Positions 1 through 64,000 of a stretch of DNA of 64,000 nt are shown here, piece after piece. The position numbers and the translations under genes were made by a program. The stretch comes from a virus. The notes beneath the pieces were generated by a model. The model had not been told where the DNA came from. It made no database searches and saw only the letters and a list, made by a program, of their open reading frames with translations. Position 1 is the stretch's first letter. Each line of letters opens with the position of its first letter. The stretch lies in the IMG/VR virus record IMGVR_UViG_3300045988_149625. The stretch is one strand, 5' to 3'.

Positions 1-3
1 TCA

Positions 4-3000
4 ATGGGACTTGATGGTAGACAGCTAGTACAGGAATTAAGGGATTTAGTTCAAGGTGGTATTCAAGCTTCAAGCTCAACTTTAGCAACAGCTTTAGGTT
101 TAACTGATAAGGATATTAAGGCAGCTAAACAAAGTAGCGAAGGTTTATTTAAATTCTTAATGAAACGCCTAGAAGGTTTTAAACAATCTTCCACAGAGTA
201 TGGCAATACTTTAAGTGGTATGCTTGCACAGGTTAAGGAAGGTTATGCACTTGCACAGGCACAAGCTGTTGAACCTTTACGTGATGCTGCTAAGGGCATC
301 TTAAAAGATATAAGGGATGTTCTCTATACAAAAGATATGCAAATAAATCCTGCTTTTGTGGAAGGATTTAAGGAAGTTGGAAATTACGTTTTAAAAATTT
401 GGGAAGCTTTAAAAGAGGTAGGCAGTAGTTTTATGCCTGCTATTGAAGCAGCTTTAAATATTGCAGTTCCTTTAGTTAAGTTAATAGTAGACAATCTTAA
501 AGAGCTTACTATAATGTTCTTGACTTGGAACATTGCTAAAAAGGTAAACACTTTATTTCAGATTAAAGAAGCCACTGATAGTGTAACTAGCAGTCAGATA
601 GCACAAAATAAAGCCATTGAGGAAGCAGAAGCAAAATACAAAAAGGCACAGAACGCTGCAATGGATTATGCTAATAGTTCTGCTTTAAAGTTTAATGCGC
701 ATGTCGAAGCAAATAATCAGAGAATAAATACAAATGCTATAGCAGGGCAGGTTAAGATGCTAGGCTCTATGTCTAATGATAAGTCCTTACAACTTTGGGG
801 AGAGGAACTAACTAAGTTGGAAGGTAAGTATCAAAAGCTTGGAGCATCTGCAAATGAAGCCGCTAAGTATGCAAATCTTGTAGCAGAAATTACTATAAAA
901 GGCAGTAAAGAATCTGCAAAGGAACTTGATAGAGAAATAGAAAAACGTCTAGAAGTAGCACGTGCCGCTGAAAAAGAATATCAAGGACAAATTAAGCTTG
1001 AAGGCGAAAAGAAGAAAAACTTAGAATCTACAAACAAGCTAATGGGCAAATTTAGTGTCTTTGCTAATGTGACAGGTGGCGTTGGAGATGCTTTAATGAG
1101 CCTAGGTTTAATTTTAGGACTAACCGCAGATAAAAACGATGAATCTGCTAGACAGACCGCCGCTAATATTGAGCAATTTGGCTTTTTAATGGCAATGGCA
1201 GGAAATTTAGCATCTACACTTACAAATACCCTAGTTCCTGCGATAATGAAAGCTGTTGAATGGTTTGCAAAGCTAAAACTTGTAGCTGCAATGGGTGGTG
1301 TGGGTGCTGCCTTAGGTAAAGGTGCTTTAGTGCTTTCACCTGCTTTAATAGCCGCAGGTGCTGCAAACTACTTTAAAAAAGACGACGACCCTACCAAGAT
1401 AAAATTTGACAGTTTTGAAAGTGTTGGCGCAGGGCTTTGGCGCAATTATATTTATAACCCAAAAGCTGAAAAAGAAAAATTGGAGGCAGCTGCTAAAGCG
1501 GCTGCGGATAAAAAAGCTGCTGATGAAAAAGAAATGCAAGAGCAGGCAGAAAAGATTAGGCAACAATTAGCAGGTTTAGAGCTTAAATTCCCTAAGAGTC
1601 CTACTGGCGGTGGTACTAAAGGAAGCGCCGCCGCAGGTAGGGCAGCAGATAAGGCAGCTAGAAATCAAGCTAAAAACGCCTATAAAGTTTTAGAAACTGC
1701 TTTAAAAGCGGAAAAAGAAGCAATTAAACAACAGCAGTTACAACTTGAAAGTGCTTATAAATTTGACTTAACTTCTACACAAGATTATATGCAGACTAAG
1801 TTTAAATACGATTCTGATATAATAGAAGCAGAAATTAAGAATTATGAAAAGCGCAGGGAGATTGCAAAATCTTTAGGACAAGATTCTGACGTAGAATCAT
1901 TCACGAATAAGATAGGTGAACTTAAAGAATCTGCTATTACAAAATACATAGAATATGTAAATGATTTAAAAGATAAGTATAAAGAATTATATGATAGATT
2001 AGATGATATAAAAGGCAAGTATGAAGATATAGTTGGTGTATCAGAAGAAGCTTTTAAAACAAATTTAGTTAAAGAGTATGCAGCAGATTTTTCAAGGGTA
2101 TATGCAGAGCTTGAAACTGCGCAAAAAGGTTTAGCAAAAGCGCAAGAAGATGGTAACACAAGTGATATAAAAGCTTGGAGTACCTTGATAAGCAAAATGC
2201 AGGTTGCTAAACAGCAATTAGAGCAGATAGTATACTTACGAAAACTAGAGCGTGATGCACAAGAGTCTATCGCTCGTGCTCAGAATGTAGGATTACAAGC
2301 ACAGTCTGCAAACCTTGACTATCAGCTTTCAACAGGTGTTCATAGTGACTTTCAGAAAGAAAGTGACTTATGGATTAGAAGCCATTCTGATATGCAGTCT
2401 GTAATAGACCAGTATAGAACTGCGATTGCTAATTACACTGCTCAACTGAGTATGGCAAATAGTGAAGAGAGAAAGAGCCAAATACTACAAAATATTGTAG
2501 ACGCTAAACAAGCTATTAAAGATTTGATGGACGAAGTACATCCATTAGAATCTTTAATTAAGGATAATTTAGTTAGTGGTTTATCAGATGCTTTTCAAAG
2601 TATTTACTGGGGAGAAAAATCAGCGAAAGAAGCCTTACAAGATTTTGCAAATACTTTCTTACAGACCTTTACTAAGAAGATGTTTGATACAGCTTTTGAT
2701 GAGTTGTTTGGTAATATCTTTGACAGTATTTCTGGAAGAAATACTTTGGATACAGATGTTGTAACAAATGTTGAATCACGTGTTACAGTTGATATGACAA
2801 AGTTTCAGCAAGATGTTACAGATGCAGGACTTACTTTACAGCAGGAGCTTAATGGTCAGTTAATACCTTCTTTCCAAGCTTTAAATTCTGTTATACAGGA
2901 AATTTTGACAAAAGCAGGTGTAACAAGCGTTGGTGTTAGCGGTGCAACAGGTATCAGCGGTGTCACAGGAAGTGTCACAGGAAGTGTCACAGGAAGTGTC

Positions 3001-3753
3001 ACAGGACAGCCTAACACTGAAAGCACAACTATTGGAAGTGGCATAGCAATGCCAGACTTATCTAGCTCCGTTAAGGGTTTAGAAAGATTTGACAAAGGTG
3101 TTATTTCTGCAACAGGTGCTATCGCAGAAGATACAGCGGCTACTAAGATAAGCACTGGTGCTACTGATAATTTAAGCAGTGTTACTAAATCCACAGGAAA
3201 TAGCGCAATGCCTGCTTTAATGGCAGCCGTAACCGCTGTAAGTGGTAGTTTAGGAAAATTTGGTACTGTATTACAGACTGTAATGATGATATTGCAGATT
3301 GCGCAAGCAACCCACATTCTTGGACTTGCAGATGGTGGTGCTGTTAGTGGGGCAGGTACAGGTACTAGCGATAGTATTCCTGCTAGATTGTCTAATGGGG
3401 AGTATGTAATAAAGGCAAGTTCTGCAAAGGCTTTAGGTACAAATTTCCTTGACCGCTTAAACAGTGTTGGTGATGGAAGAACAATTCGTAGTGGTAGACT
3501 TCCACGTTTTAAATACGCAGATGGTGGCGAAGTAAGAACAGAGGATAGTCAGCTAGGAAATACAATGCCTATGCAACAGGCAAATGAATTGCCCTCAACA
3601 GTAGGCGTTACTATGAATATGACATTCCAGTCACTTGACCCAGAGGCTAATATGAAGCTGTTTAATAAGCAATATGAGAACTTTAAGAGTAAGTTAATAA
3701 ATGATATTCAGAAAAATACAAGTATGCGAACAGCAATTAGAGGTGTTACATAA
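4..3753 (+). CDS. Tail tape measure protein (5'-partial)
   Basis: 1249-aa ORF open to the window start. It is Ala/Lys/Gln-rich with coiled-coil character, has a Gly/Ser/Thr-rich C-terminal half, and sits immediately upstream of the tail-tip genes. It contains an internal GSVT tandem repeat. Confidence 0.7.
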   Translation: MGLDGRQLVQELRDLVQGGIQASSSTLATALGLTDKDIKAAKQSSEGLFKFLMKRLEGFKQSSTEYGNTLSGMLAQVKEGYALAQAQAVEPLRDAAKGILKDIRDVLYTKDMQINPAFVEGFKEVGNYVLKIWEALKEVGSSFMPAIEAALNIAVPLVKLIVDNLKELTIMFLTWNIAKKVNTLFQIKEATDSVTSSQIAQNKAIEEAEAKYKKAQNAAMDYANSSALKFNAHVEANNQRINTNAIAGQVKMLGSMSNDKSLQLWGEELTKLEGKYQKLGASANEAAKYANLVAEITIKGSKESAKELDREIEKRLEVARAAEKEYQGQIKLEGEKKKNLESTNKLMGKFSVFANVTGGVGDALMSLGLILGLTADKNDESARQTAANIEQFGFLMAMAGNLASTLTNTLVPAIMKAVEWFAKLKLVAAMGGVGAALGKGALVLSPALIAAGAANYFKKDDDPTKIKFDSFESVGAGLWRNYIYNPKAEKEKLEAAAKAAADKKAADEKEMQEQAEKIRQQLAGLELKFPKSPTGGGTKGSAAAGRAADKAARNQAKNAYKVLETALKAEKEAIKQQQLQLESAYKFDLTSTQDYMQTKFKYDSDIIEAEIKNYEKRREIAKSLGQDSDVESFTNKIGELKESAITKYIEYVNDLKDKYKELYDRLDDIKGKYEDIVGVSEEAFKTNLVKEYAADFSRVYAELETAQKGLAKAQEDGNTSDIKAWSTLISKMQVAKQQLEQIVYLRKLERDAQESIARAQNVGLQAQSANLDYQLSTGVHSDFQKESDLWIRSHSDMQSVIDQYRTAIANYTAQLSMANSEERKSQILQNIVDAKQAIKDLMDEVHPLESLIKDNLVSGLSDAFQSIYWGEKSAKEALQDFANTFLQTFTKKMFDTAFDELFGNIFDSISGRNTLDTDVVTNVESRVTVDMTKFQQDVTDAGLTLQQELNGQLIPSFQALNSVIQEILTKAGVTSVGVSGATGISGVTGSVTGSVTGSVTGQPNTESTTIGSGIAMPDLSSSVKGLERFDKGVISATGAIAEDTAATKISTGATDNLSSVTKSTGNSAMPALMAAVTAVSGSLGKFGTVLQTVMMILQIAQATHILGLADGGAVSGAGTGTSDSIPARLSNGEYVIKASSAKALGTNFLDRLNSVGDGRTIRSGRLPRFKYADGGEVRTEDSQLGNTMPMQQANELPSTVGVTMNMTFQSLDPEANMKLFNKQYENFKSKLINDIQKNTSMRTAIRGVT
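2953..3004 (+). repeat. 12-bp tandem repeat (ggtgtcacagga / ggaagtgtcaca, about 4 copies) encoding (GSVT)n inside the tape measure protein
   Basis: Direct reading of 'ggtgtcacaggaagtgtcacaggaagtgtcacaggaagtgtcacagga'. Coordinates are approximate. Confidence 0.8.
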
Positions 3754-4181
3754 TGTTAGGTTTAGATATAACTACAAATACTGATTATAAAGCTGCTGGC
3801 AATTTAGAAGTTTGGGGTATAACTGCTTTACAGTTATACTCCTACACCCTTGAATTTAATACACTTGTTGATGAAAAGTGGACAGGTAATGAACAGCGTA
3901 GGGCGCAGTGGTCAGAACCTAGAAGAACTTGGACACTCAAATTCCAAAAGACACCTGCGGGCGGCAGGAAGTTAGAGGAATTTTTTAAGCAAGTGAAAGG
4001 TAAATATAGAGCTTTTAAATTTAAGTGGGCAAGGATTTATGCAGATGATGGCACTGATAATGGCGGCGACGATAATTGGTATTATGTTAGATTTGACAGT
4101 GACTCCATGCAGTTTACCATGAATTATATGGGGTACAGAGAAGTTTCTATAAATTTAATAGAAGTAAGGAATGGTTCATAA
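3753..4181 (+). CDS. Minor tail protein (gpM-like position)
   Basis: 142-aa ORF directly after the tape measure protein, with its ATG overlapping the tape measure stop codon. Assignment is by gene order only. Confidence 0.35.
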   Translation: MLGLDITTNTDYKAAGNLEVWGITALQLYSYTLEFNTLVDEKWTGNEQRRAQWSEPRRTWTLKFQKTPAGGRKLEEFFKQVKGKYRAFKFKWARIYADDGTDNGGDDNWYYVRFDSDSMQFTMNYMGYREVSINLIEVRNGS

Positions 4182-4798
4182 TGACAGTAGGTATTAAACA
4201 AGACATTGCTCAATACTTAGCACAAAGCGAGATTGAAACGCGCCTATTAGTAGTTATTGAGTATGATAAAGATAACATATATAGATTTATAGCAGATGAA
4301 AGTTTAGAATCTTTTGAAATTTGTGGAAATACTTACTTATCTACACAAATTGAGAGAGGTAGTAGGCAGGAGAACGCAGATAACTCTATTGATAGTGTTT
4401 CTTTGACACTCTCTAATCATTGGCAAGAATGGGCAGCGATTGTAGCGAATCATGGCAACGAATTTCTGGGAAAAAGGTGTACGCTTTATGAGTGGTTTCC
4501 AGAATATCCAGAGGATGAGCCAGTACCTATGTATAGTGGCGTTTTAGATGAAATTAAAATGTCAGCCACAAGTTTTGAAATGGAGGTTGTTAGGGTATTA
4601 GGTGACTACGACCAAGAAGCACCTTTAATGACCTACGACCCGAACTGTCAGTTTATTTATAAGGATGCTAGATGTAAGGCAAAAAATACAATTTACTATT
4701 CATGTGGTAAAACGCTGAATGACTGCATACAGCGTGGTAACGTATTAAATTTCGGTGGGTATGTCGCCGTACCGAGAGAATATTTAGTTAAACATTAA
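4181..4798 (+). CDS. Minor tail protein L-like
   Basis: 205 aa. The C-terminus carries four cysteines (CQF..C..C..C), reminiscent of the Fe-S cluster of lambda gpL. Position is second after the tape measure protein. Confidence 0.45.
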   Translation: MTVGIKQDIAQYLAQSEIETRLLVVIEYDKDNIYRFIADESLESFEICGNTYLSTQIERGSRQENADNSIDSVSLTLSNHWQEWAAIVANHGNEFLGKRCTLYEWFPEYPEDEPVPMYSGVLDEIKMSATSFEMEVVRVLGDYDQEAPLMTYDPNCQFIYKDARCKAKNTIYYSCGKTLNDCIQRGNVLNFGGYVAVPREYLVKH

Positions 4799-4814
4799 AG
4801 GGGGGGGGGGCAGG

Positions 4815-5204
4815 ATGATTCCCAGAGAAGATGTAAAAGATTACATAGGATTACCTTTTGTACAGGAAAAGGACGGATACGCTTGGGGATGTCTTGCTCC
4901 TTTTTATCAAATTCACCCAGAATTTGAGCATATTAAAGCATATAGGTATCCTGTAAGTGAGGATGCTAATATGCTAAAGCATTTTAAAAGCCATTTTAAA
5001 GAAGTTGATTTAGAAGATGCCGTTTATGGGGATGTTTTGGTTATAAAATTACCTATGAATCAATGGCATTTAGCAGTGTATTTAGGGGACGGCAAGTTAA
5101 TGCACTGTACATTACATATAGACACAGAAATTACAAGACTTGAAAATTTTTCACAAGGCAGGATAAAGGGGGTATTTAGGTGTCAGGTGCAGCAGCAGCA
5201 TTAG
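4815..5204 (+). CDS. Tail-associated NlpC/P60-like peptidase (gpK-like)
   Basis: 129 aa with a Cys (GCLAPF) and downstream His (HLAVYLGDGKLMHC), consistent with an NlpC/P60 Cys-His catalytic pair. A poly-G tract lies just upstream at 4801-4811. Confidence 0.4.
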   Translation: MIPREDVKDYIGLPFVQEKDGYAWGCLAPFYQIHPEFEHIKAYRYPVSEDANMLKHFKSHFKEVDLEDAVYGDVLVIKLPMNQWHLAVYLGDGKLMHCTLHIDTEITRLENFSQGRIKGVFRCQVQQQH

Positions 5205-8191
5205 GTTGGGTAGGTATTGGTATTGCCCTTGTCAGTATGTTTGTAAGCCTTAGACAACAAAAGAAATTGTCTAAAAAAAAGGCTTCCTATACATACGGTG
5301 AGGGCGCACTGACTACCAACGTGAGCACCACAGACCCAGTACCTATTATATATGGTACTGTAAAAACTGCGGGAAACATGATTTATTCTAGATTAAGTAA
5401 TGATAAAAAAGTGCTCTATAAATTAGTATCTGTTGCGGATGGTAAGATTAAGGGCATAAGGGATTTGCAATTTGATGATTTAGATGCAAATAGCAGTAAG
5501 TATGAGGGCGTTAGCTATAACTATTACTATGGTGATGGCGTACAAGAAATAGATAGCCGTGTAATCGGAGATACACAAGAAGATAAAGCAATGCTAGTTG
5601 GCGGTTTAAAGTATTTGGCATACATAGCTTTACAGGCAAAGGCGAATGAAAATTTAAGCAGTAGTTTTAATGTTACTTGTTTAGTAGACGGTTCTATTGT
5701 AAAGATATATGAGAACGCAAACGATTTGACGCAGTATCGAGAGGAATGGACGGATAATCCTGCATGGTGTGTTTTAGATTTTATGACACGTTATAATGGA
5801 TGCGGAATGAGCCTTGATGAAATTGATGTTCAAAGTTTTATAGACGGAGCTAAATTCTTTAAAGAAAAGAATTATACATTAAATTTAGCTTTAGATGAAC
5901 AAAGAAGCCGTTTAGAGTGGATACAGTATATGTTAAACTGTTGCCGTTCACTGCTTATATATAGAGCAGGTAAATATAGTTTATTCGTGGAAAAGGCAGA
6001 TGAGGTAGTTCAATCATATACTCCGAATGACATACACGATTTGAGTATATGGTTCAGTCCTTTATCAGAAGTCCCAGATATTTATAGAATTACTTATATT
6101 GACCCTAAAAATGAGTGGGTAAAAGTAAATGCAGAAGCTTCTTTAAGCCCAGATAGCTATTTAAGAAAACAGCCAATGGTTGAAACTTTGGAGCTAATGG
6201 GTGTAACAACTTTTGACCAAGCAAGTAGATTAGCATGGTTCTACTTAAATCAAGCACTGACTTGTCAAACCTACATTTCTTTTAAAACAGATAGACGCGC
6301 TTTAAATAGAACTGTTGGCGATGTAATAGAGGTTACAGACTATGTAACAGAGTTTCAAAAGAAAAAATTTAGAATAATAAAAATTGAAGATGAGCAAAAT
6401 GAAAGTATAAAGCTTACATGTAGAGAGTACAACGAATCTATTTATAGTGAGCAACGTGGAGCGAGTGACCCTGTAATAAATGTTACAGAACTCACTGACC
6501 CGCAACAAACGCCGCCAGAAATAGTATATGTAGGAAATGAGCAAGACTATTATATACTACCAGATAAAACGGTAGTAAGTAATATAATGTTAGATGTAAT
6601 TTATACAGATTGGACTTATAATAAGAGTTTCAATGTTTCGTACCGTAAGAAGGATTCAGATAAGTGGCTTTTTGGTGGAACATTTGATGATGGTACTTAC
6701 AGGGCTGTTATAGAGAATATGGAAATATACGAAACCTACATTTTCAGATTTCAGAATATGAGTAAGTACGGCAAATTTTCAGCATATACTTATTCCCCAG
6801 AGATTTACATTACAGGTAAAAATGTAGCTCCTAATATGCCTTCTAATTTTCACGGTGAAGAGGTGGTAGGAGGTTTTAAACTTTATTGGGACGCTGGTGA
6901 AAAGGATGTAGATTATTATTTGTTATATTTAGGTTCTGTATCAGAAGAAGCTAAAATAGCACAAGTATATGGAACATCTTATTACTATCCTGCAGATGTT
7001 GGTGAATATACTTTTTATTTAGTAGCTGTTGATACAGCAGGTAATCGTTCCACTCCTGCAAGACTACTTTTAGAAATTTTATGCCCCTCAGACGTAAACG
7101 GCTTTGACTGTGTACAGAATGAACGCAACATAGAGTTTCATTGGAATTTAGTGGAAGGAGCTTCTTACTATGTACTTAAAGAGGGTGAGAACTGGGAATA
7201 TGGTAATACCTTAGCAACAAGTTCTGGACATTTCTTTAGTTACCCATATGCACAAGCAACAAGCACTACTTTTTGGATGAAAGCGTATACTGAATATGGC
7301 GTGCCTAGTGTAAACCCTGCATACTGTCAATTAAGTGTAGCATCTATACCTAATAGGAACATGATTTTAGAATATGATGCAGTAGAAGATGGTTGGAGTG
7401 GTAAGAAATATAACATGCACGTAAATGCAGGTGGTATACAATTAGATGCAGGCAAGGTTTATGGGGACTATATATATCCTATGGAGTTAGACCAAGAGTA
7501 TTGCGCAAGAAACTGGACAGAGAAAACTATCAAGCCAGTAAACGCGGAGTTAGAGCTTATGTGGAAGGATGCTCATTTTACATGGGCGAGTGCGAACGCT
7601 AAACGAAGAACTTGGTTTCCATTAGGCATAGATGATATATACAATTCATGGACGGAAATTGCAATATATAATGAAGCAAGTAAAGAGGATATAGTCGAAA
7701 GAATGTCATTGAATGAAACACTTGTTTCAGATAGTGGTAAAAAGCCTGTAGGAAATGTTGGTACACCCACATATGGTGCAGGAAGATTTGAAAAAGGTCT
7801 TGTGTTAGATGGAAAGTGCCGTCCAAAATGGAAAAATTTGCCCATTGATGATGCTTTCTCATTCAGTTTTAATCTTTACGTGCCTTTTGACAGTGTAAAT
7901 AATTACTCGATTCTTACTTTAAGGAATGATTTAGGTGATTATTTATGGCTTCATTATAGAGAAGATGATGATATGTTTGTATGTACCTTTTCAGATGGTA
8001 GAGAGTATGAGTTAAAAGATTTTTCTGGAAAGGGCGATTATCTACATTTTATAATTTCACAAGGCGCAGGATATTTTACATTTGTTATATATGACGTAGG
8101 TTATGATTCCTATGTTATAAATAGAAAGAAAATTTCTACAATGAAGCGATACACGCAGGTAGCTTTGTACGGTGATTTCAATAGGGAATAG
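5180..8191 (+). CDS. Tail tip / host-specificity protein (gpJ-like)
   Basis: 1003 aa, the largest structural ORF after the M/L/K-like genes. It has an N-terminal hydrophobic segment and a beta-rich, FN3-like repeat composition. Confidence 0.5.
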   Translation: MSGAAAALGWVGIGIALVSMFVSLRQQKKLSKKKASYTYGEGALTTNVSTTDPVPIIYGTVKTAGNMIYSRLSNDKKVLYKLVSVADGKIKGIRDLQFDDLDANSSKYEGVSYNYYYGDGVQEIDSRVIGDTQEDKAMLVGGLKYLAYIALQAKANENLSSSFNVTCLVDGSIVKIYENANDLTQYREEWTDNPAWCVLDFMTRYNGCGMSLDEIDVQSFIDGAKFFKEKNYTLNLALDEQRSRLEWIQYMLNCCRSLLIYRAGKYSLFVEKADEVVQSYTPNDIHDLSIWFSPLSEVPDIYRITYIDPKNEWVKVNAEASLSPDSYLRKQPMVETLELMGVTTFDQASRLAWFYLNQALTCQTYISFKTDRRALNRTVGDVIEVTDYVTEFQKKKFRIIKIEDEQNESIKLTCREYNESIYSEQRGASDPVINVTELTDPQQTPPEIVYVGNEQDYYILPDKTVVSNIMLDVIYTDWTYNKSFNVSYRKKDSDKWLFGGTFDDGTYRAVIENMEIYETYIFRFQNMSKYGKFSAYTYSPEIYITGKNVAPNMPSNFHGEEVVGGFKLYWDAGEKDVDYYLLYLGSVSEEAKIAQVYGTSYYYPADVGEYTFYLVAVDTAGNRSTPARLLLEILCPSDVNGFDCVQNERNIEFHWNLVEGASYYVLKEGENWEYGNTLATSSGHFFSYPYAQATSTTFWMKAYTEYGVPSVNPAYCQLSVASIPNRNMILEYDAVEDGWSGKKYNMHVNAGGIQLDAGKVYGDYIYPMELDQEYCARNWTEKTIKPVNAELELMWKDAHFTWASANAKRRTWFPLGIDDIYNSWTEIAIYNEASKEDIVERMSLNETLVSDSGKKPVGNVGTPTYGAGRFEKGLVLDGKCRPKWKNLPIDDAFSFSFNLYVPFDSVNNYSILTLRNDLGDYLWLHYREDDDMFVCTFSDGREYELKDFSGKGDYLHFIISQGAGYFTFVIYDVGYDSYVINRKKISTMKRYTQVALYGDFNRE

Positions 8192-8202
8192 GAGAGGATT
8201 AA

Positions 8203-8649
8203 ATGAATACAGAAATGTCAGTTGTTGTTACAGGAATACTGTATGACGAGAATAATAATATTAAACAAAAGTTTGTAAAGCATAATTTGATTACAAGTGT
8301 AGGTTTTGATTTTGTAAGTAATTGCTTGGGTTCAACAACAAGACCAAAACCTATTAGTCAAATTGGTGTAGGAACTAATAATACTGCCCCCGCTCTAGGG
8401 GATACAAACTTGAAAGCACTTAAACTTAAAAAGGCTTGTACCTACACTCATACAGCAGGAACTACTTCCCTTGTATTCCAGACAGTTTTTGGTGCTGGGG
8501 AGGCAACGGGCGCTTTGGTGGAAGCGGGTATTTTTACAGGGGATGGTATTTTATTTGATAGAGTTGTATACCCAGTAATTAATAAAGAAGATGTAGATAC
8601 TTATGCAATGACTTTTGAAATTATTTTGAAGGAAGTATCAGTAGTATGA
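8203..8649 (+). CDS. Tail or baseplate structural protein
   Basis: 148-aa ORF with a 5' GGAG RBS, in the tail module. Confidence 0.3.
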   Translation: MNTEMSVVVTGILYDENNNIKQKFVKHNLITSVGFDFVSNCLGSTTRPKPISQIGVGTNNTAPALGDTNLKALKLKKACTYTHTAGTTSLVFQTVFGAGEATGALVEAGIFTGDGILFDRVVYPVINKEDVDTYAMTFEIILKEVSVV

Positions 8650-9386
8650 GTTTTACGATTAGAGAGGAAATTCGTGGCATAAAATTAAAAGAAGTCGCAT
8701 TTCCTATCAGCCATTTTAAAGGGAAACGCTTAAAAGATTTTCGAGGAACAGCTTACATTGCAGACTGGAAAGATTTACTAAGCTTCGACCTAGATGCTAC
8801 AACTGTAAATGCTTATTCTAGAAAATTTAGTACAGCATTGGGGATACAAGAGGCACATAATAAGAAAACTATAAAGCATATTAAAGAGATATTTGGAATT
8901 GGTGTATTAAAAATAAATAATGCACAACAAGTATTAAGTGATTTACGCTTCTATGATAAGGTTCTAAATGAAACAAATTTTGATGAAACATTTACACCTT
9001 TTGGTTATAGTAAGTGGAAGAAAATGATTACAGGCGATTATATATATCAAAAAGCATTATGTAAATATGTAATGCAAGCTAGTCTTAATGCAGATAGACC
9101 TAATGCAAGGGCGTATACGCATAAAGTAGATGTGCCAGACCTTTTGGCTCAAGGTACGGTAGAATTAACAGTGAGTAATCAACCACGGGAGGTACACTTT
9201 CCTAAGGATAGGACTTTCCATATTGTACCAGAAATGAATATATCTATTAAGAGTTACAGTGGCACAGGTGCAACACCTTTAGTGTTGGCTTACAATGTTA
9301 CTACAAAAGGTTTTATGGTGTCTATGAAAAACGAAGATGGCGGCTATGTTGAGGGGACAATAACTTATGCAGCCCGCGGATATTGA
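8646..9386 (+). CDS. Tail structural protein
   Basis: 246-aa ORF translationally coupled to the upstream ORF (ATGA overlap). Confidence 0.3.
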   Translation: MSFTIREEIRGIKLKEVAFPISHFKGKRLKDFRGTAYIADWKDLLSFDLDATTVNAYSRKFSTALGIQEAHNKKTIKHIKEIFGIGVLKINNAQQVLSDLRFYDKVLNETNFDETFTPFGYSKWKKMITGDYIYQKALCKYVMQASLNADRPNARAYTHKVDVPDLLAQGTVELTVSNQPREVHFPKDRTFHIVPEMNISIKSYSGTGATPLVLAYNVTTKGFMVSMKNEDGGYVEGTITYAARGY

Positions 9387-9395
9387 GGTGAGATA

Positions 9396-10001
9396 ATGCA
9401 GAGATTAAGAAGAATAGAAGAAACTGAAACACTTGCAAACTCCTTAGACCCTATAAATAAGAATTTTGAAAGTGTACAATCACAACATAGTGGTACAAGT
9501 TTCCCCCAAGATAATTTAGTTTTGGGACAACCTTGTTTTAGAACAGATACAATGAGTCTTTATATCCTATCTAATGTGGAGTATAACTTATGGATAAAGG
9601 TAGCAGATTTAACATTAACACTTGTTAATAAGGAGTATGTGGATACATTCCATATCCCTCTTAGCAGGGTGGATGATATAATAGATGCTGCTACAAATAA
9701 GATTAAAATGAGCCTTATGTATACAGGCACACAAAATGGACAATTAGTAATGGTAGGAAATAATAATAAGATAGCAACAAGCCTTATTGATACAGGGGTT
9801 AAGGCAGGACAGGTTGTGATGGTAAATGCAGATGGTAAAATACCTAATGGTATTTTAAATATAGGTTATGGTAGGGAAGAGATACCTATATTGAATGATA
9901 AAGCACTTATTCCAGATACCATTTTACCGAGTAATTTAGCGCGTTTTAATGAGAGCGGACAAATAGTATTTCCTAATGGTACGAAAATGTGGGTGAAATA
10001 G
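9396..10001 (+). CDS. Tail fibre / structural protein
   Basis: 201-aa ORF with a GAGG RBS. Confidence 0.3.
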   Translation: MQRLRRIEETETLANSLDPINKNFESVQSQHSGTSFPQDNLVLGQPCFRTDTMSLYILSNVEYNLWIKVADLTLTLVNKEYVDTFHIPLSRVDDIIDAATNKIKMSLMYTGTQNGQLVMVGNNNKIATSLIDTGVKAGQVVMVNADGKIPNGILNIGYGREEIPILNDKALIPDTILPSNLARFNESGQIVFPNGTKMWVK

Positions 10002-10002
10002 T

Positions 10003-10806
10003 ATGGGTGTAACAGAGCATGTTTTAAACATACAAAGTAGTAATAATAAAAAAGTAGTTCCTTTATATGATACACCTACTTGTAGCTATACAGGAAGGTC
10101 TTTACCAATTAAATTAGCTAATGGTTCAACTGTGTATGCACCTCTAGGTGTTACAGATGATTTGTATGGAACACAGCTTTGGGTAGAAATTGATGGAGCG
10201 TCTTATAGAGTGGTTGAGCAAAGTGTGCAAGGTATTCAAGGTGTAAACTTTGATAAGACTGTAAAAATAGAATTTAGTGGTAGCGGTGAGCGCACAGCTA
10301 AATATGATACTTTTTATTTTGTAGCACCAAGAAGAACCAAGTTTCATTATAAAAGTATGGTTAATTACGGACAAACTGGTTGGGGATACAGCTCTGATAG
10401 GTGGCAACGTAGTGATATATGGATAAACTTAGATGGAAATCTACTTGTTAAGAAAACTTTTAGACGCAGTGCAGGCATTAATTGGAAAACTCTATATGAT
10501 GGGGACATTGAATTAGATGCAGGAACACATCGAATGGAACTTTGGCTTTTGGGGCAAGGCTCTAGTAAAGATAGTCATTTAACTGTTTGTTATGCTTGGA
10601 ACAATGATTTGTTAATGTCTGGACAACAATTTGTCCAATATTCAAGTCCAGGTACGTATGACTTCACAGTTCCTAAGGGTGTGGAAAGCATTACCATCGT
10701 GACTGTTGGTGGTGGCGGTGGTGGAGCAGGGTATGGATACACCCCCCAAGAAGATAGTGGTAGCGGCCCCAGTCAAGGTGAAGGTAGTGGAGGCGAAGGA
10801 GCATGA
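10003..10806 (+). CDS. Glycine-rich tail fibre protein
   Basis: 267 aa. The C-terminus reads VTVGGGGGGAGYGY...GSGGEGA. Confidence 0.4.
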   Translation: MGVTEHVLNIQSSNNKKVVPLYDTPTCSYTGRSLPIKLANGSTVYAPLGVTDDLYGTQLWVEIDGASYRVVEQSVQGIQGVNFDKTVKIEFSGSGERTAKYDTFYFVAPRRTKFHYKSMVNYGQTGWGYSSDRWQRSDIWINLDGNLLVKKTFRRSAGINWKTLYDGDIELDAGTHRMELWLLGQGSSKDSHLTVCYAWNNDLLMSGQQFVQYSSPGTYDFTVPKGVESITIVTVGGGGGGAGYGYTPQEDSGSGPSQGEGSGGEGA

Positions 10807-11285
10807 GTAGTTATCCTTATACACAAGTTATTGTAGATGCTAAAGGCACAGATGGTGGAAATTCTAAGGCTTCTTTAAATGGAGCAGATATAATTCTTGC
10901 AACTGGGGGCAGTGGTGCAAAATATAAAAGAACTCGTACCCATGTTAATTGGCACAGCTCTACTGAGTCCGAAGAAAAGCAGGTAGGTAGGGGTGGTACA
11001 CCAAATGGCATAGATGGCACTTATTCAGTATCTGGCACAAAGGGGTATGATATTCGTCCAGAGGTTACTAGAGGTTCTTATGGTAGCGGGGGAGGTTGTT
11101 CAAATACTAATACAGTTGTATATCCTGTATCTGGGGGCAGTGGTGGTATTAATATTGTCACCATTCCTGTTAAGGAAGGGGATAGATTACAAATCACTGT
11201 TGGAAGCGCGGGTGCAGGTGGTGGAATTGGTTTAGCAGGAAATGCAGGAGCGGTAGCATTATGGTATTACAAATTGGGAAACTAA
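10803..11285 (+). CDS. Glycine-rich tail fibre protein
   Basis: 160 aa with GGSG/GAGGG tracts. Coupled to the upstream ORF by an ATGA overlap. Confidence 0.4.
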   Translation: MSSYPYTQVIVDAKGTDGGNSKASLNGADIILATGGSGAKYKRTRTHVNWHSSTESEEKQVGRGGTPNGIDGTYSVSGTKGYDIRPEVTRGSYGSGGGCSNTNTVVYPVSGGSGGINIVTIPVKEGDRLQITVGSAGAGGGIGLAGNAGAVALWYYKLGN

Positions 11286-12484
11286 TAGATAATATATTAG
11301 TGGCAAAATTTATAACAAATAATACATTAAAAGAGTTTAAAGATTTAGTTGGGGAAGGAGATTATGTGGATATTACAGGGGTCGACATTCAAGAGGGTGA
11401 CAAATTTGTTAATGGGGATGCTATTCATTGTGAGGGCGATTCATTATCCAAGGAAGGTGTAAAAGCACTTTATCTGATGCTAGGCAGTGCGTGTAATATG
11501 TCTTGCAGACATTGTACACAAACTCCTATTAAAGGTAATGTTGCTTTTCCTACTACTGAGTTAAGTAAGGATGTACTAGATTTTATAGTAAATTGGGATA
11601 AAAATGGCGGTGGAAGGTTATATTTTTGGGGCGGTGAACCTTTACTTTATTGGAATACAATAAAGAAACTTATAGAAGAGTTTGAAAAAATGGGAATGAG
11701 AAATACTTCTTATCGCATTTTCACCAATGGTCTATTACTTTCAAATTCCATTGTAGACTTTTGTAACAAACATAATATATGGGTAATTATGAGTTATGAT
11801 GCACCTAACCCCTTAGCTGCAAGAAACGCCATGCCGTCAGAGAGAAATATAGAAGCTTTCTTGTTGGCAGAAAAAAGAACAGTAAATGGTGTATACAATG
11901 CCTTAAACTGTGATATGGTAGCTGCTTTTAAATACTTGGAGTCAAAATTTCCTAATACTGAGGTAACTCTAGGGTTTATAAATGTATTATGGGATATACC
12001 AAAAGACTTATACGCTTTTGGAAAAGGCGAAGTAAGAAAGGCGGTAAAAGATTTATTTGAATATTATAAAGAAACAAGGGATTCAAATGTACACAGGTGG
12101 TTTGAAACTAAACTTAGAAGAGGGAATTACTTTTCCATTGAAGAATTTATGCTTTCCCCATTTCCTCCCTGTGCACCTGGGCGTATCTCTTTATCTATAG
12201 ATTTTGCAGGTAATATAATAAGATGCCACAATGACGATAAAGTGGTTGCAAATATTAAAGATGATTATTCAGATATATTAAAAGCACATGAAATGGAGTG
12301 GCTAAAGTTATTGCCAAGAAATTGTGCAGAATGTGAATGTCTACCTTTGTGCAGGTCAATTTGTCCAATAGCCTATAAGAAAGAAAACAAAGAAGAATTT
12401 GTACAATGTGATTATATAAGGGAGTTTTTTAGCGCGGTGCAGGAATGTGCCGATGATTTTTGGAGAATGGAAGGTGAGATGTAA
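11261..12484 (+). CDS. Radical SAM enzyme with C-terminal SPASM-like Cys-rich domain
   Basis: CNMSCRHC is a Cx3Cx2C motif. The GGEPLL motif is present. The C-terminus has CAECECLPLCRSIC plus additional cysteines. The true start may be an internal Met just before the motif. Confidence 0.75.
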   Translation: MVLQIGKLIDNILVAKFITNNTLKEFKDLVGEGDYVDITGVDIQEGDKFVNGDAIHCEGDSLSKEGVKALYLMLGSACNMSCRHCTQTPIKGNVAFPTTELSKDVLDFIVNWDKNGGGRLYFWGGEPLLYWNTIKKLIEEFEKMGMRNTSYRIFTNGLLLSNSIVDFCNKHNIWVIMSYDAPNPLAARNAMPSERNIEAFLLAEKRTVNGVYNALNCDMVAAFKYLESKFPNTEVTLGFINVLWDIPKDLYAFGKGEVRKAVKDLFEYYKETRDSNVHRWFETKLRRGNYFSIEEFMLSPFPPCAPGRISLSIDFAGNIIRCHNDDKVVANIKDDYSDILKAHEMEWLKLLPRNCAECECLPLCRSICPIAYKKENKEEFVQCDYIREFFSAVQECADDFWRMEGEM

Positions 12485-14419
12485 ATGGCAAGCTTTCATA
12501 ACTGGACAGGTGATGAATTAATTGATACACAAGTCCCACAGTTTTTAAATGAAGATAATGCAGCAACACAGGAGAAATTAGACACTAAATTTAATAAATC
12601 CTTAGATATAGCAGAAGCCTCAGACTTAAACAATTTTAAGGATGAGGGGTTCTACTGCTGTAATTCTAATTCTCGTGCTGAAACTATTTTAAATTGTCCT
12701 ACTAATTATGCTTTCGGTTTAATGGTATGGGGTAAAGGCGAAATAGTCTATCAAGAAGTGCGCGAATTTAACAGAGGCTCTAACCAAGATTACAATAACT
12801 GTTGGAGAAGAAGTTATTCTGGGGGCGGACAAGGTGTGTGGTCTAACTGGCAGAAAGTGGCTTATGCAGCTACTACTTTAGCAGAATACGGAATAACAGA
12901 CGGTATGGGCAAGAACGCCACAAACAGTGTGGGTGTGACAGATATTATTAAAAGAAGTATTAATACGTCGTACTTGCGTTTAACAGGTGGCAATACATTT
13001 GATAAAAGTGCAACTCTTCAACTCTGCGGAGGTACTTATGCAACAAACGCAGGACAGTTTTTATTAAAAGCAGCAGATTCAGCACACTCAGCAACTCTTT
13101 CAGGTAATCCTTCTGGGCTACTTAAATGGAATGATAAAAATATAGTACGTTCAGTAAATAATTCTGTTGCAGATGAACATGGTAATGTAACTTTACTGTT
13201 CCCCGACTCAGATGTAACGCAGGAAGGCGCGGGGTACTGGAAGCCTAATGAATCAGTACAAGAAGGGGATATACGTTATGTGTATGGTAGAGGAAACACA
13301 GGTGTTGTTTTAAAATGTGTGAAAGCAGGAATAACAGGAGCAGAATTACCAGATTTAGAGGCTGCTTCAAATGCTGTGCAATTAGTAACAGAAACTACTA
13401 CTGAGGTAAAACCTTTTGATATATTGGATTATGTATCACAAGTACCAGAATATTACACACGCCCTAGTTTGTATACAGTTTCAAAAAAATCTATAACTAT
13501 ACCTAAGGGGTTACGTGTAAGAATTGGTGATAAAGGTTATGAGAGTGTTAGTACAACTACATTAAGCACTACATCTTTGGGAAGTTTGGCAGCAAAAGAT
13601 GTTTATATATATGCTTGTGCTCCTATTACTTTATCTACTGAGCCAATATTTGTACTTTCATTAAATAGTACAGTACCTAGTGGGTATACCGCAGAAAACA
13701 GTCGCAAGATTGGCGGTTTTCATTGCTTATGTGCAGATGTTGGTACAATAAGTGGACATACTTTAAGTGGTTATGTAGCAGGTGACATACTTCCTGCTTC
13801 TGCATGGGATTTAATTCATCGTCCACGATGTTCCCCCGAAGCAATGGTGTATTGTGATACGGTGGACTTTTGGGTCGATATATATTTGGATAGTTGGGAT
13901 GGTAACAAATTAGTATCTGTATACAAAGGTGTTACAGCAGACGGAACTTCCACTAAAAAGTTTCATGGTGAGCTTTTTGTAGATGAGCTTGCAAAATTGA
14001 ATAAAAGACTACCTCCAAGAAGAGTATTTCAAGCAATAATGAAAGGCTCAAATGAACGCACCAATGTTAAAGGTTCGAAAGACGTAAATACTACTGGTGG
14101 TAATGTAGATACAGCAGGTCGAAGAATGATAAGTAATTATGGTTGTGAAGATGGCTGCGGTTTCTTGTGGCAATGGTCTGATGAACTAGGTTTTGCAGGT
14201 GGTAGTGCATGGACAGATTCAGTATATAATTCAAGTGTCGATTCTGAAAGAATTGGACAAACTTATGGAACTTTGTATAGAGCTGCGCTGGGCGGTTGCT
14301 GGGTTCACGGCGGTTCTTGTGGTTCGCGGTCGGTGTTTTGCAGCCATTCCTCGGCTCTTGTCAGTGCTTATTTTGGCGGTCGCGGCGCTTGCGAGCCGAA
14401 GGTCGCAAAGTTCTATTAG
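12485..14419 (+). CDS. DGR target protein: tail fibre / receptor-binding protein with C-terminal variable region
   Basis: 644 aa. The last ~40 codons (nt 14276-14394) are the VR copy of the downstream TR. The C-terminus GGCWVHGG...YFGGRGAC is typical of DGR C-type-lectin-fold variable proteins. Confidence 0.85.
   Translation: MASFHNWTGDELIDTQVPQFLNEDNAATQEKLDTKFNKSLDIAEASDLNNFKDEGFYCCNSNSRAETILNCPTNYAFGLMVWGKGEIVYQEVREFNRGSNQDYNNCWRRSYSGGGQGVWSNWQKVAYAATTLAEYGITDGMGKNATNSVGVTDIIKRSINTSYLRLTGGNTFDKSATLQLCGGTYATNAGQFLLKAADSAHSATLSGNPSGLLKWNDKNIVRSVNNSVADEHGNVTLLFPDSDVTQEGAGYWKPNESVQEGDIRYVYGRGNTGVVLKCVKAGITGAELPDLEAASNAVQLVTETTTEVKPFDILDYVSQVPEYYTRPSLYTVSKKSITIPKGLRVRIGDKGYESVSTTTLSTTSLGSLAAKDVYIYACAPITLSTEPIFVLSLNSTVPSGYTAENSRKIGGFHCLCADVGTISGHTLSGYVAGDILPASAWDLIHRPRCSPEAMVYCDTVDFWVDIYLDSWDGNKLVSVYKGVTADGTSTKKFHGELFVDELAKLNKRLPPRRVFQAIMKGSNERTNVKGSKDVNTTGGNVDTAGRRMISNYGCEDGCGFLWQWSDELGFAGGSAWTDSVYNSSVDSERIGQTYGTLYRAALGGCWVHGGSCGSRSVFCSHSSALVSAYFGGRGACEPKVAKFY
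14276..14394 (+). repeat. DGR variable region (VR)
   Basis: 119 bp, collinear with TR at 14492-14610. All 23 mismatches in the aligned 116 bp fall at TR adenines. The 3' 26 bp (ggcggtcgcggcgcttgcga...) are identical to TR and GC-rich, like an IMH element. Confidence 0.9.
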
Positions 14420-14423
14420 AACT
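14409..14423 (+). promoter_or_regulatory. Hairpin immediately downstream of VR (agttcta t tagaact)
   Basis: Perfect 7-bp inverted repeat 14 nt after the end of VR homology, spanning the target stop codon. It is analogous to the DGR target-recognition hairpin. Confidence 0.4.
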
Positions 14424-14491
14424 AGGTATACGGCTACATGAAGTTGTTAAGGAACACGAAGTAGTCTTGAATATACTGGGTTGTGGTTGTT

Positions 14492-14610
14492 AAAAGAGCT
14501 AAACTAGGCGGTAACTGGGATAACAGCAGTTCTTGTAGTTCGCAGTCAGTGAATTGCAACAATTCCTCAGCTAATGTCAATGCTAATTATGGCGGTCGCG
14601 GCGCTTGCGA
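14492..14610 (+). repeat. DGR template region (TR)
   Basis: Adenine-rich (AAC/AAT codons) invariant copy of VR, located between the target gene and the RT. The ORF-track call 14483..14695 across this region is an artefact of TR copying coding sequence. Confidence 0.9.
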
Positions 14611-14865
14611 TACGGAGAGAGCTATTCCTTCGGCTGAACCACAATCCATTCTAGCAGAGAAATACTGTATAGAAAAACACACAACAGGAGTATAGAAGGG
14701 CTAGTAGTGTAAACGAACGTCATTCTATAAAACTCCGTATCTTTAAATAAAGGAGAAATAAACTTGAAAAGAATTGGGAATTTATGAACTAAAATTATAG
14801 ATAAAGAAAATATTAAGGAGAGTATTTTAAGCGCTGCAAAACATAAGAAAAAGCGCCCTGCGGTA

Positions 14866-16158
14866 ATGAAGGTACTCAATAATATAGACGAATATGTAGA
14901 AAAGATTCACAAATTGTTAGTAAACAAGGAGTATAAAGTTTCGGAATATTATATAAAAGCAATTTATGAGCCTAAGCTAAGGCTTATTTACATATTACCC
15001 TTTTATCCAGATAATATAATATTTCACTGCATAATGAGGGTATTAGAGCCTATATGGGACAGTAGGTTTATTTATGATACTTATTCATGCAGGAAGGGTA
15101 AGGGGCAACATAAAGGAATGTTAAAGAGCACTATATACGTAAAGAATTACAAATACTGCTTAAAATGTGATATAAGTCAGTTTTACCCAAGCCTTAATCA
15201 TAGAATACTAAAGGAAAGTTTCCGTTGGAAAATCAAAGATAAGGACGTATTGGAGCTACTTGACTTAATAGTAGATAGTGTTTCTGTGCGGGAAAGGAAT
15301 CTAGATTTTTTAAAGTGCTGCAAGGCAAGTGATAAACATATGATGGAACAGAAGCTTCAAACATTAAAAGAAGAGTTCCCAGAAGGAGATTTCGGTGTGC
15401 CTATTGGTAATTATCCTTCACAATGGTTCGGAAACCTTTATATGAACCCTTTAGATAACCTTATTAAGTACTGTTTCCATGCAAAAGCATATGTAAGATA
15501 CTGCGACGATTTTGTTGTTTACAGTAATGATAAAAAGTGGTTACATAGTGTAGCTGCGGAGATAGAGAACTTTTGTAAGGAAAGATTAAAATTAAAGATG
15601 AGTAAGTGTCGGGTATTTCCTACGAAGTGTGGAGTAGATTTCTTAGGGTATAAAGCATTTCCCAGTGGTAAGATTCTTTTGCGTAAAAGGACAGCAAAAA
15701 GAGTCCATAAACAAATAAAAGCATTATGGAAAGAGCTATCTTATGGGAACTATGAACAAATGCTTTCTAAAGTGGGAAGCAGAATGGGGTATTTAAGGTA
15801 CGCTAAAAGTTATAATTTTAGATTACAAATAAAGATTAAAGAGTTGGAAAGGGAACTAAAAAGGAGGATTAGTATGGTAGGTTATCCAAAAAATTTAAGC
15901 ACAAAAGAAGATTATGAGTACGTGAGAACACATTTCCCTAAAAGTGATTGGCAGAAAGACTTTGAAAGTCTTTTACCTCGCAAGGAATGGTTCTTCATTG
16001 AAGAAACTAAGGTTAATAAAAAAGAAGATGCTACTCATAAAACAGAACCCTCTGACGATGAAGGGGTATTCTATCGTTATGAATTGAGGGGGGTAAGTAA
16101 GGCAGCAGAAATTGGATATACGGTAGAAGAAGTAGAGAAGATTCTAAGGAGTGAATAA
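14866..16158 (+). CDS. DGR reverse transcriptase
   Basis: YCDDFVVY is the YxDD motif. IGNYPSQWFGN is the DGR-specific GxxxSQ motif. The N-terminal RT-like sequence (..ENIKESILSAAKHKKKRPAV) continues in frame upstream to 14788 without an ATG. Confidence 0.9.
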   Translation: MKVLNNIDEYVEKIHKLLVNKEYKVSEYYIKAIYEPKLRLIYILPFYPDNIIFHCIMRVLEPIWDSRFIYDTYSCRKGKGQHKGMLKSTIYVKNYKYCLKCDISQFYPSLNHRILKESFRWKIKDKDVLELLDLIVDSVSVRERNLDFLKCCKASDKHMMEQKLQTLKEEFPEGDFGVPIGNYPSQWFGNLYMNPLDNLIKYCFHAKAYVRYCDDFVVYSNDKKWLHSVAAEIENFCKERLKLKMSKCRVFPTKCGVDFLGYKAFPSGKILLRKRTAKRVHKQIKALWKELSYGNYEQMLSKVGSRMGYLRYAKSYNFRLQIKIKELERELKRRISMVGYPKNLSTKEDYEYVRTHFPKSDWQKDFESLLPRKEWFFIEETKVNKKEDATHKTEPSDDEGVFYRYELRGVSKAAEIGYTVEEVEKILRSE

Positions 16159-16160
16159 TA

Positions 16161-17168
16161 ATGGTAGTAGATAATACAGTACAGTGGTTACAGCTTAATT
16201 TAAAAGAAACAGGTTTGCCAGTAGGGTTTGAATACTTTACAATGAACCCAAACATACCCGCAGGAAGTTTGCCGCTACAAGGTGGTCTTTATAGCAGATT
16301 AGCATATTCAGACCTTTGGGAATGGGTACAGAAACAGACAGGATATTTAAAGGCTGAGTCAGAGTGGCAGGAACTTGCGGTCAGTAATAGTGGAAATGTG
16401 CCGTTTTACAGTAGCGGTGATGGTAGCACTACATTTAGAGTTCCTGCGCTGAAATGCTGGGTGCGGGGTGCTAGTAGCATTAGTGAGGTTGGTGGCTATT
16501 TGACTGCTGGATTGCCGAATATTACAGGAAGTATGGGACTAGCTGGTGCTCCTATATCAAATGCTAATAATAGAAACTTATATCCAAGCATTCTAAATGG
16601 TGTGTTTGAGATACAAGAAGGGCAAGAAGAACATTGGGCGGGTGAGCATAAGGCAAATACTTTTTCAAAAGATGCGATTATATTTAACGCTTTTCTTTCT
16701 AATCCCATCTACGGTGCATCCGATACTGTACAACCACCATCCATCGTAGGCTTATGGTGTGTAAAGGCTTATGGCACTGTTACAAATGTTGGTAGCACGG
16801 ATGTGGCTAATTTAGCACAAGGACTAACACAAACTGAAACACGTATAAGTGCATTGGAAACAAACAAGGTTGACAAGGCTGGTAATGCATGGGTGGTAGA
16901 ATCTTACCGCAACGGCACTGAATGGTATAGAGTATGGTCAGATGGTTGGGTAGAACAAGGTGGATATTTTGAAAAGAAAAGAGACACGGCTTTAACTGTT
17001 ACATTTTTGAAGCCTTACGTAGATAATGAATATACGTTTGCTTGTATGCTAGCTAGAGAAAATGGTTCTACACCAAAACTAACCACAAAGACTACAACAG
17101 GTTTTTCTATGTACACTGCCTCATGGGACTATGATATGTATTGGCGCACAGAAGGTAAGGGGGCTTAA
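16161..17168 (+). CDS. Tail fibre protein
   Basis: 335-aa Gly/Ser/Thr-rich ORF immediately after the RT. No VR-like copy is detectable in it. Confidence 0.4.
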   Translation: MVVDNTVQWLQLNLKETGLPVGFEYFTMNPNIPAGSLPLQGGLYSRLAYSDLWEWVQKQTGYLKAESEWQELAVSNSGNVPFYSSGDGSTTFRVPALKCWVRGASSISEVGGYLTAGLPNITGSMGLAGAPISNANNRNLYPSILNGVFEIQEGQEEHWAGEHKANTFSKDAIIFNAFLSNPIYGASDTVQPPSIVGLWCVKAYGTVTNVGSTDVANLAQGLTQTETRISALETNKVDKAGNAWVVESYRNGTEWYRVWSDGWVEQGGYFEKKRDTALTVTFLKPYVDNEYTFACMLARENGSTPKLTTKTTTGFSMYTASWDYDMYWRTEGKGA

Positions 17169-17174
17169 TTTATT

Positions 17175-17654
17175 ATGTTAGGCACAAAAATCTATAAAAC
17201 TGATATGAGCAATTACACTGATTGTGCTATTTGGTGTAATCAAAACAAAGCAACTATTGAGGATAGGGGCACTTATTACGAAGTGGTAACTTTACCACTC
17301 CCGACGCTGCAAGAAATTAAGGTTGCCAAAATCGCAGAGCTTAAAGCCGAGAGGGATGCAAAAGAGGTTGAGCCGATTACCTACAACGGCAACAGCTATG
17401 ATTACGATGACAAGGCACGTGACCGCATTAATGCAGCTATTGTTGCCCTGTCTGTACAAGGCACTGGTGCTGACTTAATGTGGACTACCGCTGACAACAA
17501 AGAAGTCCCTGTGACTGCCGACGATTTACGTATGGTAATCGCTGCTGTGGCGGTACGTAGCAATGCTTTGCATACTGCCTACCGTATAGCGAAAGAAAAA
17601 GTTGAAGCAGCGCAGAATAAAGAAGAAGTTGAAGCTATAATATTAAATGTGTAA
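17175..17654 (+). CDS. Tail fibre assembly / chaperone-like protein
   Basis: 159-aa ORF following the fibre gene. Assignment is by position only. Confidence 0.3.
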   Translation: MLGTKIYKTDMSNYTDCAIWCNQNKATIEDRGTYYEVVTLPLPTLQEIKVAKIAELKAERDAKEVEPITYNGNSYDYDDKARDRINAAIVALSVQGTGADLMWTTADNKEVPVTADDLRMVIAAVAVRSNALHTAYRIAKEKVEAAQNKEEVEAIILNV

Positions 17655-17672
17655 TATTGAGAGGGTGGACTA

Positions 17673-17963
17673 ATGGATGGAAGAAATTTTGCAAATAGAT
17701 TAAATAAAATGTCAAAGAATGTACTTAAACCTTTAATACCTGCACTTGGTTTACACAAGCGGGTTGAAAGGGTATTATATTTGAGGTACATTGAAGAGCA
17801 AAGTATTTATGATATAGCAGAGGATGCAGGAATGTCCTTTGATTCTCTTAATAATTATCTTAGTTTTGCAAGACATGAAATGCTTTCTACAATGCAACGA
17901 GATTTTGAGATATTACCAGATGATATTAAAAAGTTGATTAACATTGTATTATCAGACTGTTAA
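17673..17963 (+). CDS. Sigma-70 region-4-like HTH protein (putative late transcription regulator)
   Basis: RVERVLYLRYIEEQSIYDIAEDAGMS resembles the sigma region 4 helix-turn-helix. 96 aa. Confidence 0.35.
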   Translation: MDGRNFANRLNKMSKNVLKPLIPALGLHKRVERVLYLRYIEEQSIYDIAEDAGMSFDSLNNYLSFARHEMLSTMQRDFEILPDDIKKLINIVLSDC

Positions 17964-18028
17964 AAGTTAGTTATTCACCCTTTAAAATATATGCTATAAT
18001 TAAAATGTAAGTTGAGGAGGGGTGTGAA

Positions 18029-18439
18029 ATGTATCCTAATAATAATTACTTTGGGCAAGGTTATATGAATTACCCATATTTTAATATGAATCAATCTGGG
18101 CAGCAAGGTTTTCAGCAGGGACAACAAGTAATGCCCCCAAATAAACCTCAAATGCCAAAAACCGCATTTGTAGCAAGTTTTGATGAGGTTAAATCTGCCG
18201 CTGTAGATTATGATGGAAGCCTTAAGGTTTTTGTAGATACGCAGCAGGACAGAATTTATACAAAACAGTTTACAAATGAGGGTAAAGTTGATTATAAAGT
18301 ATTTATTTTAAGTAAGGATGAACCGAGGGAAATAAGCCCTGCAAATTTTGCAACTAAAGACGACTTAGAGGTGTTGCTAAGTGAAGTTGCAGAATTAAAG
18401 GATAGTTTGAATAGGTTGGAAGGGGGAGCTACTAAATGA
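18029..18439 (+). CDS. Q/N/Y-rich low-complexity protein
   Basis: The N-terminal 45 aa read MYPNNNYFGQGYMNYPYFNMNQSGQQGFQQGQQ and are followed by a folded-looking C-terminal half. An extended -10 (tgctataat) and a GAGGAGG RBS lie upstream. Confidence 0.45.
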   Translation: MYPNNNYFGQGYMNYPYFNMNQSGQQGFQQGQQVMPPNKPQMPKTAFVASFDEVKSAAVDYDGSLKVFVDTQQDRIYTKQFTNEGKVDYKVFILSKDEPREISPANFATKDDLEVLLSEVAELKDSLNRLEGGATK

Positions 18440-18663
18440 TGAATCCGATGCAGTTAATGGGAATGGTACAGGGGTCACAAAATCCCATGCAGTTAATGCA
18501 ACAAATGTTTGGTGGCAATCCCCTATTTAACCAAGCTATGCAAATGGGACGGGGGAAAAGCCCTGAACAGTTGCAACAAATAGTTAGAAATATTGCGCAT
18601 ACAAAAGGTATGAGTGATAATGATTTAAATAATTTTCTTTCACAATTTAACCTAAGATTTTAG
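18436..18663 (+). CDS. Met/Gln-rich small protein with NPMQLM repeats
   Basis: 75 aa. The unit NPMQLM(G/Q) occurs twice. Coupled to the upstream ORF. Confidence 0.35.
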   Translation: MMNPMQLMGMVQGSQNPMQLMQQMFGGNPLFNQAMQMGRGKSPEQLQQIVRNIAHTKGMSDNDLNNFLSQFNLRF

Positions 18664-18720
18664 CAGACGCGCGGGCTAGAAGATTGGGCTGAAAATAAAT
18701 CAATATAGGAGGTACTTACT

Positions 18721-19395
18721 ATGGAAGGTACTGGTGTTGTTCCTGTAATGAATATGAACCGTGGATATGACAACGATTGGAGTAATGGTTGTGGTATGTG
18801 GTTCATGTGGATTATTGTTATCTTTGCCTTAATGGGCGGATGGGGAAATGGTTTCGGTAATAACAGGGGTTTAAACGAAGCCTTAACTAGAAGCGACCTG
18901 CAAGCAGGTTTTGATAACCAATCTGTTCAAAGAGGTATAGCAGGTATTCAAAATGGTCTGTGTGACGGCTTTTATGCACAGAACACAACTATGTTAAACG
19001 GTTTCAATGGAGTACAGCGTGATTTAATGGCGAATGGTTATCAGTTAGGTAATCAAATCGCAGAAAACCGCTTTGCTGCACAAGATTGTTGCTGCACCAC
19101 AAATCGCAACATAGATTCTGTAAGAGCTGAAAACTATAAGAATACTTGTGAAATTGTGAACGCAATTAATGCGGATGGTGAAAAGACACGTGCAGTAATG
19201 GTAGCTAATACCATTCAAGAACTTCGTGATAAACTTGCTGACAGAGATAGAGATTTGCAGACTGCTAATTTCCAGCTTAGTCAACAAGCGCAAAGTGCAG
19301 CCTTAATTGGTGCGCTTAGACCCTTCCCGCAGCCTGCATTTTTAACCTGCTCTCCTTATCAGAGCGCAGCAAATAATGTTTGTGGTTGTGTTTAA
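18721..19395 (+). CDS. Membrane-anchored Gly/Asn/Gln-rich protein
   Basis: 224 aa with one TM segment (WFMWIIVIFALMGGW), a CCC triplet, and a GGAGG RBS. Confidence 0.4.
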   Translation: MEGTGVVPVMNMNRGYDNDWSNGCGMWFMWIIVIFALMGGWGNGFGNNRGLNEALTRSDLQAGFDNQSVQRGIAGIQNGLCDGFYAQNTTMLNGFNGVQRDLMANGYQLGNQIAENRFAAQDCCCTTNRNIDSVRAENYKNTCEIVNAINADGEKTRAVMVANTIQELRDKLADRDRDLQTANFQLSQQAQSAALIGALRPFPQPAFLTCSPYQSAANNVCGCV

Positions 19396-19443
19396 ATAAC
19401 TTGGGGTGTTAGTTCACCCCTTTATTTAAAGGAGGGATAAGGA

Positions 19444-19869
19444 ATGGCTTACTTAAATGCTATTAACTCTGTCACTCAGACAGTGGTAGCTGATGGGTAT
19501 TTAGTATACGACACAAAAGCTGTAAGCGGTTGCAATAGTTGTTGCAATCAAGGAATTTTATTTACAGCAGGTAGTAATACAATTACTTTACGTAAAGCAG
19601 GAACTTACTTAGTCACTGTTAATGCGAATGTTACACCTACTGCGGCGGGGGATATTTCCCTACGCTTGGTTAAGAACGGTGTAGCAGTCCCTGGTGCTAG
19701 TGCTACTGCGACAGGTGTGGTAGCTACTACATTCCCTGCAAGTTTTACCACTTTGATTACGGTTCTACCTTCTTGCAAAGCTATCAATAATGTAGCTTCA
19801 CTGCAAGTACAGTTGACAGCTGCGGGAACGGTAACAAGCACTTCTTTCACCGCTGTAAAAATTGCGTAG
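19444..19869 (+). CDS. BclA C-terminal-domain-like (C1q/TNF-like jelly-roll) protein
   Basis: 141 aa. The Thr/Val/Ala-rich beta pattern ...TITLRKAGTYLVTVNANVTP... resembles exosporium BclA C-terminal domains. Confidence 0.35.
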   Translation: MAYLNAINSVTQTVVADGYLVYDTKAVSGCNSCCNQGILFTAGSNTITLRKAGTYLVTVNANVTPTAAGDISLRLVKNGVAVPGASATATGVVATTFPASFTTLITVLPSCKAINNVASLQVQLTAAGTVTSTSFTAVKIA

Positions 19870-19881
19870 AAGGGTGATTGA

Positions 19882-20211
19882 ATGGATAAAGAGGATAAAT
19901 TACTAGAAGCTTTATTGAAGTCCACTAGCGATTGTGCTGAAATCAAGCATAGTCAAGAAAGAGATATGAAAGAGATAGATGCAGTTAGAGAAAAGCTTGA
20001 ACTGCAAGGCAAAAATATTGCCTTTCTTGAAGCCTCTTTGAAAGGTTTAGGGGAGTCCTTAGACCAAGAACGTAAACTTAATAGAGATAGACAGTTGGAT
20101 TTTTCAAAATTATTGGAAGATAAGATAGGCACTCTGTATAAAGGAGTGTCTATTCTTACTGCTATAATATCTTTAGTTATAAGTTTAATTCATAATTTCT
20201 TTTCAAAGTAA
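19882..20211 (+). CDS. xhlA: XhlA-like haemolysin / lysis accessory protein
   Basis: 109-aa coiled-coil protein with a C-terminal TM segment (ILTAIISLVISLI), sited just upstream of the holin. Confidence 0.5.
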   Translation: MDKEDKLLEALLKSTSDCAEIKHSQERDMKEIDAVREKLELQGKNIAFLEASLKGLGESLDQERKLNRDRQLDFSKLLEDKIGTLYKGVSILTAIISLVISLIHNFFSK

Positions 20212-20214
20212 GGA

Positions 20215-20478
20215 GTGCATTATATGAAAAGTTGGCTAGAAGTTTTTAAAGAGGGTGGAATCCTCAGTTTAACAAGGATATTAATAACACTTGGTTATGT
20301 AACATTTTTAGTGCTTTCTTGTATTCTTGCATTAACAGGACATTTTTGGGGCAATTATGCAGAATTTGCGTTTGCTACTGGTGGTGCGGTACTCGTACAG
20401 CTTGGTAATAAATACATTAATTCTCGTTATAATACGCCAGAAGGTTGTTTAGGCAAGGAAGTGAAACGTGATGTATAA
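20215..20478 (+). CDS. Holin
   Basis: 87 aa with two predicted TM helices and a charged C-terminus, immediately 5' of the endolysin. Confidence 0.55.
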   Translation: MHYMKSWLEVFKEGGILSLTRILITLGYVTFLVLSCILALTGHFWGNYAEFAFATGGAVLVQLGNKYINSRYNTPEGCLGKEVKRDV

Positions 20479-20896
20479 AAGTAAACATTGGACAGTAAAT
20501 GAATGGGACTGCTTACAACGCAGCGAAAATCCATTTGCTTGGACAGAAGGTGGTAGACTTTGTACAGATGATGAGAGAACTGCAAATCTCTTTAAGATAT
20601 TGGATATGCTAAGGGATTGGAATCCAAACTGGGTAGTTAATACTACAAATGCAGGATATAAAAGCGGTTATCGTACAGAGTATATTAACGCCCTAGTTGG
20701 TGGTACAGGGGGAAGCTTGCATACACAAGGCTGTGCTGCTGACATACATATAGCAGGGCAAGACGATACAGATACAGCATTAGCAGATACAGTGTTGGTA
20801 GCTGCGGATGCTTGGGGCTTAAAAGATAAGCTAGGTATTGGATACTATGGTGATTGGATTCACATAGACTGCCGTGGGTATACATCAAGATGGTAA
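20468..20896 (+). CDS. Endolysin, peptidase M15 family (L-alanyl-D-glutamate peptidase type)
   Basis: SLHTQGCAADIH is the SxHxxGxAxD zinc motif, and DWIHID supplies a second His. Confidence 0.7.
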   Translation: MMYKSKHWTVNEWDCLQRSENPFAWTEGGRLCTDDERTANLFKILDMLRDWNPNWVVNTTNAGYKSGYRTEYINALVGGTGGSLHTQGCAADIHIAGQDDTDTALADTVLVAADAWGLKDKLGIGYYGDWIHIDCRGYTSRW

Positions 20897-20900
20897 TTTA

Positions 20901-20929
20901 GGGGTACAAAAGTACCCCTTATTTTTTAT
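20901..20929 (+). terminator. Rho-independent terminator after the lysis cassette
   Basis: Hairpin ggggtac aaaa gtacccc followed by ttatttttt. Confidence 0.7.
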
Positions 20930-20931
20930 TC

Positions 20932-20960
20932 TTGACAGATGTTGTGTAATATGTTATACT
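20932..20960 (+). promoter_or_regulatory. Consensus sigma-A promoter (TTGACA-17-TATACT)
   Basis: Read directly from the sequence. It drives the replication-module operon. Confidence 0.65.
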
Positions 20961-20975
20961 AACCATAGTTTAAAA

Positions 20976-21329
20976 ATGAAAGGAGTCTTAGAGATGAAAG
21001 TAGTAGATTTGATTAAAATATTGCAGGGGCATCCAATGGACGCTTCTGTTTCTATTGAAGGTGATATGCTTAGAGTAGCAGGTTACGATAGCTGCATCTG
21101 TTCCACCGCTTACATATCTTTAAAAGATATTGTAAGCAAAAAGTTTCCTTTATCTAAAGAAAAAAGAGATGCAGTTTTAGAAGCATTGAATTTATTACAT
21201 AATACATGCAAAGGTACAGACTGCTCGGACTGTGTTTTAGCTAGTGATTCTGGTGATTGTATCCTACTATTAAATTCGCCTGATAGGTGGGGTTTGAAAA
21301 TAGTGGAACAGAATTGTAAGGAGGAATAA
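20976..21329 (+). CDS. Hypothetical protein
   Basis: ORF beginning MKGVLEMKVVDL, downstream of the promoter. The ORF-track start at 20874 is upstream of the promoter and was trimmed. Confidence 0.35.
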   Translation: MKGVLEMKVVDLIKILQGHPMDASVSIEGDMLRVAGYDSCICSTAYISLKDIVSKKFPLSKEKRDAVLEALNLLHNTCKGTDCSDCVLASDSGDCILLLNSPDRWGLKIVEQNCKEE

Positions 21330-21512
21330 ATGAAAGTATCAGAGTTTTGTGAAAGATTGTTAAGGCTCAGTGATGCGGACGGTGAATTGGTGTTTGTAAC
21401 AGATACAGGTAGATTATATCATGCAGAGGATTGTGACATTTACCTAAAAGTTTTCGGAGCAAATACAGATAGGCTAATAATTGCCTTAGATGGTGATTTG
21501 GAGGGACATTAA
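21330..21512 (+). CDS. Hypothetical protein
   Basis: 60 aa, GGAGG RBS, coupled to its neighbours. Confidence 0.3.
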   Translation: MKVSEFCERLLRLSDADGELVFVTDTGRLYHAEDCDIYLKVFGANTDRLIIALDGDLEGH

Positions 21513-21514
21513 AA

Positions 21515-21703
21515 ATGTTAGTAGGCGTTAATTCAGATGAGAGAATTGTCATTAAGAAGGATAATCATATTGAAATTGCTTATTTAGATGATGCAGGAAT
21601 CCCACACATTACATTAAATTTTTTTAAGTTAAACAGTAAAGAAGTGCAGGCGTTTTGGGAGTTGGTTAATAAATTTAGGGGAGATATAAATGATAACTTA
21701 TGA
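21515..21703 (+). CDS. Hypothetical protein
   Basis: 62-aa ORF, coupled. Confidence 0.3.
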   Translation: MLVGVNSDERIVIKKDNHIEIAYLDDAGIPHITLNFFKLNSKEVQAFWELVNKFRGDINDNL

Positions 21704-23177
21704 AGAAAAACAGGGGCAGAAGTTGTTTAAAGGATTAACTCTTGAACAGCTTTCTAAGATTAAAGAAGATTTAACTTTTGATAACCCACAATATCAGAGT
21801 GCTATCCATTACAGTAAGTGGGGAAGTGTGCGTATTCCTTCAAAATTAAGATACTATAAACTAATTTCAAATGATATTTTAGTTCCTTTGGGGTACGAGG
21901 CACGTCCTTGTGCGGTTTTTGTTAAGAGCGACGCAAAGGATGATGTTGTCGAATACCCCCCTTTTCAATTAGAATTACGTGATATTCAAAAGAAAGCAGT
22001 TTCTACTTTTAGGGGCTTAGGAACACTTGTTTTACCAACAGGTACTGGAAAGAGTATTTGCGGTCTTTATTTGGCAGGTAAATTAGGTAAGAAAACTTTA
22101 ATCGTGGTAAATAAAGATGATTTAGTAGATGGCTGGATTCAAGATGCAAAACTAGCCTATAATGATGCTTTGGATATTGGTTTGGTTAAAGGTAAGGTAT
22201 TCAAAATTGGTGAACATATTACACTTACTACAATACAAACACTTTCTCGTTTAGGTGCGGATAAGCTTAAAAAATTGCATAATGAAATTTCCATGCTGAT
22301 TGTAGATGAGGTACATCGTGCAGGTGCAGTTAGTTATCAAGTTCTTAATGAGTTCCCTGCATACATTAGGTTAGGTCTGACAGCTACTAAAATGCGTAAT
22401 GATGGCTTAGTAGATGTTATTGACTTACTCTGCGGCAGAACCTTATTTGATGGGACAATGTGTGAAACAGATGCAATAATTCCTGCTGAGAACATTCATG
22501 TCATAAGCAGGAAAAGCAATATTTTTTGGCGGCCTAAAAAGGCGTATTATAGTGTACACACAAAGAGAACTATAGAAGATTATGTCTGCAATCACAAAAC
22601 TTATAAACGTGGTACTATTGAATGGGTATTAAAAATGGAAGAGCTTGTATCAGAAGGTCTTGTGAAGCCATATCCATTACGTTTGCATGATGCTTATGAT
22701 AAAATTGCAACAGATGAGGAATTTAATAACTTAGTTTGTGAGGATATTAAAAATGCTTATATGCAGAACAAGTCTTGCATAGTTTTCTGTAAAACTATTG
22801 AGCAGCTAGAACTTCTTTATAATAAGTTAATTCCTACCTGCCCTAAAATTCAGAAATTTTATGGGAATATGTCTGATTCAAAGGCAGATATTAAAGCACG
22901 TGCTGAAAGTAAGGAAGTTCTTGTAACATTAGCAACGCTTTCCATTGCGTGTGAGGGTACAAATGTTAAAGCTTGGGAATATGGGTTTTTGGTAGCAGAT
23001 ATTGCAAATGACAAAGACTTGATACAAGCACTTGGAAGGTTGCGGAGAACAGTTGAGGGAAAGACTGATGTTTATATTTTTGACTACCAACATCCTTTAA
23101 TGGTAGCCATTAAAAACCATTGGTCTAAGCGTGTAGAATGTTATAAATCTCTTGGAATACCTATTGACAACTTTTAA
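21690..23177 (+). CDS. Superfamily-2 DEAD/DEAH-box-like helicase
   Basis: Walker A PTGTGKS, DEVH box (IVDEVHRAG), and C-terminal helicase motifs (QALGRLRR). Confidence 0.75.
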   Translation: MITYEEKQGQKLFKGLTLEQLSKIKEDLTFDNPQYQSAIHYSKWGSVRIPSKLRYYKLISNDILVPLGYEARPCAVFVKSDAKDDVVEYPPFQLELRDIQKKAVSTFRGLGTLVLPTGTGKSICGLYLAGKLGKKTLIVVNKDDLVDGWIQDAKLAYNDALDIGLVKGKVFKIGEHITLTTIQTLSRLGADKLKKLHNEISMLIVDEVHRAGAVSYQVLNEFPAYIRLGLTATKMRNDGLVDVIDLLCGRTLFDGTMCETDAIIPAENIHVISRKSNIFWRPKKAYYSVHTKRTIEDYVCNHKTYKRGTIEWVLKMEELVSEGLVKPYPLRLHDAYDKIATDEEFNNLVCEDIKNAYMQNKSCIVFCKTIEQLELLYNKLIPTCPKIQKFYGNMSDSKADIKARAESKEVLVTLATLSIACEGTNVKAWEYGFLVADIANDKDLIQALGRLRRTVEGKTDVYIFDYQHPLMVAIKNHWSKRVECYKSLGIPIDNF

Positions 23178-23192
23178 AGTGTGTGGTATAAT
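23164..23192 (+). promoter_or_regulatory. Consensus sigma-A promoter (TTGACA-17-TATAAT with TG extension)
   Basis: ttgacaacttttaaagtgtgtggtataat. Confidence 0.6.
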
Positions 23193-23369
23193 TAGTTACA
23201 GACATTGAGAAATGTTTATTTAAAGATTATTTGGAGGTTTTAAGAATGGACGAAAAACAATTTAAGGATTTTAAAAGACGTATTCCAATGTGCACAAAGA
23301 GCCGTAAATGGTTGCCCAATAATGCAGTAGAACGCCGTTTGTGGACAAAAATGCGCAAGGAGAATAAGA

Positions 23370-23840
23370 ATGAAAATTAATATTCCAACCAAAGAGAAGC
23401 AAATTGTTGATTTAAATGAAGCACCAAAAGAAACAACATTGACTGAGCTTTATGATGCGTATGCCTTATTCAGTAAAGTAGAAAATGATGCTAAAAAGAA
23501 AAAGGCAGAGATTAAGAAGCAGTTAGATGAATATTTTGACACGCAAGGTGTTAAAGATACTATGGGTAATGTTTGGCTTAACACACCGAACGGAAGCTTT
23601 AAAAAGCAGCAAAGGGTATCTCTTGGAATTAATGAAGAACTTGCAACACAGGTATTAAGACGCTTAGATTTATTTGATAAGGTTGTTTCCTATGAACCAG
23701 TCTTTGATGTAGATGCGATTCAAGGATTTATTGCAGACGGCGTTATTTCCGATGAAGATATGAATAAGATATTTGAAAGGAAGATTACATATGCCCTTAC
23801 CACGCAAAAAGGGAAGAAAGCGGAAGAAGTTTCCGAATAA
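23370..23840 (+). CDS. Hypothetical protein
   Basis: 156-aa ORF. Confidence 0.35.
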   Translation: MKINIPTKEKQIVDLNEAPKETTLTELYDAYALFSKVENDAKKKKAEIKKQLDEYFDTQGVKDTMGNVWLNTPNGSFKKQQRVSLGINEELATQVLRRLDLFDKVVSYEPVFDVDAIQGFIADGVISDEDMNKIFERKITYALTTQKGKKAEEVSE

Positions 23841-24186
23841 GCGCAGATGTTCTGCCCACTTTAAAGAGTGGGCGACAAATGGCAGGAAGATGATTATAAA
23901 CGGAAAAGAAATGACTGTTTATACAAGTGGTAAATTGGTAGAAGCATTTGCCAATGTAGGAATACCCAGAACTTATATGTGCTTTCATTTGTGGATTAAA
24001 AATGGTTATATGCCAGAGTCCCCAATTAAAACAAAGAATAGGTCATGGTACACTAGAGGTATGATTGAGTGTCTTGCAATGACGGCACTCGAATGTGGTA
24101 TGACAAAGACTACACCTAACATGGAATTTATGAAAGTACGTTGGTTTGAGGAATTTGATAAAGTAGTTAGAAAGGAGTTAATGTAA
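23773..24186 (+). CDS. Hypothetical basic protein
   Basis: 137 aa with an Arg/Lys-rich N-terminus (PRKKGRKRKKFPNKRR). Confidence 0.3.
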   Translation: MKGRLHMPLPRKKGRKRKKFPNKRRCSAHFKEWATNGRKMIINGKEMTVYTSGKLVEAFANVGIPRTYMCFHLWIKNGYMPESPIKTKNRSWYTRGMIECLAMTALECGMTKTTPNMEFMKVRWFEEFDKVVRKELM

Positions 24187-24389
24187 TGGAAAAGGGTGAA
24201 ACTTTAGTTAGAGTTGTTAAAAGCTTTACAAAAAATTTAGGTAACTATGAGAGTGCTAGGATTGAGCTTGGCATGGAGAGAATTGTAGAGGACTCTAAAA
24301 TTGAGTTTACTAAACAACAATTAAGCGCAGAAATTGATGAATTTATCAACGCTGAAATTACAGATTTGGTTTCTGATAATGCACATTAA
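24186..24389 (+). CDS. Hypothetical protein
   Basis: 67 aa, coupled. Confidence 0.3.
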   Translation: MEKGETLVRVVKSFTKNLGNYESARIELGMERIVEDSKIEFTKQQLSAEIDEFINAEITDLVSDNAH

Positions 24390-24825
24390 TAAAGCAATGA
24401 GTGCTGCCCTCTTTGGTAGGGCAGTAGTCACACCGAAAGCAAGTGGCATTATTAAATCAGATGTAGATGTTTCTGTCTTTACTCCTACTGATTTTCTGCG
24501 TTATTGGAAGGATAAAGCGAAACAGCGTGACATAAAGTATGTCACAGTTCAATATAAGGATAATGCCATTTTGAAGTCAGTAATGAAGTCCTATACTAAT
24601 ACAGAGGTTAAATTAATGATAGACTATCTTTGGGATAGTGGAGAGCGCATTTCTAGTAATGATAAAGAAATCCCCTATACAGATTACGGTATTTACTTAC
24701 TTTCGTCTGGTTGGGCAAATTCCATTTATAATCGTGCTAACTTTTGGAAGAAGCACTTTAAGGATAAGGAATTGCGCGGTTGGGAAAATACAAGAGGTGA
24801 GAATGTTGCCGAAATTGAGTTCTAG
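24334..24825 (+). CDS. Hypothetical protein (possible replication initiator or organiser)
   Basis: 163-aa ORF directly 5' of the DnaC-like loader. The call is by position only. Confidence 0.3.
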   Translation: MMNLSTLKLQIWFLIMHINKAMSAALFGRAVVTPKASGIIKSDVDVSVFTPTDFLRYWKDKAKQRDIKYVTVQYKDNAILKSVMKSYTNTEVKLMIDYLWDSGERISSNDKEIPYTDYGIYLLSSGWANSIYNRANFWKKHFKDKELRGWENTRGENVAEIEF

Positions 24826-25414
24826 GAGAACATTTTTAAGCAGAGAAGCCTTATCTTTAATGGGCATCCCTATTATGTACCAAGGTCTTTCTTGGAAAGA
24901 TTATCGGTTTCCCAACGAACAAATGGAACATCTGTTACGTGGTTATACAACGCATTGTGATGAAATGTTGCGGGACTGTGTTGGACTTCTTTTTATAGGG
25001 CAGAATGGTTGTGGTAAATCATTCGTATCTAGTATTATACTGCAATATTGTTATTCTTATTACCATACATGCAGAATGACAACTTTTAAAGAACTTATTT
25101 CCAAGGCTTTCAGTAAGGATGATTCTTATAACGAGTTTCTTGGGGCAGAGTTCTTAGTAATTGATGAACTTGGTGCAGAAGTAAGTTTGAAGTCAGATGC
25201 TGAAAAGTCGCTCTTAGAGGATATTCTAAAGCAGAGATTTACGAAAGGATACCCAACGATTATTTGTAGTAATTTAGATACTGTGCAGTTAAAAGAGCGT
25301 TATGGAAATACTTTCTATTCTATGCTTTCAGAATTTGTTAAGGTTAAGCTTTTAGGTGAGGATGGCAGAAAGCAGGCTTTTCGTAATAAAAAAGCCTTGG
25401 AGTTTTTAAAGTAA
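24803..25414 (+). CDS. DnaC/IstB-like AAA+ helicase loader
   Basis: Walker A GQNGCGKSF, Walker B FLVIDELG. The start was set to the internal ATG at 24803 (RBS aggtgag). The longer ORF-track start at 24638 overlaps the upstream gene. Confidence 0.6.
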   Translation: MLPKLSSRRTFLSREALSLMGIPIMYQGLSWKDYRFPNEQMEHLLRGYTTHCDEMLRDCVGLLFIGQNGCGKSFVSSIILQYCYSYYHTCRMTTFKELISKAFSKDDSYNEFLGAEFLVIDELGAEVSLKSDAEKSLLEDILKQRFTKGYPTIICSNLDTVQLKERYGNTFYSMLSEFVKVKLLGEDGRKQAFRNKKALEFLK

Positions 25415-25571
25415 GGAAGTGATTATATGATTAAAAAAGATGAGTGCTTTAATTGCGGAAGCAAAGATGTTACAGGTTTTGCAGGAAAACAAGAATTTCC
25501 TTTATGCACAGCTTGCTGGCAAAAGCTTTTGGCTAAAGAATTGACCTTAGAATCTTTGGAGAATAAGCTAA

Positions 25572-25967
25572 ATGAACAGAAAAGGTGAACTTTCTAATAG
25601 AGTAGCGGCCATCGTAGCTATCGATTACGATACAATTTTTAGTAAAAAACCTTCTTTAAAGGATTTTTTTACGAAAAGTAAGTTACAACGCACCTTTAAG
25701 CAGGAATATAGGGATTTAACCCTAAAGTTGTATTCTGCTGGGTTTAGTATTTATATTATAAGTAAGGATTTAAAAAAGACAAAATCAGAGCTTGACGACT
25801 TGTATTTTGGTAGGTATATATTCTATACAGACTTTATACAGTATGAGAATCTTAATGATTTAGCAGTAGATTGTAGGTCACTTTTTAAATATTTTATTTG
25901 CGAAACCCCAAAAGGTGCGTTTTTAGATAATGTGTATTCCTTAGAGTCTTTCAAGGAGTTGTTATAA
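25572..25967 (+). CDS. Hypothetical protein
   Basis: 131-aa ORF. Confidence 0.3.
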   Translation: MNRKGELSNRVAAIVAIDYDTIFSKKPSLKDFFTKSKLQRTFKQEYRDLTLKLYSAGFSIYIISKDLKKTKSELDDLYFGRYIFYTDFIQYENLNDLAVDCRSLFKYFICETPKGAFLDNVYSLESFKELL

Positions 25968-27223
25968 TGTCAGTAGAAAATAAGTTAATTTTAAAACTCC
26001 TAGAGAGTAAGGATTGGGACGTTGTAGTTGATAAAGGTATTACACAGAACTACTTTACAGGCTCTAACAAACGTGCCTTTAAGTGGATAAGTAACTTCAA
26101 ACTTAACTATGGTACATTACCAGACCTAGATACTTTTAAGAAACACTTCCCTGAAGTAAATCTTCTAGTAGATGCTAGAGAATGTACTGCTTACTATTGC
26201 GACGAGGTTCGTAAGAAGATTAGGCAGAATAAGTTGGTGTCTGTACTAGAGGGGGCTGCGGATAAAATAAATGCAGGTAATGTAGATTCTGTCTATACAG
26301 ATTTAACGAAGTTACTCATGGAAGTCAACACAGAGTTCACTTTTGCCGAGAAAGTGGATATTGGTAGACAGACTGAGGAACGCTTTAAAGAGTACGAGCT
26401 TAATAAGATAACAGGCGGTATGACAGGTATTCCATTAGGTATTTTACCAATAGATAAGCAAACTGGCGGTGTAAAGGATATGGACTTGTACACTTTCCTC
26501 GGAAAATCTGGTTCTGGCAAGAGTTGGATGCTTTGTATTTTAGCTGCCAATCTTATTAAGGCAGGGTATAAAGTAATGCTACTTACTAAAGAAATGTCCC
26601 CTAAACAGCTCTTAAAGCGTATGGATGCTATCATGGCGTGTGTTAGTTATAATGCTTTGAAGAATGGTAAATTACCTGCAAATGAAGAAGCACAGTACAA
26701 AACATACTTAGAACAATACGCTCCTAAATACAAGGACAAACTTAGTATTGAGCTTGTTACAAATGGTGTTGATGAAGCTATCAGTAAAATAGATAACTTT
26801 CAACCAGACATTGCTTTGGTAGATGGCGGTTATCTGTTGAGTGAGGGCGCAGACCCAGAAGATTGGAAAGCAGTTATTGGTGTATGGAAAGCTTTCAAAG
26901 TATTTGCTTTAAGCAGAAAAATACCAGTCATTCTTACATCACAATTAACTGATAAGAATACTGTTGCATACTCAACTGGTTTAAAGCAATATTGTGACGG
27001 TATTTGGGCTATGAAGCAGGACGATGTACAAAGGGCAGCCAAAGAGATTCAAATAGAGAACATTAAGATTCGTGACGGTGAACATTTATTACCCTTTACA
27101 ATGTCTTGGGACTTTTCAAGCTCACCAATGAATTATGAAGTAGTGCATCAAGCATATAACTCTGAAACAAATAAAGGCTTTTTAGTGAAAGATGAGCCAA
27201 TAAGCTTAAAGAAGGTAGAATAG
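25967..27223 (+). CDS. DnaB-like replicative helicase
   Basis: Walker A GKSGSGKSW, and the DnaB-type motif GIPLGILPIDKQTGG upstream of it. Confidence 0.75.
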   Translation: MSVENKLILKLLESKDWDVVVDKGITQNYFTGSNKRAFKWISNFKLNYGTLPDLDTFKKHFPEVNLLVDARECTAYYCDEVRKKIRQNKLVSVLEGAADKINAGNVDSVYTDLTKLLMEVNTEFTFAEKVDIGRQTEERFKEYELNKITGGMTGIPLGILPIDKQTGGVKDMDLYTFLGKSGSGKSWMLCILAANLIKAGYKVMLLTKEMSPKQLLKRMDAIMACVSYNALKNGKLPANEEAQYKTYLEQYAPKYKDKLSIELVTNGVDEAISKIDNFQPDIALVDGGYLLSEGADPEDWKAVIGVWKAFKVFALSRKIPVILTSQLTDKNTVAYSTGLKQYCDGIWAMKQDDVQRAAKEIQIENIKIRDGEHLLPFTMSWDFSSSPMNYEVVHQAYNSETNKGFLVKDEPISLKKVE

Positions 27224-27384
27224 ATGAATTGTGATAAATGTAAATATTCTCAAAAGTTTAATGGTATGTGTATGTGCCATAAGTTTAAAAAGATAGTCGC
27301 TAATGAAACAGGTGACAAACCTTGTTTTGAACCTAGAAATTCTGGTGAGTTTTTAAAAGATTTTTTTAATTTAGTAGGTGGGTA

Positions 27385-27413
27385 TTGACACGCTTATAAA
27401 AGTGTGTTATAAT
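27385..27413 (+). promoter_or_regulatory. Consensus sigma-A promoter (TTGACA-17-TATAAT)
   Basis: ttgacacgcttataaaagtgtgttataat. Confidence 0.6.
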
Positions 27414-27434
27414 AGATACATGAGGTGTTAAGAA

Positions 27435-28409
27435 ATGTTAGCAGACGAAATGGTTTCTTTGTGTAGAGAGCTAGGTTTGGAAAAAATCAAAGTACGTGGA
27501 GATAATGTTACGTTTTGTTGTCCTTCACATGGCGAGAATAATCCTTCCTGTGGAATCTCTATTACAAAAGAAATTGGAGGTTGTTTTGCTTGTGGATGGC
27601 ACTTCAATTTAATTCAGTTAGTAGCTTTTTGTAAGCAGATTCAAGAATGGGAAGCTATTGAATATCTCAACAGTTATTTTAATCGCGATTTTCGTAAAGT
27701 TGATTGTGCAGGGAAGTTCCCACTTTATAGTGAGGATAAGGCAAGCGTTTCAAGCTTTCTTCCGCACACAGCACTTGCCCCTTTTCGGAGCGGCGAAATT
27801 TCGCACCCATACTTGATAAAGCGTGGTTTTAGTGAGCAAGATTTTATAAATTTTAAGTTAGGGTGGGATAGTAATTTAAAACGTATTACAATTCCTTTCT
27901 ACGATACTAAGGGGAATTTACTAGGTTTTAGCGGTAGAGCGGTTCTAAATGAATCTAATCCGAATTATGGAGTTGTTTATGGTAATTCCCCTAAGTATCT
28001 AATTTATAATAATTTTAAAGCTAAAGACACGTTGTTTCCCCTAAATCTATATAAAAAGTCAGACACGCTTATTTTAGTTGAGGGCTTGTTAGATGCCTTG
28101 TGGCTGCATAAAATGCAGTTTACTAATACGCTTTCCGTTATAAGCGCGCAGATAAGTAGGGCGCAGCTAGAGATTTTAAAATCACTAGACGTTAAAACAA
28201 TTATTCTTTGTCTTGACAATGATAAGTATGGGGAAGCAGGTTGTAAAAAGCTATATGACAATTTAAAAGGCAATTTTGTATTTAAGAAAGTGATTTTTCC
28301 AGAAGGTAAAAAAGACGTTCAAGAATGTACAAAAGAAGAATTAGATTTCATGTTTAAGAATTTGATTAATTATCCAGTGAGAAATTTTAAGTTTTATGAA
28401 GGAGAATGA
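27435..28409 (+). CDS. DNA primase (DnaG-like: zinc-binding plus TOPRIM)
   Basis: CCPSHGENNPSC...CFACGWH zinc finger. TOPRIM acidic motifs (LVEGLLD, LCLDNDKYGE). Confidence 0.7.
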   Translation: MLADEMVSLCRELGLEKIKVRGDNVTFCCPSHGENNPSCGISITKEIGGCFACGWHFNLIQLVAFCKQIQEWEAIEYLNSYFNRDFRKVDCAGKFPLYSEDKASVSSFLPHTALAPFRSGEISHPYLIKRGFSEQDFINFKLGWDSNLKRITIPFYDTKGNLLGFSGRAVLNESNPNYGVVYGNSPKYLIYNNFKAKDTLFPLNLYKKSDTLILVEGLLDALWLHKMQFTNTLSVISAQISRAQLEILKSLDVKTIILCLDNDKYGEAGCKKLYDNLKGNFVFKKVIFPEGKKDVQECTKEELDFMFKNLINYPVRNFKFYEGE

Positions 28410-29158
28410 TAATAATGAAAATGGGATTTTTTAACAGAGGTATTGAAGCAACACAAAAATTGGCAGATGCACATAAAGCATCTTTTTCAAGTAATGGTAT
28501 TTATGATTTCTATGTAAAAGACGGACAAGAAGCACTCATGCGTTTCTTAACAGATGAACCTGTTTCTTTTATGGCACATAATATTAAGGTAGGCAAAGCA
28601 CCAAGAACCTTTGTTTGTACTGGTGACGCAGATTGCCAAGGTTGTAAACAAGCAGATAGTTTCGACCCGACTAAACCGAACAAGCCTGTTGTACGTGCAG
28701 CATATCTTGTATTGGATGGCACTGTTACTGAAAAGGATGAAATGCAGGACGGAAAGCCTACTGGCAAAAAGGTACAATACACTGACCAGATTAAGGTAAT
28801 GGTACGTGGTACAAGTGATATTGCAGCTATTGAGCGTTGTAAAGAGAAATACGGCTTGCTGGGACGTGCTTATTATGTAAGTAAAAATGGTAAAAAGAAT
28901 CCTTATGCTTTTGACCGTGCAGATGGTTGCCCACATGGTAAAGATGAAGAGTTTTGGGGACAGCATGAACTTTCTGCTGAGGCTATTGAAAAGCTTATTG
29001 AGAAGCTTCCAGAAAAGTACAGAGATTTGGCGCGTCAAGAAGGTGGCTTCTATAATGTAATTGAAGCACTGTTTACACCTTATGGTGTTTCTAGTGATTC
29101 TGAGGAAATTCCCTTTGCTACGTCAGTAGAAGAACCACAGAGCTTGAATAGAATGTAA
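28406..29158 (+). CDS. Hypothetical protein (possible ssDNA-binding protein; acidic C-terminal tail)
   Basis: 250 aa with an acidic C-terminus, positioned between primase and polymerase. The function is a guess. Confidence 0.25.
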   Translation: MIIMKMGFFNRGIEATQKLADAHKASFSSNGIYDFYVKDGQEALMRFLTDEPVSFMAHNIKVGKAPRTFVCTGDADCQGCKQADSFDPTKPNKPVVRAAYLVLDGTVTEKDEMQDGKPTGKKVQYTDQIKVMVRGTSDIAAIERCKEKYGLLGRAYYVSKNGKKNPYAFDRADGCPHGKDEEFWGQHELSAEAIEKLIEKLPEKYRDLARQEGGFYNVIEALFTPYGVSSDSEEIPFATSVEEPQSLNRM

Positions 29159-29208
29159 TTTATTAGGGAGGGGGCATTAGCTCCCTTTCTTTTTAAGGAG
29201 ATATAAAC

Positions 29209-29514
29209 ATGAGAGTAAACGGTGAAATATTTGCAAGGCATATCGCAAGGGTTAATAATGTTTCTATCAAAGAAGGTTGGCGTATCTATAAAGCTTTTAT
29301 GACAGCTTTTTCAGAAACAGTGTCTGAGGGCTGCGACACTTTTGACTTTATAAACTATTTTAGAATCGAGTTTAAAGCTTATAAGGCTAAGGGAATGGAT
29401 TTAGTTCGCCAAGAAACTGTTGAAAGGCAGATTGTGCGTGGAAAGGTAAAGCCATATTCTAAATTACGTAAGCGCATTTTGGAGGCACAAAATGTATCAC
29501 CAAAAGTATTTTAA
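29209..29514 (+). CDS. HU/IHF-like (DNABII family) DNA-binding protein
   Basis: FRIEFKAYKAKGMDLVRQETVERQIVRGKVKPYSKLRKRI matches the HU arm pattern (GFGxFxV..R..RNPxTGE..I..KxPxFKxGK). Confidence 0.4.
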   Translation: MRVNGEIFARHIARVNNVSIKEGWRIYKAFMTAFSETVSEGCDTFDFINYFRIEFKAYKAKGMDLVRQETVERQIVRGKVKPYSKLRKRILEAQNVSPKVF

Positions 29515-31252
29515 ATTACATATTGTTCAAGAAGATACCTTAAATGACTTTTTAAATCTTTTTAAAAAAGCAAAGCAAGTCTTTTGGGACACTGAAACAT
29601 CTGGGTTAAATGTACGTGCTGTAGGTAAAGATTATACAGTAGGCTTTACGTATGCTTTTGATGATACTACATCTAAAGACGTTTTTTACGTTCCTGTAAG
29701 ACATGTGTTCGAGGGAAAATATGAGGATAATGGCAGATTCTCTTTCTTGAAGAAATCACAGCTTGAAAAGTTTCCAGATTTTTGCCCAGAAAAATTTGAA
29801 GGAACTTATTATAATGTAGATTCTTTTAAGTTTGCAGCAGAGCTTAAAACTATTATGGAGCGTGGCGGTAAAGAGTATATCGCACATAATCAAGATTATG
29901 ATTTACATTTACTAGCTAATGAAGGAATTGATATTTATAAAGTCTTTGACGTAAACACTTTTCAAGATACACAAATAATGGTGCATACACTAGATGAGAA
30001 TGTAGAAAAGAATCTTGAAAGTGTTACTAAGATGATTTTTAAAGTTGAAAAGTCGCATTATAGTGATACCATTAAAACTGTTACTAAAGAAGAAAAGCTT
30101 TCACAGGGTTTAAAGGCTACTAATAATGCAAGCTTTCAGCATGTTCAAATTCCAATAGGTGCACAGTATTCAGCAGAGGACGTTTGGTTTATGAAGCAAA
30201 TGTATCCAATGCTTGAAAAAGGTTTAAAAGAAGATGATTCTTATGACATATATCTTAAATGCCGTATGCCTTTTATGAAAGCCCTTTGGAAAATGGAAAG
30301 AAAAGGTGTAAGTGTAGATATTGCTGCCCTGGATAAGATGCAGGAACTTGCGGAGAAAGAATTAGAAAACTCTAAATATAAAATGTTTTCTTTGGCAGGA
30401 GTGGAGTTCAATCCCGATAGTGGACAACATCTTTATGAAATCCTTTTTGGCTTTAAAAAGAAAGTTATGAGGCTTACTCCAAGCGCACAAAATGCTTTTG
30501 AAATGGAAAGTGCTGGATACACTACGACTGAAAAAACTAAGCTTAAAAACTTGTATATGAATGAGCCGTCACATGTAATGTTCGTAGAATCTTGCAATAA
30601 TAATTTAGTAGATGTAAACTTTGGCTTTAAACCAATAGAGTTTACAACAGGCGGTAAGTATGGCTATGAAGAGTTACAAACGCCGAAAACAGGTGGAGAT
30701 ATTTTAAAAGCATTGTTAAAGCAGAAAAATGTTGATGCAAAAGCGCATGATTTTATTACAGAGCTTGTAACTTATAAAAAACTCTCTAAACTTATTAGTG
30801 CATTTATGATAGGGTTAAGAGAGAATATTTATAGTGATGGCAAAGTGCATTGTAGCTTGAATTTAACAGGAACAGATTCGTGGCGAATTAGTAGTCAGAT
30901 GCCGAATCTCCAGCAGCTACCGCACCCACTAGAAGAGCCGAAAGCGGGGGAAGATAGAACCTACTTTGATTTTTGGGAACGGTTTGAAATAAGAAAACTG
31001 TTTATAGCCGATGAAGGTTATAGTGTAATAGCTTGCGACTATCATGCTTTGGAGAAATACTTAACGGCGCATTTGTCACAAGATAAGATGCTTTTAAAGA
31101 TGTTGAGGGAGAATTTAGACCCGCACGGTACAGTTGCAACTATCGTTTTTCCAGAACTTGCAAACATGAATCCAAATGACGTAAAGAAGCGTGAGCCTGC
31201 TAAAAGGCAAATTGCAAAAAAAATAGGCTTCGCTAAAGGTATGGTGAAGTAA
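29492..31252 (+). CDS. polA: DNA polymerase I (family A), exon 1 (3'-5' exonuclease plus polymerase motifs A and B)
   Basis: Exo I motif FWDTETSGL. Motif A CDYHALEKYLTAHLSQD. Motif B RQIAKKIGFA is truncated by an in-frame stop at 31250. Exon sequence probably ends near 31234. Confidence 0.8.
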   Translation: MYHQKYFKLHIVQEDTLNDFLNLFKKAKQVFWDTETSGLNVRAVGKDYTVGFTYAFDDTTSKDVFYVPVRHVFEGKYEDNGRFSFLKKSQLEKFPDFCPEKFEGTYYNVDSFKFAAELKTIMERGGKEYIAHNQDYDLHLLANEGIDIYKVFDVNTFQDTQIMVHTLDENVEKNLESVTKMIFKVEKSHYSDTIKTVTKEEKLSQGLKATNNASFQHVQIPIGAQYSAEDVWFMKQMYPMLEKGLKEDDSYDIYLKCRMPFMKALWKMERKGVSVDIAALDKMQELAEKELENSKYKMFSLAGVEFNPDSGQHLYEILFGFKKKVMRLTPSAQNAFEMESAGYTTTEKTKLKNLYMNEPSHVMFVESCNNNLVDVNFGFKPIEFTTGGKYGYEELQTPKTGGDILKALLKQKNVDAKAHDFITELVTYKKLSKLISAFMIGLRENIYSDGKVHCSLNLTGTDSWRISSQMPNLQQLPHPLEEPKAGEDRTYFDFWERFEIRKLFIADEGYSVIACDYHALEKYLTAHLSQDKMLLKMLRENLDPHGTVATIVFPELANMNPNDVKKREPAKRQIAKKIGFAKGMVK

Positions 31253-31648
31253 AATTCCTCTCATAACGGTGAAAGCCATTAAGATTGCCATAACTTAATG
31301 GTCAACGCCGTGCCGAACTTCTTTGTAAAAAGACGGTGTAACGACTTATAATGTATCGCTATACTTTAAGTATAAATCTTACGAATACATTTAATGGGGA
31401 ACATGAACTATGTAAGAAGTGCCATCAAAAAGAGCATCATGCAGTTACCTATTTACTTTGTGATTGCGATGGCAATGTATTACATACGTTGATTAGTAAA
31501 AAGAGTGTGTTAAAGTTTTTAAATAGCCTTGGTTACTTTCCTAAAGATACAAGTGGTATTAGAGGGGTTATTAGAAATAAAACTAAAATATATGGTTTTT
31601 ACTGGCAGCGAGTTCTAAAGGCATAGTCTGACACCAGTAGTAATACTG
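31235..31648 (+). mobile_element. Intervening sequence in polA (group-I-intron-like) carrying an HNH homing endonuclease
   Basis: Motif B and the following QKYIDRYF helix are separated by ~415 bp containing stop codons and a free-standing ORF. P7-like R/S elements (gtaacgact ... atagtct) are present. Boundaries are approximate. Confidence 0.6.
31351..31626 (+). CDS. HNH homing endonuclease with AP2-like DNA-binding domain (intron-encoded)
   Basis: CKKCHQKEHH is an HNH-type Cys/His motif. GIRGVIRNKTKIYGFYWQ is AP2-like. Confidence 0.55.
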   Translation: MYRYTLSINLTNTFNGEHELCKKCHQKEHHAVTYLLCDCDGNVLHTLISKKSVLKFLNSLGYFPKDTSGIRGVIRNKTKIYGFYWQRVLKA

Positions 31649-32173
31649 GACAACGGACTGGTAGATTATGGCGGCACTTCTGTTGCGGTAAGTAAGAATT
31701 TGGATGTAGACCAAAAGACAGCACAGAAATACATTGACCGTTATTTTGAAGGTTTCTATGGTTTGCATACTTATGATAAAGCTGTAATACGTTTTGCACA
31801 GTCAAATGGGTTTGTAAAGACGCTTGGTGGACATAAAAGGCATTTATGGGATATTAACAGCAGTGATAAGAAAGTATCTTCTTACTTAGAGCGTGTTGCA
31901 GTAAATGTAATGAGCCAGGGTGCAGGTGGGGACGTAGCAATGTTTGCTACATTAGATGTTGACCGCGACCCAGTGCTTAAAGCAATAGGTGCATACTTAT
32001 TTTTAAATGTACACGATGAGTTAGGCTTAATGTGTCCAACTAAATACGTGGAGCTTGGAATGGAGCGTTTACAATATCATATGGAACATTGTTTACAGAA
32101 CCGTGGAATTAATCTGACAATTCCTTTGGAGGCAGTCCCAGATTATGGGCATAGCTATTATGATGCAAAATAA
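31649..32173 (+). CDS. polA: DNA polymerase I (family A), exon 2 (motif C)
   Basis: The frame is open from 31619. LVDYGGTSVAVSKNLDVDQKTAQKYIDRYF aligns to the post-motif-B segment of Pol I, and VHDELGL is motif C. The ORF track begins at a TTG at 31700, but the true exon start is upstream and approximate. Confidence 0.7.
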   Translation, partial: DNGLVDYGGTSVAVSKNLDVDQKTAQKYIDRYFEGFYGLHTYDKAVIRFAQSNGFVKTLGGHKRHLWDINSSDKKVSSYLERVAVNVMSQGAGGDVAMFATLDVDRDPVLKAIGAYLFLNVHDELGLMCPTKYVELGMERLQYHMEHCLQNRGINLTIPLEAVPDYGHSYYDAK

Positions 32174-32176
32174 GAG

Positions 32177-33247
32177 GTGAAAATAGTGGTAGAAATTGAT
32201 AAATTAGTTAAAGATATTAATAAGAAGTTTGGTACAAATGCAATAAGATTGGGACGAAATATTAGAGAGGATATGAATTTTAAAATCCCCTTAGGCAGTG
32301 TTGGTTTAAATGACGCATTGGGCGGTGGACTTCCGAGTGGGCGTTATATCACACTTGCAGGGCAGGAAAGCAGCGGTAAAAGCTTACTTGCTTATAAAGC
32401 TATTGCTGCTGTGCAGAATCTGCGCAAAAAATTGGTTGGGGAAGGTGCAGATGCCTATGAGGTTGTTGCAGATGATGGTGACACTCCTTTAACCGCAGCA
32501 CTTATTCAGCTTGAATGTGGTAGTTATTCCCCAGATTGGGGCGAAGTCCACGGTATTGACAATGATAGATTAATATTTGTACAGCCAGAGGGTATGGAAC
32601 AGGCTTTAGACCTTGCCTGTGCTCTCCAACGTGCTGGGGTTGAATTTATTGTCATTGATAGTATTGCAGCAATGCTGCCTACTAAAGAGATTGAAACAGA
32701 CCAAGAGGACACTGTACAAATGGGACTTAGGGCAAAGGCTTTAAATGTTTTTCATGGCAAGTTTCAAAGTATTAACAACTCCTTAGAAAGAAATGGTAAA
32801 TTGCCTACTACTTTATTGGCAATTAATCAGTTACGTGAAAAGATTGGTGCTTATGGTAATCCATTGTACGCACCTGGGGGTAGTAGCCAAAAATTCACCA
32901 ATGCTATTGAAATTCGTACACGTGTAGGTGATATTATTCGTGAGGGTACTGGCGTAAACGCTAGAACCGTGGGAAGGATTATTAAGTGGAAGATTGAGAA
33001 AAATAAAACAGGTAAGGCTTTTAGTGACGGAGAATATGACCTTTATGTAGATGATGCACTACTTCCAAGAGGAAGCATTGATACAGGCAAAGAGTTGGTT
33101 ATTCTTGCAATGTCTAAAGGCTTGATTGAGCGCCGTGGTGGTTGGTTCTATTATAATGGTGAGCAGCTGGGGCAAGGACAGGACAATGTAGTTGCTAAAT
33201 TAAGAGAGAACCAAGAACTGTTCATGGAGATTGTTGAGAAGTTATAG
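32177..33247 (+). CDS. recA: RecA-family recombinase
   Basis: GGGLPSGRYITLAGQESSGKS (Walker A in RecA context) and VIDSIAAMLP (Walker B region). Confidence 0.75.
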   Translation: MKIVVEIDKLVKDINKKFGTNAIRLGRNIREDMNFKIPLGSVGLNDALGGGLPSGRYITLAGQESSGKSLLAYKAIAAVQNLRKKLVGEGADAYEVVADDGDTPLTAALIQLECGSYSPDWGEVHGIDNDRLIFVQPEGMEQALDLACALQRAGVEFIVIDSIAAMLPTKEIETDQEDTVQMGLRAKALNVFHGKFQSINNSLERNGKLPTTLLAINQLREKIGAYGNPLYAPGGSSQKFTNAIEIRTRVGDIIREGTGVNARTVGRIIKWKIEKNKTGKAFSDGEYDLYVDDALLPRGSIDTGKELVILAMSKGLIERRGGWFYYNGEQLGQGQDNVVAKLRENQELFMEIVEKL

Positions 33248-33250
33248 GAG

Positions 33251-33457
33251 TTGATTAATATTTTTAAGAGGGGATATACTAAAGAATTGGCACAAAGAAT
33301 AAAAAAGGGTGCTAAATTTATCGCAAGGTGTGAAAGTTGTAAATATTATGATGAGTTTAAGAGCTGTACAAATTGTAATGTTACAGAGTTTGACCTTGTT
33401 ACTGAGGGTGACAGACATTTCTGTCTTTTATGGAGTCCCGAAGATGGTACAAACTGA
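33251..33457 (+). CDS. Small zinc-ribbon protein
   Basis: 68 aa with CESC...CTNC. Confidence 0.3.
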   Translation: MINIFKRGYTKELAQRIKKGAKFIARCESCKYYDEFKSCTNCNVTEFDLVTEGDRHFCLLWSPEDGTN

Positions 33458-33929
33458 AAATAAGAAGATGAGTGAAGCCCATGAGAGATTCATTGCAGAA
33501 TCTCTCAACGGCAAAACCACGATTGCTAGTGGAGCACTTTGGATGGCAAAATCAGATGTAGTTACTTCCCTTTATCAGATAGAGTGCAAAGCTACTCGGA
33601 AAAATTACTATATCTTAAAATCAAAAATTGTAGAGAAGATTAGAGGGGAGGCATTGAAAAGTGGTAGGATTCCTTTACTCGCTATTCGGTGTTCTCTTGG
33701 TGACTTTATACTTTTTAGGGTTTATGATTTCTTTACAGAAATTACGGAAACATCTTTAAAGTGTAGTAGCTCTTTAAAGATTACACAGGATATTTTTGAA
33801 GGTTTGTTTGAAGGTTTTAGAGAGATTGATGTAAATGGCAATGTTTGGGGTTTAATAAGATTAACGGATTTTCAATTTTATATAGACGGAGGTACGGATG
33901 AAGATAAAAGGAAGCTTAAAAAATATTAA
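33444..33929 (+). CDS. PD-(D/E)XK nuclease, Hjc-like Holliday junction resolvase
   Basis: AHERFIAESLNG...SGALW...DVV...IECKAT fits the archaeal Hjc pattern (ER..L..G...SG..DV...IExK). The start was set to the internal ATG at 33444, in frame with ORF 33309. Confidence 0.45.
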   Translation: MVQTENKKMSEAHERFIAESLNGKTTIASGALWMAKSDVVTSLYQIECKATRKNYYILKSKIVEKIRGEALKSGRIPLLAIRCSLGDFILFRVYDFFTEITETSLKCSSSLKITQDIFEGLFEGFREIDVNGNVWGLIRLTDFQFYIDGGTDEDKRKLKKY

Positions 33930-34779
33930 TAAAATTTCCAATGATACAGCGGATAAGTTACTTATTCCTGCTATTGAAGAAACTTTGCGTAATTTAAAAG
34001 CAGGTGTTGATAGAGGACATGGTTGGAACAGTCCTAGTAGCGTTGGTTATTGTAGTAGAAGTGTTTACTTTGGACGTATAGGTTTACCGCCAGACTTTCC
34101 TAGTAACGAACCACGTTTACAGCGAATCTTTGACAATGGTACTTATACACATATTCGCTTACAGAATTATCTTCTGCAAAGTGGTGTTCTTTTAGCAGAT
34201 GAAGCCCCTTTATATGATAAAGCTTATCAAATTATGGGAACAACAGATGGTTTGCTTTTAGATAAAGATAGGTCTATTGCAGTGCTTGAAATTAAAAGCA
34301 TTAATTCTATGGGATTTGCGGGGCTTAAAGATGCAAAACCAGAACATAAGATGCAGGCAAGTATCTACATGTATTGTTTAAATACTATGCGTAATTTAAT
34401 CTTATTAGGAAAGCGCAAAGAGTTAGAACAAGAGTATCTATATAAACTAGATTCTTTTTTGGAAGATACTACCTCTTTAGACGGAAAAGTGCATTTCAAA
34501 AAGGATAAGGTAAACAGCAGGTTTAAAGATTTTAAGAACACCCTTGACTTTTTAGAACAATACCCAAAACCTATAAAAAAAGTTATATTTCTTTATGAGA
34601 ATAAGGATACACAAGAGTTGAAAGAGTTTGCTTATACAGATAAGGCAGCCACTACTAAAGCTCTTAAAAAGTTCTCGGCTATAAACGACGCTGTTAGGGG
34701 GCGAAAAGTTCCAGCAGCAGAAAAGACATTTATGTGTAATGGCTGCCATTATAGAAAGGTGTGTGCTAATTATGATTGA
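33898..34779 (+). CDS. Cas4/RecB-like PD-(D/E)XK exonuclease with Fe-S cysteines
   Basis: DGLLLD...LEIKS core. N-terminal Cys (GYCSRS) plus C-terminal CNGCHYRKVC is the DUF83/Cas4 four-Cys pattern. Confidence 0.5.
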   Translation: MKIKGSLKNINKISNDTADKLLIPAIEETLRNLKAGVDRGHGWNSPSSVGYCSRSVYFGRIGLPPDFPSNEPRLQRIFDNGTYTHIRLQNYLLQSGVLLADEAPLYDKAYQIMGTTDGLLLDKDRSIAVLEIKSINSMGFAGLKDAKPEHKMQASIYMYCLNTMRNLILLGKRKELEQEYLYKLDSFLEDTTSLDGKVHFKKDKVNSRFKDFKNTLDFLEQYPKPIKKVIFLYENKDTQELKEFAYTDKAATTKALKKFSAINDAVRGRKVPAAEKTFMCNGCHYRKVCANYD

Positions 34780-34993
34780 AAAGTTACTAGATGTTTTTGC
34801 AGTTCTTATTATTTTTCTGACCTTGGTATTAGGTGCATTAGTCTTTATTTTAAGTTTGATGTATATTGGGGCTTGGGGAGCTTCTTTCTTCACAGGAGTA
34901 GCTAATATTGTTTTTTGGGTATTATGGACATTTGTTACAGTAGGTGCTTTAAATGGTATTTCCACAGTTATCAGTAAAAGAGTTTCTAATTAG
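34739..34993 (+). CDS. Small membrane protein
   Basis: 84 aa with two TM helices. Confidence 0.3.
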   Translation: MAAIIERCVLIMIEKLLDVFAVLIIFLTLVLGALVFILSLMYIGAWGASFFTGVANIVFWVLWTFVTVGALNGISTVISKRVSN

Positions 34994-35471
34994 TCTGTTG
35001 GTTTTAGCCCTATTTGGGGGATGTGTATATTTCTACACACACCCCAAAATAAAAGAGGTTGAAAAGGTTAGAGAGAAGCCAGTAATACATGAGGTTGTAC
35101 AAAAAGAAACGATTAATACAATCACTGCAAAAGAGAAAGTCAGCCCTAAAGACGCAGACTTGGTTGTAAATACTAAAGATACAGTAAAGGTCAGTATTAA
35201 TGGTAAAGAGGCAGAAATTAAGCCAAAAACAAGTTCTAAATATGAGTATGGTAAAGATTATTTAGAATTTAATCAGAAGAGTATTTATACTTTAGATGTA
35301 AAGACTAAAGCTCTTGAACCTGCGTGGGGGGTAGGTATGGGATACACAAGTAATAACAAACCTGCGGGATTTTTTCAAGTACGTGTAAAGAAAACACCTG
35401 CTCATGTATGGGTAATGTCAGACGGAAAGACACATGCCGCAGGTGTAATGTTCAGCACGAATTATCATTAA
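34953..35471 (+). CDS. Membrane-anchored hypothetical protein
   Basis: 172 aa with an N-terminal TM segment and a Lys-rich ectodomain. Confidence 0.3.
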   Translation: MVFPQLSVKEFLISLLVLALFGGCVYFYTHPKIKEVEKVREKPVIHEVVQKETINTITAKEKVSPKDADLVVNTKDTVKVSINGKEAEIKPKTSSKYEYGKDYLEFNQKSIYTLDVKTKALEPAWGVGMGYTSNNKPAGFFQVRVKKTPAHVWVMSDGKTHAAGVMFSTNYH

Positions 35472-35486
35472 GGAGGATACTCAAAT

Positions 35487-35966
35487 ATGGAAACAAATTT
35501 AGATAGAATTAAAGAATTTTTAAAAGAAACAGGGGTAAACACTTTTGACAATCAGAATGTAGATGCAGAGTATTTAAAACTTCCTAAAGATTTAACAGAA
35601 TTGCCTACTAATGAGATTAGCAAATACTTAAATGCAATTACGCAGCAGAGAATGTATGTACGTACCTTAGCAAGTCAGGCTAGAGCAATTTATAGGGAAG
35701 CAAAGTCCGCATATGATAGAGAAAAATGTAGAGTTTTCTCGCTTGCTCCAGCAAAGATGAGTGTTACAGAAAAAGAACTGCGTGTTTATCAAGATGAGCA
35801 GGCAAGTGAGATTCGTGCAACTATGGAGTATTCCTTAGAACGCTTTGACTTTTTAAAAGACATTATGGATAGCTTGGACGATGGCACTTTCCTTGTAAGT
35901 AGGGAACTTACACGTCGTTTAAAAGATTTTGACGATAATAGTAGAAATGGGCGATTTAATGCGTAA
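35487..35966 (+). CDS. Hypothetical protein
   Basis: 159-aa ORF with a GGAGG RBS. Confidence 0.3.
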   Translation: METNLDRIKEFLKETGVNTFDNQNVDAEYLKLPKDLTELPTNEISKYLNAITQQRMYVRTLASQARAIYREAKSAYDREKCRVFSLAPAKMSVTEKELRVYQDEQASEIRATMEYSLERFDFLKDIMDSLDDGTFLVSRELTRRLKDFDDNSRNGRFNA

Positions 35967-36480
35967 CAGTGATTTATTAAGAGATAAAATTGCTTTCCTT
36001 GAAGAACACGCTCCGCAGAGTGAAGAAATTGCGCTTTTAAAAAAGAAATTAGGATATAGTAAGAGGGGAAGAAGTTCCAAAACAAAAGGTGCTACTTATG
36101 AACGTAAGATAGTAAAGTTTTTAAAGGAACAATTCCCTGCCCTAACTTTTGGGCGCACACCTTCAAGCGGCGGGTATAAAAAAGAATTAGAAAGCAATAC
36201 ATTGCGTGGTGACGTTGTGTGTTTAGATGATAATGTAGATTTTGCACTTCATTTAGAGCTTAAAAATAGGAAAGCGGGTTGGAAAGTAGTGCAAGATTGG
36301 TTTAAGCAGGCAGAGGATGATTGTATTAAAGGTAAATACCCTTGCTTAGTTATGCACCAATCACAAGAAAAGGGAAAATATAGGTCAGAGGACTTTATTA
36401 TGTTGAAACTGAAAGACTTTTTTAATCTTGTGGATAAAAAACTTTTAGTAAGGGGTATTGACAAAACAAGAATTTTGTGA
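35929..36480 (+). CDS. PD-(D/E)XK nuclease, Hjc/RecU-like (second copy)
   Basis: KGATYERKIVKFL...TPSSGG...GDVVC...LELKNRK. Confidence 0.4.
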   Translation: MTIIVEMGDLMRNSDLLRDKIAFLEEHAPQSEEIALLKKKLGYSKRGRSSKTKGATYERKIVKFLKEQFPALTFGRTPSSGGYKKELESNTLRGDVVCLDDNVDFALHLELKNRKAGWKVVQDWFKQAEDDCIKGKYPCLVMHQSQEKGKYRSEDFIMLKLKDFFNLVDKKLLVRGIDKTRIL

Positions 36481-36486
36481 TATAAT
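36458..36486 (+). promoter_or_regulatory. Consensus sigma-A promoter (TTGACA-17-TATAAT) for SpoVS
   Basis: ttgacaaaacaagaattttgtgatataat, overlapping the end of the upstream ORF. Confidence 0.6.
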
Positions 36487-36578
36487 AATAAAGTAGAACT
36501 ATAATTGAATAATTACGGCTATAATCTTAGAAAAATCATTGTATAAACGTGTAGAAATTATGGGAAGGAATTTTAGTT

Positions 36579-36860
36579 ATGAAGGAAGTAATTTTCAGAG
36601 TAAGCAGCATTAGCAATGTTAAAAAGCTTGCAGGAAGTATTGCACACACTGTAAAAGGTGACGGAGAAACCGTAGCAGCAAATGTTGTGCTGAATTGCTG
36701 TGGTGCATCAGCAGTGAGTCAAGCAGTTAAAGCAGTTGCAGTTGCTCGTGGATTTCTAGCCTCTAATGGTAGGGATTTGGTTGTAAGACCTGGGTTCGAT
36801 ACCGCTTTTATAGAGGGTGAAGAAAGAACAGTTATCAAACTTTTTATAAGTTTGAATTGA
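36579..36860 (+). CDS. spoVS: SpoVS (stage V sporulation protein S) homologue
   Basis: GSIAHT..NCCGASAVSQAVKAVAVARGFLASNGRDLVVRPGFDTAFIEGEERTVIKLFI is near-collinear with bacterial SpoVS (~86 aa). Confidence 0.75.
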   Translation: MKEVIFRVSSISNVKKLAGSIAHTVKGDGETVAANVVLNCCGASAVSQAVKAVAVARGFLASNGRDLVVRPGFDTAFIEGEERTVIKLFISLN

Positions 36861-36862
36861 TT

Positions 36863-36890
36863 ATAGCCCCTATATAGGGGCTATTTTTAT
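36863..36890 (+). terminator. Rho-independent terminator
   Basis: 22-nt palindrome tagcccctata/taggggcta followed by tttttatt. Confidence 0.65.
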
Positions 36891-36903
36891 TAGGAGGAGT
36901 CAG

Positions 36904-37302
36904 ATGTACAATAATTTTTTTACTACTGTACGTGGTGGTTCAAGGTATGTAATTTTAATAGGAAATCTTGCTATTAAATTCCCATACCTACGTTTTCCAT
37001 ATCACGGACGTAAGCAAAACTTGAAGGAGTGGGAATACAGGAATAAAAGCAAGTATTTAGCTAAATTATATATTTCATTCCCTTTTGGTTGGTGCAATGT
37101 AATGGAGAGGGTGCAGCCCTTAGCTAAGTCTTTAAGCAGTGTGGATTGCACCAATTTGATAAGAGCTTATTTTAAGAATAAAGTTACAGGTGATGAGCTT
37201 GCTTTTTTATTGGAGGATAGCACCTTGGAAAACTTTGGTACTAAAAACGGTAGGATAGTTAAGCTTGACTGGGGAGGTTTTGGGCGAAGTGAAAGTATGT
37301 GA
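36904..37302 (+). CDS. Hypothetical protein
   Basis: 132-aa ORF. Confidence 0.3.
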   Translation: MYNNFFTTVRGGSRYVILIGNLAIKFPYLRFPYHGRKQNLKEWEYRNKSKYLAKLYISFPFGWCNVMERVQPLAKSLSSVDCTNLIRAYFKNKVTGDELAFLLEDSTLENFGTKNGRIVKLDWGGFGRSESM

Positions 37303-37849
37303 AATTTATTCGGCTTTACAGGGGGAGGGCAGGTATACAGGATATGCAACGACTTTTATACAAGAGCCTATTGATTTAGCCAAAGGCACAGATTGGTCAA
37401 TAGATAGGATTCTCTCAAAAGTAAATAAATTAGGGAACAGGCATGTTTGTATAAAAGGTGAAACGCTTTTGCAGGAAGATAGTTATACACTTGTATATGA
37501 GTTGTTAGCCTACTCATATATTGTAACTATGGAAACGTCTTGTAGAATCCCTTTAGAAGATTGTTTATATGACAGAACTTATGCTTACAATGTAATTATA
37601 AACTGTGCTAATGAAAATATCTTAAATAATTTAAGATTATTGCACAGTAATGATGAAGTTAAATTCGTAATAAAAGATGATTCTGATTTTGATTATGTAA
37701 AGAAAGCTTTAAAGAAATACCCAACGTCTGCTATGGTTACACTTTATCCTTTTAAAAATGATTTAAATATCTTTAAAAAAATAGAAGATTTCTTAATGAA
37801 AAACCGTTTAAATGCAAGAGCAGGTTTAAAGTTACATAAATTGATTTAG
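37265..37849 (+). CDS. QueE-like protein lacking the radical-SAM cysteine motif
   Basis: EIYSALQGEGRYTGYATTFIQ matches the QueE N-terminal signature (EIFxSxQGEGxxxGxPxxFxR), and VCIKGETLLQ matches the ITGGEPLL motif. The segment where Cx14CxxC should be has no Cys. Confidence 0.4.
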   Translation: MTGEVLGEVKVCEIYSALQGEGRYTGYATTFIQEPIDLAKGTDWSIDRILSKVNKLGNRHVCIKGETLLQEDSYTLVYELLAYSYIVTMETSCRIPLEDCLYDRTYAYNVIINCANENILNNLRLLHSNDEVKFVIKDDSDFDYVKKALKKYPTSAMVTLYPFKNDLNIFKKIEDFLMKNRLNARAGLKLHKLI

Positions 37850-37856
37850 AAAAGTG

Positions 37857-37885
37857 TTGACAATACCTTTAAGGTGTGCTATAAT
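37857..37885 (+). promoter_or_regulatory. Consensus sigma-A promoter (TTGACA-17-TATAAT)
   Basis: ttgacaatacctttaaggtgtgctataat. Confidence 0.6.
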
Positions 37886-37906
37886 ATACACATAAGGAGG
37901 TAGGTT

Positions 37907-38305
37907 ATGGAATACACTAAAGAAAACGTAGTAAAAATTGTAGAAGATTTTAAAGACCTAATTTTAGCCATTGAAATGGAACGCAGAATCCGTTATGATG
38001 CTGTACATGAGAATGATTGCGCTTTAGGGGATATTCGACATTTTTGTGAGCTGGAATATCCTACGGAGCGCAGTATGCGCACTAAAATTTGTCAATTAAT
38101 GCGTGATATCAGCAAGAAAAGGCGTGAGGACAAAGACTTCTTAGATGTCACACAGCCTTTGGCAGAATTTCTTTCTGGCTCACCTAATTTAAAGGTAAAT
38201 TTAGGCAAAACAACTAATAACATGAAAAAAGCGTTGGTTAAAACACAGGGGGAACGTGTTTACGTTCCCAGAGTGCTTAATGATTTATTTAAAAAGGAGA
38301 TTTAA
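37907..38305 (+). CDS. Hypothetical protein
   Basis: 132-aa ORF with an AGGAGG RBS. Confidence 0.35.
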   Translation: MEYTKENVVKIVEDFKDLILAIEMERRIRYDAVHENDCALGDIRHFCELEYPTERSMRTKICQLMRDISKKRREDKDFLDVTQPLAEFLSGSPNLKVNLGKTTNNMKKALVKTQGERVYVPRVLNDLFKKEI

Positions 38306-38429
38306 AAATGCAAAAAAGATTACACACTAAAAATTGGAACACTAAACCTAAAAATAGAGAATTACCCGCTATTTTTCAAGCTTTTAATCTAAGACAGTTT
38401 CAGAAAGCATTTATCGGAGGTTCTAAAAA

Positions 38430-38777
38430 TTGTTAATTACCAATATTAAAATTTATGGACTAGAAGAATCCATTTATGCAAGTGGGTATCCAATGCTTTC
38501 AAAACCACCTACTAAAGAAGAGTTTGAGAGTGGGGTATCTGATGTAACAACGAATATTTTTATGCGTGAAACTGTAGGAGCAAAAGCAGCAGGTGCACAT
38601 ATTAAAAGGGCTTTAAAGCTTGGCAGTGCAGCCGCAGGAACTGGGCACAATAACTTTTTAAAGGGAATTATTGTGCAAATGGATGTTAATGCACCGCAGT
38701 ATTGGTGGCAACAGGCACAGCGTTATCACTGGTTCGATTTCGTTAGCTCGAAGGGCGTTTTAGTAGGTAACTATTAA
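38430..38777 (+). CDS. thyX: ThyX-like flavin-dependent thymidylate synthase, exon 1
   Basis: VQMDVNAPQYWWQQAQRYHW aligns to ThyX FHVKAPIFVARQWFRHR. The ORF then runs into a stop at 38775. The exon probably ends ~38760. Confidence 0.5.
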   Translation: MLITNIKIYGLEESIYASGYPMLSKPPTKEEFESGVSDVTTNIFMRETVGAKAAGAHIKRALKLGSAAAGTGHNNFLKGIIVQMDVNAPQYWWQQAQRYHWFDFVSSKGVLVGNY

Positions 38778-39110
38778 AATTATGAATTGGTGAACCTAGA
38801 AATCTAGGGTGTGCGACTTATGTCGTGCTAACGGTAAGAGTTAAATAAGACTGGGAATATGACAATTATTCTCTTTAGCCATAGGCGAATACGCTCTCTA
38901 AGAGAAGCTAAGGACTTTCGTAAGTTAGCTTGCTAATACCGTGCTAAGTTTTTCTATTCTCATGTAATTTGAGAATAGATTAAAAAGTGTAACGACTAAC
39001 CGAAGTATTAACATACTTCAAGAGGTTTAAGGTGAAATTCCTTATTCCGTAGCGCCAATTACCCTATAAGGGTAAAGAGATAGTCTAATCCCACTATTAA
39101 ATTAGTGTTA
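38761..39110 (+). mobile_element. ORF-less group-I-like intron in thyX
   Basis: ~350 bp non-coding insert between two halves of one ThyX homologue. It contains R-like (acgactaacc) and S-like (gatagtcta) P7 elements. Boundaries are approximate. Confidence 0.5.
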
Positions 39111-39449
39111 AAGTACGCCGAAAGGCGGGGTAGAAATGCAATGAGTAAGGTACATTGCCTTACAAAAATGGATATTGACAGTATGTGTGACAGCACTGTA
39201 ACGGAAACAGCGAAGCTCAATTTAGTTGGGGCAATTCAAGATTACACTGAGGGCAAGATTGACTTTGACACTATGATGTGTAATGTTCCTATGGGATTGC
39301 ATTTAACTGCAAGAATGACAACAAATTATTTGCAGCTTAAAACGATGTATGCACAAAGACAGCATCACAAATCTAAAGAGTGGCAGGAGTTCTGTAAGTG
39401 GGTAACATATTTACCTATGAGCTATTTAATTACAGGAGGTACTATGTAA
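39105..39449 (+). CDS. thyX: ThyX-like thymidylate synthase, exon 2
   Basis: VPMGLHLTARMTTNYLQLKTMYAQRQHHKSKEWQEF aligns to ThyX [36 protein letters not shown]. The frame is open from 39084. Confidence 0.5.
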   Translation: MLKYAERRGRNAMSKVHCLTKMDIDSMCDSTVTETAKLNLVGAIQDYTEGKIDFDTMMCNVPMGLHLTARMTTNYLQLKTMYAQRQHHKSKEWQEFCKWVTYLPMSYLITGGTM

Positions 39450-39766
39450 TGAGTAATTCTAAGGAGTTTATACAATTTCAAAAGGATTACATCTTGTTTC
39501 CTTGGGGAGAGCAAGAAGTTATTGGGTATTTTAAATGCCCCGTTTGTGGTAAGCCAATTTATGTTTTAGAGTTTTTTGGCGGTGAGGAAGAGCACTATTA
39601 CTATCTTTATCATTTTAATTCTTGGGATGATAAGAAATTATGTCCTATTGCGCAGGATGACTGTTCCACACCTTTCACTATCCTAGGTGGTATTACCTAC
39701 GATAATTTTGAAGAAATTGTAGATACATGGGCGTATGGTATCCGTACAGTGGAGTGTACAGAATGA
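39398..39766 (+). CDS. Hypothetical CxxC protein
   Basis: 122 aa with FKCPVCGKP. Confidence 0.3.
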   Translation: MGNIFTYELFNYRRYYVMSNSKEFIQFQKDYILFPWGEQEVIGYFKCPVCGKPIYVLEFFGGEEEHYYYLYHFNSWDDKKLCPIAQDDCSTPFTILGGITYDNFEEIVDTWAYGIRTVECTE

Positions 39767-40176
39767 TTTATGCAATAGATTTTGATGGTACGCTAGTTAA
39801 AAATCAATATCCCTATATAGGGGAAGAGCAAAAGATTTCTACACACATGCTTGACAAGACAAAAATTGAGAAGTTTATTCCTGCCACAGACTTTTGCAAG
39901 GAATTGCAACGTGAGGGACATAAACTTATTTTGTGGACTTGCAGAGAGGGTGAGCTTTTACAAGAGGCATTACGCTGGTGCCTTTATAGAGGGTTAATCT
40001 TTGATGCAGTAAATGATGATTTGCCACAAGTAAAGCAATGTTTTCCAGATGAACTTAAATCGTGGGAAGGTTCAGAACGTGCAAGAAAAATCCATGCAGA
40101 TGTGTATATTGATGATAAAGCAGTTGTACCGATTTGTGAGGATAAAGATAAAAATGTACGTTATCGCGAGTTTTGA
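39763..40176 (+). CDS. Small HAD-superfamily hydrolase-like protein
   Basis: MIYAIDFDGTLV is HAD motif I (DxDGT). The start was trimmed to the internal ATG. Confidence 0.4.
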   Translation: MIYAIDFDGTLVKNQYPYIGEEQKISTHMLDKTKIEKFIPATDFCKELQREGHKLILWTCREGELLQEALRWCLYRGLIFDAVNDDLPQVKQCFPDELKSWEGSERARKIHADVYIDDKAVVPICEDKDKNVRYREF

Positions 40177-40466
40177 AAATTTTAAAGGAACAAGTTATCA
40201 TGTGCTAGATGTTTTATCTTTTCATTTTAATGGTTCTAAAGGAACTTGCGTTATCGTGGGGGGTATTCCCCCCATTTTAGAACCATTTTTAAAGGATTGG
40301 GCAGATAAGAATGATATACATTTAGTACAGTGTACTAAAGACGATTTTAAAGACTTAGATATGCTTTTTGGAGATATTTCAGTCATTATCTTTGGCATGA
40401 ACACATTTCTTCTAAAGAAAAGTTTAGAATTAAGTCTTAGATATTATATTATAAAAGAGGAATAAA

Positions 40467-41063
40467 ATGACTAATATTATATGTATGAGTGGCGGTTATG
40501 ACAGTACCGTACTTTATGATTATCTGAAAAAAGATGAACATTTAGATTTAAAGGTTTACCATGCGCTTTATACTAAAGTTGAAGGTGGCACATATAATTT
40601 AAATGAGTTTAAACGTCTTTCACAAAAGTTTAATAATGAAATAGATTATTTAGCGCACTTTAACTTACATTTATTAGGTGAGGATTACATTCCGAACAGA
40701 AACACTCTATTTGTAATGGATATCATTGCAAAGCTTTATGTTGGAGAGCCTTTAAATATTTACCTGGGAATTATTAAGAATTTTCCTAGATACCCAGACT
40801 GTACACATGAATGGTTGGAGGCTCTTAATTCATTTTTAAGCATTGAATTTCCAAATGTTAAAGTTTTAGCACCCTTTATAGACCTTACAAAAGACGATGT
40901 TTTCAAGATTGGATGCAAGCTTGGCGTAAAATTAGAGGATACTTTTTCATGTAACTTTTCTGATAATGGTGAGCCTTGCGGTGTTTGTGAGAATTGTAAA
41001 TGGCGCGCAGCGCATATGTACCCTAGTTATTTTTTGAAGGAGGGGAATGAAATTGGCAAATAA
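40467..41063 (+). CDS. queC: 7-cyano-7-deazaguanine synthase QueC
   Basis: PP-loop SGGYDST, NRNT, YPDC, and the C-terminal zinc motif CGVCENCKWR. Confidence 0.75.
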   Translation: MTNIICMSGGYDSTVLYDYLKKDEHLDLKVYHALYTKVEGGTYNLNEFKRLSQKFNNEIDYLAHFNLHLLGEDYIPNRNTLFVMDIIAKLYVGEPLNIYLGIIKNFPRYPDCTHEWLEALNSFLSIEFPNVKVLAPFIDLTKDDVFKIGCKLGVKLEDTFSCNFSDNGEPCGVCENCKWRAAHMYPSYFLKEGNEIGK

Positions 41064-41271
41064 ATCTAATTCGGAGAAGAAAAATTCTGTTCCGCAGATT
41101 AAAATTGCAGCAAGAAGTGTTGAAAAGACTAAAGGTGGATTTTTAAGTATTAAGCAGGGAAGAACAGGCGACACAAATAACTTACAGACTAATCCATATT
41201 ATAGATTTATGAATAGAACTTCTTGGAAAACTAAGAATAAAAAAGGCATTACACCTTGGGGGCGTATTTAA
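41047..41271 (+). CDS. Small basic protein
   Basis: 74-aa Lys/Arg-rich ORF. Confidence 0.25.
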   Translation: MKLANKSNSEKKNSVPQIKIAARSVEKTKGGFLSIKQGRTGDTNNLQTNPYYRFMNRTSWKTKNKKGITPWGRI

Positions 41272-43166
41272 AAATGAAAGGTGATTTTACGCTTTTATTA
41301 TCTGGTGTTGAGCCTAAGGAAAACTGGGAAGTAGCATCTTCTGTAACAAAGAATGTGCTACTTTCCTATAAGTATATTCGTAAACGTGGATTAGATGAAA
41401 TTGTAAAGCGTTTAAAGTCCCATAGGGGAATGAAAGTTTTAATTGATAGTGGTGCTTATACATTCTTTAATGATAAAGAGTTTAATAATAAGACTATTGA
41501 ATGGTGGGAAGATTATTTAGTAAAGTATATTAACTTTATACGTGAGTACCGTGACTATATCTTTGCCTGCGTGGAACTAGATATTGATAGTATTGTTGGC
41601 GAGGATATTGTAGAAGGTTGGCGTGAAAAGTATTTCTACCCATTAGAAAGAGAAGGAATAAATGTTATTTATCTTTATCATTTAGATAAAGATTTATCGC
41701 ATTTTGAAAAGCTTTGTAAGCAGCATCCTTATGTTGGATTTTCGTACATGGAGATAAAGCATACTATTGAGGATATGGGGGAAAGAGAAAATCTCATTTC
41801 ACAACTATTCCAAATAGCTAAAAGGTATAAATCTGCTATTCATGGTTTTGCAATTACAGGTAATAAGCTACTATTGAGTTATCCATTCTTTTCCGCAGAT
41901 TCTACTACGTATTTAACAGGTGCGCAATTTGGTACAATTACCTACTTTGAAGCAGGTCAAATGAAGCATCTTGAAAAAACACAGTGGAAAACAGAATATA
42001 TGGAAAAACTAAAGGCGTTGGGGTTAAAGGAGAAATTGCTTGAAATAGAATCTCCTTATGAGCTTATAAGAGCAAATGCCATTAGCTATAAGAAATTTGA
42101 AGAATACGTTAAAAATGTTATGCGGCCACAAAAATATTGGGAAGCACGTTCAAACACTAAATACTCTATTCCAGATGCATCATGGTTTGAAGGGGATATG
42201 CAAGATTGGCAGGAACGCTTAGAACTAGCAGGAATTGATACAAACATTCCTCAAACAGCGGGTGAAACAATTTTACATGATGCTTATATTTTTCTAAATG
42301 AGCCTAAAGAAGCCAAGAATTATGAACTTGACGACCTTGTGGGTTTATGTGCAATGTTTGGTGCAACAGGTGCAAACTATAATACAAAAGATAAGTGTAT
42401 AAAGTTTTTGCAGGAAGCTTTCAAAGAACATGTTGACGGTATGCGAAACGAGTTGTCAAATTTGCAGAATCCAGAAGAGGGGCAGCGTATAGCACTTGAA
42501 CGTGAGGACTATATTACAGAGAAAGAGTATTTAGAGGTTGAAATGAGTAGGGAAGAATGTGGAGAACTTCTACCTGCATTATTAACTTCTGGATATGATA
42601 AAGATGATGTTGAAAAATCTTTAATAGAACAAGGTATTAAACCAATCTATGATAAAAATGGTAATATCTTAAAAGGTATCAAAAAGGTTAAGCGACAGAA
42701 AAAGCTTTCCACAAGGGCTTTGCCTAGACTTTCTTGTGATAGATGCGTAATGGCAGCAAACTGTACAGAGTACCAAGCAGGATATATTTGTGCATACGAT
42801 AAAATGTTCCGCAGATTTAACACCAGGGAACAAGAAGATGTTATACAGGGAATGACAGCTATTGCTGATTTAGCAATAGAACGTGCTCAAAAAGCCTTTA
42901 TGCTTGAAACAGCTATGGGTGGGACACCTACAAAGGCTACTTCACAGGCAATGCAGGATGCTTTTGGATATTTAACTAAGTTAAAAGAATTGCAAGATGA
43001 AGTAAAAGGACGACCAGTTATGGTTTCACAAACAAAAATCAAGGGCGGCAGTATCGAACAAACTGTTGTTCATGGTGCTAATCCTCAATCTGGCGGCATT
43101 TTAGAGCGAATTTTTATGGAAGATACAGACGATGAAAAAACAGTAGAAGCGGAGGTAGTTAAATGA
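41256..43166 (+). CDS. dpdA: DpdA / tRNA-guanine-transglycosylase-like protein (7-deazaguanine DNA insertion enzyme candidate)
   Basis: TGT-fold signature VLLSYKY...VLIDSGAYTF (compare TGT DSGGFQ). The C-terminus has a Cys cluster (CDRCVMAANC...C). It is co-located with QueC and QueE-like genes. Confidence 0.5.
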   Translation: MGAYLKMKGDFTLLLSGVEPKENWEVASSVTKNVLLSYKYIRKRGLDEIVKRLKSHRGMKVLIDSGAYTFFNDKEFNNKTIEWWEDYLVKYINFIREYRDYIFACVELDIDSIVGEDIVEGWREKYFYPLEREGINVIYLYHLDKDLSHFEKLCKQHPYVGFSYMEIKHTIEDMGERENLISQLFQIAKRYKSAIHGFAITGNKLLLSYPFFSADSTTYLTGAQFGTITYFEAGQMKHLEKTQWKTEYMEKLKALGLKEKLLEIESPYELIRANAISYKKFEEYVKNVMRPQKYWEARSNTKYSIPDASWFEGDMQDWQERLELAGIDTNIPQTAGETILHDAYIFLNEPKEAKNYELDDLVGLCAMFGATGANYNTKDKCIKFLQEAFKEHVDGMRNELSNLQNPEEGQRIALEREDYITEKEYLEVEMSREECGELLPALLTSGYDKDDVEKSLIEQGIKPIYDKNGNILKGIKKVKRQKKLSTRALPRLSCDRCVMAANCTEYQAGYICAYDKMFRRFNTREQEDVIQGMTAIADLAIERAQKAFMLETAMGGTPTKATSQAMQDAFGYLTKLKELQDEVKGRPVMVSQTKIKGGSIEQTVVHGANPQSGGILERIFMEDTDDEKTVEAEVVK

Positions 43167-45322
43167 GAAAATTAGCAAGTGTAGAAATTATAGATAAATT
43201 AGAGCCTATCCCAAATGCTGATAGAATTTTAAAAGCAACTGTAAAAGGTTGGGAATGTGTTGTAAGTAAGAGTGACAACTTTCAGCAAGGCGATAAAGTA
43301 GTGTATATTGAAGTAGATTCTGTTCTCCCTGCAAGACCAGAATTTGCCTTCCTTAAAGACAGAAAGTACCGCATTAAGACTATTAAGTTGCGTAAACAGA
43401 TTTCACAAGGTTTGATTCTGCCTTTAAGTTACTTGCCAAACAAAGAATACGCTGTTGGGGAAGATGTAACTAAAATATTGAATATTAAGAAATTTGACCC
43501 GCAGCTTGAAGCAGAGAATAAAATCATGGCAGTTGCTGCCCCAAAAGGAAGATTCACATTCTTATGGAAGCCTTTAATGCGTTTCCGTTGGTTTAGACGC
43601 TTATATGCAAAATTCCATGTACAGAATGAAAAGTTCCCTACTTACATTGCAAGCAAGACTGATGAAGAACGCTGGCAGAATATTACTGACAAGCTTGAAC
43701 AATGGAGAGATACAAATGTCCCCCTGATTTGTACAGAGAAGGTCGACGGCTGCCATTCATACAGAAGTAGTGTAATTACAAATAAGGGGTTCTTGCCAAT
43801 AGGTAAAATTGTAAATGAAAAACTTGATGTGGAAGTTCTTACTTATAATGAAGAATCCAAATGTTGTGAGTTTAAACCTATTATAGATTATCATAAAATC
43901 TTATGTACAAAGCCTACATACCGCATTGGTGTAGGAAGTCGTGGTAAGGGAAATAAGCCTAAATATATTGAGTGTACCTCTAACCATGAATTTTTAACAC
44001 AAGACGGCTGGAAGCAAGCGGATGAGCTTACTTTAGATGATACTCTAATGCACTATTTTTCTGTTATTAACTATGATATTCAAAGTATTATCTTAGGCTG
44101 CTTACTAGGGGATAGCAGCATTAATGGCAATAGAAAAGGTACATCTTACTTAACTGTACTGTTTGGGCACTCTGAAAAACAAGTAGAATATTTTAATTAT
44201 AAGAAGCAGCTTTTTGGAAATCTTTTTATTGAACAAAAGGATACTTTAAGTGGATATGGCAGTGTAATTAAACATGGTATTTTACGTTCCAATGAGGGTG
44301 TTCGTAGACTTATTGAGGAGTATTGTTTGGTAGATGATAAATTTGCGGTAACACAAAAATATTGCGATGCTTTAACACCTATGTCATTGGCATTTTGGTA
44401 TATGGACGACGGAAGCCTTTTAACAGGTACTTTACGACCAAAAGCAATTTTAAATACGCAAGCATATGATTTAAATACTATCAAAATGCTTGTAGAAACC
44501 TTACGTAACCGCTTTGGTTTAGAGGCATTTATTGGAGATAAAGAAGTTTATAAAGGATACGTTATTTATTTCTCTGTGGAATCTACCCTTAAATTTGCAC
44601 AATTAATTGCCCCCTATGTATGCGAAAGTATGAGATATAAATTACCAGAACAGTATAGAAGTTATGGATGTGCTTTAAATAGTGTAAATACAGAAGTGCA
44701 AGATATTTTACCCACAAAAATTCTCTCCATTGAAGAGTTTGAAGCAGGTCATTTTGGCAAGCATATGTATGATTTAACTATTCAAGATAATCATAATTAT
44801 TTTGTACATAGTATTTTAACTCATAATTGTTCCTCAACCTTCTTTTTAGACGGCGGCACTTTTGGGGTTTGCAGTAGAAATATTTGGCTACGTAAGGAAG
44901 ATAATTCGCCCTATTGGGAAATTGCAAGACGCTTTCAGATTGAGGAAGCTTTAAAGGAGATTCAAAAGTGCTTTGGTTTTAGAAAAATTGTTTTACAAGG
45001 TGAGATTATTGGGCAAAATATCCAAGCTAATAAATATAAGATTAGCGGGTATGATTTTTATGCCTATAATTTAATCCTTGACGGCATTAAAGTTTCACAA
45101 GTAAAAATGGAAGAGCTTCTTAAAGAATTTCGCATTAAAACAGTGCCTGTAGTTTATAAGCATATCAATGTGCCAAGTGACTTACAGACCTTAAACAATC
45201 TTGCGAGTGGTAAAAGTGTATTACTTGATACACAAGAGCGTGAAGGTATCGTTTGCAGAAATTATGAGCAGGGGATTTCTTTTAAAGCGATTTCCCCAAC
45301 TTTCTTGCTAAAAGAAGAATAA
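43163..45322 (+). CDS. ATP-dependent RNA/DNA-ligase-family nucleotidyltransferase containing an intein
   Basis: KxDG motif TEKVDG is directly followed by an intein. The extein resumes CSSTFFLDGG. Confidence 0.55.
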   Translation: MRKLASVEIIDKLEPIPNADRILKATVKGWECVVSKSDNFQQGDKVVYIEVDSVLPARPEFAFLKDRKYRIKTIKLRKQISQGLILPLSYLPNKEYAVGEDVTKILNIKKFDPQLEAENKIMAVAAPKGRFTFLWKPLMRFRWFRRLYAKFHVQNEKFPTYIASKTDEERWQNITDKLEQWRDTNVPLICTEKVDGCHSYRSSVITNKGFLPIGKIVNEKLDVEVLTYNEESKCCEFKPIIDYHKILCTKPTYRIGVGSRGKGNKPKYIECTSNHEFLTQDGWKQADELTLDDTLMHYFSVINYDIQSIILGCLLGDSSINGNRKGTSYLTVLFGHSEKQVEYFNYKKQLFGNLFIEQKDTLSGYGSVIKHGILRSNEGVRRLIEEYCLVDDKFAVTQKYCDALTPMSLAFWYMDDGSLLTGTLRPKAILNTQAYDLNTIKMLVETLRNRFGLEAFIGDKEVYKGYVIYFSVESTLKFAQLIAPYVCESMRYKLPEQYRSYGCALNSVNTEVQDILPTKILSIEEFEAGHFGKHMYDLTIQDNHNYFVHSILTHNCSSTFFLDGGTFGVCSRNIWLRKEDNSPYWEIARRFQIEEALKEIQKCFGFRKIVLQGEIIGQNIQANKYKISGYDFYAYNLILDGIKVSQVKMEELLKEFRIKTVPVVYKHINVPSDLQTLNNLASGKSVLLDTQEREGIVCRNYEQGISFKAISPTFLLKEE
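43751..44827 (+). mobile_element. Intein (359 aa) with LAGLIDADG homing endonuclease
   Basis: N-terminal Cys (CHSYRSSVITNKGFLPIGKIV, block A). LAGLIDADG blocks ILGCLLGDSS and LAFWYMDDGS. C-terminal FVHSILTHN followed by C+1. Confidence 0.75.
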
Positions 45323-45327
45323 AGTAG

Positions 45328-45356
45328 TTGACAAGCCTTTTTGATTGTGTTATAAT
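45328..45356 (+). promoter_or_regulatory. Consensus sigma-A promoter (TTGACA-17-TATAAT)
   Basis: ttgacaagcctttttgattgtgttataat. Confidence 0.6.
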
Positions 45357-45391
45357 AAAGACACATTCAGAAAGGCTTTTATTATAGGTGG

Positions 45392-45745
45392 TTGAAAATG
45401 AAAATCTCGGTAACTGAAATTAAACGTAAAAAAGAGTTTCCTAAATACATACTTACAGAGTCAAGTGATAAATTGGTAGTAAATACTGGCAATTTAAAAT
45501 TCCTAGCAAGCTGTATTTATGCGTCAAATCATTATCCTGTCCGCATTGTTATTGATGAGGGGGGTGAGGATTTTACCTATGGTTTTGTAGTCTATATTTC
45601 AAAGGAATTTCTTATATGTATTGATACAAGTTCTGAGAATGAAAATTTTCAATCAATCTTTAAAATTCCTGTTGACAGCTTTTCAAAGCTGTGTTATAAT
45701 GGATGTAGATTCAAGATATACATTAAAGAATCATTATGTAAATAA
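45392..45745 (+). CDS. Hypothetical protein
   Basis: 117-aa ORF. Confidence 0.3.
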   Translation: MKMKISVTEIKRKKEFPKYILTESSDKLVVNTGNLKFLASCIYASNHYPVRIVIDEGGEDFTYGFVVYISKEFLICIDTSSENENFQSIFKIPVDSFSKLCYNGCRFKIYIKESLCK

Positions 45746-45756
45746 GGAGTGTCAAA

Positions 45757-46182
45757 ATGAAGCAACCAATTATGCGTTTTAAAGATGAGAAAGATTTGCA
45801 GCAAGCTACTCGGAAATGGCAAGGAATTTTGCAGCTAAATGATTGGCTGATTAAAACAAACCTTGTAGATGATGCTATTAAAGATGGTAACGATACTTGT
45901 GACGGCATTAATAATGTTACTCATTCAACTAAAACAGCCATAATTACAATCTCGCATTGTAATGATGTAGACTTTGTTTTTAAACATTGTGAAGAACTTG
46001 TTTTAATTCACGAGTTACTTCACTGTACTATTATGGCTGTGGGGAACACGCAGAGAAGTATTGAAGCCTGTGTCTATGAAGAGGTAATGCACCAGCCTAT
46101 TGATACTATTGCACGTGCATTACTTATGACAGAGTACAATTTAACATTTGAGTGGTTTATGGAGGATGAAATTAAGGAATAA
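45757..46182 (+). CDS. Small HExxH protein (putative zinc metallopeptidase / ImmA-like)
   Basis: VLIHELLHCTI carries the HExxH motif. Confidence 0.3.
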   Translation: MKQPIMRFKDEKDLQQATRKWQGILQLNDWLIKTNLVDDAIKDGNDTCDGINNVTHSTKTAIITISHCNDVDFVFKHCEELVLIHELLHCTIMAVGNTQRSIEACVYEEVMHQPIDTIARALLMTEYNLTFEWFMEDEIKE

Positions 46183-46266
46183 GAGGTGTCTTATGTTAAT
46201 TCGTTCACCGCCGATTTAAAAACTCTTAAAGTCTACAAACTCCTTTAAAATAAAGGAGAATTTAAA

Positions 46267-46497
46267 TTGGTACTTATTATTACAGGAATTATTATCTTAT
46301 TTGCACCTATGGTTATTTTTACAAAGGGTTATTTTAAAATCCCTACTGATATGGCGCAAGTTTTTGATACTATGAAATCCGCTACTGGCGTAGACTTGAA
46401 AGCTATTGCAGACGCAAATACCATTGATGCAAAAGTTAATAAGAATGTTGCTATTAAAGGAGCAATTCCTGTTAAAAATGCAGCTAAAAAGTCTTAA
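46267..46497 (+). CDS. Small membrane-anchored protein
   Basis: 76 aa with an N-terminal TM segment. Confidence 0.3.
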   Translation: MVLIITGIIILFAPMVIFTKGYFKIPTDMAQVFDTMKSATGVDLKAIADANTIDAKVNKNVAIKGAIPVKNAAKKS

Positions 46498-46502
46498 TTA
46501 GC

Positions 46503-46540
46503 AAGGGTGCTCCTAATGGAGCACTCTTTATTTATATACC
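46503..46540 (+). terminator. Rho-independent terminator
   Basis: gggtgctcc taat ggagcactc followed by tttatttat. Confidence 0.55.
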
Positions 46541-46549
46541 CCAGACGCA

Positions 46550-46593
46550 CAGATTTGGCTTGTATGCGTTCCAAAGTGAAGATAGGTATAAAT
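46550..46593 (+). repeat. Conserved 44-bp intergenic element, copy 1 (cagatttggctt-N8-N12-ataggtataaat)
   Basis: Same-length, ~75% identical copy at 57109-57152. Both copies follow a terminator and precede a consensus promoter. Confidence 0.5.
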
Positions 46594-46623
46594 TTACCTA
46601 ACCTATAAATTTAAAAATAGTGC

Positions 46624-46652
46624 TTGACAATGCTTAGAAAATGTGGTACTAT
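46624..46652 (+). promoter_or_regulatory. Consensus sigma-A promoter (TTGACA-17-TACTAT)
   Basis: ttgacaatgcttagaaaatgtggtactat. Confidence 0.55.
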
Positions 46653-46679
46653 ATAGGTAACAAAGAAAAGGAGGTTACT

Positions 46680-47033
46680 ATGAAACGATATCATAAAGAT
46701 GTATATTTTCCAGTATTTTTAGACTTAGACGGCTTTTTGAAGAATTTGCCACAACTGACGTATTCAAAACACTTTTTGCAGCAGCTTGGCAAAAAGGGAA
46801 GAACAAAAATTCCCCAAATAAATGCAGCTATTGCAAGGACAAGGGGTAATATTTTCGAGGTTTATGTTGAAAATGGTGTAATTGAAAAAGCCTGCATAAG
46901 CATAAGAGTTGATAGATTTAAGTCTTATGTCTATGTTATTGCAAAGAGCGGATATGTCGTTACTGCATGGGTAACACGTAAAGAGGGAATACTTTGCAAT
47001 ATGAATAAGTCTTTATATGAAAGGGGCAATTAA
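46680..47033 (+). CDS. Hypothetical protein
   Basis: Starts MKRYHKDVYF after an AAGGAGG RBS. The ORF-track start at 46641 lies within the promoter. Confidence 0.35.
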   Translation: MKRYHKDVYFPVFLDLDGFLKNLPQLTYSKHFLQQLGKKGRTKIPQINAAIARTRGNIFEVYVENGVIEKACISIRVDRFKSYVYVIAKSGYVVTAWVTRKEGILCNMNKSLYERGN

Positions 47034-47247
47034 AATGTTTATATTTCGTTGTAATAATACGATTTTTATGAATGTTATAAGTGTATCTTTAGGTATGGAT
47101 GCTAACCATACACCTGTATTAAAGGTAAAAACATCAGATTTAGATACAGCCATAATTAAAACATATAAAACATCAGAAGATGCTTTGGCAGCCTTTAATA
47201 GAATTTGCAATGAGCTTAAAATTGGCAAGACTTATATTGAGGTGTAA
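47017..47247 (+). CDS. Hypothetical protein
   Basis: 76-aa ORF. Confidence 0.25.
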   Translation: MKGAIKMFIFRCNNTIFMNVISVSLGMDANHTPVLKVKTSDLDTAIIKTYKTSEDALAAFNRICNELKIGKTYIEV

Positions 47248-47350
47248 TAATGGACGAAAGTTACGTATTTTGCTTTTTCACGATTTGTTCCTTCACTTTT
47301 GCGTGTGTCACATTGTATTTTATGTATTTAATGGAAAGAGGTGATAAATA

Positions 47351-47545
47351 ATGTATACTCCAACTAAAACGCCAAACACTTTAAGTGTTAAAATTGTGCA
47401 AGATTTTTTTAAAGATATTAACAAGAAGGGTGCGCCTGTTTTAGTAGTGATTGATAATAAAGAATATGTCTTAGAATGTTTATTAGAGCAAAAAGACAGT
47501 GTTTGTTTATATGCAGGTGAAGTTTATACACGTAAGGGGGTATAA
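47351..47545 (+). CDS. Hypothetical protein
   Basis: 64-aa ORF with an RBS. Confidence 0.25.
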   Translation: MYTPTKTPNTLSVKIVQDFFKDINKKGAPVLVVIDNKEYVLECLLEQKDSVCLYAGEVYTRKGV

Positions 47546-47547
47546 AT

Positions 47548-47994
47548 ATGGAAACTTTAAAACTTTTTAATACTATTATGGACGAATTTTCTAATAAAAC
47601 TGAACAAGAAAATTTCTTTAAAAAATTTGAGGAAGTTGTTGGAAAGCCTGTTATGCAAAAAGCTTTTTATCCAATGTATACATATCTTTACGGCGAGCAT
47701 TTTAATAGTGAGCTTGCAACAGAGGCTGTACAGGGTATGGATAATATAAACGGCACTAAAGGGGAAACTTATACATTCACTGCTTGTGTAGATGCAGCTG
47801 AAAAACTTGGTTTAAGTTGGGAAAAATATAATAAATTTGATTGGTACTTTACACTTAATATGATTGCAAGCGATTATGCAGGTATTGTAGAGGATGTAAA
47901 ATTTGTTGAAATTGCAAAAGCTTGGCTTGAAGATAAAGACGTTCCAGAAGGGAAAGCTTTACGATATTGGTGGAAGGTGGTGAAGTGTAATTGA
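47548..47994 (+). CDS. Hypothetical protein
   Basis: 148-aa ORF. Confidence 0.3.
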   Translation: METLKLFNTIMDEFSNKTEQENFFKKFEEVVGKPVMQKAFYPMYTYLYGEHFNSELATEAVQGMDNINGTKGETYTFTACVDAAEKLGLSWEKYNKFDWYFTLNMIASDYAGIVEDVKFVEIAKAWLEDKDVPEGKALRYWWKVVKCN

Positions 47995-48284
47995 TTACAG
48001 AGTTTCCTTATGATAATACCTTCGATACTATATTTAATAAGATTAAGAATGGGGATACTATTCTAATTACAGATATTGAGGGCAAATTATTTTGGAACAC
48101 AGTACAAGCACATGCACTAGAAAAAGGAGATTCCTATTTAAACGCAAGTAAAGCTAGTTATACTATTTTTGTTTATAAAGACATTACTTGGGGCGCAACT
48201 TTAAATAAGAATGATTCTACAATTAAATTATGCAAGGTGCGGAAAGTAGAATATGTTTATCATGCTTGGGAAGAAGTAGAATAA
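47991..48284 (+). CDS. Hypothetical protein
   Basis: 97-aa ORF, coupled. Confidence 0.3.
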   Translation: MITEFPYDNTFDTIFNKIKNGDTILITDIEGKLFWNTVQAHALEKGDSYLNASKASYTIFVYKDITWGATLNKNDSTIKLCKVRKVEYVYHAWEEVE

Positions 48285-48289
48285 TAAAG

Positions 48290-48324
48290 CGCACTTGACA
48301 TGGTGCGCTTTTTCTGTTATAATA
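48290..48324 (+). promoter_or_regulatory. Overlapping terminator hairpin and consensus promoter (agcgcac-TTGACAtg-gtgcgct-ttttt ... TATAAT)
   Basis: A 7-bp inverted repeat flanks the -35 box and is followed by a T-run. The -10 tataat is at 48319-48324. Confidence 0.5.
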
Positions 48325-48345
48325 AGCGCATAAGGAGGTATTCAT

Positions 48346-48846
48346 ATGAGCGCAGAAGATTATATGTTTGAAAGTGGCGATTGGGCTGATTGGTCATATA
48401 CATATAGCGGATACCATAAGCGCAGACGTTATAAACAATATGATAGTTTTGATTACAGTTTTTACAACAAGTCTTATACTACCAGTGAGCGTAGAGCTTA
48501 TGGGTATAGAAAAGTACGTGCTTTTTATAGGGAGTTTTTAAAAGCACTCCCCTTAGCATTAAAGGAAAAAGCTTTTTATAAGCTTTTTAAACGTAATTTG
48601 CAGTATAGGGCACTTTCCTATACGGAAGATGTGCCAGAACAGTATGAAAATGTTTTTACACGTCTGGTAATTAATTTGGCAACTACAGAAGATTTAACAA
48701 ATGCTTGGTTAAATATGAATGTCTATGAATATTTTAGGAAACTTCCTAGAGTGTTGCAGGAAAGTTTGTTAAAAGGTTTTGTAGATAATTACAACTTAGA
48801 TTTAAGCAAGCTGTCGCATATAAAGGAATATAATATTAATGCTTGA
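48346..48846 (+). CDS. Hypothetical protein
   Basis: 166-aa ORF with an AGGAGG RBS. Confidence 0.35.
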   Translation: MSAEDYMFESGDWADWSYTYSGYHKRRRYKQYDSFDYSFYNKSYTTSERRAYGYRKVRAFYREFLKALPLALKEKAFYKLFKRNLQYRALSYTEDVPEQYENVFTRLVINLATTEDLTNAWLNMNVYEYFRKLPRVLQESLLKGFVDNYNLDLSKLSHIKEYNINA

Positions 48847-48898
48847 CATTCTGTGAGGATTGCGTTATACTTAATATATCAAAGAAAGGGGCAATAAC

Positions 48899-49084
48899 AT
48901 GATTACTGTAAAAGTAACAACTACTAAACAACTATATTCCTTAATTAACTGTTTATTCGAGCTACATAGGAATGAGCTTGAAACGGAGGAAAAGAAGCAG
49001 CTAACGGCTGTGACACTACTCCCATACAATCAATCTATCTATATGCCTGTAGAGCTTTATTTGAAGATAAGGGGGATATTATGA
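48899..49084 (+). CDS. Hypothetical protein
   Basis: 61-aa ORF downstream of promoter TTGACA(48843)-TATACT. Confidence 0.25.
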   Translation: MITVKVTTTKQLYSLINCLFELHRNELETEEKKQLTAVTLLPYNQSIYMPVELYLKIRGIL

Positions 49085-49566
49085 TTTATCTTGTAGCCGA
49101 CACACACTTCAACCATGATATGATGATTGAGAGTGGTTTGCGCCCAAAAGAGTATGAACGAAAGCTTATTAGAAATTGGAATAAGCAGGTAAAAGATGAA
49201 GATATTGTCATTCTCTTAGGGGATATTTCTTGGCGAAATGATTATAGTGTTCTTGAAAAATTGCATGGAAGAAAGATTCTTGTAAGAGGTAATCATGATA
49301 AACATTCCTGCGAGGCTTTTATGAAAGTCTTTGACTTTGCGTGTGATTCGTTTACAATGGACTACAAGGGAATTAATATCATTTTTACGCATAAACCATT
49401 AAAGCGTTTTTCACAAGATGTAAATATTCATGGACATTTACATGATAAACCTGCTTTAAGAGATAAAAGACACATTCTTATTTCCCTGGAAAAAATGGGA
49501 TACTGTGTGTTCCCTTTAAAGGGAATTATTAAGAAGTGGAAAAAGCTTAATATGGAGGGATGCTAA
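49081..49566 (+). CDS. Calcineurin-like metallophosphoesterase
   Basis: VADTHFNHD, LGDISW, GNHDK. Confidence 0.6.
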   Translation: MIYLVADTHFNHDMMIESGLRPKEYERKLIRNWNKQVKDEDIVILLGDISWRNDYSVLEKLHGRKILVRGNHDKHSCEAFMKVFDFACDSFTMDYKGINIIFTHKPLKRFSQDVNIHGHLHDKPALRDKRHILISLEKMGYCVFPLKGIIKKWKKLNMEGC

Positions 49567-50295
49567 TTGATTTATATTACAGGTGATATTCACCAAAATT
49601 TTGATACTTGGAAGTTTGACGGAATTGATTTTAAATCAGAAGATTTCCTAATTATATGCGGAGATTTTGGTTGGGTATGGGCACATTCTTCTTTAAAGAA
49701 GCAAGTCTTAGATGAGAAGAAAAGACTACGTGCTTTTGTTCAAAAGCTGAAATGTACAGTGCTTTTCTGTGACGGAAACCACGAAAACTTTGCAAGATTG
49801 AATGATTATAAAGAATTTCCAGTTACAAAGCGTTGGGGTGGTAAGGTACAAAAACTATGTAATAAATGTTATCATTTAGTACGTGGTGAAAGCTTCCTCA
49901 TTGACGGCAAAAAATTCCTTGCTTTAGGTGGAGCGGAGTCACATGATAAATTTCTTAGAACGCCAAATTTATCATGGTGGGAACAAGAAACGATTGAGGA
50001 TGCAGAAGTTGAAAACGCTATAAAAAATTCTGACAATGTAGATTGTGTTATAACACATTGTTGTCCTACATCTATTCTTACAGATTTATATGCAGCAAGG
50101 TGTATTGACAGTGTGCAGCCTACACTTTCCACGGAACAATTAGAAAAGTTGTATAAACATTTATGTACTAAAAATCATAAATTTAAATGGTTCTTTGGAC
50201 ATTATCATTTTGATAGGAATTTTACAAAGGGAGCAGGAGATTTCTATTTACTGTATGATGCAATTTATTGTTTAGATACAGACAGCCATTTTTAA
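49567..50295 (+). CDS. Calcineurin-like metallophosphoesterase (second, tandem)
   Basis: TGDIHQN, CGDFGW, GNHENF. Confidence 0.6.
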   Translation: MIYITGDIHQNFDTWKFDGIDFKSEDFLIICGDFGWVWAHSSLKKQVLDEKKRLRAFVQKLKCTVLFCDGNHENFARLNDYKEFPVTKRWGGKVQKLCNKCYHLVRGESFLIDGKKFLALGGAESHDKFLRTPNLSWWEQETIEDAEVENAIKNSDNVDCVITHCCPTSILTDLYAARCIDSVQPTLSTEQLEKLYKHLCTKNHKFKWFFGHYHFDRNFTKGAGDFYLLYDAIYCLDTDSHF

Positions 50296-50353
50296 TTGAC
50301 AATCCCCCTTTGACGTGTTAGACTGATAAGGGGAATTTTTATAGGAGGTTAGA

Positions 50354-50539
50354 ATGAATTACGTTATCTTTATTTTAATTCTATGTATGGCAGCTATTGT
50401 TATTCTTACATTTAAAGCGCACCTTTTTATAAGCGGCGTTTTTGCAGCAATATGTTTGTATCGAATAATTTTTGAAGCTTTTTCAAAAATAAGTGTTGAC
50501 AAACAGTTTGTAAGATGCTATAATAAACACATCAAATGA
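50354..50539 (+). CDS. Small membrane protein
   Basis: 61 aa with two hydrophobic helices. Confidence 0.3.
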   Translation: MNYVIFILILCMAAIVILTFKAHLFISGVFAAICLYRIIFEAFSKISVDKQFVRCYNKHIK

Positions 50540-50557
50540 AAGCGAGGTAATTTAACA

Positions 50558-51025
50558 ATGAGAGCAGACACATTTATTATTGTAGATATTACTTTTAACG
50601 GAGCGCATGAAAGCCTTGACCTGCTTGATTATCTTGATTGGGATGAGTTGAAAGTAGACTTGAAACACATCTTTAATGTTAAGAATGTAGACGGAGTTGA
50701 AGGAGTTATTACAAAGACTTCCTTCGGCGATATGGGTGGTAATGTAACTCTTGAAAACGCTATGAACTTCTTGGAATATGCTTATGATAATTATGATACA
50801 GACCTTATCGACGCATTATTTTATGCGACACCTTATAACTTCCTTTGTTGGAGCTGCAATGACTTAGATTACGAGGTAAGACATTGCAAGTTTTATGGCA
50901 AAGATTTAATCTCTTATGTTTACGATGATGAAGCAAGAGTAAGTAGTAGCTTGCGTAATAAGGTGTACAATGAAATTGCTGAAAACGTAGAGGAAACGCC
51001 TTGGGGGTACATTGATATTGAATAA
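50558..51025 (+). CDS. Hypothetical acidic protein
   Basis: 155-aa ORF after promoter TTGACA(50496)-TATAAT. Confidence 0.35.
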   Translation: MRADTFIIVDITFNGAHESLDLLDYLDWDELKVDLKHIFNVKNVDGVEGVITKTSFGDMGGNVTLENAMNFLEYAYDNYDTDLIDALFYATPYNFLCWSCNDLDYEVRHCKFYGKDLISYVYDDEARVSSSLRNKVYNEIAENVEETPWGYIDIE

Positions 51026-51178
51026 ATTATTGTTGGCTATATACTTTGTGTTTATTTTATTGACTTCCCAAATCTCTCTGTGGATGATTTACCACGGAGA
51101 GTATTTGGTAGGAGCATTTTATATACCTTTTATCCTTTTCGGTATTTATGATTTTGTAGAAGAATTGGGGGAATTAAA

Positions 51179-51418
51179 TTGAAAAACGACGTTAAAGAGA
51201 AAGCATTTTTGAAACTTCATCATAGCTTGCTTGCTTTAGAACGTGCTTACCAGGTGCGCAGGAACTATAAAGCAGCTGGAAAGACTGATACACCCATGTA
51301 TAGAGGAAATGAAGCAGCAATCTCCAAAAGACTTATTGAAATTAATTGTTTAATGGAACTTTTTGATTTAAACCTTAAAAATCATTTGGAGTTGTTATAC
51401 GATATGTACAATGATTAG
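51179..51418 (+). CDS. Hypothetical protein
   Basis: 79-aa ORF. Confidence 0.3.
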   Translation: MKNDVKEKAFLKLHHSLLALERAYQVRRNYKAAGKTDTPMYRGNEAAISKRLIEINCLMELFDLNLKNHLELLYDMYND

Positions 51419-51561
51419 AACTTATGCGGTAATTATTTTACCGCATTTTTTCTTGCAAATTTATAAAAAAGTGCTTGACAGTATGCAAAAACTATGGTAT
51501 TATATAGTCAAGGTAGTTAAAGGAAATAAACGTGCTACCAATTACATAAGGAGGCTATTAA

Positions 51562-51789
51562 ATGAAAACGAAGCAGAACAAAAAGCACATTGTAAACGTG
51601 CAGAGTGAAAGACAGATGATTCCAATTAAATCTAAAATTGAGAACGAATTGCACAGTTATGTACTAATAGATAAAAGCAATGCAATTATTGTAAGAGGAC
51701 GTGAGGACAAAATAGAATACACTATTATTGATAGCGGAAGAATTGCTTACACACAATCAAGATATAGAGAAGTATGGGATAATGAATGA
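51562..51789 (+). CDS. Small protein, KKHIV-family paralogue A
   Basis: N-terminus MKTKQNKKHIV. It is a paralogue of the ORF at 51877. Promoter TTGACA 51475. Confidence 0.35.
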   Translation: MKTKQNKKHIVNVQSERQMIPIKSKIENELHSYVLIDKSNAIIVRGREDKIEYTIIDSGRIAYTQSRYREVWDNE

Positions 51790-51876
51790 ACTTTTATCGG
51801 TACTACCGCTTCGGCGGTGGTACTCATTAAGAGCTTATTAAACTCTTAAACTTAATAATTAGGAGGCGCAAAACAA

Positions 51877-52089
51877 ATGAAAAGACGACAAACTAAAAAG
51901 CACATTGTAGAACCAGAAAAAATAGGCTACAAAAAACAAAGTAGCAGCAGCGGCTATATTATCAAAAAGTACACACGCATGTATAACTGCTATCGAGGGG
52001 ATTATACAGTAATAGTTAGTAACTACGCTACACTTAATGTCCTGCATTTATACGGCAATCATGCAGATGTACATTTATACCGCTATTAA
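51877..52089 (+). CDS. Small protein, KKHIV-family paralogue B
   Basis: N-terminus MKRRQTKKHIV. Confidence 0.35.
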   Translation: MKRRQTKKHIVEPEKIGYKKQSSSSGYIIKKYTRMYNCYRGDYTVIVSNYATLNVLHLYGNHADVHLYRY

Positions 52090-52109
52090 AGGAGGGGAGG
52101 CTATAAGAA

Positions 52110-52277
52110 ATGAAAGTAGTTTTAATGAAGGGTAATAGAGCTGTAATAAGTTATAAAGTATCTATGCTAAAGTCTATTAAATTTGATAATGATAACTTAA
52201 TGTACATAGTGGAATTTAATGACGGCAGGAAACACCTTATTTCCGCATATAACCATTATTTTGATTTTGTGGATTGA
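52110..52277 (+). CDS. Hypothetical small protein (56 aa, not in ORF track)
   Basis: atgaaagtagtt...tga with a GGAGG RBS. Confidence 0.25.
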   Translation: MKVVLMKGNRAVISYKVSMLKSIKFDNDNLMYIVEFNDGRKHLISAYNHYFDFVD

Positions 52278-52333
52278 CAAGCAGCGAAAAGTATTGTATA
52301 ATCATTGTATAATCATTTTAGGAGGTATGAAAC

Positions 52334-52597
52334 ATGGCAAGACCAATTAACAGTAAGAACAAAACACAAGGAAAGAAAATCTTTTTAACCCTGGCTGACG
52401 GCTCTAATTTATGGCAAGTTAGCATGACTTATACAGGAGGACACTTCTGTGTAACACACTACTTTGACGGCTTTCCAGATAAGCAGGAACGTTTGAAGCA
52501 AGCAGAAGCTTTAAAGCTTTTGCAAGACTTTTCAGATTTTGGAATTAAGGATATTCCTACACTGAAAAATTTCTTCAAAGTACGTGAAAAATGCTAA
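52334..52597 (+). CDS. Hypothetical protein
   Basis: 87-aa ORF after promoter TTGACA(52274)-TATAAT and an AGGAGG RBS. Confidence 0.35.
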   Translation: MARPINSKNKTQGKKIFLTLADGSNLWQVSMTYTGGHFCVTHYFDGFPDKQERLKQAEALKLLQDFSDFGIKDIPTLKNFFKVREKC

Positions 52598-53027
52598 TTG
52601 TGTTTTTGGGGGCGCATTGAAATTTTGAAAAAAAAAATTGCTAGAATCATAAATAAGTCATTGACAAGTGTGTCAATTACTGTTATAATATAGTCAAGTT
52701 AAGGGAATAAACTGAATACAGAGGAGGAAACAACGATGTTGCAATAAATTAAAAATAATGTTTATAATGCGGAAATAGTAGTAAGCGACGGCGAAAATCG
52801 CTACGCAGTATTCGAGCCAGATTGGAACGGCGAATATTGGGAAGCAATACTTTGCACGGAAAGCGGCAACATTGTCAAAGGTAAAACTGTAAGATTGTTC
52901 CCAGTGCAGGAGTACAATGAAGAACATGATGTATGGGAAATAGTTGGTTATGAAGTTAGATAATGCCTAGCTATAAACCACCACCACCACAGCGCAAGCA
53001 GTGCTATTACGAAAGGAGAGAGAAAAC

Positions 53028-53249
53028 ATGAAATATTATTATATTGAACGTATCAACACACAGGACGGCAGCCGTAATGGGTTCTATATCCAAAAGGCAG
53101 CTAATCTAGAAAAAGTCCTTTTTGCCTTTGACGAGGGCGAAAGCGACGGCGGCTTATACGCACCGCATATTGCCGAAATCACTGAAGCAGAATTTAATAA
53201 TTTTCCGCATTTTATTCCCCAAAATTGGGTATATGGAATGGAGAACTGA
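53028..53249 (+). CDS. Hypothetical protein
   Basis: Starts MKYYYIERINTQDG. The start was trimmed from ORF 53001. Confidence 0.3.
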   Translation: MKYYYIERINTQDGSRNGFYIQKAANLEKVLFAFDEGESDGGLYAPHIAEITEAEFNNFPHFIPQNWVYGMEN

Positions 53250-53346
53250 TATTTTATATAAAAAGTGCTTGACTTATTCATGGAAGTATGCTACAATATA
53301 ATCAAGGTTAGAGATAACCTACAATAAAGAAAAGGGGTAATTTAAC

Positions 53347-53898
53347 ATGAAAAACGATTACAAGAAAATTCAAGAGAAAATTGAGAAGGCTGTTGTAAAG
53401 CATCTTGATAGCGTAGTGACAAACACTGTTGAGCGCAATTCAATCTTATACAGTGATTATAATGAGTATGTACTTATGACCGCTTTTAACCACCAGGAAT
53501 ATTTCATTCCGAAAGATGAAGTGGTAGATTCAACAGTAATTGCTTATGGACAGAAGGACATTGATTCTATGGTCGGCTTGACTGATAGGGTTATGAAGCA
53601 AGCAACGTGTGTATTGAAATACTTAGGTGTATATAAAGGCTACAAAAAAGAATACGTTCTGTTTGAAGGCGAAAATGATAATGGTTCTTACATGGTAGCT
53701 ATTGACAAGAAAAACATTGCAGCTATTAAATATGATACAGTTTATGGCAGCGGTTCTAAACAGCCTGCATTATTTTATAATGAAGGTATTCCAGTGCTTT
53801 TGCAAGCTCCGTGTGTTTTGTCAAAAGAGAACTTAGAGGATATTAATGAAGATTTAAAGCATCTTAGAGCTATTAAACATTTCAAAATTAAACTGTAA
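53347..53898 (+). CDS. Hypothetical protein
   Basis: 183-aa ORF after the promoter at 53268. Confidence 0.35.
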   Translation: MKNDYKKIQEKIEKAVVKHLDSVVTNTVERNSILYSDYNEYVLMTAFNHQEYFIPKDEVVDSTVIAYGQKDIDSMVGLTDRVMKQATCVLKYLGVYKGYKKEYVLFEGENDNGSYMVAIDKKNIAAIKYDTVYGSGSKQPALFYNEGIPVLLQAPCVLSKENLEDINEDLKHLRAIKHFKIKL

Positions 53899-54040
53899 TA
53901 TTATTGGAGAGTAGTATATACTACTCTCTTTTCTTTTTGGGGCGATATTTTCAGAATATTAAATCACGAAAAAGTAGTTGACAGTGCTCTTATAGCATGG
54001 TATAATATAACCAACAAAGGGGCAAGGGGGTAAATTAGAA

Positions 54041-54283
54041 ATGAAAACTTTTAAATTAAACAATCGTAGGCCTTTGGCAACGCTTTCCTTATCTGCATTT
54101 TATGCTTTAGGAATCTTTGACACAAATGATGTACAGTGTGACGAAGTATTAGTTGCATTTTATAATGATGAAGAACGTGGGAAGCTGACATGGTGTAAGC
54201 TTTACGAAAATGCGGAAGGTGATGTCTTTTTTAAAAAATTCGGAAAAAGATATTACTTAAAAGATTTTTTAAAAACACCTTGA
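54041..54283 (+). CDS. Hypothetical protein
   Basis: 80-aa ORF after the promoter at 53978. Confidence 0.3.
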   Translation: MKTFKLNNRRPLATLSLSAFYALGIFDTNDVQCDEVLVAFYNDEERGKLTWCKLYENAEGDVFFKKFGKRYYLKDFLKTP

Positions 54284-54340
54284 CAGTTATCAAAAACTAT
54301 GCTATAATGAATACAACAAATGAAAGTGAGGTACTTAAAC

Positions 54341-54697
54341 ATGAATGAAAAAGAGATTTTAAAGATTTTGCAAGAAACACAAGATTTTGATTATGAAAAT
54401 CTTGTAAAAGTATGGAACTCATATTGTGAGGAAAGAGGTTATCTTGAAAACAAAATCTATAAGAACACTGTAGAAAATCTTGTAGCTTTGCTGCCCGAAA
54501 ATCCGTTAGATGCGTTCTTAATGGGGCAATATGTAGGCGATACATATTTTCAAACTGATATGTGGTTGGCTGTTGACGAAAATAACAATGTATTCTCATT
54601 AACAGATGATATGTTGCTGGATAGTGCAATAAATATTTATAATTTGGCAATCTATATTGCTAATTTTAATGCGGATAAACAGAGAGAGAAATTTTAG
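54341..54697 (+). CDS. Hypothetical protein
   Basis: Starts MNEKEILK. Trimmed from ORF 54320 to lie downstream of the promoter at 54280. Confidence 0.3.
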   Translation: MNEKEILKILQETQDFDYENLVKVWNSYCEERGYLENKIYKNTVENLVALLPENPLDAFLMGQYVGDTYFQTDMWLAVDENNNVFSLTDDMLLDSAINIYNLAIYIANFNADKQREKF

Positions 54698-54723
54698 ACG
54701 AATTATTTTAAGGAGGCTGTATT

Positions 54724-55158
54724 ATGTGGTTTGAAGTAATTGTGAAAGATGCTGAAAAGGAAATTAAGCTTTCCTTGCCGTGTGATGAGCAGGAATTAAA
54801 AGACAGCTATACTATTGTAAGCTGTGAAAATAGCTGGGATTATGAGAATGCGGATTTGACTTTGAAAGAGCTGAATAATCTTGCGCAAGATTTGCAAGAT
54901 ATTGAGGATAACGGCGATGAAGATTGGCTTGAAGCTTATATTGAAGCTACTGGCTGTGATTTAAATATTGCCGTTGATAAATATGATACATCGACTTTTT
55001 ATCATGATATGAGCTTGGTAGACGTTGCATATGATATTGTAGAAGAGTGTTACAACCTGCCAGAGAACTTAGAGCGTTATTTTGATTATGAAGCTTTTGC
55101 AAGAGATTTGGAGATTGAAGGTTATACAGAAACATACTATGGAACTATTTTAGTTTAA
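54724..55158 (+). CDS. Hypothetical acidic protein
   Basis: 144 aa, Asp/Glu-rich. Confidence 0.3.
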   Translation: MWFEVIVKDAEKEIKLSLPCDEQELKDSYTIVSCENSWDYENADLTLKELNNLAQDLQDIEDNGDEDWLEAYIEATGCDLNIAVDKYDTSTFYHDMSLVDVAYDIVEECYNLPENLERYFDYEAFARDLEIEGYTETYYGTILV

Positions 55159-55290
55159 TAACTTGTGTATATTTGCAGGGTACAAATTTTGTGCCTTGCA
55201 GAAGTTATATAAATTATTTATGAAAAACACTTGACAGTGTGTTGTTTATATGGTAATATATAACTAACGAAAGGTAAGGAGGTAATAATC

Positions 55291-55677
55291 ATGTTATTCG
55301 ATTTTTATTATGGTGAAGCAGAAAAAATGTCACCTACTGTTTATGAAGGTTTACCTATTTACAGTGAATCTGACTTAATTTCCCTCATTAGAGAGAAGTG
55401 CGATGATGATTTGGCAGAAGCTGTACAGCGTTATGTAGACTCTTTGAAGGCACAAGCAGCACCTGCACCGCAACAAAAAGACAGTGATGAGGACGCTTAT
55501 TTGGCAATGTTGGAAAGTCGCTGCACACAATTACAAGATGTAGAAGAGGAAATTAGAGATATAGAAGATATTCTCTTTGACCAACTTTATAATCAAAAAC
55601 GTACTAATAGAAAAGCTTTAGAAAAAGCTTGCGATAGCCTGGGCGACTTGCGGGAAAGTATTCACGAAAGTTTATAA
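55291..55677 (+). CDS. Hypothetical acidic protein
   Basis: 128-aa ORF after the promoter at 55231. Confidence 0.3.
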   Translation: MLFDFYYGEAEKMSPTVYEGLPIYSESDLISLIREKCDDDLAEAVQRYVDSLKAQAAPAPQQKDSDEDAYLAMLESRCTQLQDVEEEIRDIEDILFDQLYNQKRTNRKALEKACDSLGDLRESIHESL

Positions 55678-55747
55678 AAAAAATAGTTGACAAACAATTC
55701 ATTGTATAGTAAAATATAAACAACGAAAGACAAGGAGGACAATAAAC

Positions 55748-56029
55748 ATGACAATTTTTGAAGAAAGATTAATGGGTTTTGTGCTTGAAGGTGTTTCCTT
55801 TGAAGATTTCCCGCTTAGCGATATTAAGGTAATTTGTACCGATGTTTATGGAAATCGTACAATCGTGCTTGTTGGCGATTATGGTAAATCTACATTTGCT
55901 TGCAAGCCTGCTTTTTCGGACATATGGTTAATTTCGTATGACTGTATGGAAGGTGAAACAGAAAATTATGTAGAAGCTGTTCTTCACAGGATTTTGGCTA
56001 CACACGGAAAAACTTTTAAATATCTGTAA
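55748..56029 (+). CDS. Hypothetical protein
   Basis: 93-aa ORF after the promoter at 55685. Confidence 0.3.
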   Translation: MTIFEERLMGFVLEGVSFEDFPLSDIKVICTDVYGNRTIVLVGDYGKSTFACKPAFSDIWLISYDCMEGETENYVEAVLHRILATHGKTFKYL

Positions 56030-56097
56030 AAAAGTGCTTGACAACTTGTTGGCTATATGTTATTATATAGCCAACAAGATAAAAGGGGGTACTAAAC

Positions 56098-56391
56098 ATG
56101 TACACAAGAAGAATAATTATAGTCGACAACGGATTTGCCCATGCACTTATGGGCAAGGATATTGACAAAGTTGTTGCAGGCTTGCAGGAGGCTGCAAAAC
56201 AAATCGGCTTTGCAGCAAGCTTTGATGCAAGCTTTGCAAAGGTCAATTTCTGGGGGCAACACTACTCTAAAGAGCGTCAAGTGCTTTATCCCTTTGACGT
56301 TAGATTTTTCAATGGTGTTGAGAATATCCGTATCTATGGAAAAAGCAATGAAAAAAACATCATTGAAGAAGTAAAAATTATAACTTTTTAG
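56098..56391 (+). CDS. Hypothetical protein
   Basis: 97-aa ORF after the promoter at 56037. Confidence 0.3.
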   Translation: MYTRRIIIVDNGFAHALMGKDIDKVVAGLQEAAKQIGFAASFDASFAKVNFWGQHYSKERQVLYPFDVRFFNGVENIRIYGKSNEKNIIEEVKIITF

Positions 56392-56445
56392 TTGACATTG
56401 CCTAAAAAGTATGATATTATAGATACAACAAAGGGAGGTAATAAA

Positions 56446-56736
56446 ATGAAAATTTTCGATTGGCAAGATATTCCGATGATTGGTAAGAACGTATATGACG
56501 TGTTTGATGAGCTTTTTTACCGCTCCGAAAAAGCAGGTATGGAAACACAAGATAACAACGTCATTATGGACGTTGCAATTTTAAATACATACCTTTGGAA
56601 TTGTCTTTACACTGAAGCTCCAAAGGATAAATTGGTAGACTTCCAGATTGACTTTTTTGACGGCGAACAAGGTGTTATCCTTTATGGAAAATGTCATTAT
56701 GTTGGCGGCAAGATTGAATCGGTAAAAATTGGATAA
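56446..56736 (+). CDS. Hypothetical protein
   Basis: Starts MKIFDWQD after the promoter at 56392. Trimmed from ORF 56392. Confidence 0.3.
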   Translation: MKIFDWQDIPMIGKNVYDVFDELFYRSEKAGMETQDNNVIMDVAILNTYLWNCLYTEAPKDKLVDFQIDFFDGEQGVILYGKCHYVGGKIESVKIG

Positions 56737-56806
56737 AAAAGTGCTTGACAATTAATTAAGCATGTGTTATAATATGTACAACAAAAGAAATTGGAGGTAA
56801 TTTAAC

Positions 56807-57049
56807 ATGATTAAAGATTTTAATTACAAAGGTGCTGCAAAGTTGGCGGTATGCGAATTTCTTGGCAATGACATTAACGGCAATGGTCGTTACAGAGTTG
56901 TTGTTATCATTGATAACAAGGTGTACACGGCAAGCGGTAAAGGTTATTACCGCAGTTATGAAACATCTAACGGCGATACCTTGCGTGATGTAAAAGTTGC
57001 AATCCGCCGCATGAAGGGCGGCAATTATCGCCTGGACGATTTAGAATAA
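56807..57049 (+). CDS. Hypothetical protein
   Basis: 80-aa ORF after the promoter at 56745. Confidence 0.3.
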   Translation: MIKDFNYKGAAKLAVCEFLGNDINGNGRYRVVVIIDNKVYTASGKGYYRSYETSNGDTLRDVKVAIRRMKGGNYRLDDLE

Positions 57050-57062
57050 AATTTTGAACTCC

Positions 57063-57088
57063 CCGTTATGGGGAGTTTTCTTTTTGTT
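57063..57088 (+). terminator. Rho-independent terminator
   Basis: aactcccc gtta tggggagtt followed by ttctttttg. Confidence 0.6.
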
Positions 57089-57108
57089 AAAGATATTGCC
57101 AGCGCGCC

Positions 57109-57152
57109 CAGATTTGGCTTATAAGCGTCTGAAATGTAAAATAGGTATAAAT
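57109..57152 (+). repeat. Conserved 44-bp intergenic element, copy 2
   Basis: cagatttggcttataagcgtctgaaatgtaaaataggtataaat. See copy 1 at 46550. Confidence 0.5.
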
Positions 57153-57316
57153 ATATGCGTAAACGAAAAAAGCTGCTTAGAACGCAAATATGGACGTGTG
57201 ACAAGGTTTTCAATTTTTTTAAAAAATTTGGGGAAAAGTAGTTGACAACTTATGTATGTTATGGTACTATATACATGTAGCAAGGATAGAGCTACAAACA
57301 AAGGAGGTAACAATCA

Positions 57317-57553
57317 ATGGAACAAAATGTAAAAATCTTTATGCAAGATAATTGCACAAAAGCAGAAGCTGAACACTATATCAAGAATGGCAGCGAAGTA
57401 GTCAATGTTGCCGATTGGGAACAGTATGCAAAAGATAATGACGTGCGCAATGAGGATGGCGAATACATCACGCTTGATGATTTGCGTGGGGAAAGAGATA
57501 TTTCCTTTGTCCAATTTGAGGGGCAAGAATACATCTTGTTGTATGTTTTGTAA
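57317..57553 (+). CDS. Hypothetical protein
   Basis: 78-aa ORF after the promoter at 57242. Confidence 0.3.
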   Translation: MEQNVKIFMQDNCTKAEAEHYIKNGSEVVNVADWEQYAKDNDVRNEDGEYITLDDLRGERDISFVQFEGQEYILLYVL

Positions 57554-57565
57554 GGAGGTAATAAA

Positions 57566-57856
57566 ATGTTTGTAACGTGTGAAGAACTGAATAAGAGCTT
57601 GACTGTAAGTGTTCGTTTTTTCAAGGAGGGAAATTGGACACCAGATGAGAGTAACGATTTGCTTTCCGACATGTCTACTTATGACGGAGCGGACATTTCC
57701 GCAGAATATTTTGAAAACTTAAAAGTGTTCTTGGAATCTGAAGAAGATACTCTCCAACGTGGCGGCCGCTCTGATGATTGGTTGAGTAACATGACTTTGG
57801 ATGAACTAGGTTTTGAAGGCATTAATATTGATATTGTAGAAGATGAGCTTGAATAA
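57566..57856 (+). CDS. Hypothetical acidic protein
   Basis: 96-aa ORF. Confidence 0.3.
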   Translation: MFVTCEELNKSLTVSVRFFKEGNWTPDESNDLLSDMSTYDGADISAEYFENLKVFLESEEDTLQRGGRSDDWLSNMTLDELGFEGINIDIVEDELE

Positions 57857-57974
57857 TTTTTCCATAAAACTTCAAAAAGTATTTGACAACTTGCAAGGTA
57901 AATGCTATAATATAATCAAAGAGCAGGGGAAAACAAAATTTCCCCTGCCAAACAAAACAAAGGAGTTGTATAAC

Positions 57975-58373
57975 ATGCAAGTAAACATTGTAAAAACTAT
58001 TGAAAAAATTGAAGGTCTGAAATTTCGTTCTACCTGGCAAAAAGCCGTAAAAGAGGACGCAAGCTGGTTGCTTTGGGAACTCATGGACGGACGCTATGAT
58101 GATATTGTAGAGGATGTTATGACTTTTAAAAACATTGAAGGCTTTGAACGTGCTTTGCGTAACGGCGCTGAAACATGGAAAGACTTCTCTGAAGGCGGCA
58201 GCGCACTTATCTCTGATGAAGATATTGCTAAACATTATTGCACGGCAAGCGAATTGAAAAAGACTCACAACGGCGAAAAAGCTCCAAATAGTAGAGAGAA
58301 CTGGCTTGATGTACAAGCAAGAGCATTTTGGCAAGCTGCTTTACTGGTCAAACAAAATTTAGTAACTGAATAA
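57975..58373 (+). CDS. Hypothetical protein
   Basis: Starts MQVNIVKT after the promoter at 57884. Trimmed from ORF 57843. Confidence 0.3.
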   Translation: MQVNIVKTIEKIEGLKFRSTWQKAVKEDASWLLWELMDGRYDDIVEDVMTFKNIEGFERALRNGAETWKDFSEGGSALISDEDIAKHYCTASELKKTHNGEKAPNSRENWLDVQARAFWQAALLVKQNLVTE

Positions 58374-58549
58374 TCCTAAAGCTCCTCCTTGTTGTGGAGC
58401 TTTTCTTTTTCCGGCGGCAGGATGTTCCACGTGAAACATTAGAAAAAACTTGCAATTTTTATAAAAAAGTGTTGACAAAGTGCGGTAAAGCTGCTATAAT
58501 AAAAGCATAGACAAACAGTCTAATAAATAAGGAAAGAGGTAATTTAACA

Positions 58550-58819
58550 ATGAAAAAAGCAACTGAAATTAAGGAACATTATTTTGAGGTGTTGGCTAAA
58601 GCGCAGCCGTTTATGTGGGGCTTGCCTATGGAGATTGAGCAAAATCTCAAAAAATTTAACGAACAATTTGACAAGCTTGTAGAAAAAGAACTTGCTGCTG
58701 AATGTGAAAGATACTATTGGAAAGATTGGGTACAAGAGGCAAAAACGCTCGCATGGGTACTTAATAGGGACGTATACAAAGATTGTGAAAAACTTTATCA
58801 AGAGAGTCACAAGGAATAA
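58550..58819 (+). CDS. Hypothetical protein
   Basis: 89-aa ORF after the promoter at 58472. Confidence 0.3.
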   Translation: MKKATEIKEHYFEVLAKAQPFMWGLPMEIEQNLKKFNEQFDKLVEKELAAECERYYWKDWVQEAKTLAWVLNRDVYKDCEKLYQESHKE

Positions 58820-58943
58820 AAAATAATGCGCTTACTTTTGTAGGCGCATTTTCTTTTTACCGCAATTTTTGAAAAAAGATGTTGACTTTGCGGAAAAGGT
58901 ATGCTATAATATAGTCAAGTTAAAGTTAGGAGGTAACAAAAGC

Positions 58944-59075
58944 ATGGATGATTATGGTTACGATATTCCAGAACGCTTTAAAGCGGCACTAGAGGAATGG
59001 AAAAGAGATAATCCTGATATTCAGAAGCTTTGTGAAGAGCTTGACAACAAAGTTATTATTAAGGAGGTAATGTAA
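58944..59075 (+). CDS. Hypothetical small protein
   Basis: Starts MDDYGYDIPE after the promoter at 58882. Confidence 0.25.
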   Translation: MDDYGYDIPERFKAALEEWKRDNPDIQKLCEELDNKVIIKEVM

Positions 59076-59076
59076 C

Positions 59077-59427
59077 ATGAAAAAAAGATATTATGTACTT
59101 TGGGACAATGACGAATTGCAAGGCTGTACAGCGGAAAGCAAGGCGGCGGCAATGAAAGCAGCAAGAGCTTATAAACGTGCCTGGTGTACCGCTGATAAGC
59201 CGCTGAAGGCGTTTACAGAGGATGAAGCAATAGCTTACAGAAAACATAAATGCTTGCAAAACATAGCGGACATGAAGGAAAGTTGCAGCTATTGGGACGA
59301 TTTGAAAAAGTACGTTCCGCTGTATGAAAGAGGTTACAAAGTGCTTGAAAAGCTTTTAAAGCATAACCATGATATTGACAAGTCTAATCATTTAATTCTT
59401 GCGATATTATCCAACATGCCAAGGTAA
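59077..59427 (+). CDS. Hypothetical protein, paralogue pair member A
   Basis: MKKRYYVLWDNDELQGCTAESKAAAMKAARAYKR is paralogous to 59551. Confidence 0.35.
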   Translation: MKKRYYVLWDNDELQGCTAESKAAAMKAARAYKRAWCTADKPLKAFTEDEAIAYRKHKCLQNIADMKESCSYWDDLKKYVPLYERGYKVLEKLLKHNHDIDKSNHLILAILSNMPR

Positions 59428-59550
59428 ATTGTTCCCTGCTTCGGCAGGGAATTTTTTTTGTAAAAGGGGAAATTTTTTGCGGAAAAATGTTGACAATGTT
59501 ATGCAGGTATGCTATAATATACTTAACTTAAGGAAAGAAGGTAATAAATC

Positions 59551-59751
59551 GTGAAAGATGAATATTCTGTACTTTGGAAAAACGGAGAATTGCAAGCTTG
59601 TTGGGCAGCAAGCAAAGCTGAAGCACTGAAAATAGCAAGAGCTTATAAAAGAGAATATCATATTGAGTATAATTACCCAATAAAAGCTCTTACATACGCT
59701 GAAGCAACGGAGATTATAAGAGCAAGACTGTTAAATGAAGTTGAAAAATAA
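59551..59751 (+). CDS. Hypothetical protein, paralogue pair member B
   Basis: MKDEYSVLWKNGELQACWAASKAEALKIARAYKR. The upstream terminator, spacer and promoter block is also duplicated. Confidence 0.35.
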   Translation: MKDEYSVLWKNGELQACWAASKAEALKIARAYKREYHIEYNYPIKALTYAEATEIIRARLLNEVEK

Positions 59752-59887
59752 AAATTACCTCCCCCGCTACGGCGGGGGATTTTTTGCAAAAAGGGGAAAT
59801 TTTGCGGGAAAAGTGTTGACATATTAGTACAGTAATGTTATAATATACATGTAGTCGATAAGACAACAATAAAAGGAGGCAATAATT

Positions 59888-60193
59888 ATGGATTATTTAG
59901 AAATCGTATCTTATGAACGCCAATCAAAAGATTGTACAAAAGTTATTCTGAAAATAAACCGTGGGAATGACGAGTTGCTTTTCAGAGTTGAGCATCCGTA
60001 TGTCCCCAGTGCCGCAAAATACTACACTTGTTACGTAGAAAATATTGGTTTTGACAAACAAGTCTATGCTATTGGAGAAAAGTATAAAGAGCACTTCTGT
60101 TCTGGCTATATATATAGTGACCAAAACCATAGGATTCTTGCCGATATAGGAAAAGTGGTGAACCCGTTTATAAGAAAAATTCGCCAATTTTAA
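59888..60193 (+). CDS. Hypothetical protein
   Basis: 101-aa ORF after the promoter at 59816. Confidence 0.3.
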   Translation: MDYLEIVSYERQSKDCTKVILKINRGNDELLFRVEHPYVPSAAKYYTCYVENIGFDKQVYAIGEKYKEHFCSGYIYSDQNHRILADIGKVVNPFIRKIRQF

Positions 60194-60259
60194 GATTAAC
60201 GAGTTGACTTTTTCGCCGCAAAGAGGTATAATAGTAATATCAAAGAGGAGGCAAAAATC

Positions 60260-60475
60260 ATGCAATTAACATTAGAACAACAAAAAGCAAAGCTTGTAGA
60301 TAACTATATGGAGATTTTAAGAATTTTTAGGAAGTTTGAAAGCTTTAATAAGTTTGTTCCGCTGCAGGAACGTGCTTGCAACATCATGCAAAAGGCTTGC
60401 AAGAGTAACCACGATTTGAGTAAACTAAACATAATCTTAGGCGATTATCTTGTAAAAAAATTTAATGCAATGTAG
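60260..60475 (+). CDS. Hypothetical protein
   Basis: 71-aa ORF after the promoter at 60204. Confidence 0.3.
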   Translation: MQLTLEQQKAKLVDNYMEILRIFRKFESFNKFVPLQERACNIMQKACKSNHDLSKLNIILGDYLVKKFNAM

Positions 60476-60480
60476 TAAAT

Positions 60481-60513
60481 TAGAGGGACGCAAGTTGTCC
60501 CTCTTTTATTTTG
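60481..60513 (+). terminator. Rho-independent terminator
   Basis: gagggac gcaagtt gtccctc followed by ttttatttt. Confidence 0.6.
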
Positions 60514-60589
60514 TAAAGAGTGGGACATAAAAAGTCCCTATAAAGCAGCGTAAAAAAGGGGGAAAATGCGGCCGCCAAAAGGGGTAGTA

Positions 60590-62300
60590 GTAATATAGGT
60601 AATATAGTATAGTATATAGTAATAGGTAGTAAATAACAATATCTAAAGTATTCATCAGTTGTTTGATAACAATTACTTATTAATAATAATTATCCATTAG
60701 TAATTTTTCGCAAAAAACTAGTAAAATGGGCGTACACCTTTCACTGAATATTCGCACAATTTGTAACATTTGTTACACTTTTGTCCTAAATAGGAACAAT
60801 TCCTAAAAAATTTCGCATCTTAAAAGCTAGTAGTTTGGGCGTACACCTTTGGTGTATAATAAAATTTAATAAAAAGCATACATTTATACATCATTTATGC
60901 AGTTTTTGCATAAAAGTGGTATTTTACCCCTAGGAAAAGTAGTATAAATTAGCATATTTATACATTCTCTATGTATAATATACAAGATATGTATATAAAC
61001 TGTATAAATAGAAAATTAGCATACAATATAAGAAAATACCAGGGAAAACGGGTAAAAAGCAAGGAAAATGCGGTATAAAGCAGCTATATAGGTATATAGT
61101 ATAGTAATAGCCTTTATAAGTACAGAAATAACCCTCTTTGGCGGCATATTCATCCCCCCTATATAGTAATACCTATGGAAAATAGAACCTTTTTAGGGCG
61201 CATTTCCTGCCCTCTCATGGGTATGATTTAATCTTCTGAATATTTATCTTATCTATTGACTTATATACTACTGTATAGTATAATAGAAATGAATACTCTT
61301 TTGGGGCGGCGATTTCCCTTCCCTTTAGTAGTATATTCCTATATACTATACCTATTGATAATTCTTCCTATTTAGGGCGGCATCCTTCCTACCCCATGTT
61401 GGTAGGTGTAGCGGCGGTGTAATAGGTAGTTACTATTTAATAGTAGTAGTTACTATATAGGCTCTTAAATAGGAAATATTCCTATTTGGGCGGCGTTCCC
61501 TTTAACTACTCGTTCCTTAATAGGAATAGTTACTATTTAAGAGCCTTTTCTACTTAAAAAATTTTCCTTATTAGGAATAATTCTTAATTAGTACGTACTC
61601 CTTATTAAGACATATTCCTTATTAGTAATGGTTACTACGTACACTTCTTTCCTAAATTTATTTTACTCCTTAATAGGACGAGTTCCTACGTACACTTTAT
61701 TCCTTAGTGATAATAATTCTCATTAGTGGGTACACCTAATGAGAATTATTCCTATTTGTACGGTAGTAGCACGTACACTCTATTCCTTATTGTAACTTAT
61801 TCCTATTTGTTGGTTAGAAGGACGTACACCTCTGTTCCCGCCCTTTTCTACCAGGGCGATACTTAATAGGAATAATTCCTACTATGAATATTATGAATTG
61901 TCTAATTATTAGACAATTCTGTTAATATGAATATTCATATTATTTGAATTGTCTGATTAATATGAATAGTCTGATTATAAGAATAGTCTGAAAAATATGA
62001 GTTGCGGGAAAAGTTAAATAATATGAATTATCTGAATATTTTAATAAGAGGGAAAATTTCGAGGATAAAGAATATTCTGATTATTAATAATCTGAATATT
62101 AAGTAAATGAATAGTCTGATAATTAATAATAGTCTGAAATTTTAAATATTATTGAATAGTCTGAATAATATACTATATTCATAAACATATAAATATTCAG
62201 ACTATTTTATGTCTTAATCTTCAGATTATTTAATTTTCAGACGATTTACGCCTCCTGCTAATTATCTGAAAATTCCAATAACTTGCAACGGTGGTAGCTA
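60590..62300. repeat. Repeat-dense non-coding region with three iteron families and palindromes (candidate origin, partition or packaging region)
   Basis: There is no ORF >60 aa. Motif families are: TATAGTA/ACTATATAG low complexity; five TTT(A)GGGCGGC(R)TTTCC boxes (61134-61500); at least 7 (A/G)CGTACAC(C/T)T boxes (60730-61829); at least 10 (G)AATAGTCTGA(T/A) boxes (61945-62270); and a 25-nt perfect palindrome at 61895-61919. Confidence 0.7.
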
Positions 62301-62517
62301 AAATTTGACTATTTGACTTTTTTATATAATAAATATGCCTCTGACACCGCCGTAAATAGCCCTAGAATTAATTTTAAGCGAAATAGGTATAGTTATATCT
62401 AAAAATGCTAAAATAGCATGACGGGGCGTTTACATCGTTCTAAAGGCTATTCCTGCATTTTTGGCAGGATAAAAATAGCCTGCATATGCTATGCAGGGTA
62501 AAACACTTTCCTTCTAT

Positions 62518-62536
62518 TATATATATATATATATAT
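62518..62536. repeat. (TA)9 microsatellite
   Basis: tatatatatatatatatat. Confidence 0.8.
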
Positions 62537-62735
62537 GCCGTTCCTTTTTCCACGCTTGCAGCAGTATCAGTAGGAAATTGTCAGAAAATTACATCTTTTT
62601 AAATTCCCAAAAAAGTTAAAAAATACTATTGAAAATATCCGCAACATCTGCTATACTATATACAGAGGTTGGGAATGAAAGGAGCTCAACCTAATGACCG
62701 AACCTTGATAATTAAATATCGTATCTTAAAAGCAA

Positions 62736-62800
62736 CCTGCCCACGTGGGCAGGCAGGCAACCGCCGAAGAGGTTGCCGTCGACGTGGTGAAGCGTCGCAA
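62736..62800 (+). other. GC-rich island with stacked palindromes in an AT-rich context
   Basis: cctgcccacgtgggcagg is a perfect 18-nt palindrome. ggcaacc-gccgaagag-ggttgcc is a stem-loop. gacg..cgtc forms a further small stem. Confidence 0.5.
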
Positions 62801-62842
62801 TGAGATTGCGCCGTAGACAATTTATATAGGGAGGTAAAAAAC

Positions 62843-63130
62843 ATGAGATTTTACAAAAATATAACACACGAAGTCGTTAAATTGTCTTTGGACAATTTGA
62901 GAGCGTCCCGTTTTTGGGAGGCGCAGGCAATGGAAGCCTACGAAGCGGATTATAATAACCATTATGGTATTAGTTACGCTAGTAGCAAGGCTGAAGCCTT
63001 TAAAAACGTTGCCTATGGTCAATTTAGAATCAGTCAATTAATGCGTAGTGCCTCAAACACACGCATTAAAAGACTGTATAAACAAGCTTTAATTTTGGAA
63101 GAGGAGGCATGGAGAATTGACAATAGATAA
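62843..63130 (+). CDS. Hypothetical protein
   Basis: 95 aa with a GGGAGG RBS. Confidence 0.35.
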   Translation: MRFYKNITHEVVKLSLDNLRASRFWEAQAMEAYEADYNNHYGISYASSKAEAFKNVAYGQFRISQLMRSASNTRIKRLYKQALILEEEAWRIDNR

Positions 63131-63270
63131 AAAAATACAGCTCCTACAAGAGCTGTTAGAGCGTCGCTATCCTGCGGATACATACGATGTATCCGAAAAA
63201 AATAACATTTTCCGCTTGCATGCGGATAAGATTATAAACAAACTTTACAAGTTAGAGGAGGAGTTAAATC

Positions 63271-63651
63271 ATGAATAAGAAAGAACTTACTACTATTGCA
63301 ACAGAGGAACAACGTTTATACCTGCGTATGAAATACACCAAAAAACGTGCAAAGCATTTTTATAACTTTGCCGTTAAACATCGCAAGCAAGGTAATACCC
63401 ATCAAGCTGGGCTTTTTTGGAAGTATTGCAAGGAGGAGTGCATAAATGCGGAAAAAGCCTTCACCGCATGGGAGGCACTCTTCAACCTAAAATCCCTTTT
63501 ACAATTACCCATTGAAAAATATATGCAGGCTGTTGATGAAAAACAGCTTGCAAATGAGAATTGGATATATGACAATTCGTTCGATGACGTGAAAAAAAAC
63601 GTGCCGTTTTCCTTTATTTGGGCGGTCAAAAAAACGGCTAAAATTAATTAA
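63271..63651 (+). CDS. Hypothetical basic protein
   Basis: 126 aa with a GAGGAGG RBS. Confidence 0.35.
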   Translation: MNKKELTTIATEEQRLYLRMKYTKKRAKHFYNFAVKHRKQGNTHQAGLFWKYCKEECINAEKAFTAWEALFNLKSLLQLPIEKYMQAVDEKQLANENWIYDNSFDDVKKNVPFSFIWAVKKTAKIN

Positions 63652-63666
63652 GGGGGGTAAATAAAC

Positions 63667-63894
63667 ATGATTAATTTAAAAGAATTTGTTAACTATTTGG
63701 CAAACAAAAAACCTTTTCAAGCGTCAAATATTTTCGCTTGCCTGAACGAAAAGAGCGAGTATATTGTATACTCATATCAGACAATTATACTCCGTTTGAA
63801 TAGTGCAGGCGAAGTCGAATACTTCGACGGCGGATATTATTCCCGCACTACGTCAAAATTACAGAATAAGATTAAACAAGCGTTTAATCTGTAA
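63667..63894 (+). CDS. Hypothetical protein
   Basis: 75 aa with an AGGGGGG RBS. Confidence 0.3.
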   Translation: MINLKEFVNYLANKKPFQASNIFACLNEKSEYIVYSYQTIILRLNSAGEVEYFDGGYYSRTTSKLQNKIKQAFNL

Positions 63895-63949
63895 AACTAC
63901 ATTCGGGGAGGCAAGAGCCTCCCTGCTTACTAATAGGGGGGATTAATAA

Positions 63950-64000
63950 ATGCGAACAGTCGTAGTTAATAAAGTGCATGCTTATGATGTTGCTTTCGAT
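63950..64000 (+). CDS. Hypothetical protein (3'-partial at window end)
   Basis: atgcgaacagtcgtagtt... with a GGGGGG RBS, running off the window. Confidence 0.25.
   Translation, partial: MRTVVVNKVHAYDVAFD

Follow-up and report, generated by a model that had tools for sequence, protein, structure and literature searches.

Can a phage gene cluster whose QueE homologue lacks the [4Fe-4S] motif still serve to replace guanine in DNA, and what would such a homologue be doing there? The question is raised by positions 37265-43166 of a 64,000-nucleotide stretch of viral DNA (IMG/VR record IMGVR_UViG_3300045988_149625), referred to here as the window. An earlier note, made from the sequence alone, had read this locus as a phage DpdA-type 7-deazaguanine cluster, and our analysis agrees: the three open reading frames that it described, at 37265, 40467 and 41256, are all present and form a 7-deazaguanine DNA-modification module of the Bacillus phage BCD7 type, with DpdA, QueC and a QueE homologue (Table 1). 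The BCD7 homologue of the window DpdA, gp021, is catalogued as DpdA (PMC6884629). The very low E-values of the DpdA, QueC and QueE matches point to homology and not to chance motif matches. The module belongs to a gut phage with a genome of ~100 kb, of which we read 35 kb beyond the window from the near-identical contig IMGVR_UViG_3300045988_143506 (99% identical, 99-kb genome). As to the host, the one hint comes from a TnpB with 87% identity to a Mitsuokella jalaludinii TnpB.

Table 1. Features of the module and its surroundings, in window coordinates.
Feature	Position	Strand	Basis
SpoVS homologue	36579..36860	+	Pfam SpoVS E 7e-24
Conserved protein, phrog_4301	36904..37302	+	PHROG 4301 E 4e-19
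QueE-derived protein without [4Fe-4S] motif, 194 aa from TTG at 37265	37265..37849	+	BCD7 QueE, TIGR04349
Conserved protein, phrog_2717	37907..38305	+	PHROG 2717 E 1.5e-9
Divergent ThyX-fold gene, exon 1 (phrog_6721)	38430..38748	+	PHROG 6721 E 4e-23
Group I intron, 390 nt, no ORF	38749..39138	+	Rfam RF00028
ThyX-fold gene, exon 2	39139..39449	+	PHROG 6721 E 2e-21
HAD-type phosphatase, BT0820 family	39727..40176	+	NCBIfam NF046079 E 9e-29 (below its cut-off), PHROG 1238
QueC-family ATP-dependent enzyme, short variant, 198 aa	40467..41063	+	Pfam QueC E 1.7e-24
Small basic protein, 74 aa	41047..41271	+	Orthologues between QueC and DpdA
Long DpdA-type DNA guanine transglycosylase, 636 aa	41256..43166	+	PHROG 887, BCD7 gp021 match, hhalign to 9g DpdA

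ORF 41256, probably translated from the ATG at 41274, had been assigned to the TGT/DpdA fold. It groups with DpdA both by its match to PHROG 887 (E 1e-66) and by hhalign against the validated DpdA of phage 9g (probability 99.0, E 5.7e-18), with DSGA and S-x-DS-(S/T) aligned, and it is 33% identical to BCD7 gp021 across 98% of its length. Residues D64, S65, G66, D109, H142, H196 and D215, which include the aspartates of the DSG and xDST motifs, are invariant across 21 DpdA homologues; at least 90% of these also have S216 and T217. A DpdA1-like catalytic domain (residues ~1-290) is followed by a helical linker domain (~300-405) and by a C-terminal Cys4 and helical module (~480-620). The C-terminal cysteine cluster reported earlier consists of C494, C497, C503 and C512, which are at least 90% conserved among the 21 homologues and invariant in all ten that have the C-terminal half. 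This module, which is also present in BCD7 DpdA, matches PHROG 6902 ('terminase small subunit') in eight of ten members (best E 8e-8) and probably serves in DNA binding or oligomerisation. The length of the protein, rightly singled out as unusual, is a family trait common to BCD7 (757 aa) and ~30 metagenomic homologues. The validated DNA preQ0 transglycosylases DpdA1 of Enterobacteria phage 9g and Escherichia phage CAjan have a homologous catalytic domain with DSG and S-x-DS motifs and are likewise associated with Que genes, but the 9g enzyme (317 aa) has no C-terminal extension, and identity to the window DpdA is only ~24-25%.

The description of ORF 40467 as a clear, intact QueC also stands. 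It scores 87 bits against Pfam QueC (gathering score 22), matches the QueC of PDB entry 3bl5 (E 9e-8), and carries both an intact SGGYDS PP-loop and an intact Cys4 site (C-x10-C-x2-C-x2-C). Against TIGR00364 it reaches 76.6 bits, under the NCBIfam equivalog cut-off of 150; the YGQRH motif is absent from it, and its similarity to the CBASS QueC-like protein Cap9 nearly equals its similarity to QueC. Short QueCs (184-200 aa) also occur in relatives with intact QueD and QueE. Presumably, the window QueC converts CDG to preQ0 by way of ADG.

ORF 37265 is a QueE homologue, as proposed before: it aligns with BCD7 QueE from end to end at 34% identity (E 2e-33) and matches the NCBIfam QueE model TIGR04349 (E 1e-23), its orthologues starting at a Val-Lys ~14 codons inside the window ORF. 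In the alignment, a clean 13-residue deletion takes out the CxxxCxxC loop, the equivalents of E. coli C31, C35, C38 and T40 are deleted, five residues are missing from the MDIKCPSSG region, the residue equivalent to the substrate arginine Arg27 is Gln, and GGEP, which in E. coli holds the SAM-binding G94, has become (K)GET; Q13 and E15 are retained (roles according to PMC11142719), as are QGEG and the C-terminal LHK. No Pfam Radical_SAM match is found for the protein, while all intact relatives have one. On this alignment, the QueE derivative is predicted to be incapable of radical-SAM chemistry. It had been called cysteine-less, which is right for the cluster motif; five cysteines lie elsewhere in the protein. 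It had also been called catalytically decayed, a misleading term given purifying selection on the gene and the independent cluster-less QueEs described below. Its dN/dS is 0.098 against L006 and, at unsaturated dS, 0.035 against L004 and 0.099 against L005, compared with 0.11 for QueC and 0.065 for DpdA; the phrog_4301 gene has 0.04 and the small basic protein 0.10. Every clade member keeps the ORF intact, even at 76% identity, and it is present on 14 or more contigs. Since these values (0.03-0.10) are on par with those of QueC and DpdA, the crippled QueE is under equally strong purifying selection and is not a decaying relic.

BCD7 encodes a complete GTP-to-preQ0 pathway, with gp021 DpdA (YP_007005872), gp022 FolE, gp025 QueC, gp027 QueE and gp028 QueD (Hutinet 2019, PMC6884629 supplement), and its QueE has an intact CxxxCxxC. 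The window shares with it the gene order SpoVS ... QueE ... QueC, small basic ORFs and a long DpdA (QueC is 26% and QueE 34% identical), but differs in having no FolE, no QueD and a QueE without the cluster. Neither QueD nor FolE was found in the window by tblastn and phmmer with BCD7 and L009 queries, and neither is among the best 25 Pfam families listed for each set (the other window ORFs and the 35 kb beyond), a search that a very divergent copy could escape; the earlier note had not recognised them either, and this now extends across ~99 kb. Nor did the window and the remainder of the 99%-identical genome yield a second QueE. Four relatives whose DpdA is 45-68% identical (L009, L177, L178 and L179) all have a PTPS, a radical-SAM QueE, QueC, the small protein and a long DpdA, and no FolE was found in the 8-10 kb flanks read. 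The phrog_4301 gene always lies just upstream of QueE; its orthologues in L009 (9633-9998), L177 (4097-4492) and L178 (1415-1753) are each directly preceded by a Pfam PTPS (QueD) gene, and in the window QueD is absent from that slot. Because the more distant syntenic relatives examined all carry QueD and an intact QueE, the loss of QueD and of the QueE cluster is the derived state of one clade.

SpoVS is a conserved left-hand neighbour of the cluster in most relatives (BCD7, L006, L009, L177, L178 and L184), and none is called in L179. The phrog_2717 gene follows QueE and has an orthologue in L006 (10620-11024); genes of comparable length come after QueE in L177 and L178. The small basic protein has orthologues of 72-77 aa, always between QueC and DpdA, in L006, L009, L177, L178 and L179, and in BCD7 and L184 two small ORFs (67-72 aa; those of BCD7 basic and Gly/Arg-rich) separate QueC from FolE, just upstream of DpdA. 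The HAD-type phosphatase is a neighbour of the cluster, a position that by itself demonstrates no link to the pathway. The split gene is a divergent ThyX-fold protein unrelated to the deazaguanine pathway: the model of the spliced protein has a pLDDT of 93.4, its top PDB fold matches are all ThyX, and L009 has a canonical ThyX at the same position. Its intron matches the whole RF00028 model, though at 41.5 bits (E 6.8e-9) it stays under the gathering score of 50. The last base is U in the 5' exon and G in the intron, and the two exons are in frame once spliced. An intron-less allele (exons 94-96% identical) lacks exactly 390 nt at this site, and in L006 the exons are contiguous (11254-11898).

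Further cluster-less QueE homologues (P0177, P0181, P0183, P0188, P0207 and P0279) were found, the cluster-less lineages falling in separate 50%-identity clusters. In a tree built on ungapped columns, the window clade groups with intact syntenic QueEs and a second group, clade B, with BCD7 QueE; joint monophyly of the two was recovered in 7% of 200 bootstraps. Besides the window clade, at least one further lineage, and probably two, thus came to a cluster-less QueE independently. In L184 and L182, the two contigs of a BCD7-like lineage in which the upstream gene is whole, the cluster-less copy directly follows a second, intact QueE of the B. subtilis type, and in L181 the C-terminal end of such a QueE is seen in the same place. 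In clade B, QGEG and the C-terminal QxHK motif are gone as well, which argues against a ligand-binding role common to both clades.

We think it moderately probable that the locus is a working BCD7-type guanine-replacement module in which the host makes the CDG, DpdA and QueC install preQ0 or a close derivative, and the QueE derivative is a non-radical accessory. The N-terminal TIM-barrel transglycosylase domain of DpdA would swap guanine in DNA for the free base, post-replicatively. QueC would use ATP and ammonia to turn CDG (7-carboxy-7-deazaguanine) into ADG and then preQ0, so that dPreQ0 would be the most likely product in DNA, with dADG also possible. Since QueD and FolE are absent and QueE is without its [4Fe-4S]/SAM machinery, the steps from GTP through H2NTP and CPH4 to CDG would be supplied by host FolE, QueD and QueE. 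There is precedent: in E. coli, 9g DpdA needs no other phage protein to put host preQ0 into DNA, and DpdA-only phages exist. Against this, some hosts of DpdA-only phages (Clostridium, Mycobacterium) have no preQ0 pathway (PMC6884629), and a host with queD and queE would probably have queC too, making the retention of QueC by the phage puzzling. Like DpdA-only and partial-pathway phages (Hutinet 2019, PMC6884629), this phage would rely on host-made 7-deazaguanine precursors. Unlike the DpdA-only ones, it has QueC and a QueE remnant, both maintained by selection, which would make CDG, and not preQ0, the compound it needs from the host. The most likely part for the QueE derivative in the module is, at a guess, an accessory one, for instance to bind a deazapurine intermediate or pass it on, or to partner QueC or DpdA.

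Alternatively, the derivative could have gained a new, non-radical catalysis on a deazapurine or pterin intermediate, the clade making a different 7-deazaguanine derivative. This would agree with strong purifying selection, with the retained substrate-contact Q and E of QGEG and the C-terminal LHK, with the change of the carboxylate-binding Arg to Gln in all five clade members, with faster evolution on the clade's stem (intact QueEs are 54-61% identical to one another but only 40-52% to the clade), an acceleration that DpdA does not show, and with the coexistence of a cluster-less copy and an active QueE in L184 and L182. DpdL offers a precedent, being a QueD paralogue without the catalytic Cys and a proposed CDG decarboxylase (Hutinet et al. 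2023, PMC10516641): it too is a preQ0-pathway paralogue that lost its canonical catalytic residue and is conserved inside phage deazaguanine clusters. However, DpdL has a T-fold and not a radical-SAM barrel, occurs where QueC is absent, and has a proposed reaction and an observed product link (dDG), both of which are lacking for the QueE derivative. The derivative shows no evident new cofactor or catalytic motif, the gene content demands no candidate reaction, the 13-residue loop deletion and the damage to the SAM motif better fit loss of an active-site lid than retooling, and, as clade B has lost the putative pocket residues, a common activity would need another site. We regard new catalysis as unlikely.

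It is quite unlikely that the gene is a functionless relic as yet undisrupted, with DpdA using host preQ0 and QueC dispensable too. The clade has deleted QueD altogether, so selection on the early steps has been relaxed, QueE retains none of its catalytic hallmarks, and DpdA-only phages are known (PMC6884629); but dN/dS equals that of neighbouring essential genes at saturated and unsaturated distances alike, no clade member has a disrupted ORF, and cluster-less lineages of independent origin are old enough to form separate clusters. A host target is highly improbable. QueE is a dimer, and a cluster-less copy might poison host QueE dimers, or bind flavodoxin or the division machinery, in a takeover or moonlighting independent of catalysis; the gene does lie in the early or middle region, where host-interaction genes, SpoVS among them, are found. 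In E. coli, QueE also acts in cell division, and the catalytically dead R27A still blocks septation (PMC11142719), showing that a protein built on the QueE scaffold can do work that does not depend on making CDG. This moonlighting, however, belongs to a catalytically competent enzyme and needs an enterobacteria-specific insertion, absent from B. subtilis QueE (PMC11142719), and nothing links it to phages. Moreover, the gene stays in the QueD-QueE-QueC-DpdA neighbourhood in every lineage, and a phage that poisoned host QueE would deprive its own QueC and DpdA of precursor.

The DpdA module type is thus already known; what is new here is a crippled QueE kept by selection, and its recurrence. That a cluster-less QueE is retained, and repeatedly so, suggests a previously undescribed role for this protein.

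Family searches confirmed homologues of DpdA, QueC and QueE in the window and found QueD and FolE absent. An earlier note had interpreted the region as a deazaguanine DNA-modification cluster with an intact QueC, a 636-aa DpdA/TGT-superfamily member carrying a C-terminal Cys cluster, a QueE-like ORF without the radical-SAM Cys motif, and no recognisable QueD or FolE. This interpretation was essentially right, the three ORFs being real and homologous to the families claimed. The cluster itself is of a known type; what is new is a QueE derivative that lacks its [4Fe-4S] cluster motif (hereafter cluster-less), is under selection and is recurrent. Coordinates of all features are collected in the table.

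Features of the module, of the remaining genome and of related loci
Feature	Sequence	Coordinates
Radical-SAM/SPASM protein	window	11261-12484
Diversity-generating retroelement	window	12485-16158
Variable repeat (VR)	window	~14279-14401
Template repeat (TR)	window	~14495-14617
Reverse transcriptase (RT)	window	14866-16158
SpoVS	window	36579-36860
QueE derivative	window	37265-37849 (+)
phrog_6721 gene, ORFs as split	window	38430-38777; 39105-39449
phrog_6721 gene, exons	window	38430-38748; 39139-39449
Group I intron (predicted)	window	38749-39138
37-nt match to phage c-st	window	39080-39116
37-nt match to window	Clostridium phage c-st	165583-165619
QueC	window	40467-41063
74-aa protein	window	41047-41271
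DpdA	window	41256-43166
RNA ligase with intein	window	43163-45322
Anti-restriction/DNA-modification candidates	window	54724-55158
Anti-restriction/DNA-modification candidates	L018	3845-4927; 7080-8114; 11467-12423
HNH endonuclease and 85-aa ORFs	L010	69-1113
TnpB	L097	4855-5964
Cluster-less QueE context	L184	9263-10564
Cluster-less QueE context	L182	17-1380
Cluster-less QueE context	L181	1-820
Cluster-less QueE context	L183	323-907
Cluster-less QueE context	L185	376-1394
QueC with apparent extra domain	L182	1712-3013

The QueE derivative is a full-length QueE homologue. TIGR04349 matches it over its full length (E 1.1e-23), the QueE of Bacillus phage BCD7 does so at E 2e-33, and its profile matches the QueE structures of E. 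coli, B. subtilis and B. multivorans at E 2e-19 to 2e-13. The TIGR04349 score (84 bits) is nevertheless below the cut-off of 300, and all other QueE models fall far under theirs. The CxxxCxxC (or Cx14CxxC) motif is absent, since a clean 13-residue deletion, common to the window protein and the homologues P0001-P0004, has removed the whole loop; the absence, seen in our QueE alignment, was confirmed by a regular-expression screen, and Pfam Radical_SAM gave no match to the protein. In the same alignment the Mg-binding Thr is gone with the deletion, the SAM-binding GGEP reads K-GET, the Arg for the substrate carboxylate is a Gln (TTFIQ vs TTFIR) and a further five residues are deleted in the MDIKCPSSG region, while QGEG keeps its Gln and Glu and the C-terminal LHK is still present. 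In E. coli QueE, G94 binds SAM, T40 binds Mg and R27 binds the substrate carboxylate (PMC11142719). Because CxxxCxxC, Thr, GGEP and Arg are lost, the QueE derivative, as judged from its sequence, cannot be a radical-SAM CDG synthase. Four cysteines (C62, C93, C100 and C115) are conserved in the window clade, which comprises the window, two IMG/VR contigs and the relatives L006-L008. An alternative Fe-S site formed by them is unlikely, as C62, C100 and C115 are also present in intact relatives and the other cluster-less lineage (clade B, see below) has no such set.

The earlier note had called this QueE apparently decayed in its catalysis, which holds for the lost radical-SAM motifs but not for the gene, which is under purifying selection. 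The dN/dS of the QueE-like ORF (Nei-Gojobori method) between the window and three relatives was 0.098 for L006 (pS 0.66, with synonymous sites near saturation), 0.099 for L005 (17.5 synonymous vs 7.5 non-synonymous changes) and 0.035 for L004 (7 synonymous vs 1 non-synonymous change), compared with 0.11 for QueC, 0.065 for DpdA and 0.07 for SpoVS. The ORF is unbroken in all members of the window clade and on at least 14 contigs. On the stem of this clade the protein evolved moderately faster (its identity to intact QueEs is 40-52%, vs 54-61% among the intact ones), and DpdA shows no comparable acceleration. The QueE derivative is not a decaying relic; it is kept by selection.

The preQ0 pathway encoded by the phage is incomplete. 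The FolE and QueD of BCD7 and the QueD of L009, used as queries, found no match in the window. The part of the genome outside the window, 35 kb, was rebuilt from a near-identical contig (as L010, L015, L018 and L097), and Pfam searches of all ORFs of the window plus these 35 kb revealed no GTP cyclohydrolase, PTPS, QueF or second QueE among the best 25 families listed per set; FolE and QueD were found in neither part. The only radical-SAM protein found in the two parts, a SPASM protein, was rejected as a replacement QueE, being peptide-maturase-like, located in the tail module and similar to QueE only at E 0.085. We also examined, via DpdA (45-68% identical) or QueE, four more distant relatives (L009, L177, L178 and L179), which share the order PTPS (QueD), phrog_4301 (missing in L179), radical-SAM QueE and, further downstream, QueC, a ~73-aa protein and a long DpdA. 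In L009, L177 and L178 the block is preceded by SpoVS, which L179 does not have there, and followed by an RNA ligase; no FolE lies near it in any of the four. The clusters of BCD7 and of L184, a BCD7-like locus, encode FolE also, whereas the window does not. The absence of QueD together with a cluster-less QueE is found only in the window clade, where L006-L008 stand at 76% QueE identity. This state is therefore derived, and the comparison of these loci indicates that a single lineage has lost QueD and hollowed out its QueE.

QueC has an SGGYDS PP-loop at residues 8-13 and a C-terminal four-Cys zinc site (C-x10-C-x2-C-x2-C), passes the Pfam QueC model (E 1.7e-24; 87 bits vs 22) and matches the B. 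subtilis QueC structure 3bl5 (E 9e-8). It scores below the NCBIfam equivalog TIGR00364 (76.6 vs 150.3), and CBASS Cap9 is nearly as similar to it (E 1e-6) as QueC itself. The YGQRH motif is missing from it, and likewise from the QueCs of relatives with full QueD and QueE.

A profile of 21 DpdA homologues aligned by hhalign with phage 9g DpdA, an experimentally validated enzyme (probability 99.0, E 5.7e-18, residues 31-250), and the window protein matched DpdAs of 9g-like phages (Nonagvirus) in tblastn (E about 1e-9) and PHROG 887 (E 1e-66). The TGT-type active-site residues D64-S65-G66 and D215 are invariant in the 21 homologues, S216 and T217 are conserved in at least 90%, and the two aspartate motifs (DSG and S-x-DS) align with DSGAF and SCDSS of 9g DpdA. 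Pfam gave no match to the window protein, the PDB searched with the profile gave none at E<=1, and a precomputed TGT domain was present in 0 of 30 homologues; to our knowledge, a Pfam TGT match does not define phage DpdA1, which is recognised by profile methods only. The match to BCD7 gp021, listed as a DpdA in the supplement of Hutinet 2019 (PMC6884629), covers 98% of the length of the window DpdA.

The family conserves the C-terminal 350 residues of DpdA, including four invariant Cys together with R543, E551 and G555. For this half Pfam was empty, PDB sequence profiles gave noise only, and the AlphaFold model was poor (mean pLDDT 59.9; confident only at residues ~305-405). A BFVD fold search returned no solid match; the best named one was labelled 'terminase small subunit' and came from a Gordonia phage (E 0.012, TM 0.18). 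Eight of 10 members match PHROG 6902, also labelled 'terminase small subunit' (best E 8e-8); this is the sole reproducible link, the fold search was uninformative, and we do not conclude that the module is a terminase subunit. It is probably a DNA-binding or oligomerisation domain. In this phage group QueC and DpdA are always separated by a gene for a small basic protein of ~74 aa that is under purifying selection; the corresponding region of BCD7 and L184 contains pairs of small ORFs, which in BCD7 are basic and Gly/Arg-rich.

An exhaustive phmmer search over 1.84 billion representatives and a subsequent motif screen yielded further full-length homologues of QueE without the cluster motif, namely P0177, P0181, P0183, P0188 and P0207, which form the BCD7-like clade B, and P0279. 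L184 has the BCD7-like order SpoVS, QueD, intact B. subtilis-type QueE, cluster-less QueE and, further on, QueC, FolE and a 725-aa DpdA. L182 carries the same pair, with the cluster-less copy directly downstream of the intact B. subtilis-type QueE, and in L181 the C-terminal end of such a QueE lies just upstream of that copy. QueC comes after the cluster-less copy in both and is also downstream in L183; in L185 the copy comes after QueD. The QueC of L182 is apparently fused to an extra radical-SAM-like domain (434+ aa, with CNMSCKHC after the QueC part), in an ORF that runs off the contig.

In a QueE tree based on 141 ungapped columns, with 200 bootstraps, the window clade is monophyletic (100%) and nests with the intact QueEs of syntenic loci, clade B (88%) has BCD7 QueE as its sister, and the two are jointly monophyletic in only 7% of the bootstraps. 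A first NJ tree, in which gaps were counted, had grouped all of them as would a single ancient cluster-less family. Since this grouping appears only when gaps are counted and is lost on ungapped columns, we treat it as an artefact of shared deletions. We conclude that there were at least two losses of the Fe-S site with the protein retained, and probably three. In those clade B loci whose upstream gene is readable, the loss occurred beside a putatively active QueE.

In the mechanism that we propose, the host would supply CDG, QueC would make the free base from it, and DpdA would exchange G in the phage DNA for this free 7-deazaguanine base; the latter two predicted activities form the supported core. 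CDG would have to come from the host because the phage has no FolE or QueD and no active QueE. Precedents for host supply are DpdA-only phages and the DpdA of 9g, which uses E. coli preQ0 (PMC6884629). The DNA product is most likely dPreQ0, with dADG or another derivative a less likely one that we retain because QueC is short, divergent and under the NCBIfam cut-off.

The QueE derivative itself probably has a non-radical accessory function. That it might be a neutral relic is at odds with a dN/dS of 0.035-0.099 and an ORF kept open throughout the clade, and the position of the clade B copy beside an intact QueE is likewise hard to reconcile with a neutral remnant. Another rival is a new catalytic role, for which DpdL would be the precedent among pathway paralogues (PMC10516641), and yet another is an action on the host. 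Clade B is also without QGEG and the C-terminal motif, and a ligand-binding role common to both lineages is therefore not obvious. We consider it possible, albeit rather doubtful, that cluster-less QueEs are a previously unrecognised, repeatedly evolved part of phage 7-deazaguanine clusters which shed the Fe-S/SAM machinery and was kept for a different job. If they are, they could carry a deazapurine or pass it on to QueC and DpdA or, alternatively, act as a new non-radical enzyme altering which base enters DNA, and the copy can stand alone (window clade, with host CDG) or beside a newly acquired canonical QueE (clade B).

Two ORFs between QueE and QueC are one phrog_6721 gene interrupted by a 390-nt ORF-less intron. 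The insertion matches RF00028 over its full length (E 6.8e-9), at 41.5 bits and thus below the gathering score of 50; the U/G splice-site rule is satisfied, splicing is predicted to restore the frame, and an intron-less allele lacks exactly 390 nt. Such alleles, 94-96% identical, are present in other samples. By these sequence features it is a probable group I intron. Rfam at gathering thresholds and a tRNA scan of the window gave no matches. Within the 3' part of the intron, a run of 37 nt shares 97% identity with a site in Clostridium phage c-st that carries no annotation, which suggests a related intron there. The model of the spliced protein (pLDDT 93) has a ThyX fold (Foldseek probability 1.00, TM up to 0.69, only ThyX among the best 50 matches listed); Pfam Thy1 does not match it, and the ThyX motif RHRxxxxxxxS reads RYH(W/F)xDFVSSxS. 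Its family is large and uncharacterised (1,676 homologues, no Pfam model). The gene adjoins QueE in L179, but we rejected it as a pathway member given its fold, a family of this size that is not tied to DpdA, and the canonical ThyX that takes the same position in L009. It is not part of deazaguanine synthesis and presumably belongs to nucleotide metabolism.

The window is phage DNA, with nearly all genes on the + strand, a GC content of ~35% and a positive GC skew throughout, up to ~60 kb. The contigs come from metagenome assemblies; two IMG/VR contigs of one sample (99 and 102 kb) match the window at 96-100% protein identity, megablast found no close GenBank phage at the DNA level, and BCD7 is the nearest isolated relative of the deazaguanine cluster. 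An IS605-type TnpB encoded by the near-identical genome outside the window shares 87% identity with one from Mitsuokella jalaludinii and 65-68% with those of Selenomonas. As a lead and not as proof, this single match points to a Selenomonadaceae host.

The same genome carries further elements. A diversity-generating retroelement comprises a 123-nt repeat pair and, downstream of it, a reverse transcriptase (Pfam RVT_1, E 2e-14). Nearly all mismatches within the pair are at adenines of its intergenic member; the variable member lies at the 3' end of a 644-aa tail-fibre-like ORF, and among the other window ORFs, which were scanned as a set, one matches the Pfam Mtd second domain. Adjoining the retroelement target among the tail genes, an unusual place, is the 407-aa radical-SAM/SPASM peptide-maturase-like protein. 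The RNA ligase (PHA02142 OB-fold plus RNA_ligase) bears an intein with a LAGLIDADG endonuclease; the ligases of relatives are intein-less (354-360 aa), and inteins also occur in their DNA polymerase, ThyX and RNR genes. Candidates for anti-restriction or DNA modification comprise ArdA, a C5 cytosine methylase, an N6/N4 methylase and two PAPS-reductase-domain proteins. An HNH endonuclease ORF of the near-identical genome lies just ahead of an 85-aa ORF that resembles, by eye only, the C-terminal part of a major capsid protein; the site may be a further intron or an insertion of a homing endonuclease.

Modifying DNA with 7-deazaguanines is a well-established way for phages to counter restriction, and the variety of these modifications has been put down to minor alterations of pathway paralogues such as Gat-QueC, QueF-L and DpdL. 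The surveys of phage 7-deazaguanine systems that we consulted neither annotate nor discuss a cluster-less QueE, which we put forward as a new candidate component: a QueE scaffold devoid of radical-SAM chemistry that selection has retained and that arose at least twice. Automated annotation is at risk here, as the PHROGs label of the QueE derivative, 'QueE-like radical SAM domain', would lead one to credit these phages, wrongly, with a self-sufficient preQ0 pathway. How much of its precursor synthesis a phage can leave to the host could be studied in the window clade as a natural experiment, and the base carried by these abundant, presumed gut, phages bears on the reading of restriction and nanopore sequencing data.

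Follow-up and report, generated by a model that had tools for sequence, protein, structure and literature searches.

Inteins in phage RNA ligases have been described before. That of the cluster J mycobacteriophages is tabulated as a class 1 LAGLIDADG intein in an 'Rtcb-like RNA ligase IPR021122' in a 2025 preprint, which gives no insertion site for it and which also mentions conditional splicing of other inteins (bioRxiv 10.1101/2025.01.02.630785), and gp164 of Pseudaeromonas phage vB_PpeM_KLEP7 (OM654377, UNY40322.1) is labelled 'intein-containing RNA ligase' in GenBank. NgrRnl of Naegleria gruberi (PDB 5cot, 5cou and 6vt entries) and DraRnl of Deinococcus (TIGR02306) are nick-sealing RNA ligases of the Rnl5 type and carry no intein. 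I-SceI (PDB 1r7m) is a monomeric double-LAGLIDADG endonuclease, the free-standing ORF product of a yeast mitochondrial group I intron, and in the inteins PI-PfuI (1dq3), Mtu RecA and Ssp DnaB an endonuclease is nested between the two lobes of a Hint fold. Here, we describe a locus that brings these components together, in a window of 64,000 nt (the whole stretch of viral DNA that was analysed, IMG/VR record IMGVR_UViG_3300045988_149625). Our reading, to which we assign a probability of about 0.9, is that a class 1 intein with a working I-SceI-type LAGLIDADG endonuclease lies in frame after the K-x-D-G motif of an Rnl5-type ligase, with splicing and DNA cleavage predicted from conserved residues and fold.

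The precursor is encoded by a single ORF on the + strand (43163..45322, 719 aa plus stop), whose ATG overlaps the stop of the upstream gene (ATGA) and follows an SD-like GGAGGT located 8 nt upstream. The gene belongs to an uncultured phage with a dsDNA genome of about 100 kb. The frame is open and uninterrupted across both intein junctions, which read ...PLICTEKVDG/CHSYRSS... at the N-terminal side and ...HSILTHN/CSSTFFLDGG at the C-terminal side (a slash marks the junction). Four Pfam profiles match the precursor, all above gathering score: the PHA02142 OB fold (PF21189, aa 4-88, 1.7e-28), Intein_splicing (aa 214-555, 3.4e-12), LAGLIDADG_2 (aa 308-478, 1.2e-27) and RNA_ligase (PF09414, aa 556-709, 8.6e-18). 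A preliminary description of this DNA had proposed an intein profile scan as a check, and the second and third of these matches are its outcome. In an AlphaFold model of the precursor (mean pLDDT 81) the arrangement of the domains is not informative, because pTM is only 0.48 and junction residues 194-197 have a pLDDT below 50. At least one public source names this exact protein "tRNA-binding EMAP/Myf-like protein". The gene would be better annotated as an intein-containing RNA ligase; gene callers would also miss the mature enzyme length of 360 aa.

By architecture and fold, the host protein is an ATP-dependent RNA ligase of the DraRnl/NgrRnl type (Rnl5) in the covalent nucleotidyltransferase superfamily, an RNA-repair enzyme predicted to seal 3'-OH/5'-PO4 RNA nicks. 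The N-extein (43163..43750, + strand, aa 1-196) comprises an OB domain (aa 4-88), followed by a linker and the first part of the nucleotidyltransferase domain, and ends with motif I, E-K193-V-D-G196 (43736-43750, + strand), in which Lys193 is aligned with NgrRnl Lys170. The C-extein (44828..45322, + strand, aa 556-719 plus stop) begins with the +1 residue Cys556 (44828-44830), matches PF09414, and supplies ligase motifs Ia (SRN, aa 571-573), III (QGE614), IV (RE694G) and V (FK708), in alignment with the E227, E312 and K326 regions of NgrRnl. Residues K193, D195 and G196, as well as R572, N573, E614, E694, G695 and K708, are invariant in the 56 homologues compared, and the ligase catalytic residues are conserved in all intein-bearing alleles compared, which indirectly supports splicing. 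When aa 197-555 are removed, the spliced extein of 360 aa (junction EKVDG-CSSTFF) matches NgrRnl with an alignment that is unbroken through the junction (phmmer against PDB 5cot, E 3e-43), and Foldseek matches the ligase part to NgrRnl with a TM of 0.80-0.83 on target. The domain order is an N-terminal OB domain (PF21189) followed by the nucleotidyltransferase (PF09414), without a C-terminal OB domain. The TIGR02306 score rises from 135.1 bits for the precursor to 145.5 bits for the spliced extein, narrowly missing the equivalog cut-off of 151.15 bits, and the protein is therefore filed as Rnl5-type by architecture and fold, and not as a DRB0094 equivalog. Both earlier proposals about the host, an RNA-ligase-like nucleotidyltransferase and an insertion immediately after KxDG, are borne out, the former now refined to the Rnl5 type by its N-terminal OB fold.

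The inserted element (43751..44827, + strand; aa 197-555, 359 aa, 1077 nt) directly follows motif I (K193-V-D-G196) and precedes Cys556, and by its sequence blocks and modelled fold it is a class 1 intein (Cys1 ... His-Asn) with a Hint domain, for which protein splicing is predicted. The N-terminal Hint lobe (43751..44045, + strand) holds block A with Cys197 (43751-43753) and block B, T272-S-N-H275 (43976-43987), and the C-terminal lobe (44676..44827, + strand) holds block F, YDLTIQDNHNYF (44768-44803), and block G, ILTHN (44813-44827). The cysteine at intein position 1 and the block B residues T76 and H79 (intein numbering; T272 and H275) are conserved in 100% of 75 inteins at insertion site b, D537 of block F and the terminal H554 and N555 are invariant among 56-75 homologues, and the +1 residue is Cys, Ser or Thr (46, 20 and 15, respectively) in 81 site-b junctions, with nothing else seen there. 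Overall, no residue expected to catalyze splicing, DNA cleavage or ligation varies among 56-75 homologues, whose identity to the window intein is 24-98%. The TIGR01443 intein_Cterm model is matched at 19.1 bits (cut-off 15.6), and Foldseek aligns the AlphaFold model with the Ssp and Npu DnaB, Npu DnaE and Mtu RecA inteins (TMt 0.57-0.77, rmsd 2-3 A). Thus the N-terminal Cys, block A, two LAGLIDADG blocks, terminal HN and +1 Cys of the preliminary description are all present where it had placed them.

Nested between the lobes is a homing endonuclease domain (44046..44675, + strand, aa 295-504), with limits taken from an in-frame 630-nt deletion in a mini-intein allele. It matches LAGLIDADG_2 (PF03161) at 97.3 bits (cut-off 25), with no match to Pfam LAGLIDADG_3 in the precursor, and carries two motifs, ILGCLLGDSS (aa 310-319, 44090-44119), with the acidic residue D317, and LAFWYMDDGS (aa 409-418, 44387-44416), with the acidic residue D416; D317 and D415-D416-G417 are invariant among the endonuclease homologues (56-75 compared). 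The best match of the domain, by both sequence (2.7e-15 against PDB) and fold (Foldseek, TM 0.76, rmsd 2.5-2.7 A), is I-SceI, including both acidic residues. In view of its motifs and fold, this is a monomeric two-motif LAGLIDADG endonuclease of the I-SceI kind, and it would be expected to cleave DNA and to drive homing.

We envisage the following cycle. Translation would yield the 719-aa precursor, which is probably inactive because 359 residues cut off the catalytic Lys193 from motifs Ia-V. Splicing would then take the canonical four-step route: it would begin with an N-S acyl shift at Cys197 and continue with trans-thioesterification to Cys556, after which Asn555, aided by His554, would cyclise and an S-N shift would follow. 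The products would be the 360-aa ligase, joined as EKVDG-CSSTFF, and the free intein. On co-infection with an intein-less relative, the endonuclease of the free intein would cut the empty motif I site, and the break would be mended with the intein-bearing allele as template, so that the element is copied in (homing).

The limits of the intein are given independently by alleles that lack it. DNA alignments with two intein-less alleles, L001 and L003, each contain one gap, which coincides exactly with 43751-44827 (1077 nt) of the window, i.e. with the 359-aa element delimited in the preliminary description from the protein alone, an agreement far beyond chance. The L001 allele encodes a natural intein-less homologue of 360 aa (P0121, ~99% identical), which differs at 4 residues from the predicted spliced product and has an identical junction. 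Most homologues, this one included, are without the insert, which rules out that it is a domain common to all of them, the finding that the preliminary description had named as fatal to its proposal. The phage contigs with intein-less alleles share 91-97% DNA identity with the window, with three empty-allele contigs (L013, L014 and L016) 91-96% identical over kilobases of flanks, and one of these (L016) coexists with an intein-bearing contig (L015) in the same IMG metagenome. In a further allele (L002, 98% identical) only 44046-44675 are deleted, in frame, leaving a mini-intein of 149 aa that keeps exactly both Hint lobes. With full, endonuclease-deleted and empty alleles in phages 91-98% identical, the stages of a homing cycle are represented here in nature with unusual completeness. 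The empty site of the L001 allele, ACAGAGAAGGTCGACGGC/TGTTCGAGTACCTTC, is a candidate target of the endonuclease, and synonymous differences among the empty alleles fall inside this presumed target.

Comparison of the window with two other intein-bearing lineages (L008 and L010) indicates that the intein has recently been transferred laterally and is under purifying selection. The intein DNA is 93-98% identical among the three (dS 0.07-0.29), whereas identity falls to 62-69% in their ligase exteins, where dS is saturated, and to about 66-69% in their flanking genes; recent mobility follows from this discordance, with the same intein having moved into ligase alleles more than 30% different in DNA. 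The dN/dS ratio is 0.05-0.16 for the endonuclease and 0.04-0.21 for the parts of the intein. There is no visible extended co-conversion tract beside the intein in L008 or L010, so whether transfer went by homing or by other recombination is a matter of inference. With more than 100 intein-bearing ligase homologues in metagenomes, the intein is not unusual for this ligase family.

These data bear directly on the alternative that survives best, although we consider it improbable, namely that the intein splices but its endonuclease is dead and the element is vertically inherited, heading for a mini-intein or for loss. Such decay would account for the mini-intein in a 98%-identical phage, and would agree with the sizes of the protein clusters: the empty form has the largest, with 234 members, the full intein has 89 and the mini-intein 8, the picture to be expected toward the end of a homing cycle. 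However, 75 inteins show no change at either catalytic aspartate or in the DDG, and neither the low endonuclease dN/dS nor the near-identity of the intein across lineages with saturated synonymous divergence in the extein fits a dead, vertically inherited element.

A still less likely alternative is that the intein has been recruited as a switch that acts after translation, splicing conditionally (e.g. under redox control through Cys197, Cys556 or Cys190) and keeping the ligase off until a given stage or stress. Conditional protein splicing is documented for other inteins, and here the insertion is at the catalytic motif of a precursor that is probably inactive, both junction nucleophiles are Cys, and another Cys is found at position -7. 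On the other hand, nothing in the data demands a switch, near-identical phages manage without the intein, 35 of the 81 site-b junctions have Ser or Thr at +1, and the distribution is that of a selfish element.

A reading of the insert as a group I intron (or some other intervening sequence acting at the RNA level) with an in-frame LAGLIDADG ORF, to be removed from the mRNA and not from the protein, is hardly tenable. The nearest relatives of the endonuclease, I-SceI and I-WcaI, are both intron-encoded, and the same window contains a group I intron candidate at 38807-39106. Against this, Rfam finds no intron in 43163-45322 and no group I ribozyme core (P3-P9) around this ORF (RF00028, at gathering score or with E up to 0.1), the frame stays open through both junctions, the endonuclease is framed by the conserved Hint blocks A, B, F and G in a recovered Hint fold, and the mini-intein retains exactly the Hint lobes. 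Equally implausible is a permanent accessory domain (Hint/BIL-type or a DNA-binding module) kept in the mature ligase: intein-like domains are known from bacteria, and an intein goes unmentioned in the protein's public annotation, but nothing specific favours this reading, the insert is missing with exact boundaries from 99%-identical and most other homologues, it has the terminal His-Asn and the +1 Cys (always Cys, Ser or Thr at the 81 site-b junctions), and it parts the motif I lysine from the remaining active site.

As to other selfish elements in the window, the preliminary description had listed a DGR and two introns in addition to the intein, which is borne out in part. ORFs for a DGR-type Mtd and RT are present, and there is one group I intron candidate, a sub-threshold match (38807-39106) that coincides with a presence/absence indel; a second intron was not found in the window.

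A homing intein in an Rnl5-type ligase, our preferred reading, also invites a wider comparison. Rnl5-type relatives have three occupied intein sites within 27 residues (KTDEER/C, K/CDG and KxDG/C); a mere 9 nt separate sites b and c, whose inteins are up to 52% identical, and some relatives in the family carry two inteins. Not only Rnl5-type ligases but also other PF09414 RNA ligases and ATP-dependent DNA ligases have related inteins at the homologous position, and the nearest non-ligase relatives of the window intein include RecA MFG/SPETT-site and helicase DE/C-site inteins. Tentatively, a single lineage of I-SceI-type inteins may have landed repeatedly in the DNA for motif I (K-x-D/H/N-G) of covalent nucleotidyltransferases, passing from one ligase family to another and changing register inside a family. 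If this were true, the window intein, which occurs naturally as full, mini and empty alleles, would lend itself to work on endonuclease re-targeting ("extein switching"). Also plausible as tools are the intein itself, which is compact, of class 1 and has a natural mini version of 149 aa, and its endonuclease, for which a candidate target is defined.

Set against the described systems, the cluster J intein (e.g. Bobby gp147, MK524516) is at the same motif I position, ITQKLHG/C...VHN/SSIRVG compared with EKVDG/C...THN/CSSTFF here, as we read its insertion site from sequence. Both are class 1 inteins with a LAGLIDADG_2-type endonuclease in hosts that match PF09414, and they are homologous (E 6e-19), but with only 27% identity; the cluster J element further differs in a K-L-H-G motif I, a +1 Ser, and an actinobacteriophage ligase with a weak N-terminal OB match (PF21189, E 0.0076). 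The intein of KLEP7 gp164 is full-length and homologous (E 5e-36, with 32% identity over 376 columns) and has the same Hint and LAGLIDADG_2 layout, but it is inserted in the motif III/IIIa region (ISGEWAG/C...VHN/SNIQK) of a ligase whose motif I is K-I-H-G and which lacks the PHA02142 OB match. The spliced extein shares its architecture with NgrRnl, including equivalents of Lys170, Glu227, Glu312 and Lys326, whereas NgrRnl has Ser where the phage protein has its +1 Cys. Unlike I-SceI, the window endonuclease is nested in a Hint domain, and its target must differ; the PI-PfuI, Mtu RecA and Ssp DnaB inteins share the Hint fold and blocks but differ in host protein and insertion site. The element is thus not new in kind: it is a textbook case of an intein, which leaves what is known about inteins unchanged.

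The open reading frame at window positions 43163-45322 (+ strand) encodes a precursor of 719 aa; its start codon is joined to the stop of the preceding gene in an ATGA overlap and is preceded by a GGAGGT 8 nt upstream. Both junction strings that a preliminary description had read in this protein were found in it, and they enclose a segment of 359 aa (aa 197-555, nt 43751-44827). A Pfam scan of the precursor returned four matches, each above its gathering score, comprising a PHA02142 OB fold (aa 4-88, 1.7e-28) and RNA_ligase PF09414 (aa 556-709, 8.6e-18), as well as Intein_splicing (aa 214-555, 3.4e-12) and LAGLIDADG_2 (aa 308-478, 1.2e-27). NCBIfam added TIGR02306 (RNA ligase, DRB0094 type) and an intein C-terminal model above its cut-off, and the HMM check proposed earlier thus recognized the segment as an intein. 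Searches of PDB sequences matched Naegleria gruberi RNA ligase (NgrRnl) to both flanks of the insert, and I-SceI and DnaB mini-inteins to its interior. GC content was uninformative, the difference between intein (32.3%) and exteins (35.6-37.6%) being slight. An identical 719-aa protein is already deposited in NCBI, IMG, ENA and Logan, and one public source labels it a 'tRNA-binding EMAP/Myf-like protein', with neither intein nor ligase recognized there.

Excision of aa 197-555 leaves a protein of 360 aa that aligned to NgrRnl unbroken across the junction (query 157-358, E 3e-43), with the spliced K-V-D-G-C-S pairing with K170-L-D-G-S. With this spliced sequence as query we recovered 5059 homologues, headed by a natural protein of 360 aa (P0121) that is 99% identical and differs by four substitutions, none of them near the junction EKVDG↓CSSTFFL (arrows mark insertion points or splice junctions). 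At the DNA level, two related phage contigs, L001 and L003, each align with a single gap that corresponds exactly to window 43751-44827, their exteins being 95-97% and 74-79% identical to the window, respectively. The comparison with intein-less alleles suggested in the preliminary description therefore revealed a precise absence of the insert in P0121, L001 and L003, and the insert is not conserved in all homologues. The 99%-identical P0121 and the exact gaps in L001 and L003 led us to reject the reading of the insert as an accessory domain of the ligase or a BIL domain, and a group I intron at this position was rejected on an Rfam search of 43163-45322 that gave no match at E up to 0.1. Synteny with the window is also seen in longer contigs that carry empty alleles: L013 and L014 match ~10 kb of its upstream sequence at 91-92% identity, and L016 matches at ~96% over the shorter flanks that the two share. 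A single IMG metagenome, 3300045988, yielded both the empty L016 and an intein-bearing contig, L015, which is 97.8% identical to the window.

Conservation was assessed within the intein and across the whole precursor. Among 75 full-length inteins inserted at the same site (24-98% identical to that of the window), the invariant positions include Cys1, block B Thr76 and His79, block F Asp341 and the terminal His358-Asn359, along with Asp121 of the first LAGLIDADG motif and Asp219-Asp220-Gly221 of the second. A nucleophile stands at +1 in every one of the 81 junctions of this insertion site (46 Cys, 20 Ser, 15 Thr). Likewise invariant, across 56 aligned whole precursors, are the ligase residues Lys193, Asp195 and Gly196 (motif I), Arg572 and Asn573 (Ia), Glu614 (III), Glu694 and Gly695 (IV) and Lys708 (V), whose counterparts in the NgrRnl alignment described above are Lys170, Glu227, Glu312 and Lys326. 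Since the ligase keeps all of its catalytic residues although it is split at the active site, this pattern implies that the insert would be removed from the host enzyme. An AlphaFold model of the precursor (mean pLDDT 81.4, pTM 0.48) was compared with PDB structures: the extein halves together resemble NgrRnl (TM on target 0.80-0.83), the middle region resembles I-SceI (TM 0.76, rmsd 2.5-2.7 Å) and I-WcaI, and the lobes flanking it resemble the Ssp and Npu DnaB, Npu DnaE and Mtu RecA inteins; the relative placement of these modules cannot be read from the model because of the low pTM and the low confidence at residues 194-197. The original interpretation, an intein directly after KxDG of an RNA ligase, proved correct on HMM, boundary and conservation evidence. 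Judging from sequence comparison, we put the probability of a class 1 intein capable of splicing at roughly nine in ten, and we are somewhat less confident that its endonuclease is active today. A canonical mechanism of splicing and homing is well supported by comparison as the one this element would follow.

Full, mini and empty forms of the allele occur naturally, a series that would span the complete homing cycle. A related contig, L002, matches >10 kb of the window at 98% identity, and its ligase gene differs in structure solely by a deletion, in frame, of window 44046-44675 (630 nt, aa 295-504), the ends of which share 3 nt of microhomology. This deletion takes out the entire endonuclease domain and leaves a 149-aa mini-intein in a 509-aa product (P0004), with all retained intein residues identical to those of the window at the protein level. 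In protein clusters at 90% identity, 89 member sequences had a full intein, 8 a mini-intein and 234 an empty allele, numbers that count sequence variants and not phage abundance.

The intein is present in three related phage lineages, represented by the window, L008 (protein P0002) and L010 (protein P0003). Its nucleotide identity is 94% between the window and L008 (dS 0.275), 93% between the window and L010 (dS 0.293), and 98% between L008 and L010 (dS 0.072), whereas the N- and C-exteins of the same pairs are 62-69% identical, with dS from 1.4 to >2.6 or not computable because of saturation. The genes flanking the ligase in L008 are ~66-69% identical to those of the window, and the ends of the younger block of 1077 nt match the ends of the intein within a few nucleotides. 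Because this block appears far younger than its surroundings, it carries the signature of an intein that moved laterally between phage lineages, evidence of present or recent mobility. Values of dN/dS were 0.05-0.16 for the endonuclease part and 0-0.21 for the Hint lobes, and therefore point to purifying selection on both predicted activities since the transfers. A search for a co-conversion tract flanking the L008 and L010 inteins turned up nothing, and no target-site difference consistently separated intein-bearing from empty alleles. Four clustered synonymous changes distinguish the window (44833-44836, at +6 to +9 nt counted from the insertion point) from L001, its closest empty allele, with TCC TCA in the window and TCG AGT in L001 both encoding Ser-Ser; the L001 site is otherwise identical to the window for at least 30 nt on either side. 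These changes could represent target-site variation or co-conversion.

All 120 best matches to the precursor contain inteins. We sorted the window's protein and these 120 by junction motif, in preference to blastp HSP breaks, which were noisy, and hmmsearch domain tables, which recovered only some cases; hmmalign to an intein-less profile was set aside, as it aligned only one extein half. Insertion occurred as in the window (site b, KxDG↓C/S/T) alone in 77 proteins, at a site 26 residues upstream (site a, KTDEER↓C-E/Q-N) alone in 27, and directly after the catalytic lysine (site c, TEK↓CDG, in which the +1 Cys occupies the x position of KxDG) in 10, while four carried two inteins (a plus b, ~1110-1120 aa) and three were unclassified. 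Atypical junctions can escape this sorting (the upstream intein of P0005, and P0104, P0106 and P0113), and P0005, tallied among the 77, is a fifth two-intein protein by eye. In these double-intein ligases (P0007, P0015, P0018, P0055 and P0005), KTDEER↓C and KxDG↓C are 26 extein residues apart. Named relatives with site c, 9 nt upstream of the window's site b, are P0044, P0054, P0057, P0079, P0082, P0084, P0088, P0098 and P0110. Inteins cluster according to site, with a mean identity of 33% between a and b, and of 42% (maximum 52%) between b and c; the likeness of the latter pair may reflect a register shift of one element. In the intein-less Rnl5 homologues P0121-P0238, KxDG is followed by Gln in 64 of ~117 and by Cys, Ser or Thr in only about a quarter, and because Gln predominates, most family members would need a substitution to support splicing there; all empty alleles closest to the window have Cys at this position. 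This family is well suited for studying intein dynamics, given its naturally occurring full, mini and empty alleles, the sharply delimited signature of transfer, and the pattern of three sites and double inteins.

The window belongs to an uncultured phage of ~100 kb (contigs of 99-105 kb), and a megablast of the ligase gene against a phage collection gave zero matches, with no close cultured relative. Just upstream of the ligase are homologues of QueC (40467-41063) and of a DpdA-like queuine tRNA-ribosyltransferase (41256-43166; phrog_887, 1e-66; nearest match Bacillus phage BCD7, 33% identical), a gene content that suggests 7-deazaguanine DNA modification. For L002, gene calling gives two ORFs (8095-8850 and 8838-10004) in place of one DpdA-like gene. 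Two metallophosphoesterases are encoded downstream (49081-50295), and the physiological role of the ligase is perhaps RNA repair. L013 and L014 have extra genes at 11945-13816, including a Band_7/flotillin (481-516 aa), without counterpart at window 46182-46342.

Candidates for other intervening or mobile elements occur in this phage group. A group I intron candidate without an internal endonuclease ORF lies at window 38752-39140 (+ strand), where Rfam RF00028 matches 38807-39106 over the full model length (E 3.6e-7; 41.5 bits, short of the 50-bit gathering score); this 389-nt block is missing from the near-identical L002 and L013, which have an intact 210-aa gene, the window counterpart being split into ORFs 38430-38777 and 39105-39449. 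At 12485-16158 lie components of a diversity-generating retroelement: an ORF with an Mtd second domain (12485-14419, 7e-22) and, after it, a reverse transcriptase (14866-16158; RVT_1, 1.9e-14). The DNA polymerase A ORF (29492-31252) covers only positions 55-216 of 381 in the polymerase-domain profile and is followed by short ORFs (also 31351-32173), and another intervening element may split this gene. In the related phage L010, ThyX (4821-5924, 367 aa) has an Intein_splicing match between two Thy1 halves, and the PTPS/QueD-like gene (2253-3356), 367 aa versus 122-126 aa in L008 and L011, may hold another intein. Free-standing LAGLIDADG_3/LAGLIDADG_4 endonuclease genes lie near the metallophosphoesterase in L008 (16097-16657) and L009 (7312-7890), and the corresponding part of the window is without one.

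A scan of 1.84 billion cluster representatives with the intein alone yielded 4616 matches with E ≤1e-3, of which 1675 had E ≤1e-10. The 150 best of the 4616 included 124 newly found proteins with a readable insertion site: 32 have an Rnl5-type host, 39 carry the intein after another K-x-D/H/N-G, 13 at a GExxG site, and the remainder at helicase DE↓C, RecA MFG↓SPETT and other sites. A Pfam scan of ten such proteins revealed both RNA ligases (PF09414) and ATP-dependent DNA ligases (PF01068). The inteins of DNA ligases resemble the window's intein no more closely than those of helicases or RecA do, and common descent across ligase families is therefore no more than a possibility.

To a specialist, a phage intein at a nucleotide-binding motif is no surprise. 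Our literature search found no paper text on ATP-dependent RNA or DNA ligases with an intein at KxDG, and an RNA ligase intein tabulated solely in a 2025 preprint surveying actinobacteriophage inteins (bioRxiv 10.1101/2025.01.02.630785), which reports class 1 LAGLIDADG inteins in a cluster J phage RNA ligase (IPR021122) as new to that survey. In Pseudaeromonas phage KLEP7, gp164 is annotated in GenBank as "intein-containing RNA ligase"; its intein is 32% identical to that of the window, but is inserted at another site (GEWAG↓C...HN↓SNIQK) in another type of ligase. The RNA ligase gp147 of the cluster J phage Bobby, by contrast, has junctions (ITQKLHG↓CFPAK and VHN↓SSIRVG, read here from its sequence) at the same position after motif I as in the window, and an endonuclease of the same LAGLIDADG_2 type, in an intein 27% identical to the window's. 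The KxDG insertion site is thus one with a precedent, though an uncharacterized one.

Follow-up and report, generated by a model that had tools for sequence, protein, structure and literature searches.

A conserved gene-free repeat region at the downstream boundary of the host-takeover module of a gut phage: a candidate control region with an optional CodY-like cassette

A gene-free gap behind the early module

The window analysed here, a 64 000-nucleotide stretch of IMG/VR virus record IMGVR_UViG_3300045988_149625, belongs to a common gut phage with a genome of ~99 kb. Indirect signs of its host (Shine-Dalgarno sites, NrdD and a Clostridia-like methylase) point to Clostridia. Between the stop codon of a 71-aa ORF on the left and an ATG at 62843 on the right lies a gene-free gap of 2367 bp (60476–62842), in which the longest ORF is 49 aa and lacks a ribosome-binding site. 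A first-pass annotation of this DNA had reported a stretch with no credible ORFs and three repeat families, lying after the early genes and ahead of the following gene block. Each of these points holds: the gap is even wider than first reported, and all three families, termed (a), (b) and (c) here, are far above chance within it. The gap boxes are confined to the gap, with none elsewhere in the genome. Features beyond those first described are a TTCCT lattice of 17/51 bp, hairpin loops that present GGGCGGC, a terminator and invariant host-type promoters.

Upstream of the gap is the early (host-takeover) module, a 15-kb run of small ORFan genes plus ArdA with a consensus host promoter for each; 25 consensus promoters fall at 45.3–60.2 kb, compared with 10 in the remaining 44 kb. 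A PHROGs search with the early-module proteins, which are ORFans, gave no A1/A2-like proteins, and for the adjacent 71-aa protein AlphaFold returned a low-confidence three-helix model (pLDDT 70.6) that matched no fold at E < 5. The module is closed by a strong intrinsic terminator on the + strand (60482–60512; hairpin at 60482–60504), a 9-bp stem with five G-C pairs followed by TTTTATTTT, and this hairpin is retained in relatives despite changes in both stem and loop. The gap starts directly after it. Behind the terminator, oriented boxes extend over ~1.4 kb; the family (c) cassette, 0.4 kb long and optional, comes next, and a promoter with its leader, belonging to the next genes, ends the series. 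That promoter (TTGAAA-17-TATACT, with TG upstream) and its ~185-nt leader occupy 62629–62842 on the + strand and precede the next small genes; a leader hairpin at 62735–62758 is conserved. A host-type consensus promoter, TTGACT-17-TATAAT, also lies inside the region (61256–61284, + strand), with hexamers that are invariant across the relatives and a variable spacer. Downstream of the cassette is a 40-bp invariant block, AAAATTTGACTATTTGACTTTTTTATATAATAAATATGCC (62301–62340, + strand), which is promoter-like with a non-canonical 15-nt spacing and is identical in eight of nine genomes; it is followed by a strain-variable segment (62370–62620) in which hairpins accompany a (TA)n tract of variable length at 62518–62536.

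Oriented boxes, hairpins and their conservation

The five boxes of family (a), YTTTDGGGCGGCRwTTCCYTYCC, share one orientation (+ strand) and start at 61134, 61189, 61296, 61366 and 61480 (span 61134–61505). The five copies counted previously resolve into three strict and two degenerate ones: the strict pattern TTDGGSCGSC occurs in the region at 61301, 61372 and 61485 (four in the window against 0.4 expected), and the degenerate copies are TTTGGCGGC at 61134 and TTAGGGCGC at 61193. A sixth box had been missed. This inverted copy, GGGGAAAATGCGGCCGCCAAAAGG (60556–60585, − strand), matches boxes a3–a5 in reverse complement and is nearly invariant in relatives. Divergence is 0.059 in the (a) boxes versus 0.098 at non-box sites. 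Boxes a3, a4 and a5 sit in the loops of inverted repeats, and the long repeat around a5 (61459–61546) has 28-nt arms that are 93% complementary and a 32-nt loop containing the box. Its predicted DNA fold is −23 kcal/mol (z = −6.9). Two compensatory pairs are seen for this hairpin in relatives, and one relative (L132) has a different stem around the same loop.

Family (b), CGTACAC, is present eight times in the window against 2.2 expected. Six copies are in the region, all on the + strand (60731, 60840, 61638, 61689, 61772 and 61823), with related copies at 61590 and at 61727; the family and the 61727 copy were correctly listed in the first-pass annotation. Two 29-bp direct repeats, 109 bp apart and 86% identical (60713–60850, + strand), both terminate in a TGGGCGTACACCTTT box (b′) and flank the palindromes TGTAAC..GTTACA and TAGGAAcaaTTCCTA; the repeats are conserved in relatives, the exception being a deletion in L131. 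Further downstream, six 51-bp units, one of them extended to 83 bp (61511–61885, + strand), each combine a TTCCTWWTWRG box with a ACGTACAC box. The YTCCT motif lies on a 17-bp lattice, with spacings of 17, 34 and 51 and a period of 17 in repeat analysis, while TTCCT itself occurs 15 times against 1.4 expected and shows strong strand asymmetry. Short palindromes, among them TGTATAaTATACA and GTATAAAT..ATTTATAC, make up an A/T-rich block at 60776–61025, the most conserved stretch of the region, with a per-site divergence of 0.03–0.07 against the regional mean of 0.088; A/T content reaches 74% at 60641–61040. Beside it is a 21-bp tandem repeat, GGAAAAYGSGGTAWAAAGCA (61043–61082, + strand), which has three copies in relative L050.

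Ten related gut-phage genomes of ~96–104 kb share the same region layout. The region core is 83–95% identical, while the neighbouring early genes are 67–86% identical at the nucleotide level or replaced. Divergence in the boxes is half that of the inter-box DNA (p = 0.004), a comparison of limited power because all relatives are close (at least 83% identical). In these alignments, the repeats evolve like protein-binding sites.

No nucleotide similarity of the region to cultured phages or plasmids was found, and BCD7, the closest cultured relative, has no comparable gap and no boxes. Searches anchored on neighbouring genes (those for the 126-aa protein, ArdA and PAPS reductase, and the 290-aa gene) recovered only close relatives; the region is absent from other phages with a PAPS-reductase gene, a walk from the Dam methylase reached only bacterial and unrelated phage contigs, and a scan of genome contigs yielded no prophage copy. 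Rfam returned nothing at gathering thresholds, and generic hairpin matches with a sub-threshold Enterococcus-1 at E-value thresholds. A full-text literature search for the box sequence gave only irrelevant matches, and a search for the Rfam Enterococcus-1 motif found no paper mentioning it.

The family (c) cassette and CodY operators

The (G)AATAGTCTGAwwATT cassette (61886–62295) comprises ten direct boxes, then three inverted boxes, plus a 12+1+12 palindrome. Allowing at most one mismatch, AATAGTCTGA occurs 18 times in the window against 5.6 expected, and 11 of these (eight direct, three inverted) fall within 61947–62246; the looser pattern AATWDTCTGA gives ten direct and three inverted copies, in agreement with the original estimate of at least ten and two to three. 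The 25-nt palindrome noted at 61895–61919 is indeed perfect, with 12-nt arms around a central T. The cassette is a dispensable element of ~0.4 kb. It is missing from three of nine relatives (L130, L131 and L144) and so cannot be an essential ori or pac element, and in L132, L142 and L145 the boxes are kept with their spacers replaced. No gene co-varies with the cassette across the relatives.

CodY-like sites were defined as 15-nt matches to AATTTTCWGAAAATT with at most five mismatches, the T6-C7/G-A step kept and A/T at positions 1–3, and the cassette contains such sites. At three mismatches or fewer, 11 sites are found in 420 bp; the rest of the window, 61 kb once the non-coding region is set aside, has 15, and shuffles give 0.25. 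The best matches, at 14 of 15 positions, are at 62260 and 62576. Like the CodY operator, the (c) box is a 15-nt A/T-rich pseudo-palindrome centred on TCWGA, in which 12–14 of the 15 positions match, and it keeps all base-specific contact positions of the operator (PMC10415144). Canonical operator boxes are mixed with AATAGTCTGA boxes in two sequences, L010 and L005. Neighbouring CodY sites lie in a 9-nt register as overlapping dimers, and (c)-type arrays follow such a register to differing degrees: it is clear in the L005 array (9/18/27/36/45) and in Bastillevirinae (9/17/26/35/44/53), while spacing in the gut clade is looser, with peaks near 17, 27, 36, 45 and 54. Two differences stand against these similarities. 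The (c) boxes have a consistent A-G at positions 4–5 that departs from the CodY optimum and may point to another binding protein, and chromosomal CodY operators are far smaller than (c)-type arrays of 10–30 sites. Judged by its boxes, the cassette putatively recruits a host global regulator, most likely CodY.

Arrays of the (c)-type box are also present in other phages and in the direct terminal repeat (DTR) of Bastillevirinae, which has been mapped experimentally (PMC5418689). The Bastillevirinae AATAGTCTGACAATT arrays (DIGNKC, SBP8a, Bastille and others) have the same 10–11-nt core with the same W degeneracy, are dense and in both orientations (14–16 per 800 bp), follow multiples of ~9 bp and are non-coding, upstream of small early-type genes. 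These phages are, however, unrelated to the gut phage, their box has the fuller palindrome GTCTGAC, and they lack the (a), (b) and TTCCT core modules; furthermore, their arrays lie in a mapped DTR, whereas the gut-phage array is known from circular assemblies. No phage protein is common to the array-bearing lineages in the sequence compared. The arrays are not mentioned in papers on Bastillevirinae termini, and are apparently undescribed.

Possible roles of the region

The first-pass annotation had suggested a plasmid- or phage-type origin with Rep-binding iterons, or a centromere-like parS site. In an origin, a phage initiator would use the boxes as iterons, the block of A/T-rich palindromes would be the unwinding element, and the internal promoter would activate initiation. 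The dense direct repeats, conserved A/T-rich block, hairpin and internal promoter suit this role, and a phage that has a DnaB, a DnaC-like loader, a primase and a PolA of its own needs a start site. Iteron origins (lambda ori, P1 oriR, RK2 oriV) and centromeres (parC, tubC) likewise have multiple direct repeats, all oriented alike, beside an A/T-rich segment. However, they are phased at ~22 bp, about two helical turns for iterons, rather than 17/51 bp, and they have an adjacent initiator or partition gene; here the replication genes are 25–40 kb off, and neither flank has an initiator, a par or an integrase gene. DnaA boxes (TTWTNCACA) are absent from the region, the nine in the window being at chance level; a + strand transcript would be pyrimidine-rich and poor for an R-loop; and UvsX, UvsY and RusA suggest recombination-driven replication. 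A more canonical candidate is the divergent junction, which the circular map places ~17 kb further downstream; back-to-back promoters there surround a segment that is 82% A/T, against 74% at 60641–61040, and has mirrored arms of purines and pyrimidines. An origin at this locus is unlikely. Direct-repeat arrays on a non-helical lattice, as seen here, resemble centromeres of the ParR/parC or TubR/tubC type, but the reconstructed genome parts yielded no par, rep or integrase genes, plasmid similarity is lacking, and the gene content, with T4-like recombination genes, is that of a virulent phage. The partition site of a phage-plasmid is thus extremely improbable and close to refuted. With no rep, par or terminase gene nearby and a better origin candidate elsewhere, neither a plasmid-type origin nor a centromere is supported.

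Host-takeover genes adjoin the genome ends in T7- and SPO1-type phages, and the region might contain or border a DTR, its boxes serving as terminase or end-binding sites. Host-takeover genes also adjoin the ends in T5 (bioRxiv 10.1101/866236), the Bastillevirinae arrays sit within a DTR, and no small-terminase gene is recognizable beside TerL. Among phages whose ends are deposited, BRock is closest in TerL (32% identity), and in its genome an exact DTR of 221 bp adjoins a non-coding stretch of ~870 bp; this identity is nevertheless weak for inferring packaging type, and by the BRock layout the ends would be at the divergent junction and not in the region. Moreover, TerL is ~27 kb away, so the adjoining terminase genes expected at a pac or cos site are not found, the cassette is dispensable, and contigs run through the region, with scattered break points in circular assemblies. 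A genome end here seems improbable. We infer that this locus is neither a plasmid-type origin nor a centromere, and that it is no terminase site adjoining the terminase gene. The internal promoter and hairpins could equally serve an RNA: transcription from 61256, together with read-through from the early module, would give either a structured RNA, with repeated hairpins that have C-rich or UUCCU loops and bind protein or mRNAs, or a long regulatory leader for the genes from 62843. The invariant consensus promoter, the three successive hairpins with conserved loops, differing stems and compensatory pairs, the strong TTCCT strand asymmetry and the weak Enterococcus-1 match on the − strand of the a5 hairpin are consistent with this. 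That match (RF02973) nonetheless reaches 27.9 bits, short of the gathering score of 71.4, and no promoter conserved on the − strand was detected. RNA from the 61256 promoter cannot form the a3 hairpin, whose left arm is upstream of the predicted start; the long hairpin is followed by a T-run that is not conserved, the main stems have Watson–Crick pairs only with no wobble enrichment, and the palindromes and box lattice reach well past any predicted transcript. We consider an RNA locus quite unlikely.

The region has a number of parallels in Untranslated Repeat Regions 1–3/injection stop signal in the left terminal repeat of T5 (Davison, bioRxiv 10.1101/866236). Both are large and untranslated, adjoin host-takeover genes (pre-early in T5) with host promoters, are conserved above the neighbouring ORFs and contain nested direct repeats, inverted repeats and palindromes; the spacing of approximately five turns is 52 bp in T5 and 51 bp here, both carry boxes of host-factor type, and in both parts are missing from some relatives. 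There is, however, no sequence homology, the T5 host-factor boxes are paired DnaA boxes whereas here they are CodY-like, no A1/A2 homologues are recognizable, and the host is probably a Gram-positive anaerobe. The T5 region also lies in a long terminal repeat and is associated with two-step injection, as a signal that stops first-step DNA transfer and depends on A1/A2, while the present one is known from circular assemblies. Our tentative preference is that the region is a DNA-level nucleoprotein control region comparable to those of T5, with an optional host-regulator cassette. It would be a single-copy, clade-specific, cis-acting protein-binding platform at the downstream boundary of the host-takeover module. 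One or more early or virion proteins of the phage would coat the core lattice cooperatively, and the coated complex would decide passage at the boundary, either of transcription leaving the early module or of DNA in staged entry, as proposed for the T5 regions (bioRxiv 10.1101/866236). Where present, the cassette would recruit CodY, most likely, making the boundary responsive to the nutritional state of the host.

Host master-regulator sites in virulent phages have precedents in the Spo0A boxes of phi29/Nf (PMC2731898) and the CtrA sites of Alphaproteobacteria phages (PMC9437464). The concept is the same, a virulent phage coupling its development to host physiology through operators for a host regulator, but the regulators differ, and those sites are at individual promoters or ends rather than in arrays clustered at one locus. 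A broader and more doubtful possibility is that AATAGTCTGA arrays are high-capacity CodY platforms gained independently by unrelated virulent Firmicutes phages (the gut phage with its putative Clostridia host, the Bacillus Bastillevirinae, which carry them within terminal repeats, and further phages), with the core as a T5-type checkpoint for entry or transcription. If so, the arrays would read the nutrient status of the host and hold back or permit early development; alternatively, once replicated to hundreds of copies, they would titrate CodY and de-repress host pathways of amino-acid supply.

The mechanism of the large conserved untranslated regions beside the host-takeover genes, known from T5, is still unsolved, and the same design may now be recognized in a gut phage that is abundant, uncultivated and probably infects Gram-positive anaerobes. 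A CodY-compatible box, spaced on or near a 9-bp register, builds large arrays in the gut phage, in other viral contigs and in the terminal repeats mapped for Bacillus phages that can be cultivated. This makes the CodY reading directly testable, as CodY and codY mutants exist for B. thuringiensis/B. cereus and Bastillevirinae plaque on both. If confirmed, CodY, a nutrient-sensing regulator, would join Spo0A, CtrA and DnaA as host master regulators wired into virulent phages.

A gene-free region at the early-module boundary

Between the stop codon of a 71-aa ORF (60475) and an ATG at 62843 lies a gene-free stretch of 2367 bp. The first-pass annotation had described an ORF-free region here with three repeat families, and proposed a replication origin, partition site or packaging site; the observation was confirmed, the interpretation only in part. 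The longest ORF is 49 aa, and the region contains no tRNA genes and no Rfam families at curated thresholds. Each of the three repeat families proved real, with counts far in excess of chance, and none was found elsewhere in the genome; the reported 25-nt palindrome has perfect 12-nt arms. CGTACAC (family b) occurs eight times in the window versus 2.2 expected; six of these lie in the region, each on the + strand. At ≤1 mismatch, AATAGTCTGA (family c) occurs 18 times versus 5.6 expected; 11 copies fall inside 300 bp, eight direct then three inverted, in a cassette at 61886–62295. Three of the five reported GGGCGGC boxes (family a, copies a1–a5) match TTDGGSCGSC strictly, while the other two are degenerate; this motif occurs four times in the window (0.4 expected), three of them in the region, and a sixth, inverted copy of the family lies at 60556–60585. 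Further features had gone unreported: GGGCGGC boxes a3–a5 sit in the loops of long inverted repeats; six 51-bp units follow a strict 17-bp YTCCT lattice with spacings of 17, 34 and 51 (TTCCT, 15 versus 1.4 expected); and there is a terminator (60482–60504) and two consensus host-type promoters (61256–61284 and 62629–62657).

The region starts directly 3′ of the terminator of a module at 45.3–60.2 kb, whose promoter density, ArdA gene (54724–55158) and ORFan proteins indicate a host-takeover or early function. Consensus sigma-A-type promoters (TTGACA-17-TATAAT, many of them having a TG upstream) number 25 at 45328–60232; every one lies on the + strand, at about one for each small gene, versus 10 across the window's other 44 kb. 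A neighbouring pair of small early genes (59061–59175 and 59535–59649) shares ~75% nucleotide identity, pointing to a tandem paralog duplication. On the 3′ side of the region, small genes on the + strand continue for ~1.6 kb before a long − strand DNA-modification block. A hot spot of strain variation covers 62370–63130: close relatives have different or substituted sequence in the segment 62370–62620, in a (TA)n tract (62518–62536) and in the gene at 62843–63130, and several assemblies have break points at 62388 and 64000. In the ~185-nt leader (62660–62842) ahead of the next gene block lies a conserved G+C-rich hairpin, AACCTGCCCACGTGGGCAGG, at 62735–62758; the leader matched no Rfam family.

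The phage and its likely host

The phage is tailed, with a G+C content of 35% and nearly all window genes on the + strand. Tail genes come first, then a diversity-generating retroelement and a replication module encoding an SF2 helicase, a DnaC-like loader, DnaB, a primase, PolA, UvsX and a Cas4-type nuclease; 7-deazaguanine genes and an RNA ligase follow, ahead of many small genes. The retroelement (12485–16158) comprises an Mtd-like target protein (12485–14419) and then a reverse transcriptase (14866–16158). Judging from a DpdA-like transglycosylase (41256–43166) and QueC- and QueE-like genes, all within 37265–43166, the phage DNA probably contains 7-deazaguanine which, if present, could alter protein binding to G-containing boxes. 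A LAGLIDADG homing-endonuclease domain (residues ~308–497), probably an intein, splits the RNA ligase ORF (43163–45322) between ligase-like segments.

Human and pig gut assemblies commonly contain this phage, one tail protein of which is indexed in 1278 blocks of the sequence collection. Contigs of this type are ~96–104 kb with break points at scattered positions, which indicates that the assembly is a circle of ~99 kb, and relatives were used to reconstruct the genome outside the window. A second gene-free gap of the reconstructed genome is an array of 18–19 tRNA genes (3670–7341 in the relative sequence L155), beside a DUF2828/Ro-like ‘RNA-binding protein’ gene and an anaerobic ribonucleotide reductase; Streptomyces phage BRock arranges its tRNA genes and RNA-binding protein much as in L155. 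The nearest cultured relative, Bacillus phage BCD7 (TerL 45% and PolA 30% identical), has neither the gene-free gap nor the boxes. The host looks clostridial, given the Shine–Dalgarno sites, the anaerobic NrdD and a link to an AlwI-type R-M methylase. In the relative IMGVR_UViG_3300045988_146036, a Dam-type methylase (L141, 221–1087; see also L148–L150) is 99% identical to methylase copies in unrelated temperate phages and to the methylase of a bacterial AlwI-type R-M locus that neighbours AddAB; it has the look of an anti-restriction gene exchanged recently, and hints at a host among the Clostridia.

Conservation and competing explanations

The layout is kept in relatives: ten genomes have the 71-aa gene, a 2.1–2.5-kb gap and then small genes. 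Identity between genomes is 83–95% in the core (60476–61890), while neighbouring early genes show 67–86% nucleotide identity or are replaced. Divergence per site is 0.05 in boxes versus 0.098 in inter-box DNA (circular-shift p = 0.004). The internal promoter has invariant hexamers and a variable spacer, and the most conserved stretch is an A/T-rich palindrome block (60776–61025). Among relatives, the 28-nt inverted repeat that encloses box a5 has two compensatory pairs, and the relative L132 has a different stem in its place, enclosing the same loop. Family (c) cassettes in six genomes hold 8–13 boxes, shuffled in position and orientation; in L132 the boxes persist and the spacers no longer align, and in three relatives (L130, L131 and L144) a ~50-bp G+C-rich filler replaces the cassette. 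This pattern means that selection acts on the boxes, in a cassette that is not essential. No co-variation of nearby genes with the cassette was found.

Together these data support a control region at the early-module boundary, one that occupies a single locus and would work at the DNA level by binding protein. The origin and partition proposals are both disfavoured. For a Rep-iteron origin the phasing of the repeats is unfit and an initiator gene is lacking; a better candidate is a divergent junction (L155, 9053–9712) ~17 kb downstream on the circular map, where an 82% A/T segment, a homopurine run with an inverted homopyrimidine copy (77-nt arms), lies between two consensus promoters set back to back; this junction could plausibly be where replication starts or where the ends lie. 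Against a centromere, no par gene was found in the reconstructed genome parts, and no similarity to plasmids. A terminus role for the region is possible, if of low probability: comparable box arrays do lie in a direct terminal repeat (DTR) in Bastillevirinae, and BRock (TerL 32% identical) has an exact 221-bp DTR (L146, 1–221 = 112303–112523) beside a non-coding stretch, but its layout points to the divergent junction instead. In our reconstruction TerL lies ~27 kb from the region. By eye, the ~870-bp non-coding left end of BRock (L146, 1–870) seems to contain recurring TGAATAG/CTATTCA-like motifs. A role as RNA is possible, as the invariant promoter and hairpins with conserved loops would suggest, but one arm of the a3 hairpin falls 5′ of the predicted start, relatives do not keep the T-run 3′ of the long hairpin and the Rfam match is far below threshold.

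The best analogue of the proposed control region is the set of untranslated repeat regions adjoining the pre-early genes of T5, which are better conserved than the ORFs there, combine nested direct repeats, inverted repeats and palindromes with a 52-bp spacing, contain host-factor boxes and are partly dispensable (Davison, bioRxiv 10.1101/866236). Membership of the T5 family was rejected, as the region has no DnaA boxes and no A1/A2 homologs were found. The region would be a variation on two known designs: untranslated control regions like those of T5, and sites for host regulators carried by virulent phages.

Box arrays and likeness to CodY operators

The full family (c)-type site is a 15-bp near-palindrome, AATwGTC-W-GACwATT, agreeing at 12–14 of 15 positions with the operator of CodY, AATTTTCWGAAAATT. 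In CodY–DNA structures the only base-specific contacts are the T6-C7/G-A step and the A/T minor groove at positions 1–3 (PMC10415144), and the full site keeps both. CodY-like sites (≤3 mismatches) number 11 in the 420-bp cassette, versus 15 in the 61 kb of window sequence beyond the non-coding region and 0.25 in cassette shuffles. The family (c) boxes are candidate CodY sites; the constant A-G at box positions 4–5 could equally be the mark of another regulator.

Viral contigs were also scanned for paired boxes. Dense AATAGTCTGACAATT arrays, 14–16 per 800 bp in both orientations, occupy the non-coding first ~1.4 kb of the DTR of Bacillus Bastillevirinae, including DIGNKC (L007, 1–1450), SBP8a (L039, repeat_region 1–2831), Bastille and many others (also L021 and L004); the ends of the Bastillevirinae repeat have been mapped (PMC5418689). 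Our literature search found no published description of these DTR arrays. Unrelated contigs carry further arrays (L005/L024, L010 and L031), and within single arrays L010 and L005 mix canonical CodY boxes and AATAGTCTGA boxes. In three lineages, centre-to-centre spacings are multiples of ~9 bp, cleanly so in L005 and the Bastillevirinae DTR arrays and less tightly in the gut-phage clade; this spacing matches overlapping CodY dimers rather than the turn of the DNA helix. The array-bearing lineages had no phage protein in common in the sequence compared. It is mainly in these box arrays, shared across phages and testable in culturable Bacillus phages, that the interest of the region lies.
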